Shown piece by piece: positions 1 through 64,000 of a stretch of DNA of 64,000 nucleotides. Below the pieces are notes generated by a model that had not been told where the DNA came from, did no database searches, and saw only the letters and a list, made by a program, of their open reading frames with translations. The translations under genes were made by a program, and so were the position numbers. Numbering within the stretch: position 1 is the first letter of the stretch; every line of letters starts with the position of its first letter. Source of the stretch: Gammaproteobacteria bacterium (GTDB lineage: Bacteria; Pseudomonadota; Gammaproteobacteria; Enterobacterales; Kangiellaceae); NCBI GenBank assembly GCA_013373375.1, contig JABXHY010000018.1:43113-107112 (forward strand), read 5' to 3'.

Positions 1-2
1 GC

Positions 3-1394
3 TTTAATCCTTTCAAAGGCATGGTAGAGCAAAAAGTCATTGTGCCAGAAGAAACCAAAAGTGTAATCAATAGCGCTTTTTCTGGACCCTGCGTTGCTGT
101 CACTAAGATGGGAAATGTATATGTCAGGAAAAATGACAAGTGGAATCCAGTAACTCAACCAAGTCCAATCCGTAAAATTTTACCTGATAGTCATTGTGAA
201 AAACTATGGACTCTTTCTGAGTTTAATCAGAATACAGTGAGTATATATTTGCTGGCTTATGACGAAAAAACAAACAGTTGGGAAAGTAAATTAGTGGAGC
301 AAGAGAATGGCTTTGACATCGAAGATTTCGTTCTGAACTTCCAACAAACACAGCTCGCTGCTTATTTTTATGATGACGTTTATCCTAAAATGAAAAATCA
401 AATTCGCCAATACGCCAGCCTGTCGTCCATCATTCGGACTTTACAACCTCATCCGTATTGGCGCGTAATTGATGGATCTACTGGTGATGGACGCTTTTTA
501 GTTGAAGTACAATCACCAACTCTTTCTCCAACCACTTATCTTGCGGACCTTACGAAAAGGAAACTAGTTAAATTAGATTCGAGATTGAAACAAGCTTCCG
601 ATACCTGGGTGACGACCAGTGCCCTTAAAGTAAAATCGAGTCACTCTTCGGAGTTAGTTGTTTATTTAACATCCTCGAGAGAAAAGGAGGATAAGCAAAA
701 AATCAAACCGCTAATTGTCAAACTGCATGGCGGACCTTTTGAAATTAGAGATCGATGGCGATTTGACCCAGAAGCTCAGTGGTTGGCCAAAAAAGGATTT
801 GATGTCGTCGCCATTAATTATCAGGGCTCAGGTGGTTTTGGTAAAAAGTTTCAATCGGCGGCCTATGGCAAGCTGAGAGATACCTTAGAAGATGATATAG
901 ATAATGTTCTTGATTACTTAGAGGCCAGTTTAGGCTATCAAAGAGAGTCTGCGTGTTTAATGGGCAGCAGTTTCGGCGGTTTTGCCGCTCTGTCTGAATT
1001 AATTGAAAACAATGAGAATTATAAGTGTGGCATTTTAATATCAAGCGTAACCGATCTAAATGGGATCTATCAGTCACTCGATAATCCCGAGGAAAAAGCT
1101 CAATTCGAAGAAAGATTCGGCGATATAACTAGCCATTCGTGGCAAAACGAAAATAATTTGGTTTCCCAAATTGGAGAGTTAAAACGTCCTTTACTGGTCA
1201 TCTACTCAGACGCCGACCCATTAGTGCCGAGTGAGCAAAGTAAGAAATTATTGAAACAATTAGAAGTATTAAATAAGACGCACCAATCTCTAGTACTGAA
1301 CATTAACTCACACAATCTAATTGATGCAGACTCAAGGACAGCAATTTATGAAAAAATAAATGAGTTTTTGTTATCCGTAAACCTAGTCAATTAA
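3..1394 (+). CDS. S9-family (prolyl oligopeptidase-like) serine peptidase, 5'-truncated by the window edge
   Basis: LHGGP, NYQGSGGFG, nucleophile GSSFGG, Asp in DADPLVP and His in NSHNL. The frame is open from base 3, so the ATG at 21 is probably internal. Confidence 0.85.
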   Translation, partial: FNPFKGMVEQKVIVPEETKSVINSAFSGPCVAVTKMGNVYVRKNDKWNPVTQPSPIRKILPDSHCEKLWTLSEFNQNTVSIYLLAYDEKTNSWESKLVEQENGFDIEDFVLNFQQTQLAAYFYDDVYPKMKNQIRQYASLSSIIRTLQPHPYWRVIDGSTGDGRFLVEVQSPTLSPTTYLADLTKRKLVKLDSRLKQASDTWVTTSALKVKSSHSSELVVYLTSSREKEDKQKIKPLIVKLHGGPFEIRDRWRFDPEAQWLAKKGFDVVAINYQGSGGFGKKFQSAAYGKLRDTLEDDIDNVLDYLEASLGYQRESACLMGSSFGGFAALSELIENNENYKCGILISSVTDLNGIYQSLDNPEEKAQFEERFGDITSHSWQNENNLVSQIGELKRPLLVIYSDADPLVPSEQSKKLLKQLEVLNKTHQSLVLNINSHNLIDADSRTAIYEKINEFLLSVNLVN

Positions 1395-2224
1395 CTTTCT
1401 AAGTTAATTTTCTGCAACTGGAATGTTTGCATTTGGTTTGTAATCGGGCATAAAAATTCTATTTTATAGGCGGTAAGTTGCAAGTCCTTATCGGTTGAAG
1501 TGTCTGTGTTATACAGTCGATCACCGACAATCGGAAATCCTTTGCTTGCTAAGTGCTTTCGTATTTGATGTTTACGTCCAGTTTCTATTTTTATTTTTAG
1601 TAAACTGTTTGTTCCTTCGTAATGAATGCATTCAACGTGACTGATGGCTGACTTTCCATCTATTGGAGTGTCTATAGTAACATTGCTATCATATGGCCAC
1701 TTACCAGACACTACCGCTTGATAGTATTTGTCAACTGTTCGAGTGGAAAATAAGTTTGATAATTGACCAGCTGCCTTTTTGCTGTGAGCAATTAAAATTA
1801 AGCCACTGGCGGCTCGATCGAGCCGATGAACAATAAAAGAATTACGTTGCGGCTTTAAGTTTTGTTCTGCCCATCGCGCAATGGTGCAGTGATCTCCCCA
1901 TTTTGAACCTTGACTCAATAGTCCTGACGGCTTATTCCACACACTGTAATCGGACATGTCTTTAATGAGTTCAGGGTTAGGAATAGAGGCACTTAAAACT
2001 TTTGGATCATAATACATATCCAATTGACTGCCCGCTGACAGAACTTTTTTTGCACGACGAACTCGTTGTGTTCTCTTCCCCTGAGTTAGCCACACACAAC
2101 CCTTATTTAGAGCATCTTTGAGTTTTTGTTTTGATAAGGTGCAGTTGCGCGCAAGTGTTTCAATAACTGTTTCATTTGATTCGGTAATTAGAACTTGGAT
2201 TTCGAGTTTCTTCTGGTCAGACAT
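1391..2224 (-). CDS. RluA-family 23S rRNA pseudouridine synthase with N-terminal S4-like region
   Basis: NKPSGL, catalytic HRLDRAASG, IETGRKHQIRKH and GDRLY motifs. Stop overlaps the S9 peptidase stop (TTAA 1391-1394). Confidence 0.9.
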   Translation of the reverse strand: MSDQKKLEIQVLITESNETVIETLARNCTLSKQKLKDALNKGCVWLTQGKRTQRVRRAKKVLSAGSQLDMYYDPKVLSASIPNPELIKDMSDYSVWNKPSGLLSQGSKWGDHCTIARWAEQNLKPQRNSFIVHRLDRAASGLILIAHSKKAAGQLSNLFSTRTVDKYYQAVVSGKWPYDSNVTIDTPIDGKSAISHVECIHYEGTNSLLKIKIETGRKHQIRKHLASKGFPIVGDRLYNTDTSTDKDLQLTAYKIEFLCPITNQMQTFQLQKINLES

Positions 2225-2234
2225 ATTGTATCAA

Positions 2235-4010
2235 TTAAGCTTCTGAGGAAGGGGTATTCCCATCGGTATGGTAATTTTTATATTGCTCCGAGGGCGGTAG
2301 CGCGTATATGTTGACTCGATTACGACCATCACGTTTTGCTTCGTACAACGCATCGTCAGAATGTTTCAGTAGTTTGTCGAGCTCGTATCCCGACACACGA
2401 CTAACGGTTAAGCCAAAACTGGCGGTTATTTGGAACTCTTTACCCGTTTCAGTCGTATTAATTTCCATTAAACCTTTTCGAATGTCTTCTGCAATTTCTC
2501 GTGCTTTATCCAGTTCGCAACCCGGAAGCAGAATAGCGAACTCTTCTCCTCCAAGTCTTCCAAAAATATCGATTTTCCGAATGATATTTTTAATTTTCTC
2601 AGGAATTTTTTGTAATACCCAATCGCCTACGGGGTGACCAAAGGTGTCATTAATATTTTTGAATTTATCGAGGTCAAATAAAATAAAACTCACTGCATCA
2701 GCTCTGCTTTCGCATGCTCTAAGTACGCTTTCACTCTCTGCGGTAAAGTGTCGTCTGTTTGCAATTCCTGTCAAGGAATCGAACTCCGCAAGTTGTCTTA
2801 ATCTTACATGGGTTTTTCGAGTTCGGTAAGCCCACATTATCAAGAAAGTAATGATTATACCCAGCAAAACTATAAATAAGGTTTTTGTTTTTGCTTCTTG
2901 CTTCGACAGTATTTTTTCTAGTGTAAGAGCTTCATTTTTCTTATTTAACAGCTCTATCTGAATGTTTTTCTCTTGAAGCTGATGGCTGGCCGTTTGAATT
3001 GCAATTTGCTTTCTTTTATTTTCATCTAAGTTCAATCGTTCAAATTCGTAGTATTTTTCAAGCAGCTCGACAGATTTTTCACCATTACCTCTGAGTTTTT
3101 CAATTTCATAAAGTGTTTTATAGGCGGAGACCACCGATTTGTAAGGTAGCTTATCTTTGTTTAATGAAATGGTTTTTTTACTTAAAGATTCTGCCGCAGC
3201 ATAACTTTGTTGTTTAAAGTAACTTTGCGCCAGGATATTGTAAAACTCTGCAGTCAATACTGGGTAGCCAATTGACTCAACCACTTTTAAGTGAGGCGCG
3301 AGTAATTCACTGGCCTTTTTATATTGTTTATCCGATAACAGTTTTTTCCCTTTTAAATGACTATTAAACTGTACCCATAACTCTTCGTTAGCTTGTGAGC
3401 ACGTCTCTATTGCTTGCTCAAAAAAAAACTCTTTGTCTTTCAATTCAACACCAGCTTCATTCATCAATGAATATGCCTTGCACTTGACCTTTAAATCTGA
3501 AGATGAGTTTAGCAGGCGCTCAGCATTATTATAGCCTAAACCATACTCACCAAGTTGGTTGTAAAAGCCAGCCTTTATTCCCGACGCATAAGTATTTAAT
3601 TCTTCATTAACTATTTGGTCGAGAAATTCTTGCGCTTCATTAATGAGCAACAATCCTTCCAACCAGTTTTGTGAGATTGTGTAAATATTGACCAGTAAAA
3701 GAGTGGCTTTAGTTTTTATTTCACTTGATGTTGTGTTATTTCTTACTTTTTCAGCCAGCGTTTCTGATTCAGAAATTTGGCCCTGTAAGCTAAACGACAG
3801 CGCTTTTAAGTACAATTGATAATAAAGGAAGTCTTGGTTTGAATGAGTTGAGTAGTCAAGCTGATTAACGGTGGAAATAAATTCTCTTACGTTTTCAGTC
3901 CTTAAATTCTCAATTTCCTTTAAACGTGCAAATGCATTGTCATTTTCGGAGGCAAAAGCTGCCTCCGAAAATGACAAATATAACAAAAAAATGAATAGTC
4001 GGTTGATCAA
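2235..4010 (-). CDS. Membrane-anchored diguanylate cyclase with periplasmic TPR-like helical sensor
   Basis: N-terminal signal peptide (MINRLFIFLLYLSFSEAAFA), ~350 aa helical repeat region, one TM (FIVLLGIIITFLIMWAY), then DSLTGIANRR, DLDKFKNINDTFGH, RKID I-site and GGEEF. TTG start overlaps the upstream stop (TTGA). Confidence 0.88.
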   Translation of the reverse strand: MINRLFIFLLYLSFSEAAFASENDNAFARLKEIENLRTENVREFISTVNQLDYSTHSNQDFLYYQLYLKALSFSLQGQISESETLAEKVRNNTTSSEIKTKATLLLVNIYTISQNWLEGLLLINEAQEFLDQIVNEELNTYASGIKAGFYNQLGEYGLGYNNAERLLNSSSDLKVKCKAYSLMNEAGVELKDKEFFFEQAIETCSQANEELWVQFNSHLKGKKLLSDKQYKKASELLAPHLKVVESIGYPVLTAEFYNILAQSYFKQQSYAAAESLSKKTISLNKDKLPYKSVVSAYKTLYEIEKLRGNGEKSVELLEKYYEFERLNLDENKRKQIAIQTASHQLQEKNIQIELLNKKNEALTLEKILSKQEAKTKTLFIVLLGIIITFLIMWAYRTRKTHVRLRQLAEFDSLTGIANRRHFTAESESVLRACESRADAVSFILFDLDKFKNINDTFGHPVGDWVLQKIPEKIKNIIRKIDIFGRLGGEEFAILLPGCELDKAREIAEDIRKGLMEINTTETGKEFQITASFGLTVSRVSGYELDKLLKHSDDALYEAKRDGRNRVNIYALPPSEQYKNYHTDGNTPSSEA

Positions 4011-4219
4011 GCTTGCTTCTCTTCTTTTTCGGGTATCTCGCTTGGCTCTTCTTGCGGAGTCTCCTCTGTTTCATCATCATCCTCTGCTGGTGCAATCATA
4101 CAAACGATGTCTGGTAGTGATTTTTTGTACAGCTCGAGCTCTTCAGGAGATAACTCAGTAATACTTTTGTTGGTCAGAGTCTTTTCACCAAGTTCTTCGA
4201 GTAACTTTATAACATTCAT
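4007..4219 (-). CDS. Split-borosin RiPP precursor peptide (short helical leader, DIVCMIAP core, acidic follower)
   Basis: 70 aa directly downstream of the borosin methyltransferase with SD AAGGA. N-terminal LLEELG helix, hydrophobic core I38-A45, and 13 Asp/Glu among residues 46-67. Confidence 0.8.
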   Translation of the reverse strand: MNVIKLLEELGEKTLTNKSITELSPEELELYKKSLPDIVCMIAPAEDDDETEETPQEEPSEIPEKEEKQA

Positions 4220-4238
4220 GCGCTTTTCCTTTTGGATT

Positions 4239-5027
4239 TTAATTGATGACTTTCAAAGAGTGTTTTTGCTTTTTTTTTCTAGGTATTAATTTTTTCGAAG
4301 GAGGAATTATTAATGTCGATTTCTGTGATAGTTGTTGAACACTCAGTTCCGATAATTTGCAAGTCAATTGTATCGCATTTTCAACGGCATTCGATGCTGC
4401 CTCGTAAACAATTACTTTATGGTCGAGAGGAAAGTCTTCTGCCAGTAAATCGGTTAGTTCTAACAAATGTTGTTCATTTTTATTCAACTGGGTATGGCTT
4501 TTATCACCTGCAGCCATCACTTGCCATAAAATTAGATAAGCCGTTGGGTCGATGTTTCTTTGGTAAAACATGAACTGACTGGCTTCAAAATGTTGGCAGC
4601 CGTATTTACCGGGATCAATACCTAAGTCGGCGTATAAACAGTCTGCAGCTGAGATACCTGGCAACATTATTGCTTCGAATCCTTCTGCTTTTGCTTGTAG
4701 AATAGCTTTGTGAGAAGGATTAACAAAAACACCTGGATGACCATAAAAAGCAGCGACCGCCTTTTTACCTTGTCGTACTGGTGTTAGTAATGCTTCGGTC
4801 ATTTCTTGATAGGTGATCTTGCGTGACTTACCTTTATTGTAATACTGCTGTAAAGATACAACATTTGGATGAATGTCTTTTAGCCATAATTCAAAGAGAG
4901 AATCTGAAGATGCAGCAAATACAATATCAGCGCTCTTTAGGGCGTGGCGAGCGATTGGCGTTATGTGTGCACCTATTGTGATGCCGACGCCAAGACATAT
5001 CAAACTGCCTCGATTTCCCTCATTCAT
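4239..5027 (-). CDS. Borosin-type SAM-dependent backbone alpha-N-methyltransferase (OphMA/SonM-like)
   Basis: GSLICLGVG, QQYYNKGKSRKITYQEM (catalytic Y/R/Y as in OphMA YYDNGKSRLNTY), FYGHPGVFVNPSH, LPGISAADCLYADLGIDP, GCQHFEASQF. ATG 5027 preferred over TTG 5042. Confidence 0.9.
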   Translation of the reverse strand: MNEGNRGSLICLGVGITIGAHITPIARHALKSADIVFAASSDSLFELWLKDIHPNVVSLQQYYNKGKSRKITYQEMTEALLTPVRQGKKAVAAFYGHPGVFVNPSHKAILQAKAEGFEAIMLPGISAADCLYADLGIDPGKYGCQHFEASQFMFYQRNIDPTAYLILWQVMAAGDKSHTQLNKNEQHLLELTDLLAEDFPLDHKVIVYEAASNAVENAIQLTCKLSELSVQQLSQKSTLIIPPSKKLIPRKKKQKHSLKVIN

Positions 5028-5091
5028 GAAAATGTACTTCAATTGGATTCACTTTTTGATGCGCCATGATGCAATAAAAATGTGAACTATT

Positions 5092-5607
5092 TCAAATAGT
5101 TTCTTTGATTTTTGAGTAAAGTTGTACATCGCTGGGAGTATTTTTTTCACAATTTGACTTAACAGGTTCAAAACCCAGTCGATTAATCAGTTTTATTCCT
5201 GCTTTATTGGCTACCTTTAGATTTGCAAAAATATTGTTCAGACTAAGCTTATCGAAACCATAGGTCACTACGGCCGATACACAATGAAAAGCAATCCCTT
5301 TTCCTTGCGCCTCTCGTTGCAGAATAATGCCGATTTCTGCTGACCGCTTAGATAAACTTAAATCTTTAAATGCGATAAATCCAAGGGGAGTTGTTGTGTT
5401 ATTCCTGCAAAGAACAAACATCATGTAGTTGGCTGCAGATTTTTGGGTCGCTGTTAGGGTGGTGAGAAAGGCCGATTTTGCTTGTGCAGTGTTTAGCTCG
5501 ACTCCGGTGTATTTCATTAGTTGAGGGTCGGTATAAGTTTGAATATAAAACTTTTCATCTTCAGCTTTTAACTCGCGAAATGTGACTCGGTCTGTTTTGA
5601 AATACAT
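5092..5607 (-). CDS. RimJ/RimL-type GNAT N-acetyltransferase
   Basis: MYFKTDRVTFREL start typical of Acetyltransf_3, AEIGIIL, acetyl-CoA loop QGKGIA, NKAGIKLINRLGF. ATG 5607 preferred over TTG 5628. Confidence 0.8.
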   Translation of the reverse strand: MYFKTDRVTFRELKAEDEKFYIQTYTDPQLMKYTGVELNTAQAKSAFLTTLTATQKSAANYMMFVLCRNNTTTPLGFIAFKDLSLSKRSAEIGIILQREAQGKGIAFHCVSAVVTYGFDKLSLNNIFANLKVANKAGIKLINRLGFEPVKSNCEKNTPSDVQLYSKIKETI

Positions 5608-5909
5608 AAGGTTATAACGCTTTTGCAAAACGCTCGATGTTTGGAAGTGGGTAATTTTACTAAATGCTAACCCAAGCTTATGTTGAGGTCATCAATTCCT
5701 TGGTCGAATCTTGCTTAAAAAGTGGGCCTGACGTAAGATCATGCCCCTTTTTATTCAGGGGTGTGAGGCGCAATTAAGTCGACCATTTGCTTGTTTTGTA
5801 GGTAAAGTTTTTTGAGCTGGCTGTACAAAAATAGAGCAAGGTAATCGAGCACACCAACCATTCCCTGATTGTTTAATGATAAGACAAAGTTAATTTTGAC
5901 AGGATTTTT

Positions 5910-7691
5910 ATGATGATGCGCAGTCACTATTGTGCCGACTTAGTCGGATTACCGGAAACTTCCGAAGTCGCTATTGCTGGCTGGGTTCATCGTCGACGAG
6001 ATTTGGGCGGGCTAATCTTTTTACAAATACGCGATCGAAGTGGCATTGTTCAGGTGACGATTGAACCAGACCAAGGTGATGTGTTCGAAGCTGCAGATGA
6101 ATTGCGCAGCGAGTATGTGGTTTTAGTCAAAGGTAACATTCGCAATCGACCTGAAAATATGGTGAATCAAGACATGGTGACTGGCGCTATAGAAGTGGTT
6201 GCCAGCTCAATTGAGTGCCTAAACAAGTCAGAAACACCCGCGATTTTGATTGACGGTCATGAAGATGTCGCTGAGGAAACGCGTCTTAAATATCGCTATC
6301 TGGATTTACGTCGCCCTGAAATGGCGAAAAAGTTTTTATTTCGTACGAAGCTAACTTCAGCACTGCGCCGATATTTGGACGCTGAAGGCTTTTTGGATAT
6401 GGAGACGCCCATTTTAACGAAAGCGACTCCTGAAGGTGCGCGTGATTACTTGGTTCCAAGTCGCACGCACAAAGGTTCTTTTTTCGCATTACCGCAATCA
6501 CCTCAGCTTTTTAAACAATTGTTAATGATGAGTGGTTTCGATCGCTATTACCAAGTCGTCCGCTGCTTTCGTGACGAAGATTTGCGCGCCGATCGTCAGC
6601 CAGAATTTACCCAGCTCGATATCGAAACTTCGTTTATGGACGAAGAGGGGATCATGGGGCTTATGGAAAACATGATTCGAAGCGTGTTCAAAGAAATGCT
6701 GGATGTTGAGCTACCAAATCCATTTCCACGTATGCCTTACAGTCAAGCGATGGAAAAATACGGTTCCGACAAACCTGACTTACGAGTTGATATGCCGATC
6801 CACACGGTTGACGACATAATGCAGTCGGTCGACTTCAAAGTATTCAGCGGGCCCGCTAACGATACAGAAGGAAGAGTAGGTGTTCTTAATCTTAAAGGCG
6901 GCGCAGAACAAGTCAGCCGAAAGAAAATAGACGAGTACACCAAGTTTGTCGGTGTGTATGGAGCTAAAGGATTAGCGTTCATTAAAGTGAACGATCGAGC
7001 AGCAGGCATTGAAGGTTTACAGTCGCCAATTGTTAAGTTTCTTACACCAGACGTTGCTGAGCAATTATTGGAACGTGTTGGCGCTGAAACAGGTGATATT
7101 CTGTTTTTTGGATCGGATAACTCGAGAGTGGTTGCCGACGCACTTGGCGCGCTGCGTTTAAAATTAGCAAATGATTTCGAGTTGTTGAGTAATCAATGGA
7201 AACCATTATGGGTCGTCGACTTTCCAATGTTTGAAGAAGATGATGGTCAATTGCAAGCGCTTCATCATCCATTCACTTCGCCAAAAGAGCTTGATCCGGA
7301 AGCGCTTAAAGCTAATCCGACCGGTACATTGTCGCGAGCTTACGACATGGTATTGAACGGTTGTGAAGTGGGCGGTGGTTCAACTCGTATTCATAACACA
7401 GACTTGCAACAAACCATTTTTGAAATATTGGGAATTTCAGAAACCGAAGCACGAGAAAAGTTTGGCTTTTTACTTGATGCGCTTAAGTTTGGTTGTCCGC
7501 CACATGGCGGGATTGCGTTTGGTTTGGATCGACTAGTTATGTTAATGGTTGGGGCTTCGTCAATTCGTGATGTTATTACCTTTCCGAAAACAACAACAGC
7601 AGCTTGTCCACTAACCGAAGCGCCAGCAAAAGTGTCTGACGCGCAGTTGAGTGAATTAGGCATTGAGTTAAAAAAGAAATCGGCGGAATAA
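5910..7691 (+). CDS. aspS: Aspartate--tRNA ligase
   Basis: MRSHYC start, [54 protein letters not shown]. Probably the non-discriminating Asp/Asn type common in this context (not determined). Confidence 0.98.
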
Positions 7692-7700
7692 AAAGTAACC

Positions 7701-7739
7701 CTAGGATTTTAACAAAGGAGTCAAACAAAGGAGTTAAGT
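7701..7739 (+). repeat. 13-bp tandem duplication containing the Shine-Dalgarno (AACAAAGGAGT x2) plus a third AGGA
   Basis: AACAAAGGAGT at 7711-7721 and 7724-7734, AGGA at 7703-7706, yebC ATG at 7740. Confidence 0.8.
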
Positions 7740-8483
7740 ATGGCTGGACATAGTAAATGGGCCAATATAAAACACCGAAAAGCCGCGCAAGACGCTAAAC
7801 GTGGAAAGATCTTTACCAAGATCATTCGTGAACTGGTGGTCGCTGCGAAATCTGGCGGACCTAATCCAGAAGATAATCCAGGACTGAGAGCCTGTATTGA
7901 TAAAGCGCTTGGCGCGAACATGAAAAAAGACACCATTGAAAAGGCTATCGCACGTGGTGCTGGCAATACCGATGGTGACAACTATGAAAATTTAACATAT
8001 GAAGGTTATGGGCCTGGTGGTGTAGCGGTTCTGGTTGAGTGTTTGACCGATAATAAAAATCGCACGGTTGGAGAAGTCAGACACGCGTTTACCAAGCATG
8101 GCGGAAATTTAGGCACATCAGGATCCGTCGCCTACCTTTTTGATAAAAAAGGCCAGATGATTTTCGGTGATGACATCGAAGAAGATTCTCTTATGGAAGC
8201 AGCTCTTGAGTCAGGAGCTGAGGACGTCGTTACGCATGATGATGGTTCTTTTGAAGTGTTGACGACTCCTGAAGAATTCATGACCGTTAAAGATGGTATT
8301 GTGGCAGCGGGCTTCAAACCTGAAAATTCGGAAGTTGCTATGTTGCCCTCTACCCAAGCGGAGCTAGAAGCTGAAGATGGAGCAAAAGTATTACGTTTAG
8401 TTGAGCGTCTGGAAGATTTAGATGACGTGCAAAATGTTTATACTAACGCAGACATTCCAAGTGAAGCCTACGAATTACTTTAA
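7740..8483 (+). CDS. yebC: YebC/PmpR family protein
   Basis: [45 protein letters not shown]. Canonical aspS-yebC-ruvC position. Confidence 0.97.
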
Positions 8484-8534
8484 TTTTTACCGAGTTGTGG
8501 TGTCGGTCGAACTTAGATATTGAACTGAACTTAT

Positions 8535-8572
8535 AAAACCTCGATAAGCCAATCGCAGTCGAGGTTTTTTTT
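8535..8572 (+). terminator. Rho-independent terminator after yebC
   Basis: AAAACCTCGA (8535-8544) / TCGAGGTTTT (8559-8568) stem followed by a T run. Confidence 0.7.
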
Positions 8573-8666
8573 ATGCCCGTTCGTGATACCTTAAAGCTAA
8601 CCACTAAGCATTTATTTTTTTGAGACTGTGATTACCCGTATGCAACTGAGTGTTAAAGAGTAATTT

Positions 8667-9185
8667 ATGGCAATTATTTTGGGGATCGATCCGGGCTCAA
8701 GGATTACTGGCTTTGGCATTATTGAAGCTCAGGGAAGCAAGATTCGGTATGTCACCAGCGGTTGTATCAAAATTAAAGAAGCACCGTTATCTGAAAAGCT
8801 GTTGCAAATTTACGATAATCTGTCAGAAGTGATTCGAAAATACAATCCGACAGAGGCCGCTATTGAGCAGGTTTTCATGGCAAAGAACGCGGACTCCGCA
8901 TTAAAATTAGGGCAAGCCAGAGGCGTTGCTATGGTTGCCGCTGCCAATCATGCGTTGTCCGTTGCGGAATATTCGGCGCGACAAATTAAACAAGCTGTTG
9001 TGGGAACCGGCGGCGCGGATAAAGCACAAGTACAACATATGGTGACATCACTGCTATCGTTATCAGCGCAACCGCAAAGCGACGCAGCTGATGGCTTAGC
9101 TGTCGCGATTTGTCACTGCAATACAATGCAATCAATGGTAGCCCAAATGGGTGCCAATAAAAGAAGAAGAGGGCGAGTACGTTGA
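8667..9185 (+). CDS. ruvC: Holliday junction resolvase
   Basis: [34 protein letters not shown]. Confidence 0.97.
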
Positions 9186-9790
9186 TTGGAAGACTAACAG
9201 GCATACTTTTAGAGAAAGCTCCTCCAGAACTGGTGATTGACGTCAACGGAGTCGGTTACGAGTTACAAGCTCCAATGACGACCATATTTAATTTGCCTGA
9301 GAACGGGCAAAGAGTAACCTTGTTCACGCATCTATCGGTGAGTGAGAATGCACATAATTTGTTTGGCTTTGGAGCCAAACAAGATCGACAATTGTTTCGG
9401 GAATTAATCAAAGTTAATGGGGTTGGACCTAAACTGGCCGTTGCTATCTTATCGGGTATGACAACCGATGAGTTTGTCCGATGTGTCCATGATGGTGAGG
9501 TGTCTCAGTTAGTTAAGTTACCGGGTGTTGGTAAAAAAACGGCAGAAAGACTAATCATCGAAATGAAAGATCGATTAAAAGATTGGGGCTTTACCGCAGG
9601 TTCGAAGTCTGAATCAAGCGCAGAATCATCGTCGAACTCGTCGTCTGACATACAGCGCGAAGCTGAGAGTGCATTAATTGCCTTAGGTTACAAACCACAA
9701 GATGCTGCTAAAGCCGTTAGTCGAGTTAAAGGTGAAGCGTCGACCAGCGCAGAATTAATTCGGTTAGCTTTAAAGAATATGGGAAAATAA
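9182..9790 (+). CDS. ruvA: Holliday junction branch migration protein A
   Basis: [50 protein letters not shown] start overlaps ruvC stop. Confidence 0.97.
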
Positions 9791-9855
9791 CCTGACGTCA
9801 GTTAATTGATGAATAGATCTGACAGGTTGATAAGAATATTAACGAGTAGTTTATT

Positions 9856-10878
9856 ATGATTCATGAAGATCGGATTATTGCAGGTGATTCTCAGACGCCA
9901 GAAGAAGAAAGGTTTGACCGGGCTATCCGGCCGACCAAGTTAGAAGACTACGTCGGCCAGCCGCAAGTAAAAGAGCAAATGGAGATTTTTTTACAGGCGG
10001 CGAAATCAAGAAACGATGCATTGGATCATGTGTTAATTTTCGGCCCTCCTGGGCTTGGAAAAACCACACTCGCGAATATTATTGCCAATGAAATGGGCGT
10101 TACGATTAAGTTTACATCTGGACCTGTGTTGGAAAAGGCCGGTGATCTGGCAGCTTTGCTGACCAACCTTGAAGAAAATGACGTTTTATTTATTGATGAA
10201 ATCCACCGTTTAAGCCCTGTTGTTGAAGAGATTTTGTACCCCGCCATGGAAGATTATCAAATTGATATCATGATTGGTGAGGGACCCGCAGCGCGTTCGA
10301 TCAAGCTCGATTTGCCGCCGTTCACGTTGGTGGGCGCAACAACTCGTGCAGGTCTTTTGACCTCTCCACTGAGGGATCGATTCGGTATTGTGCAACGTTT
10401 GGAGTTTTATAATATCGATGAATTGACCGATATAGTCGCGCGTTCAGCTGCAATATTGGGCTTGCAAGCCGATTCGGAAGGTGCGCGAGAAGTTGCTCGC
10501 CGGTCACGAGGAACACCGAGAATTGCTAATCGCCTATTGCGACGAGTGCGAGATTACGCGGAAGTTAAAGGTGATGGTTCAATCAGTAATGAAATCGCAG
10601 AAAAAGCGTTAAATATGCTTGAAGTGGATGAGCAGGGTTTCGACACCATGGATCGCAAACTACTTTTGGCGATTATCGACAAGTTCAGCGGAGGTCCTGT
10701 TGGGCTAGATACTCTTGCTGCAGCTATCGGCGAAGAGCGAGATACTATTGGGGACGTCATTGAACCATTCTTGATTCAGCAAGGTTACATCCAACGCACG
10801 CCGCGAGGTAGAACGGCCACTCAAAGGGCCTACCAGCACTTTGGTATTATCCCGCAAAAACCCGATCTGTTTGATTAA
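9856..10878 (+). CDS. ruvB: Holliday junction branch migration ATPase
   Basis: IRP, Walker [10 protein letters not shown], Walker [22 protein letters not shown]. Confidence 0.98.
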
Positions 10879-11034
10879 TTAACTCAAAATAATATGCAAG
10901 AGCTGTTTTCTCGAGCTTGTTCACATTTTGACACCCTGTTTGTGTTTCACCTGTGCCAGCAAAAGCGATATAGTGTGCGCTGCGCAAAAAATATTGAAGA
11001 ATTATTTAAATAACACTACTAAACGGTTGAAACG

Positions 11035-11442
11035 ATGGAATTTTCTTTTCCTGTTCGTGTCTATTATGAAGATACTGACGTCGCTGGCGTTGTTTACTAT
11101 GCTAATTACTTAAAATTCATGGAGCGCGCTCGCACCGAGTGGTTACGTGAGTGGGGGTTAGATCAATCCGTATTGATTGAGCAGGACGTTGCTTTTGCGG
11201 TTCGTAAAGCAGAAGTCGATTATTATCGACCCGCTCGGTTCAATGACGCTTTAAACGTTGTATCGACCATTAAAGAAGTACGAGGTGTTCGCGTTTTATT
11301 TCATCAAAAAATTGTGTCAATGACCGATCCTGAACATGTTTACGCCGAAGGAAATATTCTCGTCGTGTGTGTAACCCTGAGTACTATGAAGCCCCGTTCA
11401 ATGCCAACAGAGTTATTAGAGGAAATGACCCGTGACGCATAA
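11035..11442 (+). CDS. ybgC: Tol-Pal-associated acyl-CoA thioesterase
   Basis: [31 protein letters not shown], immediately upstream of tolQ. Confidence 0.96.
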
Positions 11443-12121
11443 TCAACTTTCTATTACTGACCTGTTTTTGAACGCGAGTTTGATCGTTCAACTTATTATG
11501 TTGGTGCTCGTTGCCTTGTCATTTATTTCGTGGGGAATGATCATTGACCGATTTCGAACCTTGAAACTGTCCAGCACTTCGAGTCGAAAGTTTGAGGATA
11601 AGTTTTGGTCAGGCATCGACTTAAGTAAACTTTATAATGAGCTGAGCAGTCGACGTGTTCCTCCTTCTGGGATGGAGTTAGTGTTTATGTCGGGCTATCG
11701 AGAATTTGTCCGCTTACGAAATCAAAAAGGCACCGGTCCAGGTGCGGTTATGGAAGGCGCGCACAGAGCTATGCGTGTGGCTCATTCTCGAGAAATCGAT
11801 AAATTAGAAACTAACCTTTCATTTTTAGCGACAGTCGGATCAACGACGCCTTATATTGGCCTATTTGGAACTGTCTGGGGAATTATGAATTCTTTTATCG
11901 CCTTAGGTTCTGTAAAGCAGGCGACTTTAGCCATGGTTGCTCCCGGTATTGCAGAAGCTCTTATTGCAACCGCCATGGGATTATTTGCCGCAATTCCAGC
12001 GGTAATCGCTTACAACAAGTTTAATCATTCGGTACAAAAAATCGAAAATCAATACGATAATTTTGTCGAAGAGTTTTCTGGTATTTTGCATCGAAAAGCG
12101 CACAGTTCTGCGGGAGCTTAA
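11432..12121 (+). CDS. tolQ: Tol-Pal motor subunit TolQ
   Basis: [43 protein letters not shown]. Confidence 0.97.
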
Positions 12122-12124
12122 ATA

Positions 12125-12544
12125 ATGAAGCCAAACCGTAGGAAGCCAATGGCAGAAATCAATGTGGTGCCTTACATTGATGTCATGTTGGTGCTTCTGG
12201 TTATCTTTATGATTACTGCTCCGTTGATAACGGCAGGCGTTAACGTTGATTTGCCACAGGTTGACTCAGAACCTATGTCTGCTAACGAAGAGCCTCCTCT
12301 TATTGCGAGTATTGATGCCAGTGGCAATTATTATTTATCACTCGGCGATGCAAGAGATCAAGCGCTTGAAGCACAAGAGTTGGTTGCATTGGTTGTTAAG
12401 CATAAAGAGACCCACCCAAAAATGGCAATCCTTATTAATGGCGATAAAAATGTTGCCTACGATAAAGTTGTGCGACTCATGGTGTTGCTGCAGCAAGAAG
12501 CCGGTATTGAGAGTGTTGGCCTGATGACAGAACCACTCGAGTGA
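12125..12544 (+). CDS. tolR: Tol-Pal motor subunit TolR
   Basis: EINVVPYIDVMLVLLVIFMITAP, ExbD/TolR motif, operon position. Confidence 0.97.
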   Translation: MKPNRRKPMAEINVVPYIDVMLVLLVIFMITAPLITAGVNVDLPQVDSEPMSANEEPPLIASIDASGNYYLSLGDARDQALEAQELVALVVKHKETHPKMAILINGDKNVAYDKVVRLMVLLQQEAGIESVGLMTEPLE

Positions 12545-13318
12545 TTGGAGCTCGGTTTGAGTAAACGGTTAATTATTTCTCTTTTTTTCTCAGCTATTGC
12601 GCATTTGATTGTGTTAGGGTTTTTATTACTTAACTTTTCATTCAACCAAGTTGAACTGAGTAAAGAAAAAGTAGCGCCTAATATTAATGCTGTAGCGGTT
12701 GATGGTGAAGCAATTCGCAAACAAATACAGCAACAAAAACAACAAGTTCAAAATGCGAAAAGAGAAAAACAACAGCAAGAAAATCGAATCAAACGTAAAA
12801 ATGAAGAAGAGCGTCAAAAGAAATTAAAAGCAGAGCAAGATAGGAAGAAAAAGCTCGCGCTTGAAAAAGAAAAGAAACGAAAAGAAGAAGAAAAAAAGAA
12901 ACGAGAAAAAGAGCTTGCAGAGAAAAAGCGCAAAGAGCAAAAAGCGTTGGAAGAAAAACTCGAAAAGCAACGCAAGTTAGAGGAAGAATTACTTGCGGAA
13001 CAGTTTGCTGCTGAACAGCAAGCGATGGCAGCAAAACGGCAGGCTATTATGTCGGAAGTTGATATTTATCGCACACGAATTGAAAGTAAAATTCGACAGT
13101 ACTGGAACGAACCTGAGCGAGATGGTTATTGTATTTTTAATTTACGTTTAGGGCCTGGTGGAATTTTACTAGGCTTTAAACGTCTGGAAGATCAAGGGCG
13201 GTTTTGTGATTCGGCGGAAAGAGCAGTCTCCCGCGCCGCGCCGCTGCCAATGAGTAGTGATCCAGATGTGCTTGAAGAGTTACGCGACTTAAACGTTTTA
13301 CTAAAACCAAAAGAGTGA
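12545..13318 (+). CDS. tolA: Cell envelope integrity protein TolA
   Basis: N-terminal TM with SxxxH (SAIAH), long charged helix, TonB/TolA C-terminal domain. Lies between tolR and tolB. Confidence 0.9.
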
Positions 13319-14679
13319 ACATGAAGTATTTGAAGTTAAGTTTTTTTGTTGTTTTAATTTTTGCGGTTGGCCGCATTGAAGCAACACAAAGCAATATTGA
13401 TATCGATATTGTTATTGAAGGCGGAATGAGTTTTGCTCGGCCAATTGCGGTAGTTCCTTTTAAATACTCGGGGACGTCGCCACAGCCACCGCATGATTTA
13501 TCGGCGATAATTGCAGCGGATTTAAGGCGGTCGGGTCGATTTAATCCAATGCCATTTAATGAAATGCCACAACAACCAAACCAACACACTGATGTTGATT
13601 TAGAGGTTTGGAAAAGCAAAGGTATTGAAGCTGTGGTGGTTGGAACCATCGAAGAAAAGGTTCCTGGCGAGTTTACGGTAAACTATCAGTTAATTGATGT
13701 TTTTAAACCGCAACAGTTTGTTGAGTCGGGTGATTTAGTAACCAGTTCTGAATATTTATTACTCAATAACACTGGTGTTGCAAAGTCAAAAAATTATCGA
13801 TTTTATTCTCACCAAGTCGCGGATAAAATTTATGAAGCGTTAACTGGAGAACCGGGAGCATTTGCAACGCGAATTGCTTATGTCACAGTTGATCGATCGT
13901 TGCAAAGACCTTATCAACTTTATATGGCAGACAGTGATGGTTATGATCCTCAAGCGCTTTATTCGAGTTCTGAAGCGATCATGTCACCAGTTTGGTCACC
14001 TGATGGTCGATCGGTTGCATATGTGTCATTTGAAAATGGTCGATCTGAAATTTATTTGCAGCAAATTTATACAGGTCAGCGATCGTTGATTGCGGCATTT
14101 CCTGGGATTAATAGTGCGCCAGCGTTTTCTCCCGATGGGCAAAAATTAGCACTAACTTTATCAAAAGATGGCAATGCAGAAATTTACGTTCTCGATCTAA
14201 TTACGCGTCAATATCGTAGACTGACACGTACTCGAAATTCGGTAATTGATACCGAACCAGAATTTTCTCCAGATGGTCAATGGATTTTGTTTACCAGTGA
14301 CCGTGGATTGCGTCCACAAATATATCGAGTGTCAGTAAATGGTGGGCGTGAGGAACGCATCACATTTGAGGGAGAATATAATGCTAGTGCGACCTATACA
14401 CCGGATGGAAAAAGCATTATCCTCGTAAATCGAACGAATGGTGTTTATCATATCGCAAAGCAAGATATTGAAACTGGGACTATGCAAGTCCTGACGAACA
14501 CCATGCTAGACGAGTCTCCCAGTTTAGCGCCGAATGGCAGCATGGTAATTTATGCTACTATTCATAATGGAAGACAGGTGCTCGCGGCTGTATCGACCGA
14601 TGGTCGATTCAAAGCTCGCTTACCTGCTAAACGGGGTGAGGTAAAAGCGCCGGCTTGGTCGCCCTTTTTAACACAATAG
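13315..14679 (+). CDS. tolB: Tol-Pal beta-propeller protein TolB
   Basis: [24 protein letters not shown]40 repeats ([25 protein letters not shown]), PAWSPF end. Confidence 0.97.
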
Positions 14680-14743
14680 GTTTATTGACTTACTTAAACG
14701 ATTAAAGATTTGTTTTTTAAAAATAACGATAGGAGCAACAACA

Positions 14744-15259
14744 ATGTCAATTAAAAGTTTGGGGAAAAGCATCCTGGTTACTTTACCCGCATTTTTCTTA
14801 TTCGCGTGTTCAAGTACTACTGAGAATACCGATACAGGAACAACAACTACTGAACCACCACAAGTTGAAGTACCTGACAACGTAGAGTCTGAAGAGGATC
14901 GAATGAAACGTCTGAACGCGGAAGCTCGTGAGGTTCGCACTGTATATTTCGAGTTCGACGATTCAACTGTTAAAACTCAATATCAAGATTTATTAAAAGC
15001 TCATGCTTGGTACTTAAGCCGTAACCCAGGCGTTCAAGTGGCTATCGAAGGGCATGCGGATGAGCGTGGTACGCCTGAGTACAACCTTGCGCTAGGTGAG
15101 CGTCGTGGTAATTCTGTACGCGACATTCTTATGAGCTACGGTGTATCTTCTTCGCAAATGCGAGTTGTAAGCTACGGCGAAGAAAAACCAGCGAATCCAT
15201 CGCACAATGAAAATGCATGGGAAGAAAACCGTCGTGCCGTTTTGGACTATGAAGGTTAA
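14744..15259 (+). CDS. pal: Peptidoglycan-associated lipoprotein Pal
   Basis: Lipobox LFAC, VYFEFD, IEGHADERGTPEYNLALGERRG, SYGEEKP, NRRAVL. Confidence 0.98.
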   Translation: MSIKSLGKSILVTLPAFFLFACSSTTENTDTGTTTTEPPQVEVPDNVESEEDRMKRLNAEAREVRTVYFEFDDSTVKTQYQDLLKAHAWYLSRNPGVQVAIEGHADERGTPEYNLALGERRGNSVRDILMSYGVSSSQMRVVSYGEEKPANPSHNENAWEENRRAVLDYEG

Positions 15260-16034
15260 TCTTTTTCACGCAACATCGAAGACAGCACTTTTTAAAGTGC
15301 TGTCTTTCTTTTTGGCGTCTGCATTGTCTATTGTCAATGCACATGCCGAATCGACAGAAGAACGACTGGCTCGCTTAGAGCAGGTCGCTGAAACTCGCGG
15401 CAAGCTTCAGGCCGACATGATGTTTCAACTCAACCAAATCCAGGAAGATATTCAACGTCTGAGTGGTTTAATTGAAGAGCATCAATATCAATTAAAACAA
15501 TTGCAAGAACGCCAACGTGATCTCTACAGTGATATTGAGCGACGTCTAACCAAGTTACAGCAATCTTCAGCAGGATCAGCAGCAACTGGTGCGACAATCC
15601 CGTCGACTTCCGGTTCAGCTTCTAACACTCAAGCACAACCCAGTACAAACATCGCATTAGCAGACGACGTTCATACTGCTTATCAGAAAATTTTTGCCAA
15701 AGTTAGAGAAAGGCAATACGACGAAGCTATTTCCGATTATCAGCTTTTTCTAAAGACATTTCCGAATAGCCAATACGAAGCCAATGTACATTACTGGCTG
15801 GGACAGATTTATTATATTAAAGGTGAGTTAGAGCAAGCACTTAATGCTTATCAGCAAGTGGTTAATCGGTTCCCAGATTCCTCTCGAGCAGCAGATGCCT
15901 TGTTCAAAACGGGTAAAGTTTTGTTGCAACAAAATAACGTTGCCGAAGCAAAGAAAGTCTTTAATCAAGTTGTAGAACAGTTCGACGGTACTTCTGCTCA
16001 ACTTGCCAAAGCTGAGTTAGATAAACTCAAATAA
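15249..16034 (+). CDS. cpoB: Tol-Pal periplasmic TPR protein CpoB/YbgF
   Basis: Signal peptide ending NAHA, trimerisation coil (LQERQRDLYSDIERRL), TPRs (ANVHYWLGQ, ADALFKTG). ATG 15249 chosen over 15207. Confidence 0.95.
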   Translation: MKVNLFHATSKTALFKVLSFFLASALSIVNAHAESTEERLARLEQVAETRGKLQADMMFQLNQIQEDIQRLSGLIEEHQYQLKQLQERQRDLYSDIERRLTKLQQSSAGSAATGATIPSTSGSASNTQAQPSTNIALADDVHTAYQKIFAKVRERQYDEAISDYQLFLKTFPNSQYEANVHYWLGQIYYIKGELEQALNAYQQVVNRFPDSSRAADALFKTGKVLLQQNNVAEAKKVFNQVVEQFDGTSAQLAKAELDKLK

Positions 16035-16070
16035 TCAGTTTTAATATACTTACAGCTTTGTTTATCTTGC

Positions 16071-16105
16071 TTTACCCTTTCCTGAAGAATGTTTAGAATA
16101 GCGCC
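16071..16105 (+). promoter_or_regulatory. Putative sigma70 promoter for queEC
   Basis: TTTACC (16071-76), 17 bp, TAGAAT (16094-99), followed by GC-rich AGCGCCCC discriminator. Confidence 0.5.
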
Positions 16106-16192
16106 CCATTTGTTCAAACATTGCTCAAACTATGTCTGTCAACCGACAGGCGCTAAGAACGAGTTTGTTTTTAATTTAGAGTTGTCATAGCT

Positions 16193-16837
16193 GTGCCTCG
16201 TTTACGTATTACCGAAATCTTCCACTCGCTACAAGGTGAGTCTCGCACAATTGGTTTGCCGACTGTATTTGTCAGGCTGACTGGGTGTCCATTGCGATGC
16301 CAATATTGTGATACGGCCTACGCGTTCACTGGTGGTGAATACTTCGAATTAGAGCAGGTCCTTGAAAAGGTGAAGGCGTTTAACACGCCTTACATAACGG
16401 TGACAGGTGGAGAGCCTTTGGCACAAAAAGGGCCATGCGAAAGTTTGTTAAAAGCTTTGTGTGATCTTGATTATAAAGTGTCTATTGAAACCAGTGGGGC
16501 AATGGATATATCAAGTGTCGATCCTCGAGTAAATGTTGTTCTCGACCTTAAAACCCCTGACTCGGGTGAGATGGATAAAAACTTGTGGTCTAACATTCCA
16601 CTACTCAAGCCAACCGACGAAGTTAAGTTTGTGATTTGTTCTCGTCGAGATTACGACTGGGCAAAGTTTAAGTTATCTGAGCTGACTTTAAATGATAAAT
16701 GTGATGTATTGTTGTCACCGAGTTTTGAACAGTTAGCGCCATCACAGCTAGCAGATTGGATTGTTGCGGATAACTTGCCGGTAAGATTTCAAGTTCAGCT
16801 GCATAAAATTTTATGGAATGATGAGCCGGGTCGATAA
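16193..16837 (+). CDS. queE: 7-carboxy-7-deazaguanine synthase (radical SAM)
   Basis: ITEIFHSLQGE, FVRLTGCPLRCQYCDT, VTGGEPL, QVQLHKILW. GTG start. Confidence 0.96.
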   Translation: MPRLRITEIFHSLQGESRTIGLPTVFVRLTGCPLRCQYCDTAYAFTGGEYFELEQVLEKVKAFNTPYITVTGGEPLAQKGPCESLLKALCDLDYKVSIETSGAMDISSVDPRVNVVLDLKTPDSGEMDKNLWSNIPLLKPTDEVKFVICSRRDYDWAKFKLSELTLNDKCDVLLSPSFEQLAPSQLADWIVADNLPVRFQVQLHKILWNDEPGR

Positions 16838-16902
16838 CTTATATTGGCTTAATTTAATGACGATAAACTTTTAAATTTCGACTTTTAGTGTAATTGGAAA
16901 GC

Positions 16903-17589
16903 ATGCCTATGACTAATCAAACACCTAAAGCTATCGTGCTGTTGTCGGGAGGATTAGACTCCACCACATGTCTGGCTATTGCGCAGAACGCCGGTTTTGA
17001 AATTTATGCGTTAAGTTTTAGTTATGGCCAACGTCACAGTGCTGAACTAGAAGCGGCTAAGCAGATCGCTGAAAATTCAGGTATCGCTCAACATAGAATT
17101 ATTCCTATCGATCTCGGCGGTTTTGGTGGTTCTGCATTAACTGATCATAATATTGATGTGCCGACCGATCCCGCTGATGGTATTCCTGTCACTTATGTAC
17201 CCGCGCGTAATACTGTTTTTTTGTCGATTGCTTTGGCGTGGGCAGAAACCTTAAATGCCGCTGCAATTTATGCCGGAGTTAATGCTGTTGATTATTCTGG
17301 ATATCCGGATTGTCGGCCCGAATATATAGACGCGTTTCAAAAAATGGCTAATTTAGCGACCAAAGCAGGGGTTGAAGGGAGTGGTCCTGTGATTGAAACT
17401 CCTTTGATTCACAAAACCAAAGTTGAGATTATTCAATGGGGTGAGGCTCTTGGCGTGAATTACGGTCAAACGGTATCTTGTTATCAGGCCGATCTTAGCG
17501 GACGAGCGTGCGGACAATGCGACAGTTGCCGGATACGTCGTGTTGCGTTTGAGCAAGCTAATGTAGCTGATCCAACTCGGTACATTTAA
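16903..17589 (+). CDS. queC: 7-cyano-7-deazaguanine synthase
   Basis: [32 protein letters not shown]...CGQCDSC. Start ATG 16903 or 16909. Confidence 0.97.
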
Positions 17590-17670
17590 CCTGAAATACT
17601 ATTAAACCCATTGGATTGACTTTGCAGCAATAAAAAGCAGCTTTTGCCTGTTTTTTACTCTTGTGGCATG

Positions 17671-17685
17671 TATAATGTGCCGCCG
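17671..17685 (+). promoter_or_regulatory. Putative -10 element and GC-rich discriminator for ndk
   Basis: TATAAT at 17671-76 followed by GTGCCGCCG. No convincing -35. Confidence 0.45.
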
Positions 17686-17768
17686 AATTTTTGTGCTCCT
17701 GCCTTTGGTTTAAAGAGAGTGCAACAACGTTTTATAATTAACATAACTTATTGATTTTGGAGAAAATA

Positions 17769-18200
17769 ATGGCGATTGAACGTACTTTTTCTATCGTTAA
17801 GCCTGATGCAGTTGCGAAAAATGTTATCGGAGAGATTTACACTCGTTTTGAGCGTGCGGGCTTAAAAATCATCGCTTCAAAAATGATTCATATGAGCAAA
17901 GAGCAAGCGGAAGGTTTTTATGCTGAGCATAAAGAGCGTCCTTTCTTTGGTGCTCTTGTTGAATTTATGACTTCTGGTCCAGTTATGGTTCAGGTACTTG
18001 AAGGTGAAAATGCAATTGCAGCAAACCGTGAAATCATGGGTGCTACTAACCCACAAGAAGCGTTACGCGGAACTATTCGTGCAGATTACGCGGTTTCTGT
18101 AGATGAAAATGCTGCGCACGGATCAGATGCTCCTGAATCAGCGGCTCGAGAAATTGCCTACTTCTTCTCAGACGACGAAATCTGTCCTCGCACTCGATAA
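17769..18200 (+). CDS. ndk: Nucleoside diphosphate kinase
   Basis: [36 protein letters not shown] 17769 with SD GGAG. Confidence 0.98.
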
Positions 18201-18216
18201 TCGGATGATCTATCCT

Positions 18217-18250
18217 TAGCCCACAAGATCATGGTATTTTGTGGGCTATT
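18217..18250 (+). terminator. Terminator-like hairpin between ndk and rlmN
   Basis: TAGCCCACAA (18217-26) / TTGTGGGCTA (18239-48), weak T tail. Confidence 0.5.
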
Positions 18251-18335
18251 GTATCTAAGTAATTGTTGTTTAAAAGTAAACTTTATTCATCGAAAGCTGT
18301 CTTAATGACTGTTTTCGGCAGAATATCGCAAAAAG

Positions 18336-19457
18336 GTGAATGTAATGAGTAAAGAAAAGACGAATTTACTCAACCTGAATCGCGATGGATTGACTCAATT
18401 TTTCACTGATATAGGTGAAAAACCCTTCCGTGCTACTCAGGTTATGAAATGGATCCACCATATGGGCGTGGATAACTTCGATGAAATGACTAACTTGAGC
18501 AAAGCTCTCCGAACCAAACTTGCGGAAATAGCCTATGTTCAAGGTCCTGATGCTGTCGCCGAGCAATTGTCGGACGATGGAACCATTAAGTGGGCACTGA
18601 GTTTAAATGGCGGTCAAGCGATAGAAGTTGTGTACATTCCAGAAAGAAACAGAGGAACACTATGTGTCTCTTCACAAGTGGGTTGTGCACTGGAGTGCTC
18701 TTTTTGTTCAACCGCTCAACAAGGATTTAATCGCAACCTTTCTGTAGCAGAAATTATTGGTCAAGTCTGGTTCGCTGTAAAACGACTTGGCAGTCAAAAG
18801 TTAACTGGTGAGCGTCGAGTCACCAATGTGGTTATGATGGGCATGGGTGAGCCACTTCTTAATTTTGAGAATGTCGTTAAATCTATGGATATCATGATGG
18901 ACGACTTAGGGTATGGATTATCAAAACGCCGAGTGACAATTAGTACATCTGGCGTGGTGCCTGCACTTGATCGTTTAGCTGAACGTATAGACGTTGCACT
19001 TGCACTTTCATTACATGCACCGAACAATGCTTTGCGTGATGAGTTGGTGCCGATTAATAAAAAGTATCCAATTGAAGTATTGATGCCTTCAGTCATGCGT
19101 TATTTGGAAAAGTCGAAAGCATCAGAAAAAGTAACGGTTGAATATGTGATGATCAAAGATGTTAATGATCAGCCTGAACACGCGTATGAATTAATCAAGT
19201 TACTCAAGAATGTTCCTAATAAAGTGAATTTAATTCCTTTTAATCCATTCCCAAATACAGATTATAAAACATCTTCAAATAAAGCCATTGATAGATTTAC
19301 GGATATATTGAGTAAAAATGGTTTTACAGTGATCACTAGAAGAACACGTGGTGACGATATAGACGCTGCCTGTGGGCAACTGGTGGGAAAAGTGAATGAC
19401 AAAACAAAACGAACGAGTCGCAAAGAGCAAATTCCGATACAACAACTAGCAGGTTAG
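18336..19457 (+). CDS. rlmN: Dual-specificity RNA methyltransferase RlmN
   Basis: [37 protein letters not shown]. Start GTG 18336 or ATG 18345. Confidence 0.98.
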
Positions 19458-19470
19458 AATAGGGCGGATT

Positions 19471-20259
19471 ATGTCAAAGTACTTGAGTATTATAATAATA
19501 ATTATCGTGATGTCGGGTTGCACCACGCAAACCACAACTAAAGTAGAAAACTTTGAAGGAAGTACCACCGTTTCCAGCTTTAACGAAAGAAAAGCTGCAA
19601 AAAAGCGCGTTGAAGCGGCTCAAGTTTATTTGCAAAAAAGAAATTTGCAACGGGCTAAGTATCATCTAGATAAAGCTATTGAGCACGATGACGATTATCC
19701 TGATGTCTATCTAACACTTGGGTTTTATTATGAATTGGCGAATAACTTTCCAGAAGCTAAAAAGGCTTATGCAGAAGCATTAAGTCTCGACCGAAGAAAT
19801 CCTGAGTTTAAAAATACGTTTGCCAGATTTTTGTGTCGAACTGGTGAGTATGACCGAGCAGAAGAGCTATTCGAAGAAGCAATTAACACCACCACTTTTA
19901 CTCGAGTGGATCAAGCATACGTCAATGCAGGAGTTTGCCAAAGAGCACAAGGCAACAACCAAAAAGCACTGGAATATTTTCGTCGAGCAATAAATTTAAA
20001 TCCTAAATTGCCAGACGCGCTAATTGAAATAGCTAAGTATGAATTTGACCAAGAACGTTATCTTCGTGCAAAGCAATATATAGAGCGATATCGAGAAGTA
20101 TCCCGACATACACCTAACACCTTGTGGTTAGCACTTAGGGTTGAGTCAAAGTTAGGTAACAAAGATGGTGTCGCCAGTTACGCTTTGCAATTGCAGAACT
20201 TATATCCTGACTCCGCAGAAACAATGGAGTACTTAGATTCTAAAGAACAATGGCAATGA
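19471..20259 (+). CDS. pilW: Type IV pilus biogenesis/stability lipoprotein PilW/PilF (TPR)
   Basis: Lipobox MSGC, TPR repeats, conserved rlmN-pilW-rodZ order. Confidence 0.9.
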   Translation: MSKYLSIIIIIIVMSGCTTQTTTKVENFEGSTTVSSFNERKAAKKRVEAAQVYLQKRNLQRAKYHLDKAIEHDDDYPDVYLTLGFYYELANNFPEAKKAYAEALSLDRRNPEFKNTFARFLCRTGEYDRAEELFEEAINTTTFTRVDQAYVNAGVCQRAQGNNQKALEYFRRAINLNPKLPDALIEIAKYEFDQERYLRAKQYIERYREVSRHTPNTLWLALRVESKLGNKDGVASYALQLQNLYPDSAETMEYLDSKEQWQ

Positions 20260-21233
20260 GTGATATGGACGCTAAAGTAATTCCAGATTGTTGTGAACAG
20301 TTAAAACAGGCTCGTATAACGCAAAAGCTGAGTGTTAAATCCGTCGCTGATCAACTCAAACTTCCTTCCGCAAGGATTGATGAAATTGAAGAAGGTCGTT
20401 TTATTGACTCCGTTTCGCCTGCTTTTTATCGAGGCTATATCCGGTCTTATGCGAACTTACTTAAAATTGATAACAAAGAATTGTTATCTCAATTCAACGA
20501 GTTGTTTGAAGAGACAACCGAAATCAAAAGTACATCAAGAATGGGTGCTTTTGGGGAAAGAAAAAGTGAAGTTAGCAGTGGTGAAGGCGTTTTTAAATGG
20601 ATCTCTCGAGCTATTATATTTGTAATACTTGCAGCAGTTGCATGGGGTATAAAAGAGCGCTTTTTAAAAAATGATGTATCAGGTGATTCCTCTGAACTTA
20701 CCTTAGGGTTACTCGAAGGAGAATCTGCGGAATATAGTTCTAATGAAACGAATGAAGATACAACAGAACAACCTCAGCAGAATGATCGTATCGCGAACTT
20801 ACAAGACCGATTAAATGAAAGCTCAAATTCCTCTGATGATGCAAAAATTCAGACAGATACGACGGCAGTTTTGGAAAGTGAGGTAGCCGATAATACGTCG
20901 TCTAAGGATAACTCCACGTTAGATAAAACTATCAATCAGGACCCTCAAGAAAAAAATCCAATACAACTCGATAATAATTCATCAGAGCTCGCTCAAGACA
21001 GCCTAACCTTAGTGTTTGTTGGTGATTGTTGGGTGGATATTAGAGACTCAAACGGAAAACGTCTTGCTTATGGTGTGAAACAAAATGGCGTTGTGCTTAC
21101 TCTCGACGGAGTCGCGCCTTTCGCTGTTACGCTTGGCGATCCTTCAGTTGTAAATATGCAGTTTAACAATGAATCAGTAGACCTATCCGGATATAGAGCA
21201 GGTCGTCCTGCAAAACTTAATTTAAAGAAATAA
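20250..21233 (+). CDS. rodZ: Cytoskeleton protein RodZ
   Basis: N-terminal HTH (LKQAR...[10 protein letters not shown]), one TM, C-terminal CWVDIRD...LGDP domain. Confidence 0.92.
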
Positions 21234-21249
21234 CTCAGGAACATTTAGC

Positions 21250-22386
21250 ATGAAAGGGCAATCTTGGATTAAACGTCGTCAATCGAAGAAAATTTGGGTC
21301 GGAAATGTTCCGATTGGTGGTGATGCCCCTATTGCTGTGCAGAGTATGACGAACACCGACACCTGTGATGTCAATGCTACAGTTGCTCAAATTAACCAAC
21401 TTGCTGAAGTTGGAGCCGATATTGTTCGAGTTTCAGTTCCGACTATGGATGCCGCTGAAGCTTTCAAGCTTATAAAGCAACAATCCAGAGTACCTCTGGT
21501 TGCTGACATTCATTTTGATTATAAAATTGCACTTAAAGTTGCGGAGTATGGCGTAGATTGTTTAAGAATTAACCCTGGCAATATTGGAAAAGAAGATCGA
21601 GTCGCTGCAGTAATTAAAACAGCTAAAGATAAAAATATTCCAATTCGTATTGGTGTCAATGCGGGTTCCTTAGAAAAAGATCTACAAGTGAAATATGGAG
21701 AGCCGACTCCTGAAGCATTAGTAGAATCTGCGATGCGCCATATCGATATTCTTGATCGTCATAATTTCGATAATTACAAAATCAGCTTAAAAGCTTCTGA
21801 TGTTTTTATGACTGTATCCGCATATCGCATTCTTGCACAACAAATTGAGCAACCACTCCATTTAGGAATTACTGAAGCAGGTGGGCTACGCTCCGGTTCT
21901 GTGAAGTCTGCTGTTGGTCTAGGATTACTTCTTTCTGAGGGTATTGGTGATACTATTCGCGTTTCGTTAGCTGCAGACCCAGTAGAAGAGATTAAAGTTG
22001 GTTTTGACATCCTAAAGTCTTTGGGACTGCGCCAAAAAGGAATTAATTTTATCGCTTGCCCGTCTTGTTCTCGACAACAATTTGATGTCATAAAAACTGT
22101 TAATGAACTTGAAAGTCGACTCGAGGATATCCGAGATTCTCTTGATGTTGCAATAATAGGTTGTGTCGTCAATGGTCCCGGTGAAGCAAAAGAAGCTGAC
22201 ATTGGATTAACTGGTGGTGCAGGCGCTAGTTTAATGTATCGAGATGGAAATAAAGATCACAAAATTGATAATCAAAATTTAGTCGACGAGCTTGAAGTAG
22301 AAGTTAGACGACAAATCGAAAAGCGAAAGCAAGCAATTAATGAAAAGTCCCACGGAGAAGAAGTGATAAAAGTGGTTGCGTCTTAG
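21250..22386 (+). CDS. ispG: 4-hydroxy-3-methylbut-2-en-1-yl diphosphate synthase
   Basis: [40 protein letters not shown]. Confidence 0.98.
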
Positions 22387-22452
22387 TATTGTTTCTTTTT
22401 ATACAATATTAAATTTTGTGAAAGGACAGGCACTGACTACTGGAATTAATGA

Positions 22453-25400
22453 CTATTCTTGGTGATGCTTAATAAATTCAATTGTCTCCTCGCGAGACAT
22501 TGGTTTTGCGAAGTAGTAACCTTGTACGCTGTCTGCTCCGAATTCTCGAACGAAATCTAATTGCTCAGCAGTTTCTACACCCTCAACGACGCTAGTTTTT
22601 TGCAATGACTTGGCCAAATCTATAATCGTTTTGATAATAGTTTCAGCTTCTTTCTGTTCGCCAATTCGCGCCACAAAGCTTCGATCAATTTTGAGCTTTT
22701 CAATTGGAAGTTGGTGTAAATATTTTAATGACGAATACCCAGTACCAAAATCATCCAGTGCGAGATCAATTCCAATCTTCTTTAGCTTTCGTATTAAAGT
22801 TAATGCCACTTCCATATCCGTCATCAGCATACTTTCTGTAAGTTCAAACTCAAGCGCTCCAGGTTGAATCTGGTAATGTGCTAGCCTTTCTTTCATATAA
22901 AGGTCAAAATCATTTTGCTTAAAATGCCGAGCAGATAAATTAACCGCCAGTCCTATTTCAAAATCATGACTATGCCATAATTGTAGCGTTTCAAGCGCAA
23001 GCTCGATCAGCTGTTCAGTTAGCGGAATAATTAGTCCAATCTCTTCAGCCACAGGAATAAAGTCTATCGGTGAAATTATCTCGTTATTACTTCGTTGCCA
23101 GCGCGCCAGTGCTTCAAATCCTGCTATTTTGTTTGTATGAAGGTCGATTTGTGGTTGATATAGAAGGGTAAACTCATTGTTCTTTATTCCTTCTCGTATC
23201 ATTTTTTCCATCGACATACGATTGATAGCTTCATCATTCATTGAAGCAATGAAGTACTTAAAATTATTTCGCCCAGAATTTTTTGCATGATACATTGCCA
23301 TGTCAGCATGTTTTAAAATTATATTGGCTTCACTCCCGTCGTCAGGAAAAACAGAAATTCCAATACTGGGTGACGAATTTACTTCATGCTCTCCGATTGT
23401 AAGAGGCGAAGCCATTTTTTCTAATATTGTATTGGCGATACGACTTGCAGTATCTATGGAGTAAATATCTTCGAGCATTACAACAAACTCATCACCACCA
23501 AGTCTTGCTACTGTATCGTTTCGACGAACTGCACTTTTTAAAATTCCGGAAACTGCTATTAAAAGTCTATCACCTACTTCGTGACCTAGTGAGTCATTCA
23601 CTTGTTTAAACCGATCGAGATCAATGAAAAATACCGCAACCATTTGCTTTCGACGCTGTCCATTCTCAATTGCATGTGTTATTCGATCCATCAGTAATGC
23701 GCGATTGGGCAAACCAGTAAGCGGGTCATAATTGGCTAAACGTTTTAACTCTTCTTGAGCGGCTTTTTGCTCACTGATATCAGTGGCACTAATGACGTAA
23801 TAGACTTCAGAGTCATTATTTTTGAATTTATTAACGCTTACCAGTACTGATAGAGGCTCTTGATATTTTCTTAAAACTAACCCTTCAGTTTCAAATTCAT
23901 TGTTTGACTCCAGCCGGTGCTTCATTGTTTGTGCAATGGGTAACTGTGAGTCTGGATTGACAAGGACCGACAATGGCTTTTCTACCACTTCATTAAGATC
24001 GATACCTGTGGTGTTGAAAAACGAGTGGTTGGTCACTTTTACATTAAATACTTTGTCGAGAATAATAATAATGTCTCGAGTGTTGTCGAATGCCTCAAAG
24101 AATAAATCCATTTTATCTTGTGTTGACTTGGTATCTGTAATATCAGTGAAAGTTCCTGTGACCCTTATAGGATCTTTATTACTGTTGACTTCCGTTACTT
24201 TTGCTAAGTCGCGATACCAACACCACTCATCTTGCTGGTTTTTGAGGCGGTATACATGTTCGAACGATGAATCTGGTTGAGATAAAAACCTTCTCCACTT
24301 GGCTGAGTAAGCGTCTTTATCGTCTGGATGAATGAAATTGATTTTTTCACTCAAGTTTATGGCATCATTTTCATTTTCGACTAAATGATTTAGTCGCGGT
24401 TCAAAGATCTCGTCATTTTTTGCATGCCAATCCCACATACCACTATTTGATCCATTAAGTGCTAACTGCAGTCTTTCTTCATTGGAAGCTAATATTGTGT
24501 TGGTTTGAAGGAGATATTTTTGCCGACGATAGCGTTGATATCCAATAGTTGAGATGATTGCAAGAGCAACTAGCACATAGGTGGTTAGCGCAATAGGTGA
24601 TAGCCAAGGTGCTGGATGGTTGACTATAGACAATACATAAGGTTCTGATAACTCACCATTAGTGTAGTCCACTGCTGCAATATAGAGTTTGCTTTTGCCT
24701 GGTTTAAACTTTGGAAATAAAAGAGTGTTATTAAATGTTGAAGTAATCTGAGTGGCTGAGTCTCCCTCTATCCAGTAATCGTATTTTACCTGTTCCGTTT
24801 TATTAAATAGTCGTGCTGAGTATTCGATGTTTAAACCAAAGTCATCATACTCAAGTTCAATGGTATTGGCGTCAGAATAATTTCGATTACCTTTTGATAG
24901 TAAAGAGACTTTGCTAGGCATAACATTAATAACATGATTATGCTCGATATCAAGTCTTTGCAAGTCGATAAATACCACCCCGCGAGTTGTACCAAATGCC
25001 CAGTTATCGTCATTTATATTTACAGTAGTGCCACCAATAAACTCATTACTGATTAAGCCATCTGTTTTTGAAAATTTTTGATTGCTGTAATTCTCACGAT
25101 TGATTTTTATTAGACCGTCATTACTGGTGACCCAAACAAAATTTTCATCGTAGGTAAAAACATCCAGAAAATTACTAGTGTTAAGTTCAGTAGGTGGAAT
25201 GATTTTCAGTGTTTCGCTCGAATCGACATCTACAATGTAGAGCCCAAGTCCTGAATAGTTTATCCAATACTGGTTATCTACTTTAAGTATTGATTGTGGA
25301 ACAGCTTGGGTTGAGTCATCTTTTTTCAGTTCGTGCAAGACTTTAGTTTGTTGAGTGGTTCGGTCATAAGTGACAACAGAGTTATACTTAGCAAAAAATA

Positions 25401-26952
25401 GTTGATTGGTCGAAGGTTCACTTTTCAAGATAAATTGAAATGCATTATCGCCTTTTTGCTGTGTTAGGCCTTCTATTTCACTAAACTCTCCCGATTCAAC
25501 ATTGAATAAGAAAACGTCTTCGTCCTGCAGTACGAGCAAGTTATCTTCATCGACCGGTGAAACAAAGTAAGTTGTTTTGTTTAATCGTTTAGTTTGTTCT
25601 GGTGTTAGTACAAGTTCAACTTCTGACTGGTCATTTTTGTTTAATAGTTTAATGCCTTTTGTTCGATGTAATATTGTTCGAGAAGGGCTAGTGAATATCT
25701 GATAAATTGACTCATCGCTAAAAGGTGATTTTTCATCTTTGTTAACGAAATACTGTTCAGTTGTGTCATCAATTAAATTGTATTTCGCCAGACCATGAGT
25801 CGTACCAATCAATAAATGATTTTCGTCTAGTTTACGCATAGCATAAACATTATTACTCGGTAGGCGTTGTGGCGTGCCTCGTTGATTGGATATTATGCCC
25901 GTTACGGCTCGGTTCGGTCGCCATTTAAAAAAGCCGTCTTCTCGACTACTGAGCCATAGATTTTCTTCGCGATCGACAAATAAACGCGTTATATCATTAT
26001 CGTAAAGTTGGTAAGGCGTGTCGGAGTATCGAATTAAATGTGAAAGCTTATTGTTTTCATCGATAAAATAGAGCCCATTGTCGGTTGCTGCATAAATGGT
26101 GTCATCGTAATCAATCATATGCCAAATATTTCGACTGGCGTTTACTTCATAAATTGAGTCCGCTGTTATCTCTTCATTCCGCTCCAGAGATGACATTATG
26201 GAATTTAGGGTAATTCGATATAGTCCTTCTACGGTTGCGATGTAGATGTAACCCTGATTAAAGTTGAAAATTCCTTTAACATTGTTTTCATCGGAGTTTG
26301 GCGGCGCTATGGTATGGTTTAGCTTTCGAAAGACACGGTTTTTTAAGTCATAGGAGAACAAGCCAACTGAAGTTCCAATGAGTAAATAGTTTTTTATGCG
26401 ATATATGGATCGGATGATGTCCTGATCACCGACGTTACCAGGCAGGTCTGTTATTTGGAATAAATAAGAATATTGATCACTTGCTCGATCGTATTGGTAG
26501 ACTTGATACAGGCTTATTAGCCATAGATTATTTTGGTTGTCTTCATATACTTCAGTTATCCTTTGGGCTGAAGTTTTTTCGCTCATACCTTTAGGAAGTG
26601 TAACCGCTGTAAAGGATTCTGTTTCGGGTTGATAGCGATAATTTTTATTTCTCCCGCCACTTACCCAAGTTTCGCCTTCTTTATCAGTGTAGAGCAAAGT
26701 GATGTAGGCCGCGTTGAAAGCATCTGTCGGGCCGTTGACGGGTCGTACATCATAAGCGTCGTATCGGTTAAGTCCCTCTTCTGTCCCAATCCACAAATAT
26801 CCCGCTTTGTCTTGAGTTAGCTCCCATACGACGCTCTGACTTAATCCGTCTTGAGTTGATATATGTTCGAGCTGTATTGGAGCGGATATCGAGTAACCGA
26901 TCTGAGGGGCTATAAGTGTACAAAAAATGCTCAGAAAGACATATTTTTTCAT
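22453..26952 (-). CDS. Membrane sensor GGDEF-EAL protein: periplasmic Reg_prop beta-propeller, TM, PAS domains, GGDEF and EAL
   Basis: Signal peptide, DGLSQSVV...QDKAGYLWIGTEEGLNRYD propeller repeats, TM (PWLSPIALTTYVLV), PAS (IHPDD...WYRD), RRND I-site with GGDEF, EALARW, DDFGTGYSSL, EGVE, QGY. Confidence 0.92.
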   Translation of the reverse strand: MKKYVFLSIFCTLIAPQIGYSISAPIQLEHISTQDGLSQSVVWELTQDKAGYLWIGTEEGLNRYDAYDVRPVNGPTDAFNAAYITLLYTDKEGETWVSGGRNKNYRYQPETESFTAVTLPKGMSEKTSAQRITEVYEDNQNNLWLISLYQVYQYDRASDQYSYLFQITDLPGNVGDQDIIRSIYRIKNYLLIGTSVGLFSYDLKNRVFRKLNHTIAPPNSDENNVKGIFNFNQGYIYIATVEGLYRITLNSIMSSLERNEEITADSIYEVNASRNIWHMIDYDDTIYAATDNGLYFIDENNKLSHLIRYSDTPYQLYDNDITRLFVDREENLWLSSREDGFFKWRPNRAVTGIISNQRGTPQRLPSNNVYAMRKLDENHLLIGTTHGLAKYNLIDDTTEQYFVNKDEKSPFSDESIYQIFTSPSRTILHRTKGIKLLNKNDQSEVELVLTPEQTKRLNKTTYFVSPVDEDNLLVLQDEDVFLFNVESGEFSEIEGLTQQKGDNAFQFILKSEPSTNQLFFAKYNSVVTYDRTTQQTKVLHELKKDDSTQAVPQSILKVDNQYWINYSGLGLYIVDVDSSETLKIIPPTELNTSNFLDVFTYDENFVWVTSNDGLIKINRENYSNQKFSKTDGLISNEFIGGTTVNINDDNWAFGTTRGVVFIDLQRLDIEHNHVINVMPSKVSLLSKGNRNYSDANTIELEYDDFGLNIEYSARLFNKTEQVKYDYWIEGDSATQITSTFNNTLLFPKFKPGKSKLYIAAVDYTNGELSEPYVLSIVNHPAPWLSPIALTTYVLVALAIISTIGYQRYRRQKYLLQTNTILASNEERLQLALNGSNSGMWDWHAKNDEIFEPRLNHLVENENDAINLSEKINFIHPDDKDAYSAKWRRFLSQPDSSFEHVYRLKNQQDEWCWYRDLAKVTEVNSNKDPIRVTGTFTDITDTKSTQDKMDLFFEAFDNTRDIIIILDKVFNVKVTNHSFFNTTGIDLNEVVEKPLSVLVNPDSQLPIAQTMKHRLESNNEFETEGLVLRKYQEPLSVLVSVNKFKNNDSEVYYVISATDISEQKAAQEELKRLANYDPLTGLPNRALLMDRITHAIENGQRRKQMVAVFFIDLDRFKQVNDSLGHEVGDRLLIAVSGILKSAVRRNDTVARLGGDEFVVMLEDIYSIDTASRIANTILEKMASPLTIGEHEVNSSPSIGISVFPDDGSEANIILKHADMAMYHAKNSGRNNFKYFIASMNDEAINRMSMEKMIREGIKNNEFTLLYQPQIDLHTNKIAGFEALARWQRSNNEIISPIDFIPVAEEIGLIIPLTEQLIELALETLQLWHSHDFEIGLAVNLSARHFKQNDFDLYMKERLAHYQIQPGALEFELTESMLMTDMEVALTLIRKLKKIGIDLALDDFGTGYSSLKYLHQLPIEKLKIDRSFVARIGEQKEAETIIKTIIDLAKSLQKTSVVEGVETAEQLDFVREFGADSVQGYYFAKPMSREETIEFIKHHQE

Positions 26953-27066
26953 TGCTTACGGATTATTATTGTCGACCTATGGATTATAGTAGCTAACTTT
27001 GCCAGAAAATTGGGCTACACAAGGTTAATTCTGTACTAATACGCTCCACAAGCCGTGTTTTTTCGC

Positions 27067-27078
27067 TATAATGCCGCG
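27067..27078 (+). promoter_or_regulatory. Putative -10 element and discriminator of a dedicated hisS promoter
   Basis: TATAAT 27067-72 followed by GCCGCG, about 35 nt before the hisS start. -35 is poor. Confidence 0.45.
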
Positions 27079-27108
27079 TTTATCTAAGTCAACCTAAGTA
27101 GGCCTTCT

Positions 27109-28398
27109 TTGAAAACCAAGTTTCAAGCCATAAAAGGAATGAATGACCTGTTGCCAGAGCAATCTGCAGTGTGGCAGAAGGTTGAACATTTATTACGACG
27201 CTTGATGCAGCAATATGGTTACGGCGAAATTCGAATGCCAATTGTTGAGAAGACAGCTTTATTCAAGCGCTCAATTGGTGAAGTTACCGATATCGTTGAG
27301 AAAGAGATGTACACCTGGACCGATCGAAACGATGACAGCCTTACTCTACGACCTGAAGGTACTGCAAGCTGTGTAAGAGCCGGGATTGAACATGGGCTGC
27401 TGTACAACCAACAGCAAAAGTTATGGTACATGGGCCCAATGTTTCGACGAGAAAATCCTCAAAAGGGGCGGTACCGTCAGTTTCACCAGTTAGGGGTGGA
27501 AGCTTTTGGGTTTAATGGTCCTGATGTCGAGGTTGAACAAATTTTACTCACTCGACGATTATGGCAAGAAATTGGAATTGCCAACGATGTAACGCTCCAC
27601 ATTAACACTCTTGGGGATCCTGAGTCTCGAAAAGTGTATCGAGAGATATTAGTTGAGTATTTACAGTCTAATTTTGAGCAACTGGATGAGGACAGTAAAA
27701 GACGATTAGAGTCGAACCCATTGAGAATTCTCGATAGCAAAAATCCAAAGCTGCAAAGTATTATCGAATCAGCACCAAAGCTTGAAGATCATCTCGATGA
27801 TGAGTCAAAAGAACATTTCGAGAGTTTTAAAGGCTTGCTCGATGGCATGGGAGTCAGTTACGTTGTAAACCCTCGGTTGGTCAGAGGGCTTGATTACTAC
27901 AACAGAACTGTTTTCGAGTGGATGACAGACAAGCTAGGCGCTCAAGGTACTATATGCGCCGGTGGTCGGTACGATGGTCTAACCGAGCAACTTGGAGGGC
28001 AGTCAACTCCGGCCTGTGGGTTTGCAATGGGAATCGAACGCATCATTGCACTCGCAGAAGAAACTGAGTTTGGCCAAAATGTGTCTAACGCCAGTGATAT
28101 TTATTTAATTGCGATTGGTTCAGTTGCAGAGAAAAAAGCTTTTAATATCGCCGAAGAAATACGAACTCTTTTCCCTTCATTGCGTCTAAGCATGAACTTT
28201 GGTGGTGGGAACTTCAAAAAGCAGTTTAAAAAAGCGGATAAAAGCGGTGCTCGTCTTGCCTTGATTTTAGGCGAGGATGAAGTGGCTAATGAAAGTTGTG
28301 GTGTTAAATTTTTACGAGAAGAAAAGCCGCAAGAGTCAATGTCTTGGGATTCTATCGCAGATACAATCAAAAACTATTTTCAATTATTGGACAGATAA
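27109..28398 (+). CDS. hisS: Histidine--tRNA ligase
   Basis: [52 protein letters not shown] start. Confidence 0.98.
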
Positions 28399-28428
28399 CT
28401 ATATCTGCTGTGTTTAGGAGTAAATAAA

Positions 28429-29145
28429 GTGGAAGTTTACAATTCAGAAGAAGAACAAATTAAAGCCATTAAAGATTGGTGGAGTGAAAACGGCACCTCT
28501 ATCATCGTAGGTGTTGTTTTGGGAGTCGGCGGATTTCTCGGGTACAACTTTTGGCAAGGCCAGGTGTTGGAGAAACAGCAAAACGCCTCTAAAGCGTTTG
28601 AAGTTTTCACTGACATTAATCCAAGTGACAAGTTTGATGAGTTTGCTAGCTCGGCGCAAAATATCAAACAAGAATATTCTGACACAGGATACGCGGTTGT
28701 TGCAGCCTTACATATGGCAAAACAATATCTAAGCAAGGGTGACCTCTCTGCAGCGAAAAAAGAATTAGAGTGGGCTGTTCAACAAACTGAAGGCGAGCCG
28801 CTAAATGCATTAATGAAAATTCGCTTAGCGAGAGTTCTCGTGGCGCAAGATGATGCTCAAGCAGCGATTACTCTTTTAGATAATATTTCGGCTGACTCTT
28901 TCAGTGCTTTGAAACAACAAGTATTGGGCGATGCTTACGCTGCGAAAGGCGAGGCGGAGAAAGCTAAACTCGCATATACCCTAGCGAAAGAATCGAGTGA
29001 ATCTTACATTGTTAAAAATGAACTTGAGATGATGATCAATGACTTAAGTGTTGCTGAACAGTCAACTGAAACCACTGCAAAAGATTCTTCCGAAGTCGAG
29101 CAAAAAGCGGCTGACACTGAAACTGAAGAGACACAAGGTTCATAA
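28429..29145 (+). CDS. yfgM: YfgM family ancillary SecYEG subunit (TPR) with acidic tail
   Basis: EEEQIKAIKDWWSENG, one TM, IRLARV, position hisS-yfgM-bamB. Confidence 0.93.
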   Translation: MEVYNSEEEQIKAIKDWWSENGTSIIVGVVLGVGGFLGYNFWQGQVLEKQQNASKAFEVFTDINPSDKFDEFASSAQNIKQEYSDTGYAVVAALHMAKQYLSKGDLSAAKKELEWAVQQTEGEPLNALMKIRLARVLVAQDDAQAAITLLDNISADSFSALKQQVLGDAYAAKGEAEKAKLAYTLAKESSESYIVKNELEMMINDLSVAEQSTETTAKDSSEVEQKAADTETEETQGS

Positions 29146-30377
29146 TGACCAAACGCGTTATCAAGCAAAAAATAAAACTGAGCTTAGTCGTTCTAACATC
29201 AATTTTCGTAATTGCAGGCTGCGGCGATGAAGATGAGATTTTACCAAATCCAATCCCTGTCGTTGAAGATCCAAAAGTTGCTTACGACTTGTTATGGAAC
29301 AAGGATATCGGTGATGGTATTGGTGAAAGTTTACTTAAGTTAGTTCCTTCTTATGGATACGATAAACTCTTTATCGCTGACACAAATGGAGAAGTTTCTG
29401 CTCGCAATGTCAATAACGGTGAAGTTATTTGGCAAGTGAATGTAAAAGAAAAAATTTCGGCGGGTGTAACAGTCGCGAATCGAATGGCGGTGGTCGCAAC
29501 CCGAGAAGGTGAAATTGTCGCATTAAACGTTGAAGATGGTTCTGAATTATGGCGTAGCCAATTATCCAGTGAAATTATTTCTCCACCGGCAGTAGGTGAT
29601 GGTGTTGTTGTTGCCAATACGGTTGATGGAAAAATCATCGCGGTTGATGCGGAAACAGGCACCAGCAAATGGTTTTACGATCGTAACCTTCCTCCATTAA
29701 CTTTACGTGGCACATCTTCACCGGTTATAGCGTTAGGCGCAGCGATAGCAGGATTTGCAAACGGTAAAGTTGGCGTTTTTGTTATTGAAAATGGTCGCTT
29801 GGCCTGGGAGCGTCAGGTTACAGCTCCAAGTGGTCGCTCGGATCTCCAACGGTTAGTCGATGTTGATGCACAGCCCATTGTATTCGGCTCAACTTTGTAT
29901 GTGTCTTCGTTTAACGGAAACTTGTTGGCTCTCGAAGTTCGAAGTGGTGAACCATTATGGTCGCGTGAACTGTCATCTTTCCAAGATATGTCGATTGATA
30001 ATCAAACATTATTGGTGACCCACGACAACGGCTATGTGAGCAGTTTGAATCGAAATAATGGTAGCTTATTATGGACTCAAAAAGCGCTTTTCCTTCGTCA
30101 AACTACTTCTCCTGTGCCCTATGAAGGTCATATAGTTGTCGGGGATATGGGCGGCTTCTTACATATGTTAGATAAATCGACGGGTAAGTTAATCGGTCAA
30201 ATTAATGTCAATAATCATTTGAATATTTCAGACTGTTACGACAGTGAAGTGAATTGTCGGCTGCATAACTATGAAGCTTACGGAATTGCCTCGCAGCCAA
30301 TCGTGATGAATGATTTATTAATTGTACAAACCCGTAATGGTCATTTGATTGCTTACAAAAATCGTAAGCCAGAGTAA
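29145..30377 (+). CDS. bamB: Outer membrane protein assembly lipoprotein BamB
   Basis: Lipobox IAGC, PQQ-like propeller repeats, LTLRGTSSP, RLVDVDAQP. Confidence 0.95.
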   Translation: MTKRVIKQKIKLSLVVLTSIFVIAGCGDEDEILPNPIPVVEDPKVAYDLLWNKDIGDGIGESLLKLVPSYGYDKLFIADTNGEVSARNVNNGEVIWQVNVKEKISAGVTVANRMAVVATREGEIVALNVEDGSELWRSQLSSEIISPPAVGDGVVVANTVDGKIIAVDAETGTSKWFYDRNLPPLTLRGTSSPVIALGAAIAGFANGKVGVFVIENGRLAWERQVTAPSGRSDLQRLVDVDAQPIVFGSTLYVSSFNGNLLALEVRSGEPLWSRELSSFQDMSIDNQTLLVTHDNGYVSSLNRNNGSLLWTQKALFLRQTTSPVPYEGHIVVGDMGGFLHMLDKSTGKLIGQINVNNHLNISDCYDSEVNCRLHNYEAYGIASQPIVMNDLLIVQTRNGHLIAYKNRKPE

Positions 30378-30383
30378 AAATAG

Positions 30384-31781
30384 ATGATGGTTCCTGTAGT
30401 AGCATTGGTTGGGCGTCCAAACGTTGGAAAGTCGACTTTATTTAATCGGCTTACCCGAACTCGAGACGCGCTGGTTGCTGACCTTCCGGGTCTGACTCGT
30501 GACCGCCAATACGGCCATGCAAAAATTGAAGGTCATCCTTTCATTATCATTGATACAGGCGGTATTACTGGTGGTGAAGTTGGGATTGACGGATTCATGG
30601 CTGAACAATCGAAAGCAGCTGTACAGGAATCCGACATCGTATTGTTTGTATTAGACGCTCGTTCTGGGTTAACTGCAGTCGATGAAAATCTTGCCCGGGA
30701 ATTAAGAGCTTCCGGTAAACCTGTTCATTTAGTTGTTAACAAAATTGATGGTATCAACGCTGACACTGCTCTGGCTGACTTTTATTCTCTTGGTTTTGAT
30801 AGTGTTAACCCAATTGCTGCCGCTCACGGTCGTGGGGTTATGTCGTTAGCGGAAGAAGTGTTACTACCTATTTCTCCGGAAATTGATGAAGAGCAGGAAA
30901 AAGAGCGTTCTAAACATCCAAAGATTGCAATTGTCGGTCGACCAAATGTTGGTAAGTCAACGCTCGTGAATCGGATGTTGGGCGAAGAACGTGTTGTGGT
31001 TTTTGATATGCCAGGAACAACTCGGGACTCCATTTATATCGATATGGAACGTCGCGATAAACCCTATACCATTATTGATACAGCAGGTGTTAGGCGTCGG
31101 GGTAAAGTAAAAGAAACGGTTGAGAAGTTTTCTGTTCTAAAAACGTTGCAAGCCATTGAAGATTCGAATGTTGTCATTATGGTATTCGATGCTCGAGAAA
31201 ATATTACCGAGCAAGATCTTTCGTTATTGCGTTATGTCATGGAAGCAGGGCGGTCCTTGGTTATTTCCATAAACAAGTGGGATGGGATGACCGGCGAGGA
31301 ACGTGAACAAGTGAAAGCTGAAATTAATCGCCGTATGGTGTTCGCTGACTTTGCACGAATGCATTTTATTTCAGCGCTTCATGGTTCTGGTGTCGGAGAT
31401 TTGTTTGATTCAGTTGATGAAGCTTTCCAAAGTGCCAATATCGAAATGAGCGCATCAAAATTAACGCGTGAGCTTGAAATTGCAGTTGCGAAACACCCTC
31501 CTCCAACAGTTAAAGGATTCCGCAGTAAGTTGCGCTATGCACACCCTGGTGGACATAACCCTCCTCGTATAGTTATTCATGGAAACCGAACGACTAAATT
31601 ACCTGAGTCGTATCAGCGTTATTTGATTAAGCATTTTATTAAAGCGCTGAAAATAGTTGGCACACCAATAAAGCTGGAATTGAAAGAGGGTAAAAATCCT
31701 CATGAAGGTAAAAAACAAGAAGTGACTCGACGCCAGAGGCTCAAAAGGAAAAGAGCTATTAAAAAATTCGGTAAAAAGTAA
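30384..31781 (+). CDS. der: Ribosome biogenesis GTPase Der/EngA
   Basis: Two [10 protein letters not shown]-domains, [26 protein letters not shown]. Confidence 0.98.
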
Positions 31782-31806
31782 TTCAAATTAATCTATAAAA
31801 ACCAAT

Positions 31807-31911
31807 AGTGACGAAGAAAGAATTTAATGCTTATTGGATGAGCTTCGTCACTTGAAAGTTGTCTATTTAGCTTTTCTTGCTAAACTAACAATGCCAGTAC
31901 GTAAATAGACA
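31807..31911. repeat. Two consecutive 10-bp inverted repeats with long loops in the der-HDOD spacer
   Basis: AGTGACGAAG (31807-16) / CTTCGTCACT (31843-52) and TGTCTATTTA (31860-69) / TAAATAGACA (31902-11). Confidence 0.65.
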
Positions 31912-32003
31912 CAGCCATTATCGTAGCTATGGAAATTGTATCGCTATGAGAATGGTGTAGCTATTTAAAGTGCTAAAAGAATTTATACTTTTAACCTTAC
32001 TGA

Positions 32004-32870
32004 ATGGTTATGCCGACTGATCCTGAAACCAATTTGATTGAAAATCTGACAATTCCCCCTCGTCCGGAAGTCTTGACTCTTATCAATCGCGAGCGACAAG
32101 AAGAGTATCCTAATATCAAGAAAATTTCTGACGCTATTGGGCAAGATGTGAGCCTCTCTGCTGCAGTCTTTCAAATAATAAATTCTCCTGCTTTACGTTT
32201 AAGCAAGACCATTACAAGTATTCACCAAGCGGTTAATTTATTAGGTATTGAGCGCGTCGAACGAGTCGTCACTATTGTATCAATGCGTCAATCGGTTACT
32301 GGTAATCTTAACCTGGGGCGCTTTTGGGATAGCGCCGCTGAAGTAGCGAATCTTGCATCTCAGTTAACTGACAAACTTACCGGCGTTAATGTCGATGATG
32401 CCTATACTTTAGGGCTTTTCCACAACTGTGGAATACCTTTAATGATGCAAGCATTTGACGATTATAAAAATACACTTATCGAGATGAACGAGACAGATCT
32501 GTATCCGGTAACGCAAATTGAACAGAAGCGATATGGAATTACGCATACTAAGCTCAGTTATATGTTACTTAAAAAGTGGCATATGCCAATGCACATAGCA
32601 AAAGCCGCCTATTTTCATCTATATCGTTTTAGTGATTTGGTTAGTCAAAACCAATTAGATGGCGATGCATTGTCCTTAATTGCCATTTTAAAAATGGCAG
32701 AAAATATCAGTGATAGTTATCGAAAATCGATGAGAGCGACCGAAAATAAAAATGAGTGGGAGCAAACGAAAGATGATATTTTCCTTTTTCTCGGTATTGA
32801 CGATCATGATTACATCGAAATAAAAGAAGATATGCTCGAGTGGTTAGATCGCAACTGGGATGAGCAATAA
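32004..32870 (+). CDS. Stand-alone HDOD domain protein
   Basis: IPPRPEVL, IGQDVSLSAAVFQIINS, SIHQAVNLLG, YTLGLFHNCGIPL, LLKKWHMP. Confidence 0.85.
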   Translation: MVMPTDPETNLIENLTIPPRPEVLTLINRERQEEYPNIKKISDAIGQDVSLSAAVFQIINSPALRLSKTITSIHQAVNLLGIERVERVVTIVSMRQSVTGNLNLGRFWDSAAEVANLASQLTDKLTGVNVDDAYTLGLFHNCGIPLMMQAFDDYKNTLIEMNETDLYPVTQIEQKRYGITHTKLSYMLLKKWHMPMHIAKAAYFHLYRFSDLVSQNQLDGDALSLIAILKMAENISDSYRKSMRATENKNEWEQTKDDIFLFLGIDDHDYIEIKEDMLEWLDRNWDEQ

Positions 32871-32953
32871 TAAGCATATAAAAAGATAAAGCATGCAAAA
32901 ACCTCGAGGGTTGCCGTCTATTTTGAACTTTCTATTTTGAAATTGTTATCGAG

Positions 32954-34309
32954 TTAATCGTCTATTTTTGTTATTTCACTTGTTATCTTTCCTGCTCCAA
33001 GGCGTGTTTGTATGGTGTCGCCAATTGAAACCTGATTTGACGAATGAATTAATTTGTCATCTTTTAGTGTAATTGAGTATCCCCGGGCAAGAGTAGCAAG
33101 AGGGCTAATGGAATTAAGTTGTTGAGCTTTACTTGCTAATTTTTCATGACGTTGTTTTAAGAAAGTTTGCATACTAAACATCAGCCGCTCTTTTAAAGCT
33201 TTATTTGACGAGTCAACCTGATTGAGTTGTTTTTCAGGATGTGTTTTAAGTAATTTCACCTGTAGTTGACTCAGTTTGTGTTGTTGCTCCGAGAGTTGTT
33301 CTTTTACAGAGTTTATTAATTGATGCTTGTTTTGGTTGAGTTGAGCTGCATAAGAGTCGAGCAGTGGAACCGGGTTTTTTAATTTAGCAGTTGTTAACAG
33401 CAATGTTTGTTCGTAGTTTTTAATCGCTCGTTTCACGGAGCGCTGTAGAAATATTTCTGCACTGTCGATTTGTTGCAGTAATTGATGCTGATCGGGTGTT
33501 AACAGCTCTGCTGCTGCGGAAGGAGTTGGTGCTCGCAAATCCGCGACAAATTCCGCAATTGAAAAGTCGACTTCATGGCCTATAGCGGCAACGGTCGGTA
33601 ATTCACTATTCGCAATTGCATAAGCTAATGACTCATGATTAAAGCACCACATATCTTCTAGTGAACCTCCACCTCTGGTGATCAGCAGAACATCAACTTC
33701 TTTTCGTTTGTTCGCAATTTCTAATGCCGAGATAACTGTCGAGTGGGCGTTTTTTCCTTGTACTTGGCAAGGGTAGACAATTATTTCTATGAGAGGGAAA
33801 CGTCGTTGCATTACGGTAATAACGTCTTTTATTGCCGCGCCTGTTGGAGACGTAATGAGGCCGATACGTGAAATATTTTTGGGAATCGATTTTTTAGCAG
33901 CCGGATCGAGAAGCCCTTCTTCTGTTAATTTTTGTTTTAGTTGTTCAAACTGTAATTGCAAATTACCAAGGCCCGCAGGCTCAAGATAATCAATATTTAA
34001 TTGGTAATCACCGCGTGCTTCGTACAGTGATACTTTAGCGCGAGCATAGACTTTCATGCCGCTTTCAGGGCGAAACTTCGACAGTTGATTTCGGTTACGC
34101 CACATGGTGCATTTGACTTGTGCTGCATCATCTTTGAGTGTGAAGTACCAATGCCCAGACCCTGCAGCGATAAAGTTACTAATTTCGCCCTCAATCAGAA
34201 CTTGGCCAACAGAGTCCTCGAGCTGGTGTTTTACCTTTCGATTGAGCTCAGTGACTGTGATGTACTGGCGTTCGGTTGGGCGTCTGGGTTGTAACACTGG
34301 TTTTAGCAT
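32954..34309 (-). CDS. xseA: Exodeoxyribonuclease VII large subunit
   Basis: GEISNF...GHWYFTLKD, ITSPTGAAIKD, RGGGSLED, GHEVDFSIAEFVADLRAPTPSAAAE, LARGYS. ATG 34309 chosen over 34399. Confidence 0.97.
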   Translation of the reverse strand: MLKPVLQPRRPTERQYITVTELNRKVKHQLEDSVGQVLIEGEISNFIAAGSGHWYFTLKDDAAQVKCTMWRNRNQLSKFRPESGMKVYARAKVSLYEARGDYQLNIDYLEPAGLGNLQLQFEQLKQKLTEEGLLDPAAKKSIPKNISRIGLITSPTGAAIKDVITVMQRRFPLIEIIVYPCQVQGKNAHSTVISALEIANKRKEVDVLLITRGGGSLEDMWCFNHESLAYAIANSELPTVAAIGHEVDFSIAEFVADLRAPTPSAAAELLTPDQHQLLQQIDSAEIFLQRSVKRAIKNYEQTLLLTTAKLKNPVPLLDSYAAQLNQNKHQLINSVKEQLSEQQHKLSQLQVKLLKTHPEKQLNQVDSSNKALKERLMFSMQTFLKQRHEKLASKAQQLNSISPLATLARGYSITLKDDKLIHSSNQVSIGDTIQTRLGAGKITSEITKIDD

Positions 34310-34534
34310 GCTTTTACCTAAATAAATCACCAAAGAGTGGTTTAGAAAGAATTTCCCAAGTTTTGTTAATAACCATATGATATCGCAATGGTTTAACAAA
34401 TGGTTAACGGGCCAAGTGTATCAGTTTTGTATCGAAATTAAGGAAGTTAACTACTTTATTTAATAGATAAACGCATCTGAAGCCCGAAAACAGGAGTTTT
34501 CGCAGGGTTTTTCAGGAAAACTGCTCGAGGCTAA

Positions 34535-34570
34535 TTGTCCTCATTTTTCAATAAATGTTATAATCCCGCT
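34535..34570 (+). promoter_or_regulatory. sigma70 promoter of guaBA (extended -10)
   Basis: TTGTCC (34535-40), 18 bp, TG-n-TATAAT (34556-64), GC discriminator CCCGC. Confidence 0.7.
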
Positions 34571-34609
34571 TTGGTTTTCCAACCGTTTACCCGTAAGGTG
34601 ATTCTCTTT

Positions 34610-36076
34610 ATGCGCATTATTCAGGAAGCTCTCACTTTCGATGACGTTTTACTCGTTCCGGCACACTCGACAGTTTTGCCACACACAGCGAACCTAAAAA
34701 CGCAATTAACTCGCGAAATATCACTCAATATTCCATTGGTCTCAGCCGCTATGGATACCGTAACTGAGTCAGGCTTGGCGATTGCGCTTGCTCAAGAAGG
34801 CGGAATTGGATTTATCCATAAGAATATGACCATTGAGCGACAAGCCAATGAAGTTCGAAAAGTAAAAAAATTCGAAAGCGGAGTGGTCAATGACCCAATC
34901 ACAGTGACTCCCGATATTACCATTGCAGAGCTAAAACGAATTACTGCAGAGAATGGTATTTCTGGTGTACCGGTTGTTGAAGGCGAAGAACTAGTTGGTA
35001 TTGTAACCAGCCGGGATGTCAGATTTGAAACTCATTTGGATCGCCCAATTTCAACTATCATGACACCAAAAGAGCGATTGGTTACCGTGAAAGAAGGCGC
35101 AGAAACTGAAGAAGCGCTCGCTTTGATGCATAAACATCGTATTGAAAAGGTATTAATGGTCGATGATGCGTTTCATCTTAAAGGATTGGTAACTGTAAAA
35201 GACATTCAAAAAGCTGAAGATAAACCAAATGCTTGTAAAGACTCTCTCGGACATTTACGAGTAGGCGCGGCAGTTGGTACCGGAGCAGATACCGATGAGC
35301 GAGTTGCTGCACTAGTAGCAGCAGGTGTTGATGTTGTTTTAGTTGATACCTCTCACGGTCATTCTCAAGGAGTGCTCGATAGAATTAAATGGGTCAAACA
35401 AAATTATCCTGATATTCAAGTTATTGGTGGAAACATTGCAACCGCTGCAGGAGCTTTAGCTTTAGTCGAAGCAGGTGCTGATGGCGTTAAGGTTGGTATT
35501 GGGCCTGGTTCAATTTGTACCACGCGGATTGTAACGGGAGTTGGTGTACCACAGATTTCTGCCGTTGCCAGTGTTGCAGAAGCCCTTGCTTCAAAAGGGG
35601 TTCCGCTAATAGCCGATGGTGGCATTCGCTATTCAGGTGATATGTGTAAGGCATTTGCCGCTGGCGCTTACGTTGTTATGGTTGGCAGTATGCTCGCTGG
35701 TACAGAAGAGGCTCCTGGAGAAGTTGAGCTATACCAAGGGCGCTCTTACAAATCCTATCGTGGCATGGGATCGTTAGGCGCTATGTCACAAAAGCAAGGC
35801 TCCAGCGATCGTTACTTCCAATCGTCAAATGCAGCTGACAAACTTGTGCCTGAAGGCATAGAAGGCCGAGTCCCTTATAAAGGCTCTTTGGTAAGTATCA
35901 TTCATCAAATGATGGGTGGTCTTCGAAGCTCAATGGGGTTGACTGGATGTCAAACAATGGACGAGATGCGTACCAAGGCCGAGTTTGTGAAGGTGACGGC
36001 CGCTGGCATGAATGAATCACATGTCCACGATGTTCAAATAACGAAAGAAGCGCCAAACTATCAAGTTGGTAAATAA
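34610..36076 (+). CDS. guaB: IMP dehydrogenase
   Basis: [22 protein letters not shown] pair, [31 protein letters not shown] 34610. Confidence 0.98.
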
Positions 36077-36093
36077 AACAGTTCCTAGAGTAA

Positions 36094-36130
36094 AGAAAAG
36101 CCGGAACAATAAGTTACCGGCTTTTCTATT
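36094..36130 (+). terminator. Terminator-like hairpin between guaB and guaA
   Basis: AGAAAAGCCGG (36094-104) / CCGGCTTTTCT (36117-127). Confidence 0.6.
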
Positions 36131-36225
36131 AGATATTTTCTTTTAGATAAAGTTTAGTTAAGAGTTAATAAACGGTTCGAAGTATTACTTCAGCTCACAT
36201 AGAGCTGTTACGAAAGGTAAACACT

Positions 36226-37803
36226 ATGTCCAAAGACATTCATTCCAGCAGAATTTTAATTTTAGATTTTGGCTCTCAATACACACAGCTCATTGCGCGC
36301 CGCATTCGTGAAATAGGTGTGTACTGTGAACTTTATCCGTTTGATTTAGATGAAGAAGCCATTCGAGAATTTGCGCCTCATGGCGTTATTTTATCTGGTG
36401 GGCCTGAAAGCGTAACTGAAGCTACTACTCCTCGTGCATCAAATGTCATATTTGAACTTGGAGTTCCAGTTCTAGGTATTTGTTATGGTATGCAAACTAT
36501 GGCTGCTCAGCTCGGCGGAGAAGTAGCTGGCTCAACGGAAAGAGAGTTTGGATATGCGCAAGTTAAGCACGTTGGTGAGTCAGAGTTATTTACGGGAATT
36601 GAAGATCACGCTGATGCGAATGGTGAAGGTTTACTGGACGTATGGATGAGTCATGGTGATAAAGTAACTGCATTACCATCAGGATTTGAATGTATTGGCA
36701 GCAGTGGTAATGCTCCGTTTGCGGCAATGGCAGATGAAAAACGTCATTTTTATGGTGTGCAATTTCACCCTGAAGTCACTCATACTCGTCAAGGTGGTCG
36801 AATCCTCGAACGGTTTGCTCTGAAAATTTGTGGCTGTGAAGCCTTGTGGACCGCCGGCAATATCATCGACGATGCAGTTGAGCAAATCCAACAGCAAGTG
36901 GGCGACGACGAGGTGATTCTTGGTTTATCTGGCGGTGTTGATTCTTCCGTTACTGCAGCCTTGTTAAATAAAGCAATTGGCAAAAACTTAACATGTGTGT
37001 TTGTTGATAATGGATTGCTGCGTTTAAACGAAGGTGACCAGGTCATGGCCATGTTCGGAAAACACATGGGCCTGAACATCATTCGAGTTGATGCAGAAGA
37101 TCGATTCATGAATGAATTAAAAGGTGTCAGTGATCCTGAGGATAAACGAAAAGTTATCGGACGTGTTTTTGTTGAGGTATTTGAGGAAGAATCAAAAAAA
37201 CTCAAATCAGCAAAATGGTTAGCTCAAGGTACTATTTACCCTGACGTAATCGAGTCAGCTGGTGCTAAAACTGGTAAAGCACATGTTATCAAGTCACACC
37301 ACAATGTAGGTGGTTTGCCAGAAGATATGGAACTTGAATTAGTCGAGCCGCTCCGCGAGTTATTTAAAGACGAAGTGAGAAAAATTGGATTGGAATTAGG
37401 CCTACCTTACGACATGCTTTATCGACATCCCTTCCCAGGGCCTGGTTTAGGCGTGAGAATTTTAGGAGAAGTTAATAAAGATTATGCTGACTTACTCCGT
37501 CGTGCCGATGCAATTTATATCGAAGAACTTTATAAACATGACTTGTACCACAAAACATCACAAGCATTTACTGTGTTCTTACCAGTAAAATCAGTTGGAG
37601 TAATGGGTGATGCGAGGAAATACGATTATGTTGTATCTTTGCGTGCAGTTGAAACCATTGATTTTATGACCGCTCGCTGGGCTCATTTGCCTTATGAATT
37701 TTTAGAGCATGTTTCTAATCGAATCATAAATGAAATTGATGGTATTTCCCGAGTGACTTACGACATTTCATCGAAACCACCGGCGACTATTGAGTGGGAA
37801 TAA
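36226..37803 (+). CDS. guaA: GMP synthase (glutamine-hydrolysing)
   Basis: [46 protein letters not shown]. Confidence 0.98.
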
Positions 37804-37855
37804 TCGATTTAATGAGTGCAAAAAAGTTCGGCACAAAACAAGTCTCAGCAGGTTA

Positions 37856-38422
37856 ATGTTTAAGTCTTTATTAAAAATTTTTCTTGGCGCTAATAATCAA
37901 AACTTGGTTGTTAGCGTCGATAAGCCGACTTTCAATGATGACGATCGACAGTTTATGAGGCGAGCGCTCGAATTAGCTCGACAAGCAGCTGATAATAATG
38001 AAGTCCCGGTTGGAGCTGTTTTAGTAAAGAGTGGAAAAATAATTGGTGAAGGATGTAACCAATCAATAATTCAGTCCGATCCTACCGCCCATGCAGAAAT
38101 CCAAGCACTCAGAAATGCTGGCAAGAATTTAAATAATTATCGTTTGGTTGATACAACTTTGTATGTATCACTGGAGCCGTGCCCAATGTGTGTTGGCAGT
38201 TTAATTCATGCAAGAGTTAGCCGAGTGGTTTTTGCAGCTTCGGATTTAAAAACCGGAGCTTGCGGCTCAGCACTGAACTTGATTCAAGATTCATCTCATA
38301 ATCATCGCGTTATCGTAGAGAAAGGACTTATGGCTGAAGAAGCTAGCCAACTAATTTCGAGCTTTTTCAGGCGACGCCGAGCAGAAAAGCGATTAGAAAG
38401 ACAAGACTCAACTAAAAATTAA
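37856..38422 (+). CDS. tadA: tRNA adenosine(34) deaminase
   Basis: FMRRAL, EVPVGAV, DPTAHAE, NYRL, SLEPCPMC, NH...E...FFRRRR. Start uncertain (ATG 37856 vs TTG 37790). Confidence 0.95.
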   Translation: MFKSLLKIFLGANNQNLVVSVDKPTFNDDDRQFMRRALELARQAADNNEVPVGAVLVKSGKIIGEGCNQSIIQSDPTAHAEIQALRNAGKNLNNYRLVDTTLYVSLEPCPMCVGSLIHARVSRVVFAASDLKTGACGSALNLIQDSSHNHRVIVEKGLMAEEASQLISSFFRRRRAEKRLERQDSTKN

Positions 38423-38564
38423 AGAACTTTGTTGTTAAGATCGAAGAAACGTAACAAAACTTGTGAATTTAGCTTGGCTTATTGTCAACTGAGTTATACT
38501 CAGACTTGAATAATATCTTAAGTAAACTAGCTTTAAAGTATGCGAACTAAAAGGAATAACCTCT

Positions 38565-39773
38565 GTGGAAAAGGTTTTAGTCGTTGATGACGATCCAATG
38601 ATAAGAATGGCACACGAGCGCATGCTCAGTGATAACTTTGAGGTATCAAGTGTTGATTCTGGCAGGCAGGTCTTAGAAACATTTGAACAACACAAGCCAG
38701 ATGTGATTCTATTGGATGTAAATTTGCCTGATTTATCTGGCTTTGAAGTCTGCCAAAGATTGCATGAGAAAGGATTACTAAAACATACCGCCGTCATTTT
38801 TGTTTCAGGGCATACTGATTTAGAAACTCGGATTACAGCTTTTAATTCAGGTGGTGACGATTTTATCGGCAAACCGCTTGATCCTGTTGAGCTGCTTTCA
38901 AAAATGGAAGTACTGAATAGTCGAAAACGAAAAGTATCAAAAATTTCTCAAGATTTAAAAGAAGCGCAAGAAGCTGTCATGACTGTACTTTCAACGAGCA
39001 GTGAGTTGGGGCGAGTTATGCAGTTTGTGGAACACTCCTTTTCATTACACAGTATTGAAAAGTTGATCAATAGTGCATTTGAACTACTAAATAGTTTTGG
39101 TCTGAAGTCTGCTTGTATGACCGAAGTGAATATGGAGAAAAGCTTTTTTTCTAGTGGTGGAGTTATTAAGCCTATAGAACAAGAGTTACTGGAACTATTA
39201 AGAACAAAAGGTCGTTTTTACGATTTTAATGCGAGAACTCAAACTAATTACTCGCATGTTTCATTACTGATAAAAAACATGCCTCTTGGAGAGCCCGAAA
39301 AATACGGCCGTATTAAGGATTTAATTCCCGCCATTATGGGATGTTTAAACTCTCGCTTAACTCAAATTGAGGCACAAAAGACCTTAATAAAACAGTCAAA
39401 AGATTTAGTTTATTCTTTTGATGTTATTCAAGCGACAATGCGCACGTTAACCTCCTCTTTAGGTGGAAATCAACAGAAAGCGACTGATCGTCTACATAAA
39501 ATGGTATACGAGTTACAAGTCTTTATTCAAAAACTTGGCCTTGAAGAAGACCAGGAAGATCGAGTCATTCGATATGTGGATGAGGCAGTAGAAGGATCGT
39601 TAAAGCTACTTGATGCGGGCGACACTATTTTTAGTTCATTTGAACAAATACTTTCGAGCCTACAAGAAACCATTGAAAATCAAAATAAAGTAGTAGCGCG
39701 AATAACTGAAGAGCAAGAGGCCTCTACCAATCAGCAAGATGTTGCTGATGGTGATGATATAGAGTTATTTTAA
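38565..39773 (+). CDS. Response regulator: REC domain plus uncharacterised output domain and acidic tail
   Basis: VLVVDDD, LLDVNLPDLSG (phospho-Asp), FIGKP. No HTH, GGDEF or PP2C motif after REC. Ends DDIELF. Confidence 0.8.
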   Translation: MEKVLVVDDDPMIRMAHERMLSDNFEVSSVDSGRQVLETFEQHKPDVILLDVNLPDLSGFEVCQRLHEKGLLKHTAVIFVSGHTDLETRITAFNSGGDDFIGKPLDPVELLSKMEVLNSRKRKVSKISQDLKEAQEAVMTVLSTSSELGRVMQFVEHSFSLHSIEKLINSAFELLNSFGLKSACMTEVNMEKSFFSSGGVIKPIEQELLELLRTKGRFYDFNARTQTNYSHVSLLIKNMPLGEPEKYGRIKDLIPAIMGCLNSRLTQIEAQKTLIKQSKDLVYSFDVIQATMRTLTSSLGGNQQKATDRLHKMVYELQVFIQKLGLEEDQEDRVIRYVDEAVEGSLKLLDAGDTIFSSFEQILSSLQETIENQNKVVARITEEQEASTNQQDVADGDDIELF

Positions 39774-39845
39774 ACTATTTTTTGAGAGTTTCAGAGCGCT
39801 CTATTGGACGATAATTTTTTTGTGAAATTTATCGGGTAAATAGAT

Positions 39846-40736
39846 TTACAGTAATAAAACAACTACTACGCCAGTTAGTGTAAGAGCGCTACCCATGATC
39901 TTTTTTACGGAAATGGATTCTTTTAAGAATAACCAGGCGAATACAACAATAAAAATAAAGTTGGTTTCGTTTAAGATAGCTGCAATCGAGGCATCGGTAA
40001 ATTTGTAGCCTGCTAGCCAAAGTGTCATTGCAATGTAAGCACCCAAAATACTGGATAATATAATTTGCGGCCACTTTTCAACCTTTATAAGCGCATTAAA
40101 TGTTGTTATAAGGCGACGCTGCAACATTAAATAAACAAGCATCCCAAGTACCCCGATCAATAATCGAGCACCAGTAACGAAGAAAAAAGGTTGTTGCTCA
40201 ACGATTGGCTTTATCATGACCACGCCAAGTGCCGTTAGAAATACCGATGTGGCCGCGTATAAGATACCTTTAAAAGGGTGAGAGGTTTCGAGGACTCTTT
40301 GAGGTTTATCCAGACTAATCAGAATAATACCAGACAGAACTATAAGCATTCCCAGCCACTGCCAGTAAGATAAACTTTCTCCAAGATAAATAAGCGATAG
40401 AAATACAACACTTGGGCTGTAAAGCGCAGCAATGATCCCAGTACTGCCTGCTCCAATGGTATTGAGCGCCTTCATATACAATGTATCGGCAATGGCGATT
40501 CCAATGAGACCACTAATAATAAGCACGGTCCATTCATGAAGTGTCAGACTTGGCCACTGTAGTCCTTCGAATAGTAAAGAGGTTAAAGCGAGTAGTACAA
40601 AGCCTATAGTATTTTTAACGAGATTTAATTCAAAAGCGGGCAGACGAGAGCCAATTTTTGTGAACATAATGACGGCTATCGCCCAAACCAAAGCGCTGGA
40701 TAGGGCAAAGATTTCACCAATACCAATCATCGACAA
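39846..40736 (-). CDS. DMT/EamA family transporter
   Basis: About 10 TMs in two EamA-like halves (ALNTIGAG, YLGESLS / AGYKFTDA, FLKESIS). Confidence 0.88.
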   Translation of the reverse strand: MSMIGIGEIFALSSALVWAIAVIMFTKIGSRLPAFELNLVKNTIGFVLLALTSLLFEGLQWPSLTLHEWTVLIISGLIGIAIADTLYMKALNTIGAGSTGIIAALYSPSVVFLSLIYLGESLSYWQWLGMLIVLSGIILISLDKPQRVLETSHPFKGILYAATSVFLTALGVVMIKPIVEQQPFFFVTGARLLIGVLGMLVYLMLQRRLITTFNALIKVEKWPQIILSSILGAYIAMTLWLAGYKFTDASIAAILNETNFIFIVVFAWLFLKESISVKKIMGSALTLTGVVVVLLL

Positions 40737-40983
40737 TCCTGATAAAAATAGAATTACAACCTGTCACACATGATTAACTCATGTGCTTAGCGTACGGATA
40801 AAAGGCGGCTAGTTTAGATAATGAAGCGTCAAAAAGGTAGTTTTTTATTCCTTCTGGTCGTACCTGTATTCGAAAATTGGACAAACGTGCAAGGATTCTT
40901 CTTCGCTATTTTTCTTCACCTAGTATTCAATGGTAAAATTTGCCACCCAGAAAAACAGGCGTGTCTTGTTTAAATAACACTTT

Positions 40984-41000
40984 TTATTGAAAATCAATAA
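40984..41000. promoter_or_regulatory. Inverted repeat upstream of icmF, candidate operator
   Basis: TTATTGA-AAA-TCAATAA, ending 35 bp before the icmF ATG. AT-rich, so possibly chance. Confidence 0.3.
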
Positions 41001-41035
41001 GATACGAAATATAACTCTGACATTTGGAGACGGTT

Positions 41036-44000
41036 ATGGCCGACAAAGCAGTTCCTTACCAATCTACTAACAAAGTCCGTGTTGTAACTGCGGCATCTTT
41101 GTTTGATGGTCACGACGCAGCGATCAATATTATGCGTCGGATTATTCAGTCAACGGGCTGTGAGGTTATACACCTTGGACATAATCGCTCTGTTCAAGAA
41201 ATCGTCGACTGTGCGATACAAGAAGATGTTCAAGCAATAGCAATGACATCCTATCAAGGTGGGCATGTTGAATATTTGAAGTATATGTACGACCTGCTCA
41301 ATGAAAGAGGCTGCGGGCATATTAAATTATTTGCAGGCGGCGGCGGTGTCATTTTACCGGAAGAAATTAAAGAACTGCACGACTACGGTATAACCAAAGT
41401 TTACTCGCCAGATGATGGGAGAGAGCTTGGTTTGCAAGGCATGATCAATGATTTGGTCAAACGTTCTGATTTCCCGACCGGTGATAGTTTAGATAATGAA
41501 CAGAAGAACCTTTCACCACAAAACCCAAACGCTATTGCGAAGTTGATTTCTGCTGCAGAAAACTATCGAAATGATAATAGTGATCTTTTTGCAGATATAA
41601 AAAAATCAGCAGACGCATCGAAAACTCCAGTGCTGGGTATCACCGGAACCGGAGGCGCTGGAAAGTCATCATTGGTAGATGAACTGGTGCGTCGCTTCCT
41701 ATTAGATTTTCCGGAAAAAAATATAGCGATAATTTCTGTGGATCCATCGAAACGAAAAACGGGCGGAGCTTTACTCGGTGATCGTATCCGAATGAATGCA
41801 ATTAACTCTGATCGTGTTTACATGCGCTCCCTTGCCACTCGTCAATCTAACTTAGCTTTATCTCCACACGTACAGGACGCAGTGAATATCGTAAAGTCTG
41901 CAGGATTTGATCTGGTTATTTTAGAGACGTCAGGCATTGGCCAATCGGATACCGAAATCGTTGAGCATTCGAATATGTCGATGTATGTCATGACTCCTGA
42001 ATTTGGTGCCGCAACTCAATTAGAAAAAATTGATATGCTTGATTTTGCGGATATTGTCGCAATTAATAAGTTCGATAAACGTGGAGCACTGGACGCACTG
42101 CGGGATGTAAAAAAGCAGTATCAACGTAATAATAATTTGTTCGAGAAAAATGCTGACGAAATGCCTGTGTACGGGACAATTGCGAGCCAATTTAATGATC
42201 CTGGTACCAATGCACTTTATAAAGCCATTATGGATACTTTAGTCGTCAAAACGGGTGTTGAGTTAAATTCGAATTTTGAAATTACAGATGAGATGTCAGA
42301 GAAGATTTACATTATCCCTCCAAAACGAACTCGTTATTTGGCAGAAATAGCTGAGAACAATCGTAAGTATGATGAGTGGGTAATTGAACAGGCTGAGATT
42401 GCAGAAAAGCTCTATGGTTTAAATAACTCAATCGAAACCATAAATGAAATGTCAGACTCTAATGGTGACGTTGTGCCACAGCTTAAAAAGGTCTATGAAG
42501 ACATTGATCTGAAGCTTGATGGTCAAAACAAAAAAATTCTAGAAGACTGGCCAACTAAAAAAGAAGCATACCAAGCAGATGAGTTTGTGTACCAAGTTCG
42601 TGGCAAAGACATAAAAGTACAAACAAAAAGCGAGTCTTTGGCTCATAATAAAATACCCAAAATATCGGTTCCTAAATATCGTAGTTGGGGTGATGTTTTG
42701 AAGTGGAATTTGCAAGAAAATTTTCCTGGAGAATTTCCCTATACAGCCGGTGTTTTCCCATTTAAAAGAGAAGGTGAAGATCCAACTAGAATGTTTGCTG
42801 GAGAGGGCGGCCCAGAAAGAACTAACCGACGCTTTCACTATGTGTCATTAGGTATGCCCGCAAAACGATTGTCAACAGCTTTTGACTCGGTAACTCTTTA
42901 CGGTGAAGATCCTGATTTTCGACCTGATATTTACGGTAAAATTGGAAATTCAGGCGTATCAATTTGCTGCCTTGATGATGCCAAAAAATTGTATTCTGGT
43001 TTTAATCTTGCAGATCCCAAAACATCTGTTTCAATGACTATTAATGGACCTGCGCCAATTTTAGTTGGCTTTTTTATGAATGCAGCAATCGATCAACAAT
43101 GCGAAATTTATATTAAAGAGAACGGCATTGAATCTGATGTAAAACAAAAAATCGAATCTATCTATAAGGAAAAAGGACAGCCGGTTCCGACTTATCAAGG
43201 AGAGCTACCCGAAGGTAACGATGGACTTGGTTTAATGTTACTCGGCGTGACAGGCGATCAAGTATTGCCAAAAGATGCATATGAAAAAATAAAAGCAGAA
43301 ACGTTAAGTGCTGTACGTGGAACGGTTCAAGCCGATATTCTAAAAGAAGACCAAGCGCAAAATACTTGTATTTTTTCAACTGAATTTGCACTTCGTCTAA
43401 TGGGAGATGTTCAAGAATATTTTATTGATCATAATGTTCGCAATTTTTACTCAGTATCTATTTCGGGTTATCACATTGCCGAAGCAGGTGCGAACCCTAT
43501 TTCTCAACTAGCATTTACCTTAGCAAATGGATTTACCTTTATTGAGTATTATCTGGCTCGTGGCATGGATATCAATAAATTTGCTCCAAATTTCTCGTTC
43601 TTTTTCTCAAACGGAATGGATCCAGAGTATGCCGTAATGGGACGCGTTGCGCGCCGAATTTGGGCGAAAGCACTCAAGCTTTTATATAAAGCGGATCCTA
43701 GAGCACAAATGCTCAAGTATCATATTCAAACATCTGGTCGCTCGTTACATGCTCAAGAAATTGACTTTAATGACATTCGAACCACGCTTCAGGCGTTATA
43801 TGCAATTTACGATAACTGTAATTCATTGCACACCAACGCATATGATGAAGCGATCACAACTCCTACTGAAGAGTCAGTACGCCGCGCGATGGCGATACAG
43901 TTGATTATTAATCGTGAACTTGGTTTAGCGAAAAACCAGAATCCGCTTCAGGGAGCATTCATAATTGAAGAGTTAACTGATTTGGTCGAAGAAGCGGTTC

Positions 44001-44416
44001 TTATGGAGTTTGAAAGAATTTCTGAGCGAGGTGGTGTATTAGGTGCGATGGAAACTATGTATCAGCGTTCCAAAATACAAGAAGAATCATTGTATTATGA
44101 AACGCTGAAACACACAGGTGAACTACCGATTATAGGTGTTAATACATTCTTGTCTTCCAAAGGCTCTCCGACAACGATTCCGCAAGAAGTTATTCGTTCA
44201 ACTAAAGAAGAAAGAGAATATCAAATTCAAACCGTTGCTTCGCAGCACGATCGTTTTGCAAACGAAGGTGAGCAAGTGATTGAAAAAGTGCAGCAAGCTG
44301 CATTACAAAACCAAAATATTTTCAATGAGCTTATGGAAGCAACTAAATATTGTACACTTGGCCAAATCTCTGGAGCTCTTTATCAGGTAGGTGGTCAATA
44401 CAGACGTAATATGTAA
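41036..44416 (+). CDS. icmF: Fused isobutyryl-CoA mutase/MeaB GTPase (AdoCbl dependent)
   Basis: B12-binding [73 protein letters not shown] 41036. Confidence 0.95.
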
Positions 44417-44422
44417 CTGCAT

Positions 44423-44463
44423 AAATTACTGAACAGAGACTCCTAATCTCTGTTCAGTAATTT
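44423..44463. terminator. Bidirectional terminator between icmF and the PGPGW gene
   Basis: AAATTACTGAACAGAGA / TCTCTGTTCAGTAATTT, 17-bp perfect stem with 7-nt loop, between convergent genes. Confidence 0.8.
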
Positions 44464-44490
44464 TCGAGTTATTGTAATTTAGTCTGACGA

Positions 44491-44724
44491 CTATCTTCGG
44501 TATTTAAAATTGCGCCATTTCCGATCTGCCCAGGCTGCTGAGCGTCTGGAATAAACTTGAAACTTCTTTAACCACCGCCTTGCGAACTCATACTCCGTTG
44601 CTAGCAAAGCTAGTCCGAGCGGTATTATCAGAATGGCTGGCCCCGGTAGGATAATAAAAATCAATCCAATCAAAACAATTAGCAGTCCAACGACACTTAC
44701 TAGAGTTTTTCTAACATATTTCAT
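44491..44724 (-). CDS. PGPGW-domain small membrane protein
   Basis: ILPGPAILIIPLGLALLATEYEFARRWL motif. Confidence 0.8.
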   Translation of the reverse strand: MKYVRKTLVSVVGLLIVLIGLIFIILPGPAILIIPLGLALLATEYEFARRWLKKFQVYSRRSAAWADRKWRNFKYRR

Positions 44725-44975
44725 AAAAATTATTATTTAATTTAAGCTTATGAGTCTACTAAGCAAGCTTTAGGCCAATTGGTTAAGCCTTTGTTTCAAA
44801 GGGTTTTGGGGATTCTTTTAGTTTAACCTTCATTTAAATTTAGTTTTTAAGCCAATTATTAGCTCATCTGATTAACTCTCGATATTTGAAAAATTCGTTC
44901 TCGGTAAGTAAGCCATCTTCTCTTCAAGTCTGATAGAATTGTTGGGCAGATTAGTGAGTCTTTTAAGGTAGCAGA

Positions 44976-45716
44976 ATGGAAAAAATTGCGATTATATGTG
45001 GTACAGATTTACGTCAATATGACGGGCTTGAGCTTACTCAGAGTGTTTCTTGTGAGTCTAAATATGGCGAAATATCTTCACAAGTCTTTTTGTCTGATGC
45101 TTTTAAAGCTTCTGTGTTCTTTATGGCACGACATGGTACTAACACATCAATAGCTCCTCATCAGATCAACTATAGAGCAAATCTTGAGGTTCTCAAGCAG
45201 CTCGATGTTTCGCAAATAATTGCGGTGAATACGGTAGGTGGTTTGGTAGATGATATGTCGCCAGGTACATGGGTAATTCCAGACCAAATTATTGATTACA
45301 CTCATGGCAGGGAACAAACATTTTTTGATGGTATTCATAACCCAATGCAGCACATTGATTTTAGCTTTCCTTTTGCTAAAAGTTTACGTGATGACCTCAT
45401 AAAGTTTGCTGCGCTTAAGCAAAAGTCGGTCATTGATTATGGAACTTATGCCGTGACTCAGGGGCCTCGACTTGAAACTGCTGCGGAGATTGCGCGATTA
45501 CAGAATGATGGTAATCATTTAGTGGGAATGACAATGATGCCCGAAGCGGTGCTTGCTCGTGAACTAGGAATTGGTTATTGCTCAATTTGTTTGGTAGCGA
45601 ACTGGGGGGCTGGTATGGAACAACAGCCACTGGATATTGATGCTATATACACGTTGGTAGAGAAGGAGTTTTCTGAAATGACTCGATTTATGTCTGAGTT
45701 TTTAGCGGAGCTTTAG
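44976..45716 (+). CDS. S-methyl-5'-thioinosine/thioadenosine phosphorylase (PNP family)
   Basis: ARHG, INYRAN, PDQIIDYT, TQGPRLETAAE, VGMT, PEAVLARE. VANWGAG has Asn at the specificity position, indicating the 6-oxo (MTI) type. Confidence 0.88.
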   Translation: MEKIAIICGTDLRQYDGLELTQSVSCESKYGEISSQVFLSDAFKASVFFMARHGTNTSIAPHQINYRANLEVLKQLDVSQIIAVNTVGGLVDDMSPGTWVIPDQIIDYTHGREQTFFDGIHNPMQHIDFSFPFAKSLRDDLIKFAALKQKSVIDYGTYAVTQGPRLETAAEIARLQNDGNHLVGMTMMPEAVLARELGIGYCSICLVANWGAGMEQQPLDIDAIYTLVEKEFSEMTRFMSEFLAEL

Positions 45717-45783
45717 TGTATAGCCCACATTAAGGATGGCGATCGTTTATGTAATTAGAACTATTAATTGAAAGTTAATAACA

Positions 45784-46104
45784 ATGATTGTCTCCGCTAT
45801 GCTCATTACTTCTCTTTTCTCAGTAATCGATTTGAATAACAGTAAAATCGAAATGCCCAACTTAACTGAGTTGGCAAGCCGAGTGACCATTGGCAAGCTA
45901 AGAAAGTTAAGTGAGAATTCAAACGACTTTTCTGAACTTTTCCAAACTCGTTGGGTATGTGGTTGCTGTCCTTTTAATTCTCAGCCAAGTGTTGAGTTGA
46001 CCGGTTCTTACTATGTTTTCGCTAATAATAAGCAATTGAGTATATGGCAGCCCATCAGTGGCGCTAAGCAAAATTACTCAGTCTTTCTCGTTAATCTAAA
46101 TTAA
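45784..46104 (+). CDS. Hypothetical protein with CGCCP motif
   Basis: 106-aa ORF filling the gap, hydrophobic N-terminus, stop interlocks with the mtnA stop (TTAA). No recognised family. Confidence 0.45.
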
Positions 46105-47123
46105 CCTAGCCACCACGACTGCTTGGGCAAATCTTGTTTGGTAAACACACCGGTATCAAGGATCCATGCTGTTACCAGCTCAGCTGGTGTGACATCAAAT
46201 GCGGGATTGAATGTATCGCTTTCATTCGGAGCCCACTGACAACTTCCAAAGCTTCCAGAAACACCTTTAATTTCATCGGAACTGCGTTGCTCAATGGGAA
46301 TTAGGTCGCCGCTTGAGCATTCTGGGTCAACGGTTGTTTTGGGTGCGACAACGTAAAAGGGCACTTTATGATAGTTTGCTAATACAGCAAGGGAATAGGT
46401 ACCAATTTTATTGGCGAAGTCTCCATTGGCTGCAATTCGATCGCTACCGACAAAAATTCGATCCACTTGTCCTTTTGCCATAAGCATAGCCGCCATATTG
46501 TCGCAAATAATTTTATGTGGAACGCCTCGATTAACACATTCCCAAGCGGTTAATCGACCACCTTGCAACAAAGGTCTTGTTTCATCGACCCACACAAAAA
46601 TGTCTTTCTTTTGCTCATGTGCTCGAGTTATCACTCCTAATGCGGTTCCTATTCCCGCTGTGGCCAGCCCACCGGTATTACAGTGAGTTAAAAGTTTCTC
46701 GCCGGGGTGAATAATCGAAGCTCCATGATCGGCCATAGAGCCACATAATTGAATATCTTCGTCGAGCAGTGTTTCTGCTTCCTTAGTAATATAGCTAGAG
46801 TCATCACTATCAATAATTACGCGTTTCATCTGATCGATATTGTTCATTAGGTTAACTGCAGTTGGTCGAGCTGCTCGCAATGTATCGGCAGCGTCTAGCA
46901 GTTGCTCTTTTGTAAGGCCTTTTTCTGCAAGTATTCCAAGTAAAACACTTGCTGCAATACCGATTGCCGGAGCACCTCGGATGGCGAGTTTTTGAATAAT
47001 TTCTACCAGTTGCGAAACATTTTCACATTTTAGCCAGTTTTCTTGATGCGGAAGTTGAGTTTGATCGAGTATTAGGAATGTATTTCCGTCAAACTTCATG
47101 CATCCAGTCGTAAATAATTTCAT
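46101..47123 (-). CDS. mtnA: S-methyl-5-thioribose-1-phosphate isomerase
   Basis: [63 protein letters not shown]. Confidence 0.96.
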
Positions 47124-47785
47124 GATAGTGTTCCGTGCTTTAATGCTAAGGCATTTGAAAAATAGTGAATAAGAATTGAGGTTGCTGCTTCAAGCGAGTC
47201 GCCGAAAGCAACTACGCCGTCTTCGTGTCCTGTCATCGCGAAGATTTTTTGATCTCGGACATTGGTTTCATTAAACAGACGTTCAACTTCTTTTGCCATT
47301 AAAGGCGTTCCGTAAGGCACATTCGCATCTGTCGAAGGAATTGATAGCTCAGTTCTGTAATTCCATATATCGGGCGAGTGAACATGAATGACGGCATTGA
47401 TAGTTTTATCGAGTAAATAAAGTTGTCCATGGGTCATGGCTTCTGACGAAGGTTTGCACAATCCTAAGGCTTTTATAAAGTTCTTCATCGGGTCGCAGTG
47501 AGTAACAATTGCACACTCAGATTCTTCAAGCCAACTTTTTTCACCTGTTTGGGTACCACTGATCAGAAACGTATGATCTCCGTTTGTAACTCGACAGCTA
47601 ATATTTCCAAATCCATAGCCCAAGTATCGATCGGGATTTTGACCGATTAACTCAAGTTTATAAGTGATCGCTCGCCATTGGTTTAGAGTAGCAAGCGTAT
47701 CGTCCCGATAGTCCGGGATATTTTTTAAAGACTTTTCACTAAACTCTAGTGTGAATTTAATGACACCTTCTTGTTCTTGTGACAA
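47120..47785 (-). CDS. Class II aldolase/adducin family protein (MtnB- or Ald2-like)
   Basis: [18 protein letters not shown]...THG, VIHVH Zn ligands. 4-bp overlap with mtnA. Confidence 0.85.
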
Positions 47786-47950
47786 GGTAACCGCTCTCCT
47801 AATCGAGTATCTTTAACAATATTGATGTTGAAAGAATTTAATTCTTGGGCATTATACATCGATAAATAATTCATCAACACCTAACAAGGTATTGTTGATA
47901 ACTCGCTTATATGAAAACTATGATAGTCAAAAAATAATATTAAAATCAGT

Positions 47951-48850
47951 ATGAGCACTTTTATTGTTATTAGCATTTGTATTTTCGCTGGGATATTACT
48001 GCGGCGATCGGGTGTATTGCCTGACAATGCGTCGGTAATTCTCAACCAATATGTTATCTGGATTGCTTTGCCAGCTTTAGTGTTGACACATATTCCATCA
48101 TTCAACATTTCAGCTGAAGCATGGTTGCCCGTTGGGGTTGCCTGGTCAATGGTGATTGTCTCCGCAATAATTGTTGTTGTATTCGCTCGACTTCTTAAAT
48201 GGTCAGCATCCACTCAATGCGTCCTGTTATTATTGGTGCCTTTAGGAAATACCTCATTTGTTGGCATCCCAATGTTGACTGCATTAATCGGCGAGGCTTC
48301 TGTCCCCATCGCTTTATTGTACGATCAGCTTGGAAGCTTTCTCGCCTTAGCAACTTACGGCTCTATTATCGTCGCGGTTTACAGTGGCGAAAAAGTAACA
48401 ATTAACCATGTGGTTATTAAAGTAATGACGTTTCCACCATTTATAGCACTTCTAGTCGCTCTGCTTATGAATGTTGTGAGTTTTCATTCGTCAAATTTAA
48501 CGGAGGCATTCAGTATCATCGGGAATACTTTGGTACCGGTGGTTATGGTTGCCGTAGGATTTCAGTGGCAATTTAAAATGAGCAATGAAGATGCGCTACC
48601 AATGGTGTTCGGGCTTTCTATAAAACTGTTGATAGCGCCATTGTTGGTGTATATCGCGCTGGATAATGTTGAGTTATCTCAAATTCTTAAGCAATCGATT
48701 ATTTTAGAGAGTGCAATGGCTCCCATGATTTCTGCAGGAGCTCTGGCAATTTTAGCTAATCAGAGGCCTCAGTTAGTTGCGGCTATGATTGGTTACGGGT
48801 TGCTGGCCGCTTTTATTTCTGTGCCAATGTGGTACTGGGTTATTAGCTAG
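47951..48850 (+). CDS. AEC (auxin efflux carrier) family transporter
   Basis: LNQYVIWIALPALV, GNTSFVGIP, LLYDQ, FPPFIA, LESAMAP. About 10 TMs. Confidence 0.88.
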   Translation: MSTFIVISICIFAGILLRRSGVLPDNASVILNQYVIWIALPALVLTHIPSFNISAEAWLPVGVAWSMVIVSAIIVVVFARLLKWSASTQCVLLLLVPLGNTSFVGIPMLTALIGEASVPIALLYDQLGSFLALATYGSIIVAVYSGEKVTINHVVIKVMTFPPFIALLVALLMNVVSFHSSNLTEAFSIIGNTLVPVVMVAVGFQWQFKMSNEDALPMVFGLSIKLLIAPLLVYIALDNVELSQILKQSIILESAMAPMISAGALAILANQRPQLVAAMIGYGLLAAFISVPMWYWVIS

Positions 48851-48925
48851 AGCGGCATCTTGCGAGGTGAAATGATTACAATCACTGACTGAGTGAATGT
48901 GAAATTCGATAGGGGGTATTTTGAA

Positions 48926-49492
48926 TTATGCTGCGTATCGTTTGTTATCACTGTCTTCAAGTAGGTTAAGATAGCTATTCATTGCTTGAATAGACTGATT
49001 TCGAGTAAGACGTAATTCAAAACTTTCTCGTACCTGCTCTTGCTGTATTAATCTGAGCAGTTCGACTTGCCAGTCGATAGAGTTTTCACCAAGCGCCTTT
49101 CTCTTGTAGCTTAATGTAAGGTAGTGTGCTGAAACTATGCATCGAAGCCATTCGATTGAGGTGTATTTATCTTTTGGAAGCATTCCTGGCATAATTTTCA
49201 TATTACTGTTGAGCGCCTGATTAAGATTCTCTCGTTCTTGCTCAAGCTTGCTAATGCGCTTTAGGTTGGTTTGCTCGAAGTTGTGTTGAACACTTTGAAT
49301 ATTGATTGTATTAATTTTCTTATTGAAAATCAGAATGCTGCCTATAATCGATAGGCAAAAACTGACCCCGCTAGCAATTACACTTGAACCAATATCGATA
49401 GATGCTGCTTGAAGCAACACAAAAGACAGACCAGCAATAACCACTGCAATGGCAACTGTCCAAATCATTTTTAACGGTTCTAAATTGAGCAT
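48926..49492 (-). CDS. Hypothetical protein, two N-terminal TMs plus coiled coil
   Basis: 188-aa ORF with hydrophobic hairpin followed by a helical soluble region, SD GAGG. No family recognised. Confidence 0.65.
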   Translation of the reverse strand: MLNLEPLKMIWTVAIAVVIAGLSFVLLQAASIDIGSSVIASGVSFCLSIIGSILIFNKKINTINIQSVQHNFEQTNLKRISKLEQERENLNQALNSNMKIMPGMLPKDKYTSIEWLRCIVSAHYLTLSYKRKALGENSIDWQVELLRLIQQEQVRESFELRLTRNQSIQAMNSYLNLLEDSDNKRYAA

Positions 49493-49780
49493 AAAGCCTC
49501 TTTACTTACAGGTAGTGGTTCGTTTTGCAGACCTTTCGAGCGCAAACAAACCAATCTCGACAGGCGATTATAGGTTTTTGAGCGTTTTGCACAATGTAAG
49601 TTTCACCAATTTAGTCGTGAATAGTACCAATTGTACATACAAGTCTAAGTTTTGAATAAAAAGTAGGCCTAAAAAGGGAAACTCGTATCCCTAAGAACCT
49701 TATTCGACTATAATGCCCAACGTTTTTGAAGGCTTTACCTCCTTTCTGGTTAATCCCTCCTATATTTGGAATACCGTAAT

Positions 49781-51619
49781 ATGTCAGAGAATGAATCTTT
49801 AAGTTTCGACCAATTGTCGTTACCTTCGTCTGTTTTGCAGTCGCTTAATGCGTTAGGTTACGAAACACCTTCGCCAATCCAACAACAGTGCATTCCATTG
49901 GTTCGTGAAGGACGAGATATCATTGGTCAGGCGCAAACCGGTACTGGGAAAACAGCGGCGTTTGCTTTACCCACTCTCGCAAACGTTGATGTGGAAATTA
50001 ATGAGCCTCAAGTTTGTGTCATTTGCCCGACTCGAGAGCTTGCTATTCAAGTTGCTGAAGCTTATGGCGAATACGCCAAATTCATGAAAGGTTTTAGGGT
50101 ACTTCCGGTTTACGGTGGCCAGCCATACCCTCCGCAATTGAAGCAATTAAAGCGAGGTGTACATGTTGTTGTTGGGACTCCTGGTCGTATTATGGATCAC
50201 ATGCGTCGAGGCTCGCTAAAATGGGATAACCTGAAAACTCTCGTGCTTGATGAAGCCGACGAAATGTTGCGAATGGGTTTTATTGATGACGTAGAGTGGA
50301 TCTTGGAGCACACGCCGGAAACCCGGCAAATTGCACTCTTTTCTGCAACCATGCCAAAGCCAATTAAAAAAGTCGCAGAAAAATTCTTAAAAGACGCCGA
50401 GCATATACAAATTAAAAGTAAGGCAAAAACAGCGTCGACGATTGAGCAATTGTTTTTAACCGTATCGAATAATTACAAATTAGAAGCGTTAACCCGTGTC
50501 TTGGAAAGTGAGAGTGCCGATGCCACGATTATCTTTATGCGTACCAAAAGCAGTTGCGACGAACTTTCACAAAAACTGACCGCGAGAGGCTTTTCTGCGG
50601 AAGCTATTCACGGAGACATGCAGCAAAAGCAACGTGAACAGATAGTTCAACGGTTAAAAGATAGTAAAACCGACATTATCATCGCAACTGACGTTGCTGC
50701 ACGCGGATTAGATGTCGAACGAATATCTCACGTTATTAACTTTGATATTCCCTATGATTCAGAATCTTACGTTCATCGAATTGGTCGAACAGGTCGAGCA
50801 GGTCGAAGCGGAAAAGCTATTTTATTTGTCACGCCTCGAGAACGCCATTTGTTGCGTATGATCGAACGTAATAACAGTACTCAAATTGCTCGCATGACGT
50901 TACCGTCTGTTGAAGTCATTAACGATGAGCGAACACGTCGCTTTTATGAAGAAGTGCAGCAGCAGATTGTTTCCGGCGAACATCAAGATTATCTTTCAGT
51001 TATTGAGCAGATTCAGGCTGAGCATAATCAATCTGGTGCTGAAATTGCGGCAGCGCTTGCTAGTATGTTATTTAAGGACAAACCACTATTAATTGAAAAC
51101 CTTCCAGACATTCCTGATTTTGAATTAAACGATAAAAAGGAAAAAGGTCGTAAAGAAAAAGGCAAAAGTGAACGCTCTAAAGGTAAAGCGCCAGTTGGTA
51201 CAAAAGCAGAACCATTAAAAGGCGAGCCTGAAGTTGAACTTGAACGGTTTGTCATTCACGTCGGTCGAGACCATGGCGTATCACCCAAGCATATCGTTGG
51301 CGCTATTGCCAACGAAGCTGACATGGACAGTCGATATATCGGAAATATAAAGTTGTTTGATGAAGTTTCTACCGTAGATTTGCCGAAGGGCATGCCAGAA
51401 GAAGTTTTTCAAATATTACGTAAAGCGCGAGTCTGCGGTCGACCATTAAATATTGAGTTTGCTTCTGACTATGCTAGCGGTCCTGAGTCTGATGGAGCAT
51501 ATAAACCTAAGCGAGGTAACCGTTCAAAGAAAAGCAATGCTAATTCTAAACCTCAAAAGAAACGCAGTGCTGACTCCCCCAAGGGAGCAAAAAAGAAGCC
51601 AGGAAAGAAAAAAGCCTAA
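49781..51619 (+). CDS. deaD: Cold-shock DEAD-box RNA helicase DeaD/CsdA
   Basis: Q motif, GTGKT, PTRELA, DEAD, SAT, TDVAARGLD, HRIGRTGR, DbpA-type RNA-binding C-domain, Lys-rich tail. ATG 49781. Confidence 0.95.
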   Translation: MSENESLSFDQLSLPSSVLQSLNALGYETPSPIQQQCIPLVREGRDIIGQAQTGTGKTAAFALPTLANVDVEINEPQVCVICPTRELAIQVAEAYGEYAKFMKGFRVLPVYGGQPYPPQLKQLKRGVHVVVGTPGRIMDHMRRGSLKWDNLKTLVLDEADEMLRMGFIDDVEWILEHTPETRQIALFSATMPKPIKKVAEKFLKDAEHIQIKSKAKTASTIEQLFLTVSNNYKLEALTRVLESESADATIIFMRTKSSCDELSQKLTARGFSAEAIHGDMQQKQREQIVQRLKDSKTDIIIATDVAARGLDVERISHVINFDIPYDSESYVHRIGRTGRAGRSGKAILFVTPRERHLLRMIERNNSTQIARMTLPSVEVINDERTRRFYEEVQQQIVSGEHQDYLSVIEQIQAEHNQSGAEIAAALASMLFKDKPLLIENLPDIPDFELNDKKEKGRKEKGKSERSKGKAPVGTKAEPLKGEPEVELERFVIHVGRDHGVSPKHIVGAIANEADMDSRYIGNIKLFDEVSTVDLPKGMPEEVFQILRKARVCGRPLNIEFASDYASGPESDGAYKPKRGNRSKKSNANSKPQKKRSADSPKGAKKKPGKKKA

Positions 51620-51638
51620 AAAGCAACTTGAGTGGTCT

Positions 51639-51666
51639 CGGGTGTGCGAGAGTGCACCCGCTTTTT
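51639..51666 (+). terminator. Rho-independent terminator of deaD
   Basis: CGGGTGTGC-GAGA-GTGCACCCG followed by CTTTTT. Confidence 0.75.
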
Positions 51667-51693
51667 AGTATACTTCACTCATAAAATGTAATT

Positions 51694-51724
51694 CTACAAA
51701 CCTACAAACCTACAAACCAGAAAC
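51694..51724. repeat. 8-bp tandem repeat (CTACAAAC)x3 plus a degenerate copy
   Basis: Units at 51694-701, 51702-709, 51710-717, then CAGAAAC. Confidence 0.9.
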
Positions 51725-51792
51725 CCCATAATTAAGATTGATAATTTAATTTTAATCAATGAAGATAATCGGTTAGACATTAAAGCTTAAAA

Positions 51793-52290
51793 TTGAACCC
51801 TGTGAATAAAATCTTAATTTTGTTAGGCACTCTGTATGCGATATCTGCACTGGCTGATGCGCCTGGAGAAAAGGTTGATAGTTTTGTGAAACTAAAAGAA
51901 TTAACCGGTCATTGGGTAAAGGAGGGCGGAAGTCCTGAGAAGTTCTATATTTCATTTTATACCAGTGCTAATGGAAGTGTTTTAGTTGAAGACTGGATAT
52001 CGAATGGCGTATCTCGGTCATTAACAGTTTATCATCGAGATGGTGAAAGGCTTTTGGCGACTCACTATTGCCCACAAGAGAATCAACCAAGGCTGAAGCT
52101 GAAAGAAAGCTCAAATGAGAATGAAATTTCTTTTGTCTTTAAGGATGCGACTAATTTAGAGGATTTGAATGAAAACCATCAACACTCACTATCTTTTGAG
52201 TTTGTCGATAAAGATACACTTATAAGAAAAGAGAGCTATATAAGTTCTGGAACTCTAGCTCCCTCAACATTGAAGCTTATTCGTAAATAA
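51793..52290 (+). CDS. Secreted hypothetical protein
   Basis: Signal peptide (…LYAISALA), beta-rich body with TVYHRDG..LLATHYC...NQPR motif. Function unknown. TTG start. Confidence 0.75.
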   Translation: MNPVNKILILLGTLYAISALADAPGEKVDSFVKLKELTGHWVKEGGSPEKFYISFYTSANGSVLVEDWISNGVSRSLTVYHRDGERLLATHYCPQENQPRLKLKESSNENEISFVFKDATNLEDLNENHQHSLSFEFVDKDTLIRKESYISSGTLAPSTLKLIRK

Positions 52291-52389
52291 TACCGATTAA
52301 AGCTCAAAAAGTTACTTAAGAAACTATCAAAGTTAAACTCAAAGGAAAACCTAACTGCTTTTATTTGGTAGTTTTTAACGTGTAAGCTA

Positions 52390-52965
52390 CTATCCGTTTT
52401 CAAGAATATCGATGATGGCATTAATGCTGCTATCAACTTTCATCTCAAACGCTTTAGCTTCTTCATGAATTTTTGTCTCATATTCGCGAAAGACATCTTC
52501 ATTTTCTAAAAGCGTCATTTCTTGTAGTTCCAATTGCTTACTGTGGTTATGAACCATCTCCTCTAACTCGCGCAGTGTCATGGTATCGCGATTAATTTCG
52601 ATTTTTTCTGCAAATTCTTTAATCGGTTCGAGCTTTGCCTCAATCTGTTTTAACATAGGCTCAATTTTTCTATGAGCTAACTCAAATTTTCGTTCAGCAG
52701 TTTCCATTGTTTGCTCTATTTCTAGTATCCGCTCTTGTTGCGATTCACTAAGGTCGCTCCATTTGTAATGAGCGCCATTTATAAAATATTCCCGTTGATT
52801 GCTGGAGTGAGTTATTTGAATAGAGTCATGATGCTTTGATATAGATCTGGCAAAAGAATGATTACTGTTTTCAGCTGTGTTTAACCCTGCTTCGTTGGGG
52901 GTGGCATAAGTTATCATTACTGATAAAAGAATTGTTGCCGTAATGATTAAGGTCTTATATTTCAT
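52390..52965 (-). CDS. Secreted hypothetical protein with long Glu-rich coiled coil
   Basis: SD AGGAG, signal peptide, YFINGAHYKWSDL followed by a heptad-rich helix. Confidence 0.75.
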   Translation of the reverse strand: MKYKTLIITATILLSVMITYATPNEAGLNTAENSNHSFARSISKHHDSIQITHSSNQREYFINGAHYKWSDLSESQQERILEIEQTMETAERKFELAHRKIEPMLKQIEAKLEPIKEFAEKIEINRDTMTLRELEEMVHNHSKQLELQEMTLLENEDVFREYETKIHEEAKAFEMKVDSSINAIIDILENG

Positions 52966-53054
52966 GTGACTAAGCTCCTGTTGACTTTAATTAAAGCTTT
53001 AGTCGGTATGGCAGTTCAAAAAGTTTTAACTTTTTAAAAAATTACTGAGTGACC

Positions 53055-53228
53055 CTAGGTGCATCTCTGAATCTTTGCTTGAGCTAACTCGGCTTTATTA
53101 TCACTTTTTTCTTCAACGAGCTTTTGAGTGTGGGGCGTTTCATTTTCGGTTAACCCGACCAAAGCTAGCGAACAAACTATCGATGCCACTAAAAATATAT
53201 GATTGAATAAATGTTTTATCTTGTTCAT
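53055..53228 (-). CDS. Uncalled 57-aa small protein with signal/TM segment
   Basis: Manual translation MNKIKHLFNHIFLVASIVCSLALVGLTENETPHTQKLVEEKSDNKAELAQAKIQRCT*. AAGGT SD upstream. Below the 60-aa ORF-track cut-off. Confidence 0.55.
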   Translation of the reverse strand: MNKIKHLFNHIFLVASIVCSLALVGLTENETPHTQKLVEEKSDNKAELAQAKIQRCT

Positions 53229-53703
53229 ATTGCTTACCTTAGGTTATTTCAACTCACTTTTTTAGTCTTTATCACTTTACTAAGCTCAACAAGCTTATAC
53301 TTCTTACTATTAAAGACGAAATTGAAGTGAAATAAATTAAAATTTTCATTAGTAAATGTAAATTAAAATACTAACACTCGATTGTTTTCTATCGAAATGT
53401 CGACTTTACCGACTTAGGGCTTTTTCCTGCTCTACCTGAGTTTTGATAGCTAAATACATGCCAAAAATAAAAGAACATAAAAACAACAAGTTAAAGTTCA
53501 ATATTATGTTTGTTATTTCTGATATGAGCAGATGCCTTCTGAAATCAGGAATTCGTTATTTGTTTAAAGAAAATACAGTTTGTTACAAATGTTTTTTTAT
53601 AAAAATGGTGAGCGTATGCATCATTGCCGAGGTTATTTCTATTTTATCTAAACCGGCTATTTTTCATAATTATTCTTTTACCGAGTCATTTGCAAGAGAC
53701 ACT

Positions 53704-55278
53704 TTATATTGATTGCTCGAAAGTTGTTTGCTCTGCAGTTGCATGCTGCAAAGTAGTCTGATTATTTGAGAACGAAATGATAGAACTTTTAATCGAATAA
53801 TCCGTTATCAAAGGGCTCTGACCAGAAACTCGTTTTTCAATAGTAGTCTTTTGTGTAGGTATCTGATTGATAGTTTGCCTTAAAGACACTACTTCTCCAA
53901 TGACGATTATTGAAGGCGATTGTAACTTGGCTTCAGCAACTTTTTGAGAGATATCATTTAATGTGCCGACGACTTCCTGTTGATTGGGTAAGGTTGCGTT
54001 CTGAATCACCGCAACCGGAGTATTATGGTTTAAACCATGGCGAATCAGTTGTTTTGCAATAATGGCTAATCCGGTTAAACCCATATAGATGACTAAAGTA
54101 CTTTTTTCTTGCGCGAGCGCTTTCCAATTTAAATTAATCGTATTGTCTTTTAAGTGTCCGGTGACAAAGGTGACGGATTGTGCGTGGTCTCGATGAGTTA
54201 ACGGGATCCCACAATAGGTTGAAGTGCCTGCTGCAGAGGTTATGCCTGGAACAACTTGAAATTGAACACCAGCTTTCGCAAGTTGAATCGCTTCTTCTCC
54301 ACCTCGTCCGAATATATAAGGGTCACCACCTTTTAGTCTGACGACGCGTTTGCCTTGAGAAGCAAACTCAACTAACAATTTGTTGATATCTCGCTGTGGG
54401 ACGCAATGATCCGCTTTTTGTTTTCCAACATATATTCTTTCTGCATCTCGTCGAACCAGGTTGAGGAATTCTTTTGAAACTAGTCGATCATAAATGACTA
54501 CGTCGGCCTGTTGCATCAAACGAAGTGCTTTGAATGTAAGAAGATCGGGATCTCCTGGACCTGCTCCCACCAGGTAAACTTCACCTTGTTGATAATAGGG
54601 AGAGTCAACCTTTGAATCATCGATTGATTGTTCAGCTTGCTGTAATAGCTGAATAAGTTGTTTTTCGGCGAGCTCCTCTTTTCCATTAAATACATGTTCT
54701 GCAATTGGTCCACTAAATACCGATTCCCAAAAGTTTTTACGTTGCGTACCGGTTTGAAGCAACGATTTGACTCTGTCTCTAAATCTTTTAGCCAGTTGAG
54801 CGAGCCTCCCATATTGTGCAGGAATAATAGACTCAATTTTCCCACGCAACAAACGGGCGAGGACAGGTGCTGCTCCGCTTGAGCTAATAGCAATGGTTAA
54901 AGGAGCTCGGTCGACTATTGCGGGTGTAATAAACGAACATAACTCGGGAGTATCAACAACATTAACAAATAGATTTTGTTTATCAGCGTCACGAAAAACC
55001 TGTTGATTGACATTGTCGTTGTTGGTCGCAGCAATCACTAAAAACGCGTTGTCGAGATCGGCACTATGGTAAAAGCGTTCAGCTATTGTAATGCGCTGAC
55101 TGGACGATTGGTCTTGCTGACATAAGTTGCGGATATTGGAGTGAATTTGAGGTGCGATCACTTTAATAGTCGCACCCGCATCATAAACTAAAGATAATTT
55201 TCGAGCGGCTACTTCACCTGCGCCAACTATAACGACCAGGCGATTGTGTAGTTTGGTAAAGATAGGAAAGTGCTGCAT
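53704..55278 (-). CDS. cysG: Siroheme synthase (precorrin-2 dehydrogenase/ferrochelatase plus uroporphyrinogen-III methyltransferase)
   Basis: GAGEVA, NVVDTPELCSFITP, ISSSGAAPVLAR, VYLVGAGPGDPDLLT, RLKGGDPYIFGRGGEE, VPGITSA. Confidence 0.96.
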   Translation of the reverse strand: MQHFPIFTKLHNRLVVIVGAGEVAARKLSLVYDAGATIKVIAPQIHSNIRNLCQQDQSSSQRITIAERFYHSADLDNAFLVIAATNNDNVNQQVFRDADKQNLFVNVVDTPELCSFITPAIVDRAPLTIAISSSGAAPVLARLLRGKIESIIPAQYGRLAQLAKRFRDRVKSLLQTGTQRKNFWESVFSGPIAEHVFNGKEELAEKQLIQLLQQAEQSIDDSKVDSPYYQQGEVYLVGAGPGDPDLLTFKALRLMQQADVVIYDRLVSKEFLNLVRRDAERIYVGKQKADHCVPQRDINKLLVEFASQGKRVVRLKGGDPYIFGRGGEEAIQLAKAGVQFQVVPGITSAAGTSTYCGIPLTHRDHAQSVTFVTGHLKDNTINLNWKALAQEKSTLVIYMGLTGLAIIAKQLIRHGLNHNTPVAVIQNATLPNQQEVVGTLNDISQKVAEAKLQSPSIIVIGEVVSLRQTINQIPTQKTTIEKRVSGQSPLITDYSIKSSIISFSNNQTTLQHATAEQTTFEQSI

Positions 55279-55363
55279 AACGACCTCGACAAGAATTCGA
55301 AATGATTGTTGCAGCTACCGTCATTTGGAACCAATAACACTCGTCTATGTTCATATTCTAAAG

Positions 55364-55391
55364 CGCTATATAAGACGCTATATAAGACGCT
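55364..55391. repeat. 12-bp tandem duplication upstream of cysG
   Basis: CGCTATATAAGA at 55364-75 and 55376-87, plus CGCT. Confidence 0.9.
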
Positions 55392-55410
55392 TGCTAATGT
55401 TGTTGTTAAC

Positions 55411-56553
55411 CTATTGTTTATCTTCCTCTTTGGGAGGCTTGTCCGAGTAGTGAACCTGACCATTTTCATCGGTCCATTTATAAAATTGAGATTCTTGAAT
55501 AGATTGTTGATCGGTTCTAATGAGTTTGACGCTCGGCTCAGGCGCTCTTTGACGAAGCGAATAGTTTTTAGCATCATCCGAAATAATTCTTTCGAATAAT
55601 TGAATTATTTTTTGTGAGTTCATCAGTTGAACCACTTGGCCTCTGGCCATTAGCGATTTAATTTCGGGATCGTTTATAATCGATTGCATTTCAGGATCAT
55701 TTTGCACGAACTGAGCTCTTGCCCACATGTCACGAATTTTTTCTGCCATTTGAGTTTCGTAGTCAGCAGACTCACCTTCTTTATATAAATCGTTACTCAA
55801 TGCTTTAAAGTTTGGGTTCTTAATTAATTGTCGAAAAGCGGCAGACTGCTTTATAAGGTTGATGTCACCAGTGTTGAGTATGCGCTGAGAACTTGGACTT
55901 AAAAACAGTTCACGAAATTCCTTACTGTCGGTAATGCCTCTAAATTGACGTACCGTCATTTCAGGGGATTCTAGGAGCTTGGCGGTCAGGCCAGCTACTT
56001 CAGGTTGATCGGTCGTTATATTGATGGCGCTTTCAATCATTGAGCCAACCACTGATTTTGCCATTTTTTCAATGCCTGATATGTCTTCTTCGGTGTTTAT
56101 TGGCGAATCAACTGACAATGACTCAGCAGCAGAAGCTACTTTGTCTGACTGTTGGTTTTTACTCCAAACTTGGGTCGCGAGAGAGATGGTCCATATCAGT
56201 AAAATTCCAATAAAACCGCCAGTAATTCCGCCAACGATACCACCTGAAATTCGTGATAACTTCGAAACTTTTTTTCCATCAGAGGTGAGTAGCTTATAAA
56301 TTAGGGCAAGTATGGCGCTCGATACTAAGCTTGTGCCAGCGAACAGCACTATGCCAGCCGCTAGATAACCGACCAGACCATTGAGTGGCGTTGAGTCATT
56401 AATCACAGGAGCGAGCAAAGGGGTGAATAGCACTGCGGCCATGTAAGCCGCTATCAGGCTTATGAGTCGAAAAGCAAATTTCGCAATACCTTTACTGTAA
56501 CCCTGATAAAGAAAGTAAAGGATAAAAACTAAAAATAATAAGAAAAAGAGCAT
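55411..56553 (-). CDS. CvpA-family membrane domain fused to a DP-repeat helical region and a C-terminal DUF4124 motif
   Basis: Four TMs with CvpA pattern (YQGYSKG...LISLIAAY; SRISGGIVG), DPEMQSIINDPEIKSLM, C-terminal FYKWTDENGQVHYSDKPP. Confidence 0.75.
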   Translation of the reverse strand: MLFFLLFLVFILYFLYQGYSKGIAKFAFRLISLIAAYMAAVLFTPLLAPVINDSTPLNGLVGYLAAGIVLFAGTSLVSSAILALIYKLLTSDGKKVSKLSRISGGIVGGITGGFIGILLIWTISLATQVWSKNQQSDKVASAAESLSVDSPINTEEDISGIEKMAKSVVGSMIESAINITTDQPEVAGLTAKLLESPEMTVRQFRGITDSKEFRELFLSPSSQRILNTGDINLIKQSAAFRQLIKNPNFKALSNDLYKEGESADYETQMAEKIRDMWARAQFVQNDPEMQSIINDPEIKSLMARGQVVQLMNSQKIIQLFERIISDDAKNYSLRQRAPEPSVKLIRTDQQSIQESQFYKWTDENGQVHYSDKPPKEEDKQ

Positions 56554-56681
56554 GTTAGTAATAAAACCTGAATGTGTATCAAATTGAACTCGCTTGCTGC
56601 AGTTTCGTCAATTTGCTGTTGAAAGGCAAATTGATCATCAAGATTTGTCTATCAGTTAGGCTCATTTTGGTGATTGTTGCC

Positions 56682-56726
56682 TTGCACTAATATTCTTTAA
56701 TTCATATAATTTCAGAAATTATTGAA
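56682..56726 (+). promoter_or_regulatory. sigma70 promoter with overlapping palindromic operator for the GbsR-cyd operon
   Basis: TTGCAC (56682-87), 17 bp, TATAAT (56705-10). ATAATTTC-A-GAAATTAT perfect inverted repeat at 56706-56722 overlaps -10/+1. Confidence 0.75.
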
Positions 56727-56742
56727 AATACAGAAAGTGCTA

Positions 56743-57288
56743 ATGAATATACCAAGTGAAATTGAATCGTTTGTGGTTCATTTTGGTGAAATGGGAAGTC
56801 GCTGGGGCTTTAACCGAACAGTAGGGCAGATGTTTGCTCTGATTGTTGTGTCTGAACAAGCGCTCAATGCTGACCAAATTGCCGATATGTTAGGAGTATC
56901 GCGCGGTAATGTCAGCATGGGATTAAAAGAGTTGCAGTCTTGGCGCTTAATCAGAACCCAACCGATCGCGGGCGATCGAAAAGATTACTTTAAACCTAAT
57001 GGCTCTTTGTGGGAGCTGGCAATGCAAGTATTGGCTGAAAGACGCAAACGGGAAGTTGATCCCACACTGTCGTTATTAAGAAGTGAGTTGATAAACCCTC
57101 AGAGTGAACAAAACACTTACGCCCATCAAAGAATGCAAGAAATGCACGATTTGATTGAAATGTTTCTGACTTGGTTTGATGACATTTATAAGATGAATCC
57201 AGACAACCTGAAAACCTTGTTAAAGCTAGGCGCTGGTGTTGGCAAAGTCTTGGACATGAAAGATCGATTACTCACAAAACAAAAATAA
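56743..57288 (+). CDS. GbsR/MarR-family transcriptional regulator (CydE-like)
   Basis: FVVHFGEMGSRWGFNRTVGQMFAL, LGVSRGNVSMGLKELQSW, RKREVDPTL. Directly upstream of cydAB. ATG 56743 preferred over TTG 56722. Confidence 0.9.
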   Translation: MNIPSEIESFVVHFGEMGSRWGFNRTVGQMFALIVVSEQALNADQIADMLGVSRGNVSMGLKELQSWRLIRTQPIAGDRKDYFKPNGSLWELAMQVLAERRKREVDPTLSLLRSELINPQSEQNTYAHQRMQEMHDLIEMFLTWFDDIYKMNPDNLKTLLKLGAGVGKVLDMKDRLLTKQK

Positions 57289-57326
57289 ACCAACATATTT
57301 TGTTGTGTTTTTAATAGGAGGCTCAG

Positions 57327-58742
57327 ATGTTGGAAGCCGCTAATGAAACAACCTTAATACTATCTCGCATTCAGTTTGCACTGAATATTAGTTTTCACAT
57401 TCTGTTTCCTACCATTACGATCGCAATGGCATGGCTGCTATTTTTTTTCAAGATTCGACATCATATTTCTGGGCATCCAGTCTGGATGAGAGCCTATCGT
57501 TTTTGGGTGAAAATTTTTGCACTGACATTTGCTTTAGGAGTTGTGAGTGGGATTACCATGTCATTTCAATTTGGCACAAACTGGCCCGGCTTTATGGAAA
57601 AAGTGGGGAACATTGCTGGACCATTATTAGGCTATGAAGTGCTGACGGCATTTTTTATGGAGGCAACTTTCCTAGGTGCTATGTTGTTCGGAATTAAAAG
57701 GCTTCCACCTTGGTTACATACTTTATCAACCTTCTTAGTTGCCATTGGAACGTCGCTTTCTGCGTTCTGGATATTAGCATTAAATTCTTGGATGCACACA
57801 CCGCAAGGTTTTGAAATGATAGATGGAGTTGCTCATGCCACGGACTGGTGGGAGATTATATTTAACCCTTCTTTTCCTTATCGATTTTTTCATATGTTGA
57901 TCGCATCTGGATTAACCGCTTGTTTTTTAGTTATGGGAGTTTCAGCGTATCGAATTATAAAGGGTGACGAGAAAAAAGCGCCTCAAGTGACCTTGAGAGC
58001 TGCCGCGTTTTTGGCAGCAGTGTTAATTCCTGTGCAAATTTTTGTAGGGGATTTACATGGTCTTAACACCTTAAAGCACCAACCGCAAAAAGTTGCGGCA
58101 ATGGAAGGTGTTTGGGAGACCCAAAAAGGGGTTCCGCTTTTGTTGTTTGCTTTACCGGATGAAGACGAGAGAACCAATCATTTTGAAGTTGGTATTCCAA
58201 ATATTGCGAGTTTAATTTTGACTCACGATTTAGATGGAGAAATTAAAGGACTGAATGAATTTCAAGGAAAGCATCCTCCTGTCGCGCCTGTTTTTTGGGG
58301 GTTTAGAATTATGGTTGGTTTAGGTGTCATTATGTTGTTTGTAAGCTGGATGACGTCTTGGCAACTGTTACGGCATCAAAGAGTGTCACCGATAATGTTA
58401 AAAGTTATTGTCGCAACAACGTTTAGTGGCTGGGTGGCAACCTTAGCGGGTTGGTACGTTACTGAAATAGGGAGGCAGCCTTATTTAGTTACTGGAGTAT
58501 TAACAACTGAGCAAGCTGCAACAAATATTGCGGCTAGTAATGTCGGTATATCCTTAGCACTCTATGCCATTGTGTATGTGGTTTTATTAATCGCTTATAT
58601 TCATACTTTATTTTATATGGCGAGGAAGTCGGTCAAAGTAGAAGAGTTTGTAACGCCGAGCGAAAGTTGGAGAGAAAGCGACAATAATAATGTCGAGGAT
58701 TCAAGTGGACAGACAAAAAGTGAAGAGGTAAAAGTATTATGA
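57327..58742 (+). CDS. cydA: Cytochrome bd-type ubiquinol oxidase subunit I (short Q-loop, CioA-like)
   Basis: SRIQFA...FHILFP (His19), FQFGTNW, YEVLTAFFMEA, FFHM, QPQKVAAMEG, FRIMV, TEIGRQP. Confidence 0.96.
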   Translation: MLEAANETTLILSRIQFALNISFHILFPTITIAMAWLLFFFKIRHHISGHPVWMRAYRFWVKIFALTFALGVVSGITMSFQFGTNWPGFMEKVGNIAGPLLGYEVLTAFFMEATFLGAMLFGIKRLPPWLHTLSTFLVAIGTSLSAFWILALNSWMHTPQGFEMIDGVAHATDWWEIIFNPSFPYRFFHMLIASGLTACFLVMGVSAYRIIKGDEKKAPQVTLRAAAFLAAVLIPVQIFVGDLHGLNTLKHQPQKVAAMEGVWETQKGVPLLLFALPDEDERTNHFEVGIPNIASLILTHDLDGEIKGLNEFQGKHPPVAPVFWGFRIMVGLGVIMLFVSWMTSWQLLRHQRVSPIMLKVIVATTFSGWVATLAGWYVTEIGRQPYLVTGVLTTEQAATNIAASNVGISLALYAIVYVVLLIAYIHTLFYMARKSVKVEEFVTPSESWRESDNNNVEDSSGQTKSEEVKVL

Positions 58743-59734
58743 TGGCTGATTATTTACCAACATTTTTTTTATTATTGATGGCTCTGTCTGTACTTATCTA
58801 TGCAGTATTAGATGGTTATGACCTAGGCGTTGGCATATTGTTACCCATGAATAATGTCGAGCACCGTCATCAGATGATAGCGTCAATTGGGCCCTTTTGG
58901 GATGCTAATGAAACTTGGCTTGTGCTCGCGGTTGGAATTTTACTGATTGCTTTTCCTCAAGCGCATAATATTGTTTTACGAGAATTATATTTGCCGGCAG
59001 CAATTATGTTAATTGGGTTGATTTTACGTGGTGTCGCTTTTGATTTTAGAGCAAAAGCGGTTACGCAGTATCAACCTCTGTGGGATAAAGTATTTCGTTT
59101 AGGTTCATTGATTGCTGCTTTAAGTCAAGGCTTTATGTTGGGCATGTATGTGGTTGGTTTTGAGTATTCTTTTATAACCATCTGCTTTAGCTTGCTTACC
59201 GCGTTTGGCGCAGCCGCTGCTTATGTTTATATTGGAGGAGCTTGGCTTGTACTAAAAACGGAAGGGGAGCTACAAAAATTTGCGGCGAAAAAAGCGCGAC
59301 GAGCGGGTTGGTTAATGGGCTTATCTTTTATCGCAATTAGCACGGTTAACCCATGGCTTAATCCTGAAGTTGCTGAACGTTGGTTTACTATGCCAGGAGC
59401 TCTTGTGGTTTTGCTGATCCCTGTAATGTGTGGTCTTATTTGGCTGTTAGTGGATCAATATTTAAAATATGTTCCTGTTCAAAAAGATAGAGCTTGCTGG
59501 GTGCCGTTTGTAGGCGGCATTGCTATTTTTAGCTTTTGTTTAATTGGTTTTGCTTACAGTTATTATCCTTATGTTATCCCTGGTCAGTTAACCGCGGAAG
59601 AGGCGGCGAGTGCTACTAAGTCATTGCAGTTTGTATTTTATGGCGTGGTTATCGTGCTGCCAGTTATTTTAGCGTATACCGTTTTGTCTTATCGGATTTT
59701 TAAAGGTAAAACAAATGAGTTGAATTATTATTAG
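58739..59734 (+). CDS. cydB: Cytochrome bd-type ubiquinol oxidase subunit II
   Basis: LDGYDLGVG, IGPFWDANETWLV, ILRGVAFDFR, YPYVIP. ATGA overlap with cydA. Confidence 0.95.
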   Translation: MMADYLPTFFLLLMALSVLIYAVLDGYDLGVGILLPMNNVEHRHQMIASIGPFWDANETWLVLAVGILLIAFPQAHNIVLRELYLPAAIMLIGLILRGVAFDFRAKAVTQYQPLWDKVFRLGSLIAALSQGFMLGMYVVGFEYSFITICFSLLTAFGAAAAYVYIGGAWLVLKTEGELQKFAAKKARRAGWLMGLSFIAISTVNPWLNPEVAERWFTMPGALVVLLIPVMCGLIWLLVDQYLKYVPVQKDRACWVPFVGGIAIFSFCLIGFAYSYYPYVIPGQLTAEEAASATKSLQFVFYGVVIVLPVILAYTVLSYRIFKGKTNELNYY

Positions 59735-59736
59735 TA

Positions 59737-60189
59737 ATGCTGACGATGAAAAAATTAACAACAAAGCCTAATGAGCAAATTGTCTTATTTGATGGCGTCT
59801 GCAAGTTGTGCAGTTTTTGGGCAAGATTTTTGACTCGCTTTGATCAGCGTATGAAGTTTAAGTTAGCTACAGTTCAGTCAAAAGAAGGGCAATATATTTT
59901 AAAAAGTCTTGGCATGCCGACGGACCATTATACCACTATGGTATTCATTGCCGATCAGACTGTTTATACCCATTCGACTGCGCTGTTAAAAATAATAAAG
60001 CAGCTCCCGCCTCCCTGGCCATTATTATGTATAGGTTATTTATTACCTAGGCCAGTTAGGGATTGGTTATATCTTAAAGTAGCAAAAAATCGTTATCGCT
60101 TGTTTGGCCAATATCAGCAATGCATGATTCCAGATGAAAAGATGAAGCAGCGGATTTATCAATTGCCGAAAGAAAATTCTCAAGAGTAA
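59737..60189 (+). CDS. DCC1-like thiol-disulfide oxidoreductase family protein (DUF393)
   Basis: VLFDGVCKLC (DxxCxxC), RDWLYLKVAKNRYRLFG…C. Confidence 0.9.
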   Translation: MLTMKKLTTKPNEQIVLFDGVCKLCSFWARFLTRFDQRMKFKLATVQSKEGQYILKSLGMPTDHYTTMVFIADQTVYTHSTALLKIIKQLPPPWPLLCIGYLLPRPVRDWLYLKVAKNRYRLFGQYQQCMIPDEKMKQRIYQLPKENSQE

Positions 60190-60247
60190 TAATGGACTAA
60201 CATTATTGGTAAAAAAGCTGAGCATAAAAAATTGACTGTGAAAGGGT

Positions 60248-60667
60248 ATGAATTTAATTAAAAAATTCTTTTCGAAAGATATCCACTTGATTGCAACGCT
60301 AACGATTGCTTTTATTTGGGCGTATCATGGATTAGTACCTAAACTGTTGGGCCCTCACTCCCAAGAGCTGGACATGATAGCGGCTTTCGGCATCAACGAG
60401 AATCTAGCGACTACTTTGGCTTACATTGCAGGAGTGCTGGAATTACTAATGGCCGTATTGGTATTGGTTTATCGAAATAAATTCTGGCCATTTTATCTTA
60501 CGATTGCGATCGTTTTGGTTTTAAGTATCACGGTGCTTTTCGGGCAACCGTCTTTTGTCATGTTTGCTTTTAATCCAATCACTATCAACATTGCCATGAT
60601 CATGCTGTCAATAATTGCGATACGCTCGATGGATGAGAATTTATCTAAGCTTGATATATCGAGTTGA
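60248..60667 (+). CDS. DoxX-like family membrane protein
   Basis: WAYHGLVPKLL, AGVLE, FNPITINIAM. Four TMs. Confidence 0.8.
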   Translation: MNLIKKFFSKDIHLIATLTIAFIWAYHGLVPKLLGPHSQELDMIAAFGINENLATTLAYIAGVLELLMAVLVLVYRNKFWPFYLTIAIVLVLSITVLFGQPSFVMFAFNPITINIAMIMLSIIAIRSMDENLSKLDISS

Positions 60668-60808
60668 TTTGTAGGTTCTCGATTCAATCCAATACTCTAA
60701 TAGCGGAAATATTTGGTAATAAGTCAACAATGGTACTAATACCGTGAGTTTTCCTTAATTTTGATCTGAAATATAAAGGATTAAATATTATTTAAGGAGA
60801 ATCGCGCC

Positions 60809-61372
60809 ATGTTAAATAAAAAGATTGGACCTTTGTTTGGTTTAGTGTTGTTTTTAAGTTGTTTAAATGTTTCCTCTGGTGAGTATTTCTTCAATCCGGA
60901 AATTGGCAGAAATGACGCATATGTTTCCGCAGATCTTACTCTTACTGGCGAAAGAGTAAGTCAATCTAACCCAATGTTGAGTCTGAAATTTGGTTATCAG
61001 TTTGATACTCAGTGGGTAGTGAGTGGAGCTTATAGCTTTTCAACAGATTTATTAACTTTTGGCGCAATCGATGATTATAAAATTCGGAATAAGGAAATTT
61101 CTTTAGGTTATGCTTTTGAATTTAGTAATAACTTCACGATTGAGCCTACTGTTGGCTATAACAGCTGGGAGCTAGAAGTCGTCGAAGGTCAGTTATTTAA
61201 TCCTGGCCCGGAAGACATTGAGTTATACAACGGAGATGATTATTTTTGGCATTTGGTTACTAGGTATAAGCTCTCTCTCCAGAACTTCATTAATTTAACT
61301 TACTCGAAGTACAACTATGACTTTGGGCAAAGCGAGGCCATAAAACTGGGGTTTTCTGTTTACTTCGATTAG
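60809..61372 (+). CDS. Outer membrane beta-barrel protein
   Basis: Signal peptide, alternating amphipathic strands (LKFGYQF, SLGYAF, TVGY), aromatic C-terminal strand VYFD, SD AAGGAG. Confidence 0.78.
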   Translation: MLNKKIGPLFGLVLFLSCLNVSSGEYFFNPEIGRNDAYVSADLTLTGERVSQSNPMLSLKFGYQFDTQWVVSGAYSFSTDLLTFGAIDDYKIRNKEISLGYAFEFSNNFTIEPTVGYNSWELEVVEGQLFNPGPEDIELYNGDDYFWHLVTRYKLSLQNFINLTYSKYNYDFGQSEAIKLGFSVYFD

Positions 61373-61392
61373 TGAATCAAGTGTATTGAAGG

Positions 61393-61426
61393 GACCCTAA
61401 AACAAATCAGCTTTTGCTTTAGGGTC
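61393..61426. terminator. Hairpin between convergent OMP and lipase genes
   Basis: GACCCTAAA (61393-401) / TTTAGGGTC (61418-26). Confidence 0.6.
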
Positions 61427-61458
61427 GAATCGATTTTTATTTTAGAGTTTAATTCTAT

Positions 61459-62562
61459 TTAGTTCATTTTAAGAAGCTTGATCATAGAACAGGTATAACC
61501 GTCAGTTGGCTTACGCATCAAATGAACGCTTAAATTACTTGAAATAACATCTGCTTTTTTCTTTAAATTATCGACAATATTGTTACTGCTTTCATCGATT
61601 GTACGAAACTGATCAGCGATATCAAGCCAGTAATTCTGCTCAGACAGTTCGCTGGTTAAAGATGTTTCGTAGTTGAGTGAAAGATTAGGTGTCATTAATG
61701 CTTCATCACCGATTACGCCATATTCCATTTGGCTTCTTAGTCCACCGATTGCATTTGCTAGAAAGTCAGGAATAAAACTAAACAATTCTCTAAATTCATC
61801 AAGAGCCAAATTACTCACTGGAATCTTGGCAAATAAATCGTGCGTGTTGGTTATTCTATAGACCGGAACATTCACTAATTGTTGCTTAGCTAGCTCTTGC
61901 CAGTTGCGACCGGCAACTTTTGGCGCCCCAGTTGCGTATACTTGAGCAAGATCAAATCCTTCAACTTGAAGACCTGGTGCGGCTAATAATGCGAGGGCTC
62001 CACCTAAACTGTGACCAAAAATATGGATGCGCTTGTTTTGATAAGGTGTTCTGTTTAGTTGCTGTAAAATATCATTCCAAACGGATCCCAGCATGGTTCC
62101 AAAGCCATGATGAACGGGAGCGCCTAGTGTAAAACTATGCGAAAAATCCCAGAGTCCATAGTCGGCATTAAGTAACCAGTTAAGGTTAGAGTCGGTGTGC
62201 CGAAACGTTAAAAATACATCATCACCGTATGTCGATATCATGACTTTAACATTCCAACGTTTGTTTTCAATCATACGAACGTTTTTGATGCCCCACTGTT
62301 GTTCTGCTTTTACTAAGTCGGCGTCTGCATCGTCATCAAATGTTTGTGAGTCGGTATCAAGTGTTTGCAATGCAATCCACGAAAAACTATACGCATGAGC
62401 AAGATCAAAGTTGGTATGACTGGTATCGATAAAAATAGATTCTGGTGAACCGTGGCAAGATTCTATGGTTAACTTTTCAACAAATTGCTCACGACTAATC
62501 TCGTACGCAGCAGCTTGATAAGATATTAAGGTTAGAATAATCCCTACGATTAATTTACGCAT
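61459..62562 (-). CDS. Secreted class 3 lipase (alpha/beta hydrolase)
   Basis: Signal peptide, LTFRHT, VHHGF, GHSLGGALA, YATGAPKV, NTHDLFAKIP. Confidence 0.88.
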   Translation of the reverse strand: MRKLIVGIILTLISYQAAAYEISREQFVEKLTIESCHGSPESIFIDTSHTNFDLAHAYSFSWIALQTLDTDSQTFDDDADADLVKAEQQWGIKNVRMIENKRWNVKVMISTYGDDVFLTFRHTDSNLNWLLNADYGLWDFSHSFTLGAPVHHGFGTMLGSVWNDILQQLNRTPYQNKRIHIFGHSLGGALALLAAPGLQVEGFDLAQVYATGAPKVAGRNWQELAKQQLVNVPVYRITNTHDLFAKIPVSNLALDEFRELFSFIPDFLANAIGGLRSQMEYGVIGDEALMTPNLSLNYETSLTSELSEQNYWLDIADQFRTIDESSNNIVDNLKKKADVISSNLSVHLMRKPTDGYTCSMIKLLKMN

Positions 62563-62601
62563 AAAATTAACGCCTCGTTTTGAATTTAAGCAAACTGGAA
62601 A

Positions 62602-62630
62602 AGTCTAGACTGTCTCAACATGTCTAGACA
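62602..62630. promoter_or_regulatory. Tandem GTCTAGAC palindromes upstream of the lipase, candidate GntR/HutC-subfamily operators
   Basis: AGTCTAGACT (62602-11) and TGTCTAGACA (62621-30), 40-68 bp upstream of the lipase ATG. Confidence 0.55.
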
Positions 62631-62772
62631 GGTGAATGGCCGCGATTGTAAGGATGTAATGTGACAATTCCAGGTAAATATTTCCTTTTTTTACTAAGTT
62701 GTCGTAGATAACATTATTTAGTAAATATTTACTTATTTGTGAGATTATTTAGCTGCTCACTTTGAACTGTTT

Positions 62773-63975
62773 TTATTTATAAACTGAGAAAGTCCGATTG
62801 GACTGTGAAGGATGTCGAGGAATAAATCGACTTAAAATAAGTGAAATAATTGCCATGCATGCTCCAATTAGAAAGACACTGGCTGGTGAGACTAACCACA
62901 ACGCACCAAAAGTGACTGGAATAATTACGGCTGCAATATGGTTGATAGTAAAACTCACAGCTGATGTGGCAGCCATGTCTTTGGGATCGGCAATTTTCTG
63001 GAAGTAAGTTTTTATTGCAATTGCCATCGCAAAGAATAAGTGATCAATAATATACAACCCAGCAGCGTGGTAACGATTTTCGACAAATGCATAGCTGGTA
63101 AAAACCAATGCTAATCCAATATATTCTACGCATAATGCATTTCTTTCTCCCACTCTACCTATCCATCGACCAATTTTTTCTGCAAAAAAGAAGTTGAATA
63201 GATGGTTAATGAGATAAAGCAGTGCTATATCGCCCACATCATAACCAAATTTTTCGACCATCATAAAACCTGCGAATACAACAAATATTTGTCGTCGAGC
63301 ACCACTCATAAATGTGAGTGAGTAATACAACCAATATTTTTTTCGGACAATTATTTTATTATGTTGTTCGACAGGCGCTTTGAATTTGGGAAACGCTAAA
63401 AACATGTAAGCAATTAAAAGTAATGAAGCTCCCCCTGTAAACAAATACATTTGTTTGTAGGTTAATTCGAGAAGGTTATCGGCGGCCCATATGAAACCGT
63501 AAACAGCTAATGAACATAATGAACCTATTGCCATTAGCTTTCCCATTTGCTGTGCTGCACTTTGTTTTGGTAGCCACTGCCATTTTAGTGATTGATTCAA
63601 TGTTTCAAAGTAATGGAAGCCAACGGACATAATGAATGTCGTAACGAGCAAACCCGCAGTTGTTGGAAAAAAAGGCGTTGCGATAACGCCTACGGCTAAT
63701 AAAAATAAGCTTATCAGCGCGAAACGCTGCTCATGAAGGAATGCCAAAATAAATATTGCAGTGAATGCCAAAAAACCTGGGATTTCACGAATACTTTGCA
63801 GTAGTCCGATGTCTTGGCCATCAAATTGAGCTGCTTCAATGGTAAAGTTATTGAGTAATGTCATCCAACTGGAGAAGGCGAGCGGCATAGCAATCGCCAT
63901 TAAAATTAGCAGTTTATAGGTTCGTCGTTGTTGCTCTAGCGTCAGTTCTAAAGACTGCTCTGAAAATTGTGACAT
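62773..63975 (-). CDS. MFS transporter
   Basis: About 12 TMs, LLQSIREIPGFLAF, GFHYFET, FMSGARRQIFVVFAGF, INHIAAV. Confidence 0.88.
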   Translation of the reverse strand: MSQFSEQSLELTLEQQRRTYKLLILMAIAMPLAFSSWMTLLNNFTIEAAQFDGQDIGLLQSIREIPGFLAFTAIFILAFLHEQRFALISLFLLAVGVIATPFFPTTAGLLVTTFIMSVGFHYFETLNQSLKWQWLPKQSAAQQMGKLMAIGSLCSLAVYGFIWAADNLLELTYKQMYLFTGGASLLLIAYMFLAFPKFKAPVEQHNKIIVRKKYWLYYSLTFMSGARRQIFVVFAGFMMVEKFGYDVGDIALLYLINHLFNFFFAEKIGRWIGRVGERNALCVEYIGLALVFTSYAFVENRYHAAGLYIIDHLFFAMAIAIKTYFQKIADPKDMAATSAVSFTINHIAAVIIPVTFGALWLVSPASVFLIGACMAIISLILSRFIPRHPSQSNRTFSVYK

Positions 63976-64000
63976 CGATAATCTCGATTATTCATTGGTC

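Follow-up and report, generated by a model that had tools for sequence, protein, structure and literature searches.

Four genes at positions 2235-5607 of a 64-kb window (the whole stretch of DNA that was analysed) raise the question of whether they encode a borosin-type peptide pathway and, if they do, which part of the peptide would be its product. Split borosins have only recently been defined as a RiPP class, and annotation pipelines give just 'TP methylase' and 'hypothetical protein' here; the borosin was recognised from raw sequence. Taken whole, the model that we consider probable treats the locus as a sam-type split borosin RiPP cluster (type IV), in which methylation of the precursor leader would be followed by release of an acidic tail.

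The four genes are co-oriented on the minus strand, as the initial annotation had described, and both the ORF list and the coordinates agree with its spacing. The first encodes a GNAT acetyltransferase (5092-5607; 171 aa from an ATG at 5607, with an alternative TTG start at 5628) and is followed after 64 bp by an alpha-N-methyltransferase (NMT; 4239-5027, 262 aa from an ATG, with an alternative TTG start giving 4239-5042). After 19 bp comes a small precursor ORF (4007-4219; 70 aa, with an AAGGA Shine-Dalgarno-like sequence before its start), which overlaps by 4 bp a TPR-TM-GGDEF diguanylate cyclase (2235-4010; 591 aa, TTG start). The enzyme had been described as 263 aa long, a figure that counts the stop codon, although its gene coordinates were right; a separate gene call on the public contig (219,583 bp) returned the same four products of 171, 262, 70 and 591 aa. 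Pfam places the GNAT in PF13302 (E 9e-24), the NMT in PF00590 and the cyclase in PF00990 (E 1.4e-45) with weak additional TPR matches; the 70-aa precursor has no Pfam match. A fifth co-oriented gene, encoding an RluA-family pseudouridine synthase (1391-2224), lies 10 bp past the cyclase; it had been omitted from the initial annotation and is not conserved beside related clusters.

The gene spacing and the lack of any terminator-like site on the minus strand inside the block suggest that the four genes are co-transcribed. The promoter and terminator scan was otherwise uninformative, with sites no commoner than in shuffled controls (8 vs 11.0±3.5; 4 vs 3.6±1.6), and Rfam gave no match over the whole 64-kb window and thus neither an rRNA or tRNA nor a riboswitch at the cluster.

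Identity of the methyltransferase

The two borosin hallmark motifs reported for the enzyme, QYYNKGKSRKITY and FYGHPGVFVNPSH, are both present in its translation. A phmmer search of the PDB grouped the NMT with SonM (E 2.5e-68) and with dbOphMA and OphMA (E 1e-46 to 1e-44); all 25 matches were borosin N-methyltransferases, and there was no non-borosin chain at E <= 1e-3. The enzyme is 50% identical to SamM1 and 47.5% identical to SonM. In a MAFFT alignment with SonM and 11 relatives, it keeps the YGHP motif and the equivalents of SonM Y58, R67, Y71, Y93, H95, F99, E146, W166 and Q167, residues drawn from the published list of active-site and lock positions (PMC8429565), and the replacement of SonM E173 by Asp is the sole change among the key residues aligned. 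The side clamp is three residues shorter than that of SonM, as it is in all 11 relatives aligned. PF00590 covers residues 14-225 of the 267-aa NMT ORF, and Pfam detects no second domain. By sequence, the NMT is a stand-alone borosin alpha-N-methyltransferase of type IV (split), with no fused binding domain or core. It shares only 50-56% identity with any genome representative; the closest sequence comes from a 687-bp metagenome scaffold and is 70% identical over the NMT C-terminus.

The precursor peptide and its conserved neighbourhood

The small ORF has homologues in at least 114 sequence clusters at E <= 1e-3, and they sit beside a borosin-type NMT wherever their context is seen. BLASTP matches the peptide to SamA1 at E 8.8e-8, or 0.005 with composition correction, and PDIVCMIA/PAEDDDETEE… of the window precursor aligns with PDVFCVFF/PAEDEPEKEQQ… of SamA1 (a slash marks the cut site, predicted or known). 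The relation to SonA emerged only with family profiles (hhalign probability 78%, E 1.8e-5); as a single sequence, the precursor gave no SonA match in the PDB. Between the precursor and its closest relative, L018, pN is 0.22 and pS is 0.83 (saturated), and the 15 residues PDIVCMIAPAEDDDE are identical although synonymous sites are saturated, which places the ORF, on this comparison, under purifying selection. The proposal that the small gene encodes the precursor is borne out by the family, the SonA-like leader profile and the SamA1 match, and sequence comparison makes it a genuine borosin precursor homologue of the SamA1 rather than the SonA type. The parallel that had been drawn with SonM and SonA of Shewanella oneidensis applies to the split layout of enzyme and precursor but not to the type of precursor.

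The leader (residues 1-43; 4091-4219, minus strand) is a putative, shortened borosin-binding domain that ends in the hydrophobic recognition motif PDIVCMIA, and AlphaFold2 predicts helices at 3-14 and 25-34 (mean pLDDT 73). The leaders of most Colwellia and Shewanella homologues are 59-67 aa long; that of the window precursor is about 19 residues shorter and lacks roughly helices 2-3 of the five-helix domain. For a long-leader homologue, the model has five helices, and SonA chains fill the first nine places among its PDB fold matches (probability 0.94, target-normalised TM about 0.7); the model built for the window precursor itself was too small for a fold search of the PDB to yield any meaningful match. 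Ile42, whose codon occupies 4094-4096 on the minus strand, aligns in MAFFT with SamA1 Phe52 and SonA Ile65, the methylated residues of those precursors (bioRxiv 10.1101/2024.01.09.574750; PMC10549244), and this alignment makes it the most likely site of backbone N-methylation. The acidic tail, Pro44-Ala70 (PAEDDDETEETPQEEPSEIPEKEEKQA; 4010-4090, minus strand), holds 13 acidic and two basic residues among its 27 and is the predicted product of a cut between Ala43 and Pro44. The junction Pro is kept in at least 90% of 109 homologues, with an acidic run always after it; one of these homologues is Sden_0807 from S. denitrificans, the species that also encodes shewasin D.

The arrangement is not a chance one: of 14 related loci with enough sequence to tell, 13 contain the triad of NMT, small acidic ORF and TPR-GGDEF, and the other, L010, breaks off inside its cyclase gene. 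Four of the loci (L001, L004, L005 and L006) share the order A1 peptidase, GNAT, NMT, precursor and TPR-GGDEF; across the related loci, the triad is the invariant core and the peptidase and GNAT are accessory.

The PF13302 GNAT of the window directly precedes the NMT in the same orientation and retains the acetyl-CoA motif QGKGIA. It aligns colinearly, at 25-34% identity, with the GNATs that occupy this position in those four loci and in L013; among solved structures, SpeG-type GNATs come closest, at only E 2e-6. The cyclase carries GGEEF at residue 487 and an RxxD I-site, RKID, at 478, and aligns from end to end, at 31-36% identity, with the cyclases that follow the precursors in L001-L015. 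Its N-terminus is signal-like, and about 355 aa of TPR-like sequence come before a TM helix at 377-395 and then a basic stretch; from hydropathy, the TPR region is predicted to be periplasmic and the GGDEF domain cytoplasmic. The overlap of its start with the precursor stop is conserved in L018. Across split borosin clusters, GGDEF is found in 56% and PF13302 in 26% (bioRxiv 10.1101/2021.12.24.474128), so both partners are already published features of such clusters.

The host is an uncultured marine gammaproteobacterium, possibly of the Kangiellaceae, and has no relative at 90% identity for three of four housekeeping proteins. Among public sequencing runs it turned up in a single one, of seawater-metagenome DNA, and in no RNA-seq run.

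Proposed maturation and candidate products

The sam cluster of Shewanella amazonensis SB2B comprises SamP (shewasin A), a PF13302 GNAT, SamM1 and SamA1 (Lee et al., bioRxiv 10.1101/2024.01.09.574750). SamM1 methylates Phe52 of SamA1, which lies on the leader; SamP then cuts between Phe53 and Pro54, efficiently only when SamA1 is methylated and otherwise with basal activity, and releases the unmethylated polyanionic PAEDEPEKEQQ… (bioRxiv 10.1101/2024.01.09.574750). Cleavage and release were observed in vitro as well as in S. amazonensis when the sam cluster was overexpressed; the mechanism comes from one preprint and one organism, and the final natural product is putative (bioRxiv 10.1101/2024.01.09.574750).

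By analogy, the 262-aa SAM-dependent NMT would dock the 70-aa precursor through its N-terminal borosin-binding leader, a contact that we assume, and would methylate a backbone amide in PDIVCMIA. The leader methyl mark would license an endopeptidase to cut before the near-invariant Pro44, as for SamM1, SamA1 and SamP; in relatives this endopeptidase would be the pepsin-like A1 peptidase, which is unlinked to the cluster here. The cut would free the unmethylated 27-aa polyanionic tail, which the adjacent GNAT may acetylate. The translationally coupled TPR-TM-GGDEF protein would synthesise c-di-GMP and have a sensor domain that is predicted to lie in the periplasm, and conserved synteny points to a functional link between cyclase and peptide. 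Because methylation of the SamA1 leader licenses A1 release of an unmethylated tail, the 27-aa acidic tail is the more likely product by this analogy, rather than a methylated peptide. The backbone-methylated peptide envisaged at first is therefore probably not the end product, since the precursor is of the SamA1 type and its methyl group would sit on the leader.

Several observations count against this model, among them the absence of an A1 peptidase near the cluster, the length of the leader, about 19 residues short, and Ala at P1. No A1 peptidase came up when every window ORF from 100 aa upwards was scanned for motifs, or in tblastn, for which the queries were SamP and three A1 proteins from Colwellia and Thalassotalea; the family is absent from 82.6 kb around the cluster (contig 102,802-185,386, reaching 10 kb past each window end), and among the 120 matches listed, of 990 in an A1 family database search, none lies on a contig as long as the cluster's (219,583 bp). 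In L001, L004, L005 and L006, the A1 peptidase (PF00026) stands upstream of the GNAT, and the window locus, which had been described as complete, accordingly may not be so. As for P1, an Ala-Ala variant of SamA1 is cleaved only weakly by SamP (bioRxiv 10.1101/2024.01.09.574750); L005 has Ala at P1 as the window precursor does (…FVA/PAEDDE), with a linked A1 peptidase.

A SonA-like outcome, as the initial annotation envisaged, in which the product keeps an N-methylated hydrophobic core (e.g. spanning DIVCMIAP…), possibly N-acetylated, is unlikely. The NMT is nearly as close to SonM as to SamM1, no A1 peptidase lies nearby, the window core is bracketed by Pro36 and Pro44, and shewanellamide A of S. 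oneidensis is a 16-mer that keeps two backbone methylations (PMC10549244). The precursor, however, matches SamA1 and not SonA in its core and tail, failing as a single sequence to find SonA at all, and no features of the family are better conserved than its long acidic tail and the junction Pro, which argues for the tail as the functional part.

It is more doubtful still that nothing is released and that the methylated precursor, alone or bound to the NMT, acts in the cell, for example as a cyclase regulator or a cation-binding acidic protein. The invariance of the triad beside an accessory peptidase and GNAT, the overlap of precursor stop and cyclase start here and in L018, and a cluster with neither transporter nor peptidase would all fit this, and the native role of son-type clusters has been termed elusive (PMC10549244). 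Against it, the TPR region of the cyclase is predicted to be periplasmic and therefore beyond the reach of a cytosolic peptide, and release from SamA1 has been demonstrated (bioRxiv 10.1101/2024.01.09.574750). A comparably improbable extension of tail release is that the exported tail, perhaps N-acetylated, is itself the ligand of the cyclase's TPR domain, with a two-helix leader and a non-A1 peptidase; if true, the cluster would be a self-contained autocrine module that converts a peptide signal into c-di-GMP.

Replacement of the A1 enzyme by an S9-family serine peptidase (621 aa), which is encoded convergently two genes past the cyclase and would echo fungal OphP, is very unlikely. Its gene lies within 1 kb of the block end, no A1 peptidase is visible, and the cut site region is Pro-rich (…MIAPAE…), but it is on the opposite strand with the unrelated RluA gene in between, and the solved structures closest to it, at only E 4e-13, belong to acylaminoacyl peptidases and DPP-IV rather than to prolyl oligopeptidase macrocyclases. 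It was set aside as the main model for want of synteny in relatives, an S9 homologue occurring within 6 kb in 0 of 16 related clusters.

An ordinary tetrapyrrole, RsmI or YabN-type methylase beside a chance small ORF is already refuted: PF00590 is the only Pfam match and YabN the best NCBIfam model (E 7.6e-13, far under its cut-off), but all PDB matches are borosin enzymes, precorrin methylase models, the comparison called for in the initial annotation, reach only about E 1e-3 to 1e-2 (CobI 9e-4, CobJ 1e-2, both under cut-off), the window's own CysG is only 29% identical to SamM1 (E 7e-4), and the small ORF has 114 homologous clusters and bears the mark of purifying selection.

Relation to known systems

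The closest parallel is the sam cluster, with which the window shares a stand-alone NMT, a PF13302 GNAT immediately upstream of it, and a precursor built from a leader with a known or, in the window, putative binding domain, a P-D-[IV]-x-C-x-x-x motif, a Pro and a polyanionic tail. Unlike sam, the window cluster has no linked A1 peptidase; its leader is 43 aa with two predicted helices, whereas that of SamA1 is 53 aa with five; P2 and P1 are Ile-Ala instead of Phe-Phe; and the host may belong to Kangiellaceae, not Shewanella. The tail also lacks the short hydrophobic C-terminus (…VNA, …VIGF) present in many relatives. ParM, listed in the preprint, was rejected as a comparison, its precursor being of an unrelated type.

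The genus Aliikangiella was named for its likeness to Kangiella. A Sam-type precursor from Aliikangiella coralliicola (…SKIVCMLVPAKDDDDED…) is present in the RODEO dataset (bioRxiv 10.1101/2024.01.09.574750). Loci L001-L016 of Colwellia, Paraglaciecola and Thalassotalea likewise combine an NMT, an acidic-tail precursor and a TPR-GGDEF protein.

The son cluster of Shewanella oneidensis MR-1 consists of SonM, SonA, the GGDEF protein SO1480 and the efflux pump SO1481 (PMC8429565, PMC10549244). It resembles the window in its type IV split architecture, in its NMT and in the TPR-TM-GGDEF gene directly downstream of the precursor, but it has an efflux pump and no GNAT, the side clamp of SonM is three residues longer, and the SonA core (YLVIS…GNGD) has no acidic tail. 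The fungal enzymes OphMA, dbOphMA and MroMA have a homologous methyltransferase domain (E about 1e-45 for the window NMT) with the same catalytic residues; in fungal borosins, however, enzyme, clasp and core form a single polypeptide, from which OphP, an S9 prolyl oligopeptidase, makes a multiply methylated macrocycle as the product.

The window cluster is thus a genuine member of an already described family and adds little new in kind, its enzyme family, acidic-tail precursor design, GNAT partner and TPR-GGDEF partner all having been published before. What is new, the two-helix leader, the missing linked peptidase and the uncultured host, amounts to modest differences. The locus extends the SamA1-type design to an uncultured bacterium, possibly of the Kangiellaceae, and in it GNAT, NMT, precursor and cyclase remain together although no A1 peptidase is linked to them. 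Its naturally minimised leader of 43 aa and two predicted helices could define the minimal binding determinant of these NMTs, which would be useful to peptide engineering.

Gene block and methyltransferase

The locus is almost certainly a type IV split borosin cluster. Four co-oriented minus-strand genes, separated by 64 bp, 19 bp and a 4-bp overlap as described in the initial annotation, were confirmed by the ORF list and a coordinate check, and independent gene calling on the public contig yields an identical set of four: a GNAT (5092-5607, 171 aa, ATG start with an alternative TTG at 5628; Pfam PF13302), a TP_methylase-fold alpha-N-methyltransferase (NMT; 4239-5027, 262 aa, alternative TTG at 5042; Pfam PF00590), a small ORF for the precursor (4007-4219, 70 aa, with an AAGGA ribosome-binding sequence upstream) and a TPR-GGDEF protein (2235-4010, 591 aa, TTG start; Pfam PF00990 and weak TPR matches). 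A terminator scan found no minus-strand terminator-like sites inside the block, which, together with the gene spacing, points to co-transcription. An initially overlooked RluA-family pseudouridine synthase gene lies 10 bp past the cyclase on the same strand (1391-2224) and may share a transcript with the cluster; none of the 16 related loci has such a gene nearby. At 5621-5630, 13 nt 5' of the GNAT start codon (ATG), the 300 bp separating the divergent GNAT and aspS genes contain a perfect 10-bp palindrome, TTTTGCAAAA, which is a possible operator site. The sonA gene of Shewanella oneidensis has been reported to be strongly repressed by ArcA.

A sequence search of the whole PDB with the NMT returned borosin alpha-N-methyltransferases alone, with E values of 2.5e-68 to S. 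oneidensis SonM and of 1e-46 to 1e-44 to dbOphMA, OphMA and MroMA, bearing out the initial identification of the enzyme; both motifs quoted for that identification were found in the translation. The NMT does not group with the CbiE, CobI or RsmI methylases. NCBIfam precorrin methylase models match it only at E 1e-3 to 1e-2, and the top NCBIfam model, YabN, falls far under its cut-off. The NMT is 50% identical to S. amazonensis SamM1 and 47.5% identical to SonM; the in-window control CysG, a siroheme synthase (53704-55278, minus strand), scores 180 bits on PF00590 and is 29% identical to SamM1 (E 7e-4). Residues of SonM important for catalysis and clamp locking have been defined (PMC8429565), and in an alignment of SonM and 11 relatives the NMT keeps Y58, R67, Y71, Y93, F99, E146, W166 and Q167, along with H95 of YGHP, while E173 is replaced by Asp. 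Relative to SonM, the side clamp is shorter by three residues, as it is in all 11 aligned relatives. The C-terminus (4239-4290, minus strand) is a short basic tail (…RKKKQKHSLKVIN) of the same type as in L018, the closest relative, which is a 687-bp metagenome scaffold; NMTs from Colwellia, Shewanella and Paraglaciecola instead have a C-terminal extension of 20-35 aa that contains NQxxLxxLAxLDK.

The host is an uncultured marine bacterium, and its contig derives from one seawater-metagenome run. GuaA, the only one of four proteins to cluster with a named protein, joins a Kangiellaceae MAG protein at an identity of at least 90%, and RuvB, YebC and Der are singletons at 90% identity among ~15 billion proteins; the host therefore lacks a close sequenced relative. 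The G+C content of the cluster (0.35-0.38 over 2500-4500) is lower than that of the adjacent aspS-yebC-ruvCAB genes (0.43-0.46 over 6000-11000), and the chromosomal context of the borosin module differs from genus to genus, both of which are consistent with mobility or horizontal acquisition. A fused, IcmF-like B12-dependent mutase of 1130 aa that includes a MeaB GTPase domain is also encoded in the window (41024-44416, plus strand).

The precursor family

As a single sequence, the 70-aa ORF has no match in Pfam, NCBIfam or the PDB. Sixteen related loci were found with the enzyme in Shewanella, Colwellia, Paraglaciecola, Thalassotalea and Neptunicella (NMT identity 50-56%), and a small ORF lies directly 3' of the NMT gene in 15 of them, the other locus (L016) being a frameshifted fragment. 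These small ORFs align with the window peptide, and a profile search extends the family to 114 sequence clusters at E <= 1e-3, taking in Sden_0807 of S. denitrificans OS217, the shewasin D host. Family members share a helical N-terminal leader starting M..VIQ.LE.MG.DASL, a hydrophobic patch (consensus PDIVCxxx), a Pro that is present at this junction in at least 90% of sequences, and an acidic tail. The family profile matches the SonA leader with an hhalign probability of 78% (E 1.8e-5). The long-leader member P0018 is predicted by AlphaFold2 to fold into five helices (pLDDT ~90 over residues 1-50), and the top nine matches of this model in a whole-PDB fold search are SonA chains, with probabilities up to 0.94, target-normalised TM scores of 0.53-0.72 and, for seven of the nine, rmsd values of 2.2-2.4 Å. 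Judged by its substitution pattern, the window ORF is under purifying selection: relative to L018, pN is 0.22 and pS is 0.83 (saturated), and 15 residues, PDIVCMIAPAEDDDE, are identical between the two.

The leader of the window precursor spans 43 aa, whereas most homologues from Colwellia and Shewanella have one of 59-67 aa. The window leader lacks ~19 internal residues, and its AlphaFold2 model (pLDDT 73) contains only two helices, at 3-14 and 25-34. Elsewhere, a short leader joined to a Colwellia-type core was found only in L018; the precursors of Paraglaciecola are about as short but differ in the core. Leaders that lack a binding domain have already been reported from Legionellales (Lee et al., bioRxiv 10.1101/2024.01.09.574750), and the short leader is therefore variation within the known range.

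Gene neighbourhood, peptidases and cyclase

The NMT, the precursor and a TPR-TM-GGDEF protein form an invariant core in the relatives. In four loci (L001, L004, L005 and L006) an A1 peptidase (PF00026) and then a PF13302 GNAT come before this module; the peptidases are 38-42% identical to SamP of S. amazonensis, and the window GNAT is colinear with, and 25-34% identical to, the GNATs of related loci. No A1 peptidase was found among the window ORFs, by tblastn or in the 10 kb past either window end, a search covering contig positions 102,802-185,386, and the locus may accordingly not be the complete one that had been claimed. Clusters of this type encode the peptidase either locally or at another genomic location (Lee et al., bioRxiv 10.1101/2024.01.09.574750). 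In C. psychrerythraea GAB14E, the longest contig of the A1 protein is 142,898 bp, the same size as the borosin-cluster contig, and the A1 gene is not within 6 kb of the cluster. Upstream of the matched set, the contig of this strain (L013, 46-5191) has another NMT and another GNAT-precursor-cyclase set; this additional NMT (609-1475) precedes a 146-aa ORF (1518-1958) that has a leader-like N-terminus and ~5 repeats of HKA[LF]F[FV]ANDGQEFTMSAEVEN and looks like a multi-core precursor. Near the window cluster, which is without its usual peptidase, an S9-family serine peptidase gene (1-1394, plus strand) runs off the window start, is complete in L019 (10831-12696, minus strand; 621 aa) and is convergent with the RluA-like gene.

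The cyclase has a signal-like N-terminus and a single strong transmembrane segment (377-395) with a basic stretch after it, and therefore its TPR-like region of ~355 aa is predicted to be periplasmic and its catalytic domain, with an RxxD I-site (RKID at 478) and GGEEF at 487, cytoplasmic. The same periplasmic-TPR, membrane-spanning cyclase has been described in split borosin clusters, 56% of which contain GGDEF and ~26% PF13302 (Imani et al., bioRxiv 10.1101/2021.12.24.474128), and the son cluster gene list includes a GGDEF gene (PMC10549244). The cyclase start overlaps the precursor stop here and lies within one codon of it in L018, which suggests that the two genes are translationally coupled. 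The window encodes another large c-di-GMP signalling protein (1499 aa, 22453-26952, minus strand), which combines a two-component-regulator propeller, PAS, GGDEF and EAL.

Proposed maturation and comparison with the sam system

In the S. amazonensis sam cluster, SamM1 adds a single methyl to Phe52 of SamA1, and SamP (shewasin A, a pepsin-like A1 peptidase) cuts between Phe53 and Pro54 efficiently only when SamA1 is methylated, with basal activity on the unmethylated form; the release product is an unmethylated anionic peptide, PAEDEPEKEQQ…, and the cluster also encodes a PF13302 acetyltransferase (Lee et al., bioRxiv 10.1101/2024.01.09.574750). The window precursor matches SamA1 by BLASTP at E 8.8e-8, or 0.005 once composition correction is applied, and the cut site, …LDVTPDVFCVFF followed by PAEDEPEKEQQ… in SamA1 (Lee et al. 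supplement), compares with …KKSLPDIVCMIA followed by PAEDDDETEE… in the window peptide. A joint alignment places Ile42 opposite the methylated residues SamA1 Phe52 and SonA Ile65, and the Ala43-Pro44 junction opposite the SamP cut site; Ala at P1 occurs together with a linked A1 peptidase in L005. A sam-type route as a whole is moderately favoured, in which the NMT would methylate the leader at Ile42, cleavage before Pro44 would release the acidic tail, predicted as a 27-aa peptide with 13 acidic and 2 basic residues, and the tail might then be acetylated. The main rival, a SonA-like product retaining its methylated core, is rather unlikely. An intracellular role without release is less probable still. 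Maturation by the nearby S9 peptidase is very improbable, given that its gene is not syntenic with any related cluster and its closest solved relatives, acylamino-acid-releasing enzymes and DPP-IV, are only distantly alike (E ~4e-13). The initial identification of the locus as a borosin cluster stands; the likely product differs from the methylated peptide initially proposed.

All parts of this kind of cluster have already been described, including the GNAT and c-di-GMP associations, and the RODEO dataset already lists a sam-type precursor from Aliikangiella coralliicola. The present locus differs in having no linked A1 peptidase, and in its 43-aa leader, short basic NMT tail, low G+C and uncultured marine host.

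What the first reader, a model, noticed from the sequence alone, without database searches (positions are those of the whole stretch)
4007..4219. Precursor with a shortened leader, proline-bracketed core (P|DIVCMIAP|) and acidic follower
Seen: only ~35 residues precede the single hydrophobic stretch I38-A45. Pro36 and Pro44 bracket D37-P44 (DIVCMIAP, nt 4088-4111), and 13 of residues 46-67 are Asp/Glu. Established: SonA-type precursors have a multi-helix borosin-binding domain with a C-terminal core, and OphMA cores are released by a prolyl oligopeptidase. Inference: the leader looks too short for a full binding domain, the core is internal, and post-proline cleavage on both sides would release a Cys/Met-containing octapeptide.
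Basis: partly seen in the sequence, partly recalled or inferred. Interest (0 to 1): 0.7.

Follow-up and report, generated by a model that had tools for sequence, protein, structure and literature searches.

The report
SamA1-type borosin precursor with short leader
This 70-residue gene encodes a precursor peptide for a backbone-methylating enzyme. It belongs to an already described marine-bacterial family whose studied member is cut just before the second proline to release the acidic tail, not an octapeptide between the two prolines.

Summary
It lies on the minus strand (4219->4007): P36, DIVCMIAP, P44, and 13 Asp/Glu among residues 46-67. The ORF is real. It sits 19 nt after a SonM/SamM1-type alpha-N-methyltransferase, and I found 24 homologues. 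In every locus long enough to show it, the order is methyltransferase, small ORF, TPR-GGDEF gene.

The motif aligns in exact register with SamA1 of Shewanella amazonensis (P46-DVFCVFF-P54-AED against P36-DIVCMIA-P44-AED). In SamA1, Phe52 is N-methylated, the pepsin-like peptidase SamP cuts Phe53|Pro54 (before the proline), and the acidic tail PAEDEPEK... is found in cells. By analogy I predict methylation near Ile42, a cut at Ala43|Pro44, and release of the 27-residue acidic tail, possibly acetylated by the adjacent GNAT.

P44-Ala-Glu is the best conserved element of the family (24/25, 22/25, 25/25 acidic). P36 is kept in 18/25 and C40 in 15/25. The nearby S9 peptidase is not syntenic elsewhere, carries a signal peptide and is not a prolyl-oligopeptidase type.

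The short two-helix leader is real but shared by other members. No SamP homologue lies in the window. This is a new member of a known kind.

The parts
4007..4219 (-). Precursor peptide gene (70 aa plus stop), SamA1-type type IV split-borosin precursor
   Evidence: homologues; alignment A4; register with SamA1
4178..4213 (-). Leader helix 1 (residues 3-14). It carries the family N-terminal motif M-x-x-I-x-x-L-E-x-x-G, which is also recognisable in SonA
   Evidence: AF2 model; L7 nearly invariant in A4
4118..4147 (-). Leader helix 2 (residues 25-34). A block of about 20 residues present between the two helices in the 85-92 aa homologues is absent here
4091..4114 (-). P36-DIVCMIA43 hydrophobic patch: predicted substrate of the methyltransferase (Ile42 is equivalent to the methylated Phe52 of SamA1) and predicted recognition element for the maturation peptidase
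   Evidence: 0 non-synonymous changes against L018
4082..4090 (-). P44-A45-E46 junction, the most conserved element of the family. The predicted scissile bond A43|P44 lies immediately upstream (SamP cuts F53|P54 in SamA1)
   Evidence: P 24/25, A 22/25, acidic 25/25
4010..4090 (-). Acidic tail P44-A70 (27 aa; 13 D/E, 2 K, 4 P; pI about 4.05; about 3.1 kDa): predicted released peptide
   Evidence: the SamA1 tail PAEDEPEKEQQENEEEDEAPKA was detected in cells
4239..5042 (-). Borosin alpha-N-methyltransferase (267 aa from TTG; a gene caller gives 262 aa from the ATG at 5027). PF00590 family, SonM/SamM1 homologue with YGHPG and DCLYAD motifs. The Tyr/Arg/Tyr residues equivalent to SonM Y58/R67/Y71 are conserved
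   Evidence: SonM E=2.5e-68; SamM1 50% identity, no gaps, E=6e-95; invariant columns
5092..5628 (-). GNAT acetyltransferase (PF13302, RimJ/RimL-like), first gene of the operon. The same family is found in the sam cluster and in L001, L004, L005, L006, L013, L024 and L025
2235..4010 (-). Signal peptide - TPR - one transmembrane helix - GGDEF diguanylate cyclase (GGEEF plus RxxD I-site). Its TTG start overlaps the precursor's TGA stop. A homologue follows the precursor in every locus long enough to show it
   Evidence: son cluster description in PMC10549244
3937..3977 (-). Perfect 18-bp hairpin about 30 nt after the precursor stop, inside the GGDEF 5' coding region. Possible processing or attenuation element that separates precursor mRNA level from GGDEF expression
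   Evidence: dG -31.5, z -6.9; 0/121 background segments fold as well; also an outlier in L002, L005, L010, L011

Best explanation
The ORF encodes a SamA1-type precursor of a type IV 'split' borosin pathway. It belongs to a four-gene minus-strand operon: GNAT, alpha-N-methyltransferase, precursor, TPR-GGDEF. Proposed mechanism, with each step marked. (1) The two-helix leader (residues 1-35) docks on the SonM/SamM1-like methyltransferase dimer. This is inferred from SonM-SonA structures; the leader here is a minimal version. (2) The enzyme methylates one or a few backbone amides in the hydrophobic patch D37-A43, most likely Ile42. This is inferred from exact register with the methylated Phe52 of SamA1. 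(3) The methylated patch serves as a recognition element for an endopeptidase that cuts Ala43|Pro44, on the N-terminal side of the invariant proline. This is inferred from methylation-dependent cleavage of SamA1 at Phe53|Pro54 by the pepsin-like peptidase SamP. The peptidase is not encoded in this window. (4) The released species is the highly acidic 27-mer PAEDDDETEETPQEEPSEIPEKEEKQA, possibly N-acetylated by the co-encoded PF13302 GNAT (inferred; unproven even in the model system). (5) The universally linked, start/stop-overlapping TPR-GGDEF gene suggests a link to c-di-GMP signalling (speculative). Shown here: sequence homology, synteny, and the conservation and selection pattern. Not shown: any chemistry on this particular peptide.
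For: The enzyme is a SonM homologue (E=2.5e-68) and a SamM1 homologue (50% identity, gap-free over 246 aa, E=6e-95), with catalytic and signature residues invariant in 18 family enzymes. The SamA1 sequence from the paper's supplement aligns in register: P46-D-V-F-C-V-F-F-P54-A-E-D against P36-D-I-V-C-M-I-A-P44-A-E-D (BLASTP 7/12, pairwise E=2e-4; alignment A4). Across 25 members P44 is 24/25, A45 22/25, position 46 acidic 25/25, P36 18/25 and C40 15/25. Codons 36-50 show 7 synonymous and 0 non-synonymous changes, against 7 and 20 in the leader. Published experiments on SamA1 show Phe52 methylation, the SamP cut at Phe53|Pro54, the tail PAEDEPEK... found in cells, and a PF13302 GNAT in the cluster. 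Five related loci have A1 peptidase - GNAT - MT - precursor - GGDEF (L001, L004, L005, L006; L024, with the short-leader precursor P0010). Ala is the commonest residue before the junction Pro (8/25), including in L005 and L024, which encode the A1 peptidase.
Against: No A1 aspartic peptidase lies in the 64-kb window (best tblastn E=0.66; no ORF with two D[TS]G motifs) or within 10 kb either side on the source contig. The rest of the genome could not be searched. SamP cleaved a SamA1 Phe-Phe to Ala-Ala variant only weakly, and this precursor has Ile-Ala at those positions. The authors state that the final sam natural product is not established. Direct sequence similarity to SamA1 is limited to the 12-residue junction, and the precursor has no significant match to SonA. 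There is no expression or mass-spectrometry evidence for this locus, and no RNA runs exist.
Confidence: 0.62

Rival explanations
1. The core is the octapeptide D37-P44. A prolyl oligopeptidase-type enzyme (for example the neighbouring S9 peptidase) cuts after P36 and after P44 and releases a methylated, perhaps acetylated, DIVCMIAP.
For: Both prolines exist and are conserved (P44 24/25, P36 18/25). An S9 peptidase gene lies 2.6 kb away. No A1 peptidase is encoded nearby. Fungal omphalotin maturation uses the S9A peptidase OphP, which accepts Pro or N-methyl residues at P1 (PMC12235650).
Against: In the characterised homologue the cut is before, not after, the junction proline, and it is made by an aspartic peptidase. 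The S9 gene is on the opposite strand and absent from all 16 related genome loci. It has a Sec-type signal peptide, whereas the methyltransferase has none and the shewasin-type peptidase is reported to be cytosolic. Its best PDB matches are acylaminoacyl-peptidase and DPP-IV catalytic domains (E about 4e-13), with a prolyl oligopeptidase only at 2e-6. P36 is Ser, Glu, Lys, Asn or Thr in 7/25 members. The invariance of A45 and E46 after the proline fits a P1'-P3' recognition site better than a discarded follower.
Confidence: 0.06
2. SonA-like outcome. The mature product keeps the methylated patch. A single cut upstream (around P36) yields a C-terminal peptide made of the methylated hydrophobic segment plus the acidic tail, analogous to shewanellamide A (SonA 56-71), with no cut at the junction. 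This would fit a genome that lacks SamP.
For: Shewanellamide A is the C-terminal 16-mer that still carries its two N-methyl groups, and its cluster encodes no protease. This window also encodes no SamP homologue. Patch and tail are both under purifying selection.
Against: The precursor is far closer to SamA1 than to SonA in the relevant region. The invariant P-A-E junction is unexplained by this model. Short-leader members with the same junction do co-occur with the A1 peptidase (L024). The literature notes that such clusters can have the peptidase encoded distally.
Confidence: 0.15
3. The ORF is a chance open frame or a non-RiPP small acidic protein unrelated to the methyltransferase.
For: No Pfam, NCBIfam or PDB match for the 70-aa product. 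The acidic tail is of low complexity.
Against: Its position between the methyltransferase and the GGDEF gene is conserved in every locus long enough to show it. The synonymous versus non-synonymous pattern indicates selection on the protein. The motif is identical in register to an experimentally validated substrate.
Confidence: 0.02

Closest known systems
SamA1 / SamM1 / SamP (shewasin A) pathway of Shewanella amazonensis SB2B (bioRxiv 10.1101/2024.01.09.574750)
   Same: Stand-alone borosin methyltransferase (50% identical). Small precursor with an N-terminal helical leader. P-D-(I/V)-x-C-x-hydrophobic-x-P-A-E-D motif in exact register. Strongly acidic, proline-containing tail. PF13302 GNAT in the cluster.
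   Different: The leader before the first proline is 35 residues rather than 45 (two predicted helices). The residues before the cut are Ile-Ala rather than Phe-Phe. No pepsin-like A1 peptidase gene lies at the locus or within the 64-kb window. Nothing has been tested experimentally here.
SonA / SonM of Shewanella oneidensis MR-1 (shewanellamide A; PMC8429565, PMC10549244)
   Same: Type IV split architecture. The methyltransferase is a close homologue of a solved structure (E=2.5e-68). The gene order MT - precursor - GGDEF is the same. The precursor length is similar (70 against 71 aa), and the N-terminal helix motif is similar.
   Different: SonA has a five-helix binding domain (1-53) and a C-terminal core whose methylated residues stay in the 16-mer product. 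It has no P-A-E junction, no acidic follower and no GNAT. The SonM side-clamp loop is 3 residues longer. The window's precursor has no significant sequence match to SonA.
OphMA / OphP omphalotin pathway (fungal type I borosin; PMC12235650)
   Same: Homologous methyltransferase domain (E about 1e-44). Backbone N-methylation of a hydrophobic stretch.
   Different: In OphMA the enzyme and core are fused, the core is multiply methylated, and an S9A prolyl oligopeptidase macrocyclises it. Here the enzyme and precursor are separate. The only S9 peptidase nearby is an exported, non-syntenic enzyme resembling S9B/S9C types.

Membership tests
Type IV split borosin (SonM/SonA kind) | Stand-alone borosin alpha-N-methyltransferase of about 260 aa (PF00590) with YGHP and DCL(F/Y)AD motifs and the catalytic Tyr/Arg/Tyr | tested here: met
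   FYGHPG and ADCLYAD are present. Y68/R74/Y78 (267-aa numbering) align with SonM Y58/R67/Y71 and are invariant in 18 family enzymes.
Type IV split borosin (SonM/SonA kind) | Separate small precursor gene adjacent to the methyltransferase | tested here: met
   The 70-aa ORF starts 19 nt after the methyltransferase stop. All 16 related genome loci have the same arrangement.
Type IV split borosin (SonM/SonA kind) | N-terminal helical borosin-binding domain on the precursor (five helices in SonA) | tested here: inconclusive
   Only the N-terminal helix motif aligns with SonA, and there is no significant phmmer hit to SonA. AF2 predicts two helices, not five (mean pLDDT 70).
Type IV split borosin (SonM/SonA kind) | Backbone alpha-N-methylation of the precursor by the cognate enzyme | not testable with these tools
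   Needs co-expression and LC-MS/MS.
SamA1-type subgroup (methylated recognition patch plus acidic C-terminal peptide) | Hydrophobic patch followed by a P-A-E-(D/E) junction, in register with SamA1 P46...F52-F53|P54-A-E-D | tested here: met
SamA1-type subgroup (methylated recognition patch plus acidic C-terminal peptide) | Strongly anionic C-terminal tail | tested here: met
   13 D/E against 2 K in 27 residues, pI about 4.05. Tails of other family members carry 4-28 D/E.
SamA1-type subgroup (methylated recognition patch plus acidic C-terminal peptide) | PF13302 GNAT acetyltransferase in the cluster | tested here: met
   Window 5092-5628, E=9e-24. Homologous GNATs lie upstream of the methyltransferase in L001, L004, L005, L006, L013 and L024, and between the methyltransferase and P0004 in L025.
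SamA1-type subgroup (methylated recognition patch plus acidic C-terminal peptide) | Pepsin-like A1 aspartic peptidase (PF00026) in the cluster or elsewhere in the genome | tested here: inconclusive
   Absent from the 64-kb window and from 10 kb either side on the source contig. Present in L001, L004, L005, L006 and L024. The rest of this organism's genome could not be searched.
SamA1-type subgroup (methylated recognition patch plus acidic C-terminal peptide) | Methylation-dependent cleavage N-terminal to the junction proline | not testable with these tools
   Needs an in vitro assay with methylated and unmethylated precursor.
Omphalotin-type, prolyl-oligopeptidase-processed borosin | S9A prolyl oligopeptidase belonging to the cluster | tested here: not met
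   The S9 gene (window 1-1394, 621 aa in the source contig) is on the opposite strand and absent from all 16 related genome loci. It carries a signal peptide. Its best matches are acylaminoacyl-peptidase and DPP-IV, over the catalytic domain only.
Omphalotin-type, prolyl-oligopeptidase-processed borosin | Methyltransferase fused to its own core peptide | tested here: not met
   Enzyme and precursor are separate genes in different reading frames.

The most novel reading that the evidence does not exclude
This lineage has the shortest leader class and no clustered SamP, so maturation could differ from the model system. A different protease might act, and the released peptide (the acidic 27-mer, or a Cys/Met-containing methylated fragment) might not be an antibiotic. 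It could instead be the cognate ligand of the periplasmic TPR sensor of the start/stop-overlapping diguanylate cyclase. That would make it a RiPP-type autocrine signal controlling c-di-GMP. The precursor-GGDEF linkage seen in every sufficiently long locus and the exceptional hairpin between the two coding regions are compatible with this but do not demonstrate it.
Probability: 0.12. Interest if true: 0.7.

Novelty: new member of a known kind. Interest (0 to 1): 0.3.

Why it matters
It corrects a plausible but wrong reading: here the proline marks the P1' side of an aspartic-peptidase site, not a post-proline cut. It also places this marine metagenomic locus in the SamA1-type borosin group, where backbone methylation is thought to license proteolysis rather than decorate the product. 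Two modest points are useful to the field. First, a natural two-helix leader of about 35 residues, seen in several lineages and once next to the full peptidase-GNAT-methyltransferase set, suggests a minimal docking unit for borosin methyltransferases. Second, the P-A-E junction is conserved more strongly than the leader, the cysteine or the first proline, which gives a simple sequence rule for predicting cut sites and products in this subgroup.

Tried and rejected
Family size therefore rests on the single-sequence search, the genome scan with the methyltransferase and one exhaustive HMMER job with a two-sequence profile.
(3) phmmer of the precursor against PDB chains gave no SonA hit, only low-complexity noise.
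(4) A search for a SamP homologue in the window found nothing, by motif scan or by tblastn with three family A1 peptidases.
(5) Expression evidence is unavailable. Only DNA runs from seawater and mangrove metagenomes hold the locus, and there are no RNA runs.
(6) Rfam at gathering threshold gave 0 hits on the window. The promoter and terminator consensus scan found nothing above shuffled expectation and no terminator on the minus strand.
(7) P0007, a 556-aa repeat protein, matched the profile only through a chance 'PDAVCLLAP' repeat and was discarded.
(8) The island's GC content (38.0% against 40.4% for the window) is too close to support horizontal transfer.
(9) A Pfam survey of 20 further ORFs in the window found housekeeping genes only, with no protease or dedicated exporter.
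Full report
OBSERVATION. The feature is on the minus strand. Window 4219->4007 is a 70-codon ORF, MNVIKLLEELGEKTLTNKSITELSPEELELYKKSLPDIVCMIAPAEDDDETEETPQEEPSEIPEKEEKQA. P36 and P44 bracket DIVCMIAP (nt 4088-4111), and 13 of residues 46-67 are Asp/Glu. About 35 residues precede the only hydrophobic stretch. Every number in the finding is correct.

CONTEXT. The ORF lies in a minus-strand operon. The genes are a GNAT acetyltransferase (5628-5092, PF13302), a PF00590 methylase (5042-4239), the small ORF after a 19-nt spacer with an AGGA about 7 nt before its ATG, and a signal-peptide/TPR/transmembrane/GGDEF protein (4010-2235). The TTG start of the GGDEF gene overlaps the small ORF's TGA stop. 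The methylase is an unambiguous borosin alpha-N-methyltransferase. It matches SonM at E=2.5e-68 and OphMA-type enzymes at about 1e-44, and it has the YGHPG and DCLYAD signatures. The Tyr/Arg/Tyr residues that align with SonM Y58/R67/Y71 are invariant in 18 family enzymes. The published son cluster of S. oneidensis is SonM-SonA-GGDEF-efflux pump (PMC10549244). GGDEF is the commonest companion domain of split borosin clusters, at 56% (bioRxiv 10.1101/2021.12.24.474128). Flanking genes are housekeeping: aspS, yebC, ruvCAB and tolQRAB on one side, a rluA-like gene on the other.

THE ORF IS REAL AND BELONGS TO A FAMILY. A database search returned one relative, P0002, which is 54% identical by BLASTP and identical over PDIVCMIAPAEDDDE. 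Scanning one genome per species with the methyltransferase gave 16 loci in Shewanella, Colwellia, Thalassotalea, Paraglaciecola and Neptunicella, with enzymes 50-55% identical. All 16 have a 58-92-aa ORF directly after the methyltransferase, and 15 then show a TPR-GGDEF gene; L007 ends too early to tell. An exhaustive HMMER search with a two-sequence profile added P0003-P0006 and P0008-P0010. Between the window and L018 (P0002), codons 36-50 differ by 7 synonymous and 0 non-synonymous changes. The leader differs by 7 synonymous and 20 non-synonymous changes, and the distal tail by 6 and 5. Selection therefore acts on the protein, most strongly on the patch and junction.

WHAT THE FAMILY LOOKS LIKE. 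Members share an N-terminal helix motif (M-x-x-I-x-x-L-E-x-x-G), which is also recognisable in SonA. They then have a leader of variable length, a short hydrophobic patch, a proline, and an acidic tail (alignment A4). Counted over 25 members without SonA, P44 is 24/25 and the exception is a one-residue shift. A45 is 22/25 and position 46 is Glu or Asp in 25/25. P36 is 18/25, D37 15/25 and C40 15/25 (Ala in 9). Seven members have a second Cys just before P36 (C-P-D-I-V-C); the window has Leu there. The number of residues before the first proline falls into classes: about 35 in the window and P0002, about 36-37 in P0003-P0006 and P0010, 45 in SamA1, and about 55-57 in the Colwellia, Shewanella and Thalassotalea forms. 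The short forms lack a block of about 20 residues. AlphaFold2 on a 9-sequence alignment gives two helices (3-14, 25-34) and coil thereafter, with mean pLDDT 70. SonA's binding domain has five helices (PMC8429565). The 'shortened leader' is therefore real, but it is a recurrent natural class, not a peculiarity of this locus.

THE DECISIVE COMPARISON. Lee et al. (bioRxiv 10.1101/2024.01.09.574750) characterised SamA1, SamM1 and SamP of S. amazonensis. SamM1 places one alpha-N-methyl on Phe52. SamP (shewasin A), a pepsin-like A1 peptidase, then cuts Phe53|Pro54 efficiently only when the precursor is methylated. The unmethylated tail PAEDEPEKEQQENEEEDEAPKA was detected in extracts of the native host. 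The cluster also encodes a PF13302 acetyltransferase. The SamA1 sequence from their supplement is MNQAVEILAKLGSNTAVSLDALPAHIAAMIEAKDIQALKAELDVTPDVFCVFFPAEDEPEKEQQENEEEDEAPKAVNA. Its P46-D-V-F-C-V-F52-F53-P54-A-E-D lines up residue for residue with the window's P36-D-I-V-C-M-I42-A43-P44-A-E-D. The window's enzyme aligns with SamM1 without a gap at 50% identity. Five related loci, L001, L004, L005, L006 and L024, carry a PF00026 peptidase directly upstream of GNAT-MT-precursor-GGDEF. L024 holds the short-leader precursor P0010, so a short leader is compatible with that machinery.

MECHANISM PROPOSED. The two-helix leader docks on the methyltransferase. The enzyme methylates the patch, most likely at Ile42. 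The methylated patch licenses an endopeptidase to cut Ala43|Pro44. The 27-residue acidic peptide P44-A70 is released; it has 13 D/E, 2 K, 4 P, a pI of about 4.05 and a mass of about 3.1 kDa. The GNAT may acetylate it. Only homology, synteny and selection are shown here, and each chemical step is inferred from SamA1 or SonA. Ala is the commonest residue before the junction proline in the family (8/25), including in L005 and L024, which encode the peptidase. That softens the concern that a SamA1 Phe-Phe to Ala-Ala variant was a poor SamP substrate.

In the characterised homologue the cut is before the proline, it is made by an aspartic peptidase, and the product is the tail. The S9 peptidase near the locus (window 1-1394; 621 aa in the source contig) is on the opposite strand and absent from all 16 related genome loci. 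Its N-terminus, MSKIKKLKQSARMQLIFRSLFSVFLLVHAAQSFA, looks like a Sec signal peptide. It matches acylaminoacyl-peptidase and DPP-IV catalytic domains best (4e-13), with a prolyl oligopeptidase only at 2e-6. The fungal S9A enzyme OphP acts as a macrocyclase on multiply methylated hydrophobic cores (PMC12235650), which is a different architecture. The prolines are conserved and methylation is expected within 37-45. But the processing it predicts does not match the model system.

WHAT REMAINS OPEN. No SamP homologue lies in the window (best tblastn E=0.66) or within 10 kb either side. [quoted passage not shown] If no such peptidase exists, a SonA-like outcome is the main rival: a product that keeps the methylated patch, as in shewanellamide A. 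The final sam product is itself unsettled, and no later paper in the library resolves it. The source is a small seawater metagenome run with no RNA data, so expression is unknown.

LIMITS OF THE SEARCHES. Family counts therefore come from 25 sequences gathered by three narrower routes.

VERDICT. The locus is a new member of the known SamA1-type group of type IV split borosins. It is notable only for the shortest leader class and for lacking a clustered peptidase.

Noticed in passing
window 3937-3977 (minus strand): A perfect 18-bp stem with a 5-nt loop (dG -31.5 kcal/mol, z -6.9) lies about 30 nt after the precursor stop, inside the signal-peptide coding part of the GGDEF gene. No U-run follows it. 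None of 121 other 160-nt segments of the window folds as well. Comparable outliers sit at the same place in L002, L005, L010 and L011, but not in L001, L003, L004, L006, L008, L009 or L013-L015.
   Followed up: partly
window 4007-4012: The precursor's last codon and stop (GCT TGA) overlap the TTG start of the TPR-GGDEF gene (GC-TTG-A), which suggests translational coupling. The GGDEF protein has GGEEF and an RxxD I-site five residues upstream.
   Followed up: partly
window 1-1394; L019 12826-14691: The window's start cuts the S9 peptidase gene. The full product is 621 aa with a Sec-type signal peptide, and a Sel1-repeat gene lies next to it. It is judged unrelated to the borosin operon.
   Followed up: yes
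L013 (Colwellia psychrerythraea GAB14E) 1-9050: Two borosin methyltransferase genes lie in tandem in one locus, with three GNAT-like hits and two GGDEF genes. The region around the first methyltransferase was not examined for its precursor.
   Followed up: no
L025 925-2006: The gene order differs here: methyltransferase, a 54-aa precursor-like ORF (MSNIIKQLETIGQNAKLRY...KAFLILPENDCKAVMVVGE), GNAT, then the 64-aa precursor P0004. That gives two different precursors for one enzyme.
   Followed up: no
alignment A4, column of window L35: Seven of 25 family members have a second cysteine immediately before the first proline (C-P-D-I/V-V-C), which could form a disulfide or bind a metal. The window and P0002 have Leu or Val there, leaving a single Cys.
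   Followed up: no
window 22453-26952 (minus strand): A 1499-aa protein with Reg_prop repeats, PAS domains, GGDEF and EAL. It is a second, much larger c-di-GMP enzyme 18 kb from the borosin-linked GGDEF gene.
   Followed up: no
window 41024-44416 (plus strand): A 1130-aa fusion of a B12-binding domain, a MeaB-like GTPase and a methylmalonyl-CoA-mutase domain (IcmF-like architecture).
   Followed up: no
window 55411-56553 (minus strand): A 380-aa protein with a CvpA (colicin V production) domain and a C-terminal DUF4124. It lies next to cysG (53704-55278), which accounts for the weak second TP_methylase hit in the window.
   Followed up: no

Follow-up and report, generated by a model that had tools for sequence, protein, structure and literature searches.

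The borosin clusters known from bacteria now exceed 1,500; over half of them encode a GGDEF protein, and their biological role has been described as elusive. Among the split borosin clusters, a GGDEF gene is present in 56% and a PF13302 gene in about 26%; across several phyla, GGDEF genes are found next to several types of borosin genes, the precursors of which are unrelated. The co-occurrence of GGDEF genes with gammaproteobacterial borosin loci, which the initial annotation of the DNA analyzed here had invoked, is upheld by our comparison and has already been published, together with the TPR/TM/GGDEF topology, for the son and sam clusters of Shewanella.

The son cluster of Shewanella oneidensis comprises the genes for the methyltransferase SonM (SO1478), the precursor SonA (SO1479), a GGDEF protein (SO1480), and a cation efflux protein (SO1481). 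Shewanellamide A, which is the methylated C-terminal 16-mer of SonA, was found in cell pellets, not in supernatants, and has no antimicrobial activity. The sam cluster of S. amazonensis encodes shewasin A (SamP), a GNAT acetyltransferase that also belongs to PF13302, SamM1, and the precursor SamA1. N-methylation of SamA1 at Phe52, within an FF motif, marks the hydrophobic motif and only licenses the cytosolic pepsin-like SamP, which cuts at F53|P54 (F|PAED) and thereby frees an unmethylated, highly anionic peptide; the peptide released by SamP, PAEDEPEKEQQENEEEDEAPKA, has been found in S. amazonensis cell extracts, and shewasin D, a close homologue of shewasin A, is cytosolic. The text of the paper describing the sam system does not mention the cyclase. 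In the type X borosins, which come mostly from Xanthomonadales, the methyltransferase, onto which the precursor docks, is fused to the cytoplasmic C-terminus of TPR/TM/GGDEF proteins.

Gene content and organization of the locus

The window, that is, the complete 64-kb stretch of DNA analyzed here, almost certainly contains a type IV split borosin operon similar to son and sam of Shewanella. The gene order on the minus strand is GNAT, SonM-like N-methyltransferase, SonA-like precursor, and TPR/TM/GGDEF cyclase, followed, in this lineage, by an RluA gene. Borosin operons with a membrane c-di-GMP synthase of their own have been described before, and the locus is a further example, without new gene content.

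The first gene of the operon (5092..5628, minus strand) encodes a GNAT acetyltransferase (Acetyltransf_3, RimJ/RimL-like; PF13302, E = 9.1e-24). The second one (4239..5027, minus strand; probably starting with the ATG at 5027, with the TTG at 5042 as the alternative) encodes a type IV split-borosin alpha-N-methyltransferase, which is 262 aa long in the gene call of the protein collection (TP_methylase, PF00590, E = 6.2e-23). Among the PDB entries, it matches SonM (7ltc_A, E = 2.5e-68 over residues 12-252) and OphMA (E ~1e-44), and the translation contains the two motifs known from published borosin work as YGHP (here, FYGHPGVF) and DCL(F/Y)AD (AADCLYADLG). By these similarities, the protein is a stand-alone enzyme of the SonM/OphMA-like TP_methylase fold, as expected for a type IV split borosin.

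Downstream of the cyclase, with a start 10 nt past its stop codon, is the gene for an RluA-family pseudouridine synthase (1391..2224, minus strand; PF00849, E = 1.8e-32), probably the last gene of the transcript; it occupies the same place in L001, L029, and the Pleionea locus L041, is specific to this lineage, and in most other loci does not adjoin the cyclase. Convergent to the operon is a gene for an S9 (prolyl-oligopeptidase family) serine peptidase (21..1394, plus strand; PF00326, E = 1.6e-27), which we list as context, its membership in the system being uncertain. This peptidase was considered as the enzyme that cuts the Pro-flanked core and was rejected; the gene is kept only in L001 and L041, that is, within the Pleionea/Kangiellaceae lineage, and so does not belong to the system in general. 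Scans of the window for promoters and terminators produced nothing above the shuffled expectation, with no minus-strand terminator within the operon. The only sequencing run that contains the DNA of the window is a seawater metagenome.

The precursor ORF (4007-4219, minus strand; 70 aa) is located 19 nt downstream of the methyltransferase gene, with an AAGGA Shine-Dalgarno sequence ahead of its ATG. By itself, this precursor produced no PDB or Pfam match, and a word-indexed homology search with the 70-aa sequence retrieved one relative only, so that assignment to the family required a profile of syntenic ORFs. When the profile of 25 such small ORFs was compared with the PDB, SonA chains were the top seven matches, with 7ltc_B as the first (E = 3.9e-4 to 1.6e-3, profile positions 1-52), in support of the initial annotation of the ORF as a borosin precursor, with a predicted N-terminal borosin-binding domain and the methyltransferase gene next to it.

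Three segments can be delineated in the precursor. The SonA-like borosin-binding (leader) domain (residues 1-36; 4112..4219, minus strand), identified with the 25-precursor profile, includes the xIxxLExLG helix that is conserved in the precursor alignment and is shortened, by about 15-25 residues compared to most relatives. It is followed by the hydrophobic, Cys-containing motif DIVCMIA (residues 37-43; 4091..4111, minus strand), the predicted site of backbone N-methylation by analogy with SamA1, which aligns with PDI(V/Y)C..., ICM..., or LLF... in all homologues. The remainder is an acidic tail, PAEDDDETEETPQEEPSEIPEKEEKQA (residues 44-70; 4010..4090, minus strand), with a net charge of -11, which is predicted from the alignment to be the released peptide. 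A Pro followed by an acidic run is found at the same position in 24 of the 25 precursors, and each of the 24 loci for which the tail was scored gave a negative net charge, between -4 and -12. The resulting hydrophobic-Pro-acidic junction is of the same type as the SamP cut site F53|P54-A-E-D (DIVCMIA|PAEDDDETEE... in the window vs FF|PAEDEPEKEQQ... in SamA1). Neither the motif nor the tail is preceded by a signal peptide in the translation.

Compared to the son cluster, the window locus has the same stand-alone SonM-type methyltransferase, a similarly small precursor (about 70 aa) that begins with a borosin-binding domain, and a TPR/TM/GGDEF gene beside the precursor gene; it differs in that SonA lacks the acidic tail and in that the son cluster includes an efflux-pump gene and no GNAT. 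The likeness to the sam cluster extends to the GNAT, the methyltransferase, and the precursor, in which P-A-E-D and an extended acidic tail come after the hydrophobic motif, so this precursor appears to be of the sam type. In contrast to the sam cluster, however, P1 is Ala rather than Phe, and tblastn searches with two pepsin homologues taken from the related loci detected no pepsin-like A1 peptidase (shewasin in sam) within the 64-kb window; that the precursor is cut at A43|P44 is accordingly an assumption. According to the sam paper, some organisms encode the pepsin-like peptidase distally, which leaves the rest of the genome as its possible location. The initial annotation took the modified peptide to be the product and the ligand of the cyclase; in this subfamily, that is probably not the product, given that the sam system releases an unmethylated anionic tail starting with PAED and that the window motif is the same.

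The precursor ORF terminates with ...AAG CAA GCT TGA and the 591-aa cyclase ORF (2235-4010, minus strand) opens with TTG ATC AAC CGA, so that the stop codon TGA of the former overlaps the start codon TTG of the latter within TTGA (4007..4010, minus strand). This overlap, already noted in the initial annotation, is evident from the sequence and is reproduced by the independent gene call of the protein collection, with identical 591-aa and 70-aa products (P0001 and P0121; 100% coverage). The TTG is the first start codon beyond the upstream in-frame stop, a purine stretch, AGAAG, is located 5 nt upstream of it, and the N-terminus that it yields (MINRLFIFLLYLSFSEAAFA|SEN) matches those of ATG-started homologues in length and character. 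The shared TTGA and the weak TTG start imply that synthesis of the cyclase depends, in time and place, on translation of the precursor. In bacterial operons, start/stop overlaps of 4 nt are more common than any other class of overlap, and therefore, taken alone, the overlap indicates co-translation and no special relationship. In the relatives, the stop-to-start distance is between -4 and +38 nt in most loci, with a maximum of 104 nt; the two genes also overlap in L014, L015, and L029.

The cyclase starts with a signal peptide or N-terminal anchor (residues 1-20; 3951..4010, minus strand), a heuristic prediction from the n/h/c-region pattern (MINR, a hydrophobic core, and an AFA|S site), with equivalent N-termini in the homologues. 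Residues 21-376 (2883..3950, minus strand) comprise a predicted periplasmic TPR superhelix followed by a coiled-coil stalk. The Pfam TPR matches in this region are sub-threshold only (E ~1e-3); the AlphaFold2 model of residues 1-401 (pLDDT 91.7) consists entirely of helical repeats, with 16 helices and a long helix at 310-400. The best PDB matches of the model in Foldseek are the TPR domains of LGN/Pins, Rap, and NprR (probability 1.00), which agrees with the likeness to peptide-binding receptors proposed initially, at TM ~0.5 and, for Rap and NprR, 12-14% identity. All 30 homologues compared have the two cysteines of this domain, C177 and C204, as would be expected in an oxidising compartment. 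A single TM helix (residues 377-399; 2814..2882, minus strand; hydropathy peak 2.48), with an equivalent in nearly all of the 120 homologues, is followed by the basic stretch YRTRKTHVRLRQ, in accord with the positive-inside rule. The GGDEF domain (residues 408-565; 2316..2789, minus strand) matches PF00990 over the full length of the profile (1-161 of 161; E = 1.4e-45), with GGEEF at residues 487-491 (nt 2538-2552), the metal/substrate-binding motif DLDKFKNIND, and an RKID I-site at residues 478-481 (nt 2568-2579), exactly five residues upstream of GGEEF, which is the canonical I-site spacing; all 120 homologues have GGEEF, and 117 of them also have the I-site. The active site, metal motif, and I-site are those of a putatively active diguanylate cyclase, and the layout described by the initial annotation (signal peptide, about 350 aa of TPR, one TM, GGEEF, and RxxD I-site) stands, in keeping with a predicted periplasmic sensor architecture in which the signal peptide or anchor, an external TPR domain, and one TM helix precede a cytoplasmic GGDEF domain. 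The type X proteins are built from these modules as well, and their topology is likewise predicted to place TPR in the periplasm and GGDEF in the cytoplasm; they differ from the window locus in that here the third module, the methyltransferase, is a separate protein encoded upstream.

Conservation of the precursor-cyclase pair

The comparison with related loci is based on searches with an 8-sequence alignment of the periplasmic domain alone, which retrieved 28 + 12 loci, a sample of the matches listed rather than a census, from a cyclase family with roughly 2,000 representatives. Among these listed matches, a precursor ORF directly precedes the cyclase gene in all 32 assessable loci, and the methyltransferase is present in 31 of the 32, in the same order and orientation. 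The loci span Xanthomonadales, Alteromonadales, Kangiellaceae/Pleionea, and Marinicella, and the periplasmic domains are just 22-39% identical. The pairing thus survived the check proposed with the initial annotation, namely, a search for cyclase orthologues without borosin genes. In 21 of 25 loci, the gene that immediately precedes the methyltransferase gene encodes a GNAT homologue, and a pepsin-like peptidase is present in 9 of 24; the Shewanella loci L004, L006, L009, L012, and L045 read pepsin-GNAT-methyltransferase-precursor(s)-cyclase. In Pleionea mediterranea, the same cassette has the same chromosomal neighbours, aspS-yebC-ruvCAB. The initial annotation found no exporter in the operon, and none is located at any conserved position of the cassette in the related loci compared.

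The most strictly kept unit is the small precursor gene followed immediately by the cyclase gene. The pair occurs without the methyltransferase in Colwellia (L015); in Marinicella (L019) and Rhodanobacter (L043), both of its genes have been duplicated together. There are also cyclase-cyclase tandems with a single precursor (L022-24 and L041). These pairing counts (32/32 and 31/32), and the pair that is sometimes duplicated or found without the methyltransferase, are what is new here, and such synteny supports functional pairing well. Of the peptide-signal and receptor pair envisaged at the outset, it is the functional pairing that stands, whereas the proposed mechanism is not well supported, given the cytosolic processing in the sam system, the lack of a conserved exporter, the acidic periplasmic domain, and the published type X fusions.

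Between paralogous cyclases, the TPR domain is the fastest-diverging part (18-38% identity vs 33-66% for GGDEF), which is the behaviour expected of a specificity-determining receptor domain. The periplasmic domain is acidic in 21 of 24 loci (net charge -3 to -21); electrostatic complementarity between it and the acidic tail was therefore rejected. In a partial Mantel analysis of 24 loci, the distances between precursor cores correlated with those between periplasmic domains given the methyltransferase (r = 0.51; 0.30 after de-duplication). However, the leader, which binds the methyltransferase and was used as a control, correlated as well and behaved similarly after de-duplication, and without near-duplicates, the periplasmic and GGDEF domains were indistinguishable (0.15 vs 0.17). 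Co-variation of the precursor core with the cyclase domains, not being specific to the periplasmic domain, was rejected as evidence either way.

Possible relationships between the precursor and the cyclase

The window locus resembles the RRNPP systems of Firmicutes (Rap, NprR, and PlcR) in that it combines a long TPR superhelix with a peptide gene that adjoins the receptor gene. RRNPP receptors are cytoplasmic, and their peptides carry Sec signals and are re-imported; in contrast, the TPR region of the window cyclase is predicted to be periplasmic and is TM-linked to GGDEF, with no HTH, and the peptide has no export signal. The locus thus falls outside RRNPP, and the likeness to Rap and NprR is at the fold level only. 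The SiaC-SiaD and YfiR-YfiN pairs of Pseudomonas each combine a GGDEF enzyme with a small protein from the same operon that binds the enzyme directly and thereby controls it. Unlike SiaC and YfiR, the putative partner of the window cyclase is a RiPP precursor that is predicted to be methylated and is probably cleaved; the best NCBIfam match of the GGDEF domain is SiaD, with 155 bits, far under the 290-bit cut-off of that model.

That some direct, specific relationship between the precursor and the cyclase exists appears probable to us. The version that we favour, with a probability of roughly 0.4, is a cytoplasmic partner relationship between the precursor side and the cyclase. By homology with SamA1, SamM1, and SamP, the methyltransferase would bind the N-terminal domain of the precursor and N-methylate DIVCMIA, the methyl mark would license a cytosolic protease encoded outside the window, and this protease would cut before Pro44 and free the unmethylated anionic 27-mer PAEDDD...KQA in the cytoplasm. 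The precursor, the anionic product, or the methyltransferase-precursor complex might then act on the cytoplasmic part of the cognate cyclase. There, the putative contact region, in which c-di-GMP synthesis would be tuned, consists of the basic stalk next to the membrane (RTRKTHVRLRQ) and of the GGDEF domain, including the I-site, whereas the periplasmic TPR domain would sense a separate envelope or external cue. Such contact would couple borosin maturation and c-di-GMP output inside the cell. We derive the cytoplasmic contact from the topology and from the fusions reported by others: neither the closest 120 homologues nor the best 150 representatives include a cyclase-methyltransferase fusion (only a 1125-aa double cyclase), and hence the fusion argument comes from the literature. 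Cytosolic processing, the pellet-only recovery of shewanellamide A, the lack of a conserved exporter, the acidic periplasmic domain, and the type X fusions all seem to point to the cytoplasmic side, and the cyclase accompanies both the tail-less SonA, with its methylated product, and the acidic-tail precursors, so that what they have in common, the leader and the methyltransferase, is a better candidate for the link than the chemistry of any one product. Against a cytoplasmic contact, it can be argued that the TPR domain looks, in the model, like the peptide-binding type and diverges fastest between paralogues, that cell-pellet extracts do not separate periplasm from cytoplasm, and that some loci have cyclase-cyclase tandems sharing one precursor.

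The same pellet extracts are compatible with a periplasmic location, and under the scheme closest to the initial annotation, the precursor-derived peptide reaches the periplasm, binds the concave face of the TPR domain, and switches c-di-GMP synthesis in an autocrine or quorum-type circuit. The strict conservation of the pair, its duplication as a unit, and its occurrence without the methyltransferase in L015 fit this scheme, as do the length of the TPR array and its structural similarity to LGN and to Rap/NprR with bound peptide, which are among its best matches, the fast divergence of the TPR domain, and the core/periplasmic correlation. But the correlation is not periplasmic-specific once near-duplicates are removed, with the leader control behaving similarly, and any long TPR array matches Rap/LGN at TM ~0.5. 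Moreover, the precursor has no signal peptide, the processing enzymes of the sam system are cytosolic, no exporter occupies any conserved position, shewanellamide A was not detected in supernatants, and the predicted 27-mer, with a net charge of -11, cannot diffuse across the membrane, beyond which the domain is acidic too. On balance, the periplasmic TPR domain is the less likely contact site, and we consider the circuit as a whole improbable. Somewhat less doubtful, although still not likely, is an arrangement without contact, in which the cyclase is an envelope sensor whose c-di-GMP regulates the borosin pathway or a shared process (biofilm or stress), or the genes are merely co-regulated for the same lifestyle state. 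The operon structure and the conserved synteny are equally expected of co-regulated genes; the presence of GGDEF genes, in several phyla, beside several types of borosin genes whose precursors are unrelated would agree with a link through c-di-GMP and not through a particular peptide; and the cyclase tandems sharing one precursor are in line with it. This arrangement leaves unexplained, however, why it is the precursor and not the enzymes that always adjoins the cyclase, why precursor-cyclase units are duplicated jointly, and why methyltransferase-cyclase fusion proteins exist; furthermore, domain searches detected no c-di-GMP-binding domain (PilZ and similar) among the cassette proteins. Finally, an ordinary GGDEF gene could happen to lie downstream of a borosin cluster, with TTGA as a routine operon junction, 4-nt overlaps being common in bacterial operons and GGDEF genes being very numerous (366,190 representatives at E <= 1e-10). 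Such incidental adjacency is extremely improbable and is effectively refuted by the synteny counts: 31 of the 32 loci retrieved by the periplasmic domain alone, from several gammaproteobacterial orders, carry borosin genes, in addition to the reported frequency of GGDEF among split clusters.

If the precursor or its product indeed controls the cyclase from the cytoplasmic side that we favour, or from the other side of the membrane, such borosins would serve in intracellular or autocrine signalling and not as antibiotics, and the lack of antimicrobial activity of shewanellamide A would be accounted for. Small proteins that are licensed post-translationally would then be a new class of input into c-di-GMP signalling. 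The most far-reaching generalization, namely, that the precursor or the cut peptide is the cognate regulator of its own cyclase in a widespread gammaproteobacterial peptide-to-c-di-GMP module, in its boldest form as a periplasmic autoinducer read by the TPR domain, we regard as unlikely; were the autoinducer form true, the duplicated pairs of Rhodanobacter and Marinicella would be orthogonal signalling channels. The comparison of the loci singles out the precursor-cyclase combination, not the enzyme-cyclase one, as the conserved and duplicating unit, and the natural orthogonal pairs make the question testable.

Operon organization and flanking genes

The locus is a type IV borosin operon of the kind known from the son and sam clusters of Shewanella oneidensis and S. 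amazonensis. Between 1391 and 5628 on the minus strand, the sequence reads as five head-to-tail ORFs that encode a GNAT acetyltransferase (5092-5628; PF13302, E = 9.1e-24), a TP_methylase protein (4239-5027 if started at ATG, or from 5042 with TTG), the 70-aa precursor (4007-4219), a 591-aa GGDEF protein (2235-4010, Pfam) and an RluA-family pseudouridine synthase (1391-2224, Pfam), with successive gaps of about 64, 19, -4 and 10 nt. The initial annotation had the precursor stop and the cyclase start share TTGA (4007-4010), and they do, because the 70-aa ORF ends with GCT TGA and the 591-aa ORF begins with TTG ATC; an independent gene caller used for a protein collection produced identical 591-aa and 70-aa products. 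Promoter and terminator scans of the window yielded nothing over shuffled expectation, and the terminator scan found no minus-strand terminator within the operon. The RluA gene, which begins 10 nt past the cyclase stop, retains this position in two related cyclase loci (L001 and L029) and in Pleionea mediterranea (L041); in the window's lineage, this RNA-modification gene seems to share a transcript with the borosin-cyclase cassette.

The operon is flanked by the divergent aspS (+, start 5910) and by a convergent gene for a seemingly cytoplasmic S9-family peptidase of the prolyl-oligopeptidase family (21-1394, +), which overlaps the RluA stop codon. The hydrophobic motif of the precursor sits between Pro36 and Pro44, and fungal borosins rely on a prolyl oligopeptidase; the S9 gene is kept only in L001 and Pleionea and therefore probably represents lineage-specific context. 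The aspS-yebC-ruvC-ruvA-ruvB block (5910-10878, +) is syntenic with positions 1-4097 of the Pleionea locus, which assigns the window to an uncultured marine gammaproteobacterium with kinship to Pleionea and Kangiellaceae; the window DNA is present in one sequencing run only, a seawater metagenome. In a single look-up, Pleionea showed the order GNAT-methyltransferase-precursor-cyclase-cyclase-RluA adjoining aspS-yebC-ruvCAB, as in the window, with two tandem cyclases at the position of the window's single one. The window also contains a second c-di-GMP-related gene, a 1499-aa ORF (22453-26952, -) with a GGDEF-like stretch (about 23266-23958) that is 31% identical to the GGDEF region of the cyclase.

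The methyltransferase, the precursor and the cyclase

The methyltransferase matches SonM of S. oneidensis (PDB 7ltc_A; E = 2.5e-68, residues 12-252) and fungal OphMA-type enzymes (E about 1e-44), and contains the YGHP and DCLYAD motifs, borosin signatures in Imani et al. The 70-aa precursor alone produced no match in Pfam, NCBIfam or PDB and has one database relative only. For a profile built from the small ORFs gathered between methyltransferase and cyclase in related loci, the top seven PDB matches were all SonA chains (E = 3.9e-4 to 1.6e-3), covering the N-terminal borosin-binding domain. All these precursors share an N-terminal xIxxLExLG helix and a short hydrophobic motif, mostly with one Cys (PDIVCMIA, PDIYCLLF, AIYCMIST and similar), followed by Pro and an acidic tail of ~5-33 residues (net charge -4 to -12). 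Luteimonas-type loci encode two precursors (L002 9303-9551, L003 9296-9619, L031 64-444), of which the first, SonA-like, stops right after ...CMITTPD, without the acidic tail; the tail is found on the cyclase-proximal copy.

The cyclase has a periplasmic TPR sensor, and the features that the initial annotation described for it and for its junction with the precursor were borne out in every particular. Residues 408-565 comprise a complete GGDEF profile (Pfam, E = 1.4e-45) with GGEEF at 487-491, an I-site RKID at 478-481 in canonical spacing and an intact DLDKFKNIND motif; judging by these motifs, the enzyme looks catalytically competent. The N-terminus resembles a signal peptide by pattern (MINR, a hydrophobic core, then AFA|S), and a single strong hydrophobic helix at ~377-399 is followed by YRTRKTHVRLRQ. 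Because GGDEF domains depend on cytoplasmic GTP, residues 21-376 have to face the periplasm. Pfam TPR models gave only sub-threshold matches to this protein; an AlphaFold2 model of residues 1-401 (30 homologues as input; pLDDT 91.7) predicts a TPR-like array of paired helices closing with one long helix (310-400), which Foldseek matched at probability 1.00 to the TPR domains of LGN/Pins, Rap proteins of Bacillus and its phages, NprR and APC subunits (TM about 0.4-0.55, identity 12-14%). C177 and C204 (codons at about 3399-3401 and 3480-3482), on neighbouring helices of the model, are invariant in 30 diverse homologues and probably form a structural disulfide, as expected in the periplasm. Among the closest 120 homologues, GGEEF is present in all 120, the I-site in 117 and the same signal and TM layout in nearly all; clustering at 50% identity gives about 2,031 representatives that match at E <= 1e-30. 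One collection entry (P0290, 1125 aa) carries two complete TPR-cyclase units in tandem, resembling a fusion of tandem cyclase genes such as those of Pleionea and the Alteromonas-type loci.

A conserved precursor-cyclase module

That GGDEF genes co-occur with borosin loci has already been published: GGDEF heads the list of Pfam domains in split borosin clusters (56%), about 26% of them encode a PF13302 acetyltransferase, and type X borosins carry the methyltransferase as a C-terminal fusion to such GGDEF proteins (bioRxiv 10.1101/2021.12.24.474128). The S. oneidensis son cluster itself consists of SonM, SonA, the GGDEF protein SO1480 and a cation efflux pump. With gene content, architecture and association already described, the window adds one more member.

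Related loci were retrieved from GTDB (one genome per species) and JGI metagenomes with a pattern drawn solely from the cyclase's periplasmic domain and stalk, so that the retrieval was blind to the borosin genes. Among the matches listed, 32 loci had a full-length cyclase homologue and enough upstream DNA; in all 32 the cyclase is immediately preceded on its strand by a precursor-type ORF, and 31 have a methyltransferase, with periplasmic-domain identity across loci of only 22-39%. The hosts among these matches include Luteimonas, Arenimonas, Shewanella, Colwellia, Thalassotalea, Kangiella, Marinicella and Alteromonas, and look-ups in Rhodanobacter thiooxydans and Shewanella psychrophila showed the same association. 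Close cyclase orthologues without borosin genes did not emerge among the matches listed; incidental adjacency is highly improbable. All-against-all clustering of the ORFs around the cyclase identified as conserved neighbours, among the matches listed, only the cassette partners: GNAT (21/25), methyltransferase (23/25), precursors and a pepsin-like A1 peptidase (9/24); these included no transporter. The A1 peptidase (PF00026; two DTG/DTGxS motifs) is encoded directly upstream of GNAT in nine of the 24 genome loci (L001 at 7075-8337, L004, L005, L006, L008, L009, L012, L014 and L021) and also in L045 (2708-4606); it was not found in the 64-kb window.

Precursor and cyclase constitute a conserved, co-translated module. 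The precursor stop and the cyclase start overlap by 4 nt in the window and by 1 nt in L014, L015 and L029; they lie 2 nt apart in L001 and L007, 9-38 nt apart in most other loci and, at the longest, 75 nt (L020) and 104 nt (L019). The pair is parted from the enzymes in three independent cases: in a Colwellia MAG (L015, 2821-4970), the 3.3 kb upstream of the precursor and cyclase contain neither methyltransferase nor GNAT; Marinicella sp. W31 (L019, 9706-16005) has the order precursor-cyclase-GNAT-methyltransferase-precursor-cyclase; and R. thiooxydans (L043/L044, 5315-10127), methyltransferase-precursor-precursor-cyclase-precursor-cyclase. The conserved, duplicating unit is the precursor-cyclase pair rather than the enzyme set, and this is what the present analysis newly contributes. 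Cyclase tandems with a single precursor, in Pleionea and the Alteromonas-type clade, count against a strict one-to-one rule. Paralogous cyclases are 18-38% identical in the periplasmic domain vs 33-66% in the GGDEF domain.

On which side of the membrane the peptide might act

The initial annotation proposed that the modified precursor peptide is the ligand of the periplasmic TPR domain, an idea that our literature search found neither proposed nor tested in any of the papers it covered. This is a reasonable hypothesis that we nevertheless consider unlikely, the circumstantial evidence being mixed and leaning against it. The precursor-cyclase pairing, the predicted TPR fold of a peptide-binding kind and the fast divergence of this domain speak in its favor, as does the correlation between core-motif and periplasmic-domain distances (partial r = 0.51 given the methyltransferase). 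This correlation is not specific: the methyltransferase-binding leader gives a similar result and, with near-identical loci removed, the periplasmic domain scores no differently from the GGDEF domain (0.15 vs 0.17). Furthermore, the precursor lacks an export signal, and no exporter occurs in the operon, as originally noted, or among the conserved neighbours in the loci listed. The predicted product has a net charge of -11, and the periplasmic domain is net acidic as well in 21 of 24 loci. In type X fusions, the methyltransferase is joined to the cyclase on its cytoplasmic side, which places the docked precursor there too.

The maturation enzymes known in relatives are cytosolic and their products cell-associated, which also speaks against a periplasmic ligand. 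Shewanellamide A, a methylated 16-mer of SonA without antibiotic activity, was detected in cell pellets and not in supernatants. In S. amazonensis, SamM1 methylates Phe52 of SamA1, and the borosin maturation protease shewasin A (SamP), closely homologous to the cytosolic shewasin D, cleaves F53|P54 only when the Phe52 methyl is present; the product, PAEDEPEKEQQENEEEDEAPKA, is unmethylated, anionic and found in cell extracts (bioRxiv 10.1101/2024.01.09.574750). The window precursor has the same junction, DIVCMIA|PAEDDDETEETPQEEPSEIPEKEEKQA. By homology, methylation of DIVCMIA would license a cut before Pro44, yielding, in the cytoplasm, an anionic 27-mer that carries no methylation, and GNAT may acetylate a new N-terminus; the modified peptide is probably not what is released in the sam-type subfamily.

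Our preferred reading, held tentatively (probability about 0.4), is that the cyclase is modulated from within the cytoplasm, at its basic stalk and its GGDEF domain with the I-site, by the precursor, its product or the complex of methyltransferase and precursor; the TPR domain would sense a different cue. Both tail-less SonA and acidic-tail precursors occur together with the cyclase, suggesting that the shared leader/methyltransferase part matters and not one product chemistry. A link that is only indirect or regulatory is rather unlikely as well. A direct peptide-to-c-di-GMP link, if true, would be of high interest, and the naturally duplicated precursor-cyclase pairs offer a clean orthogonality test. 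In the second Rhodanobacter cyclase, GEEEF replaces GGEEF.
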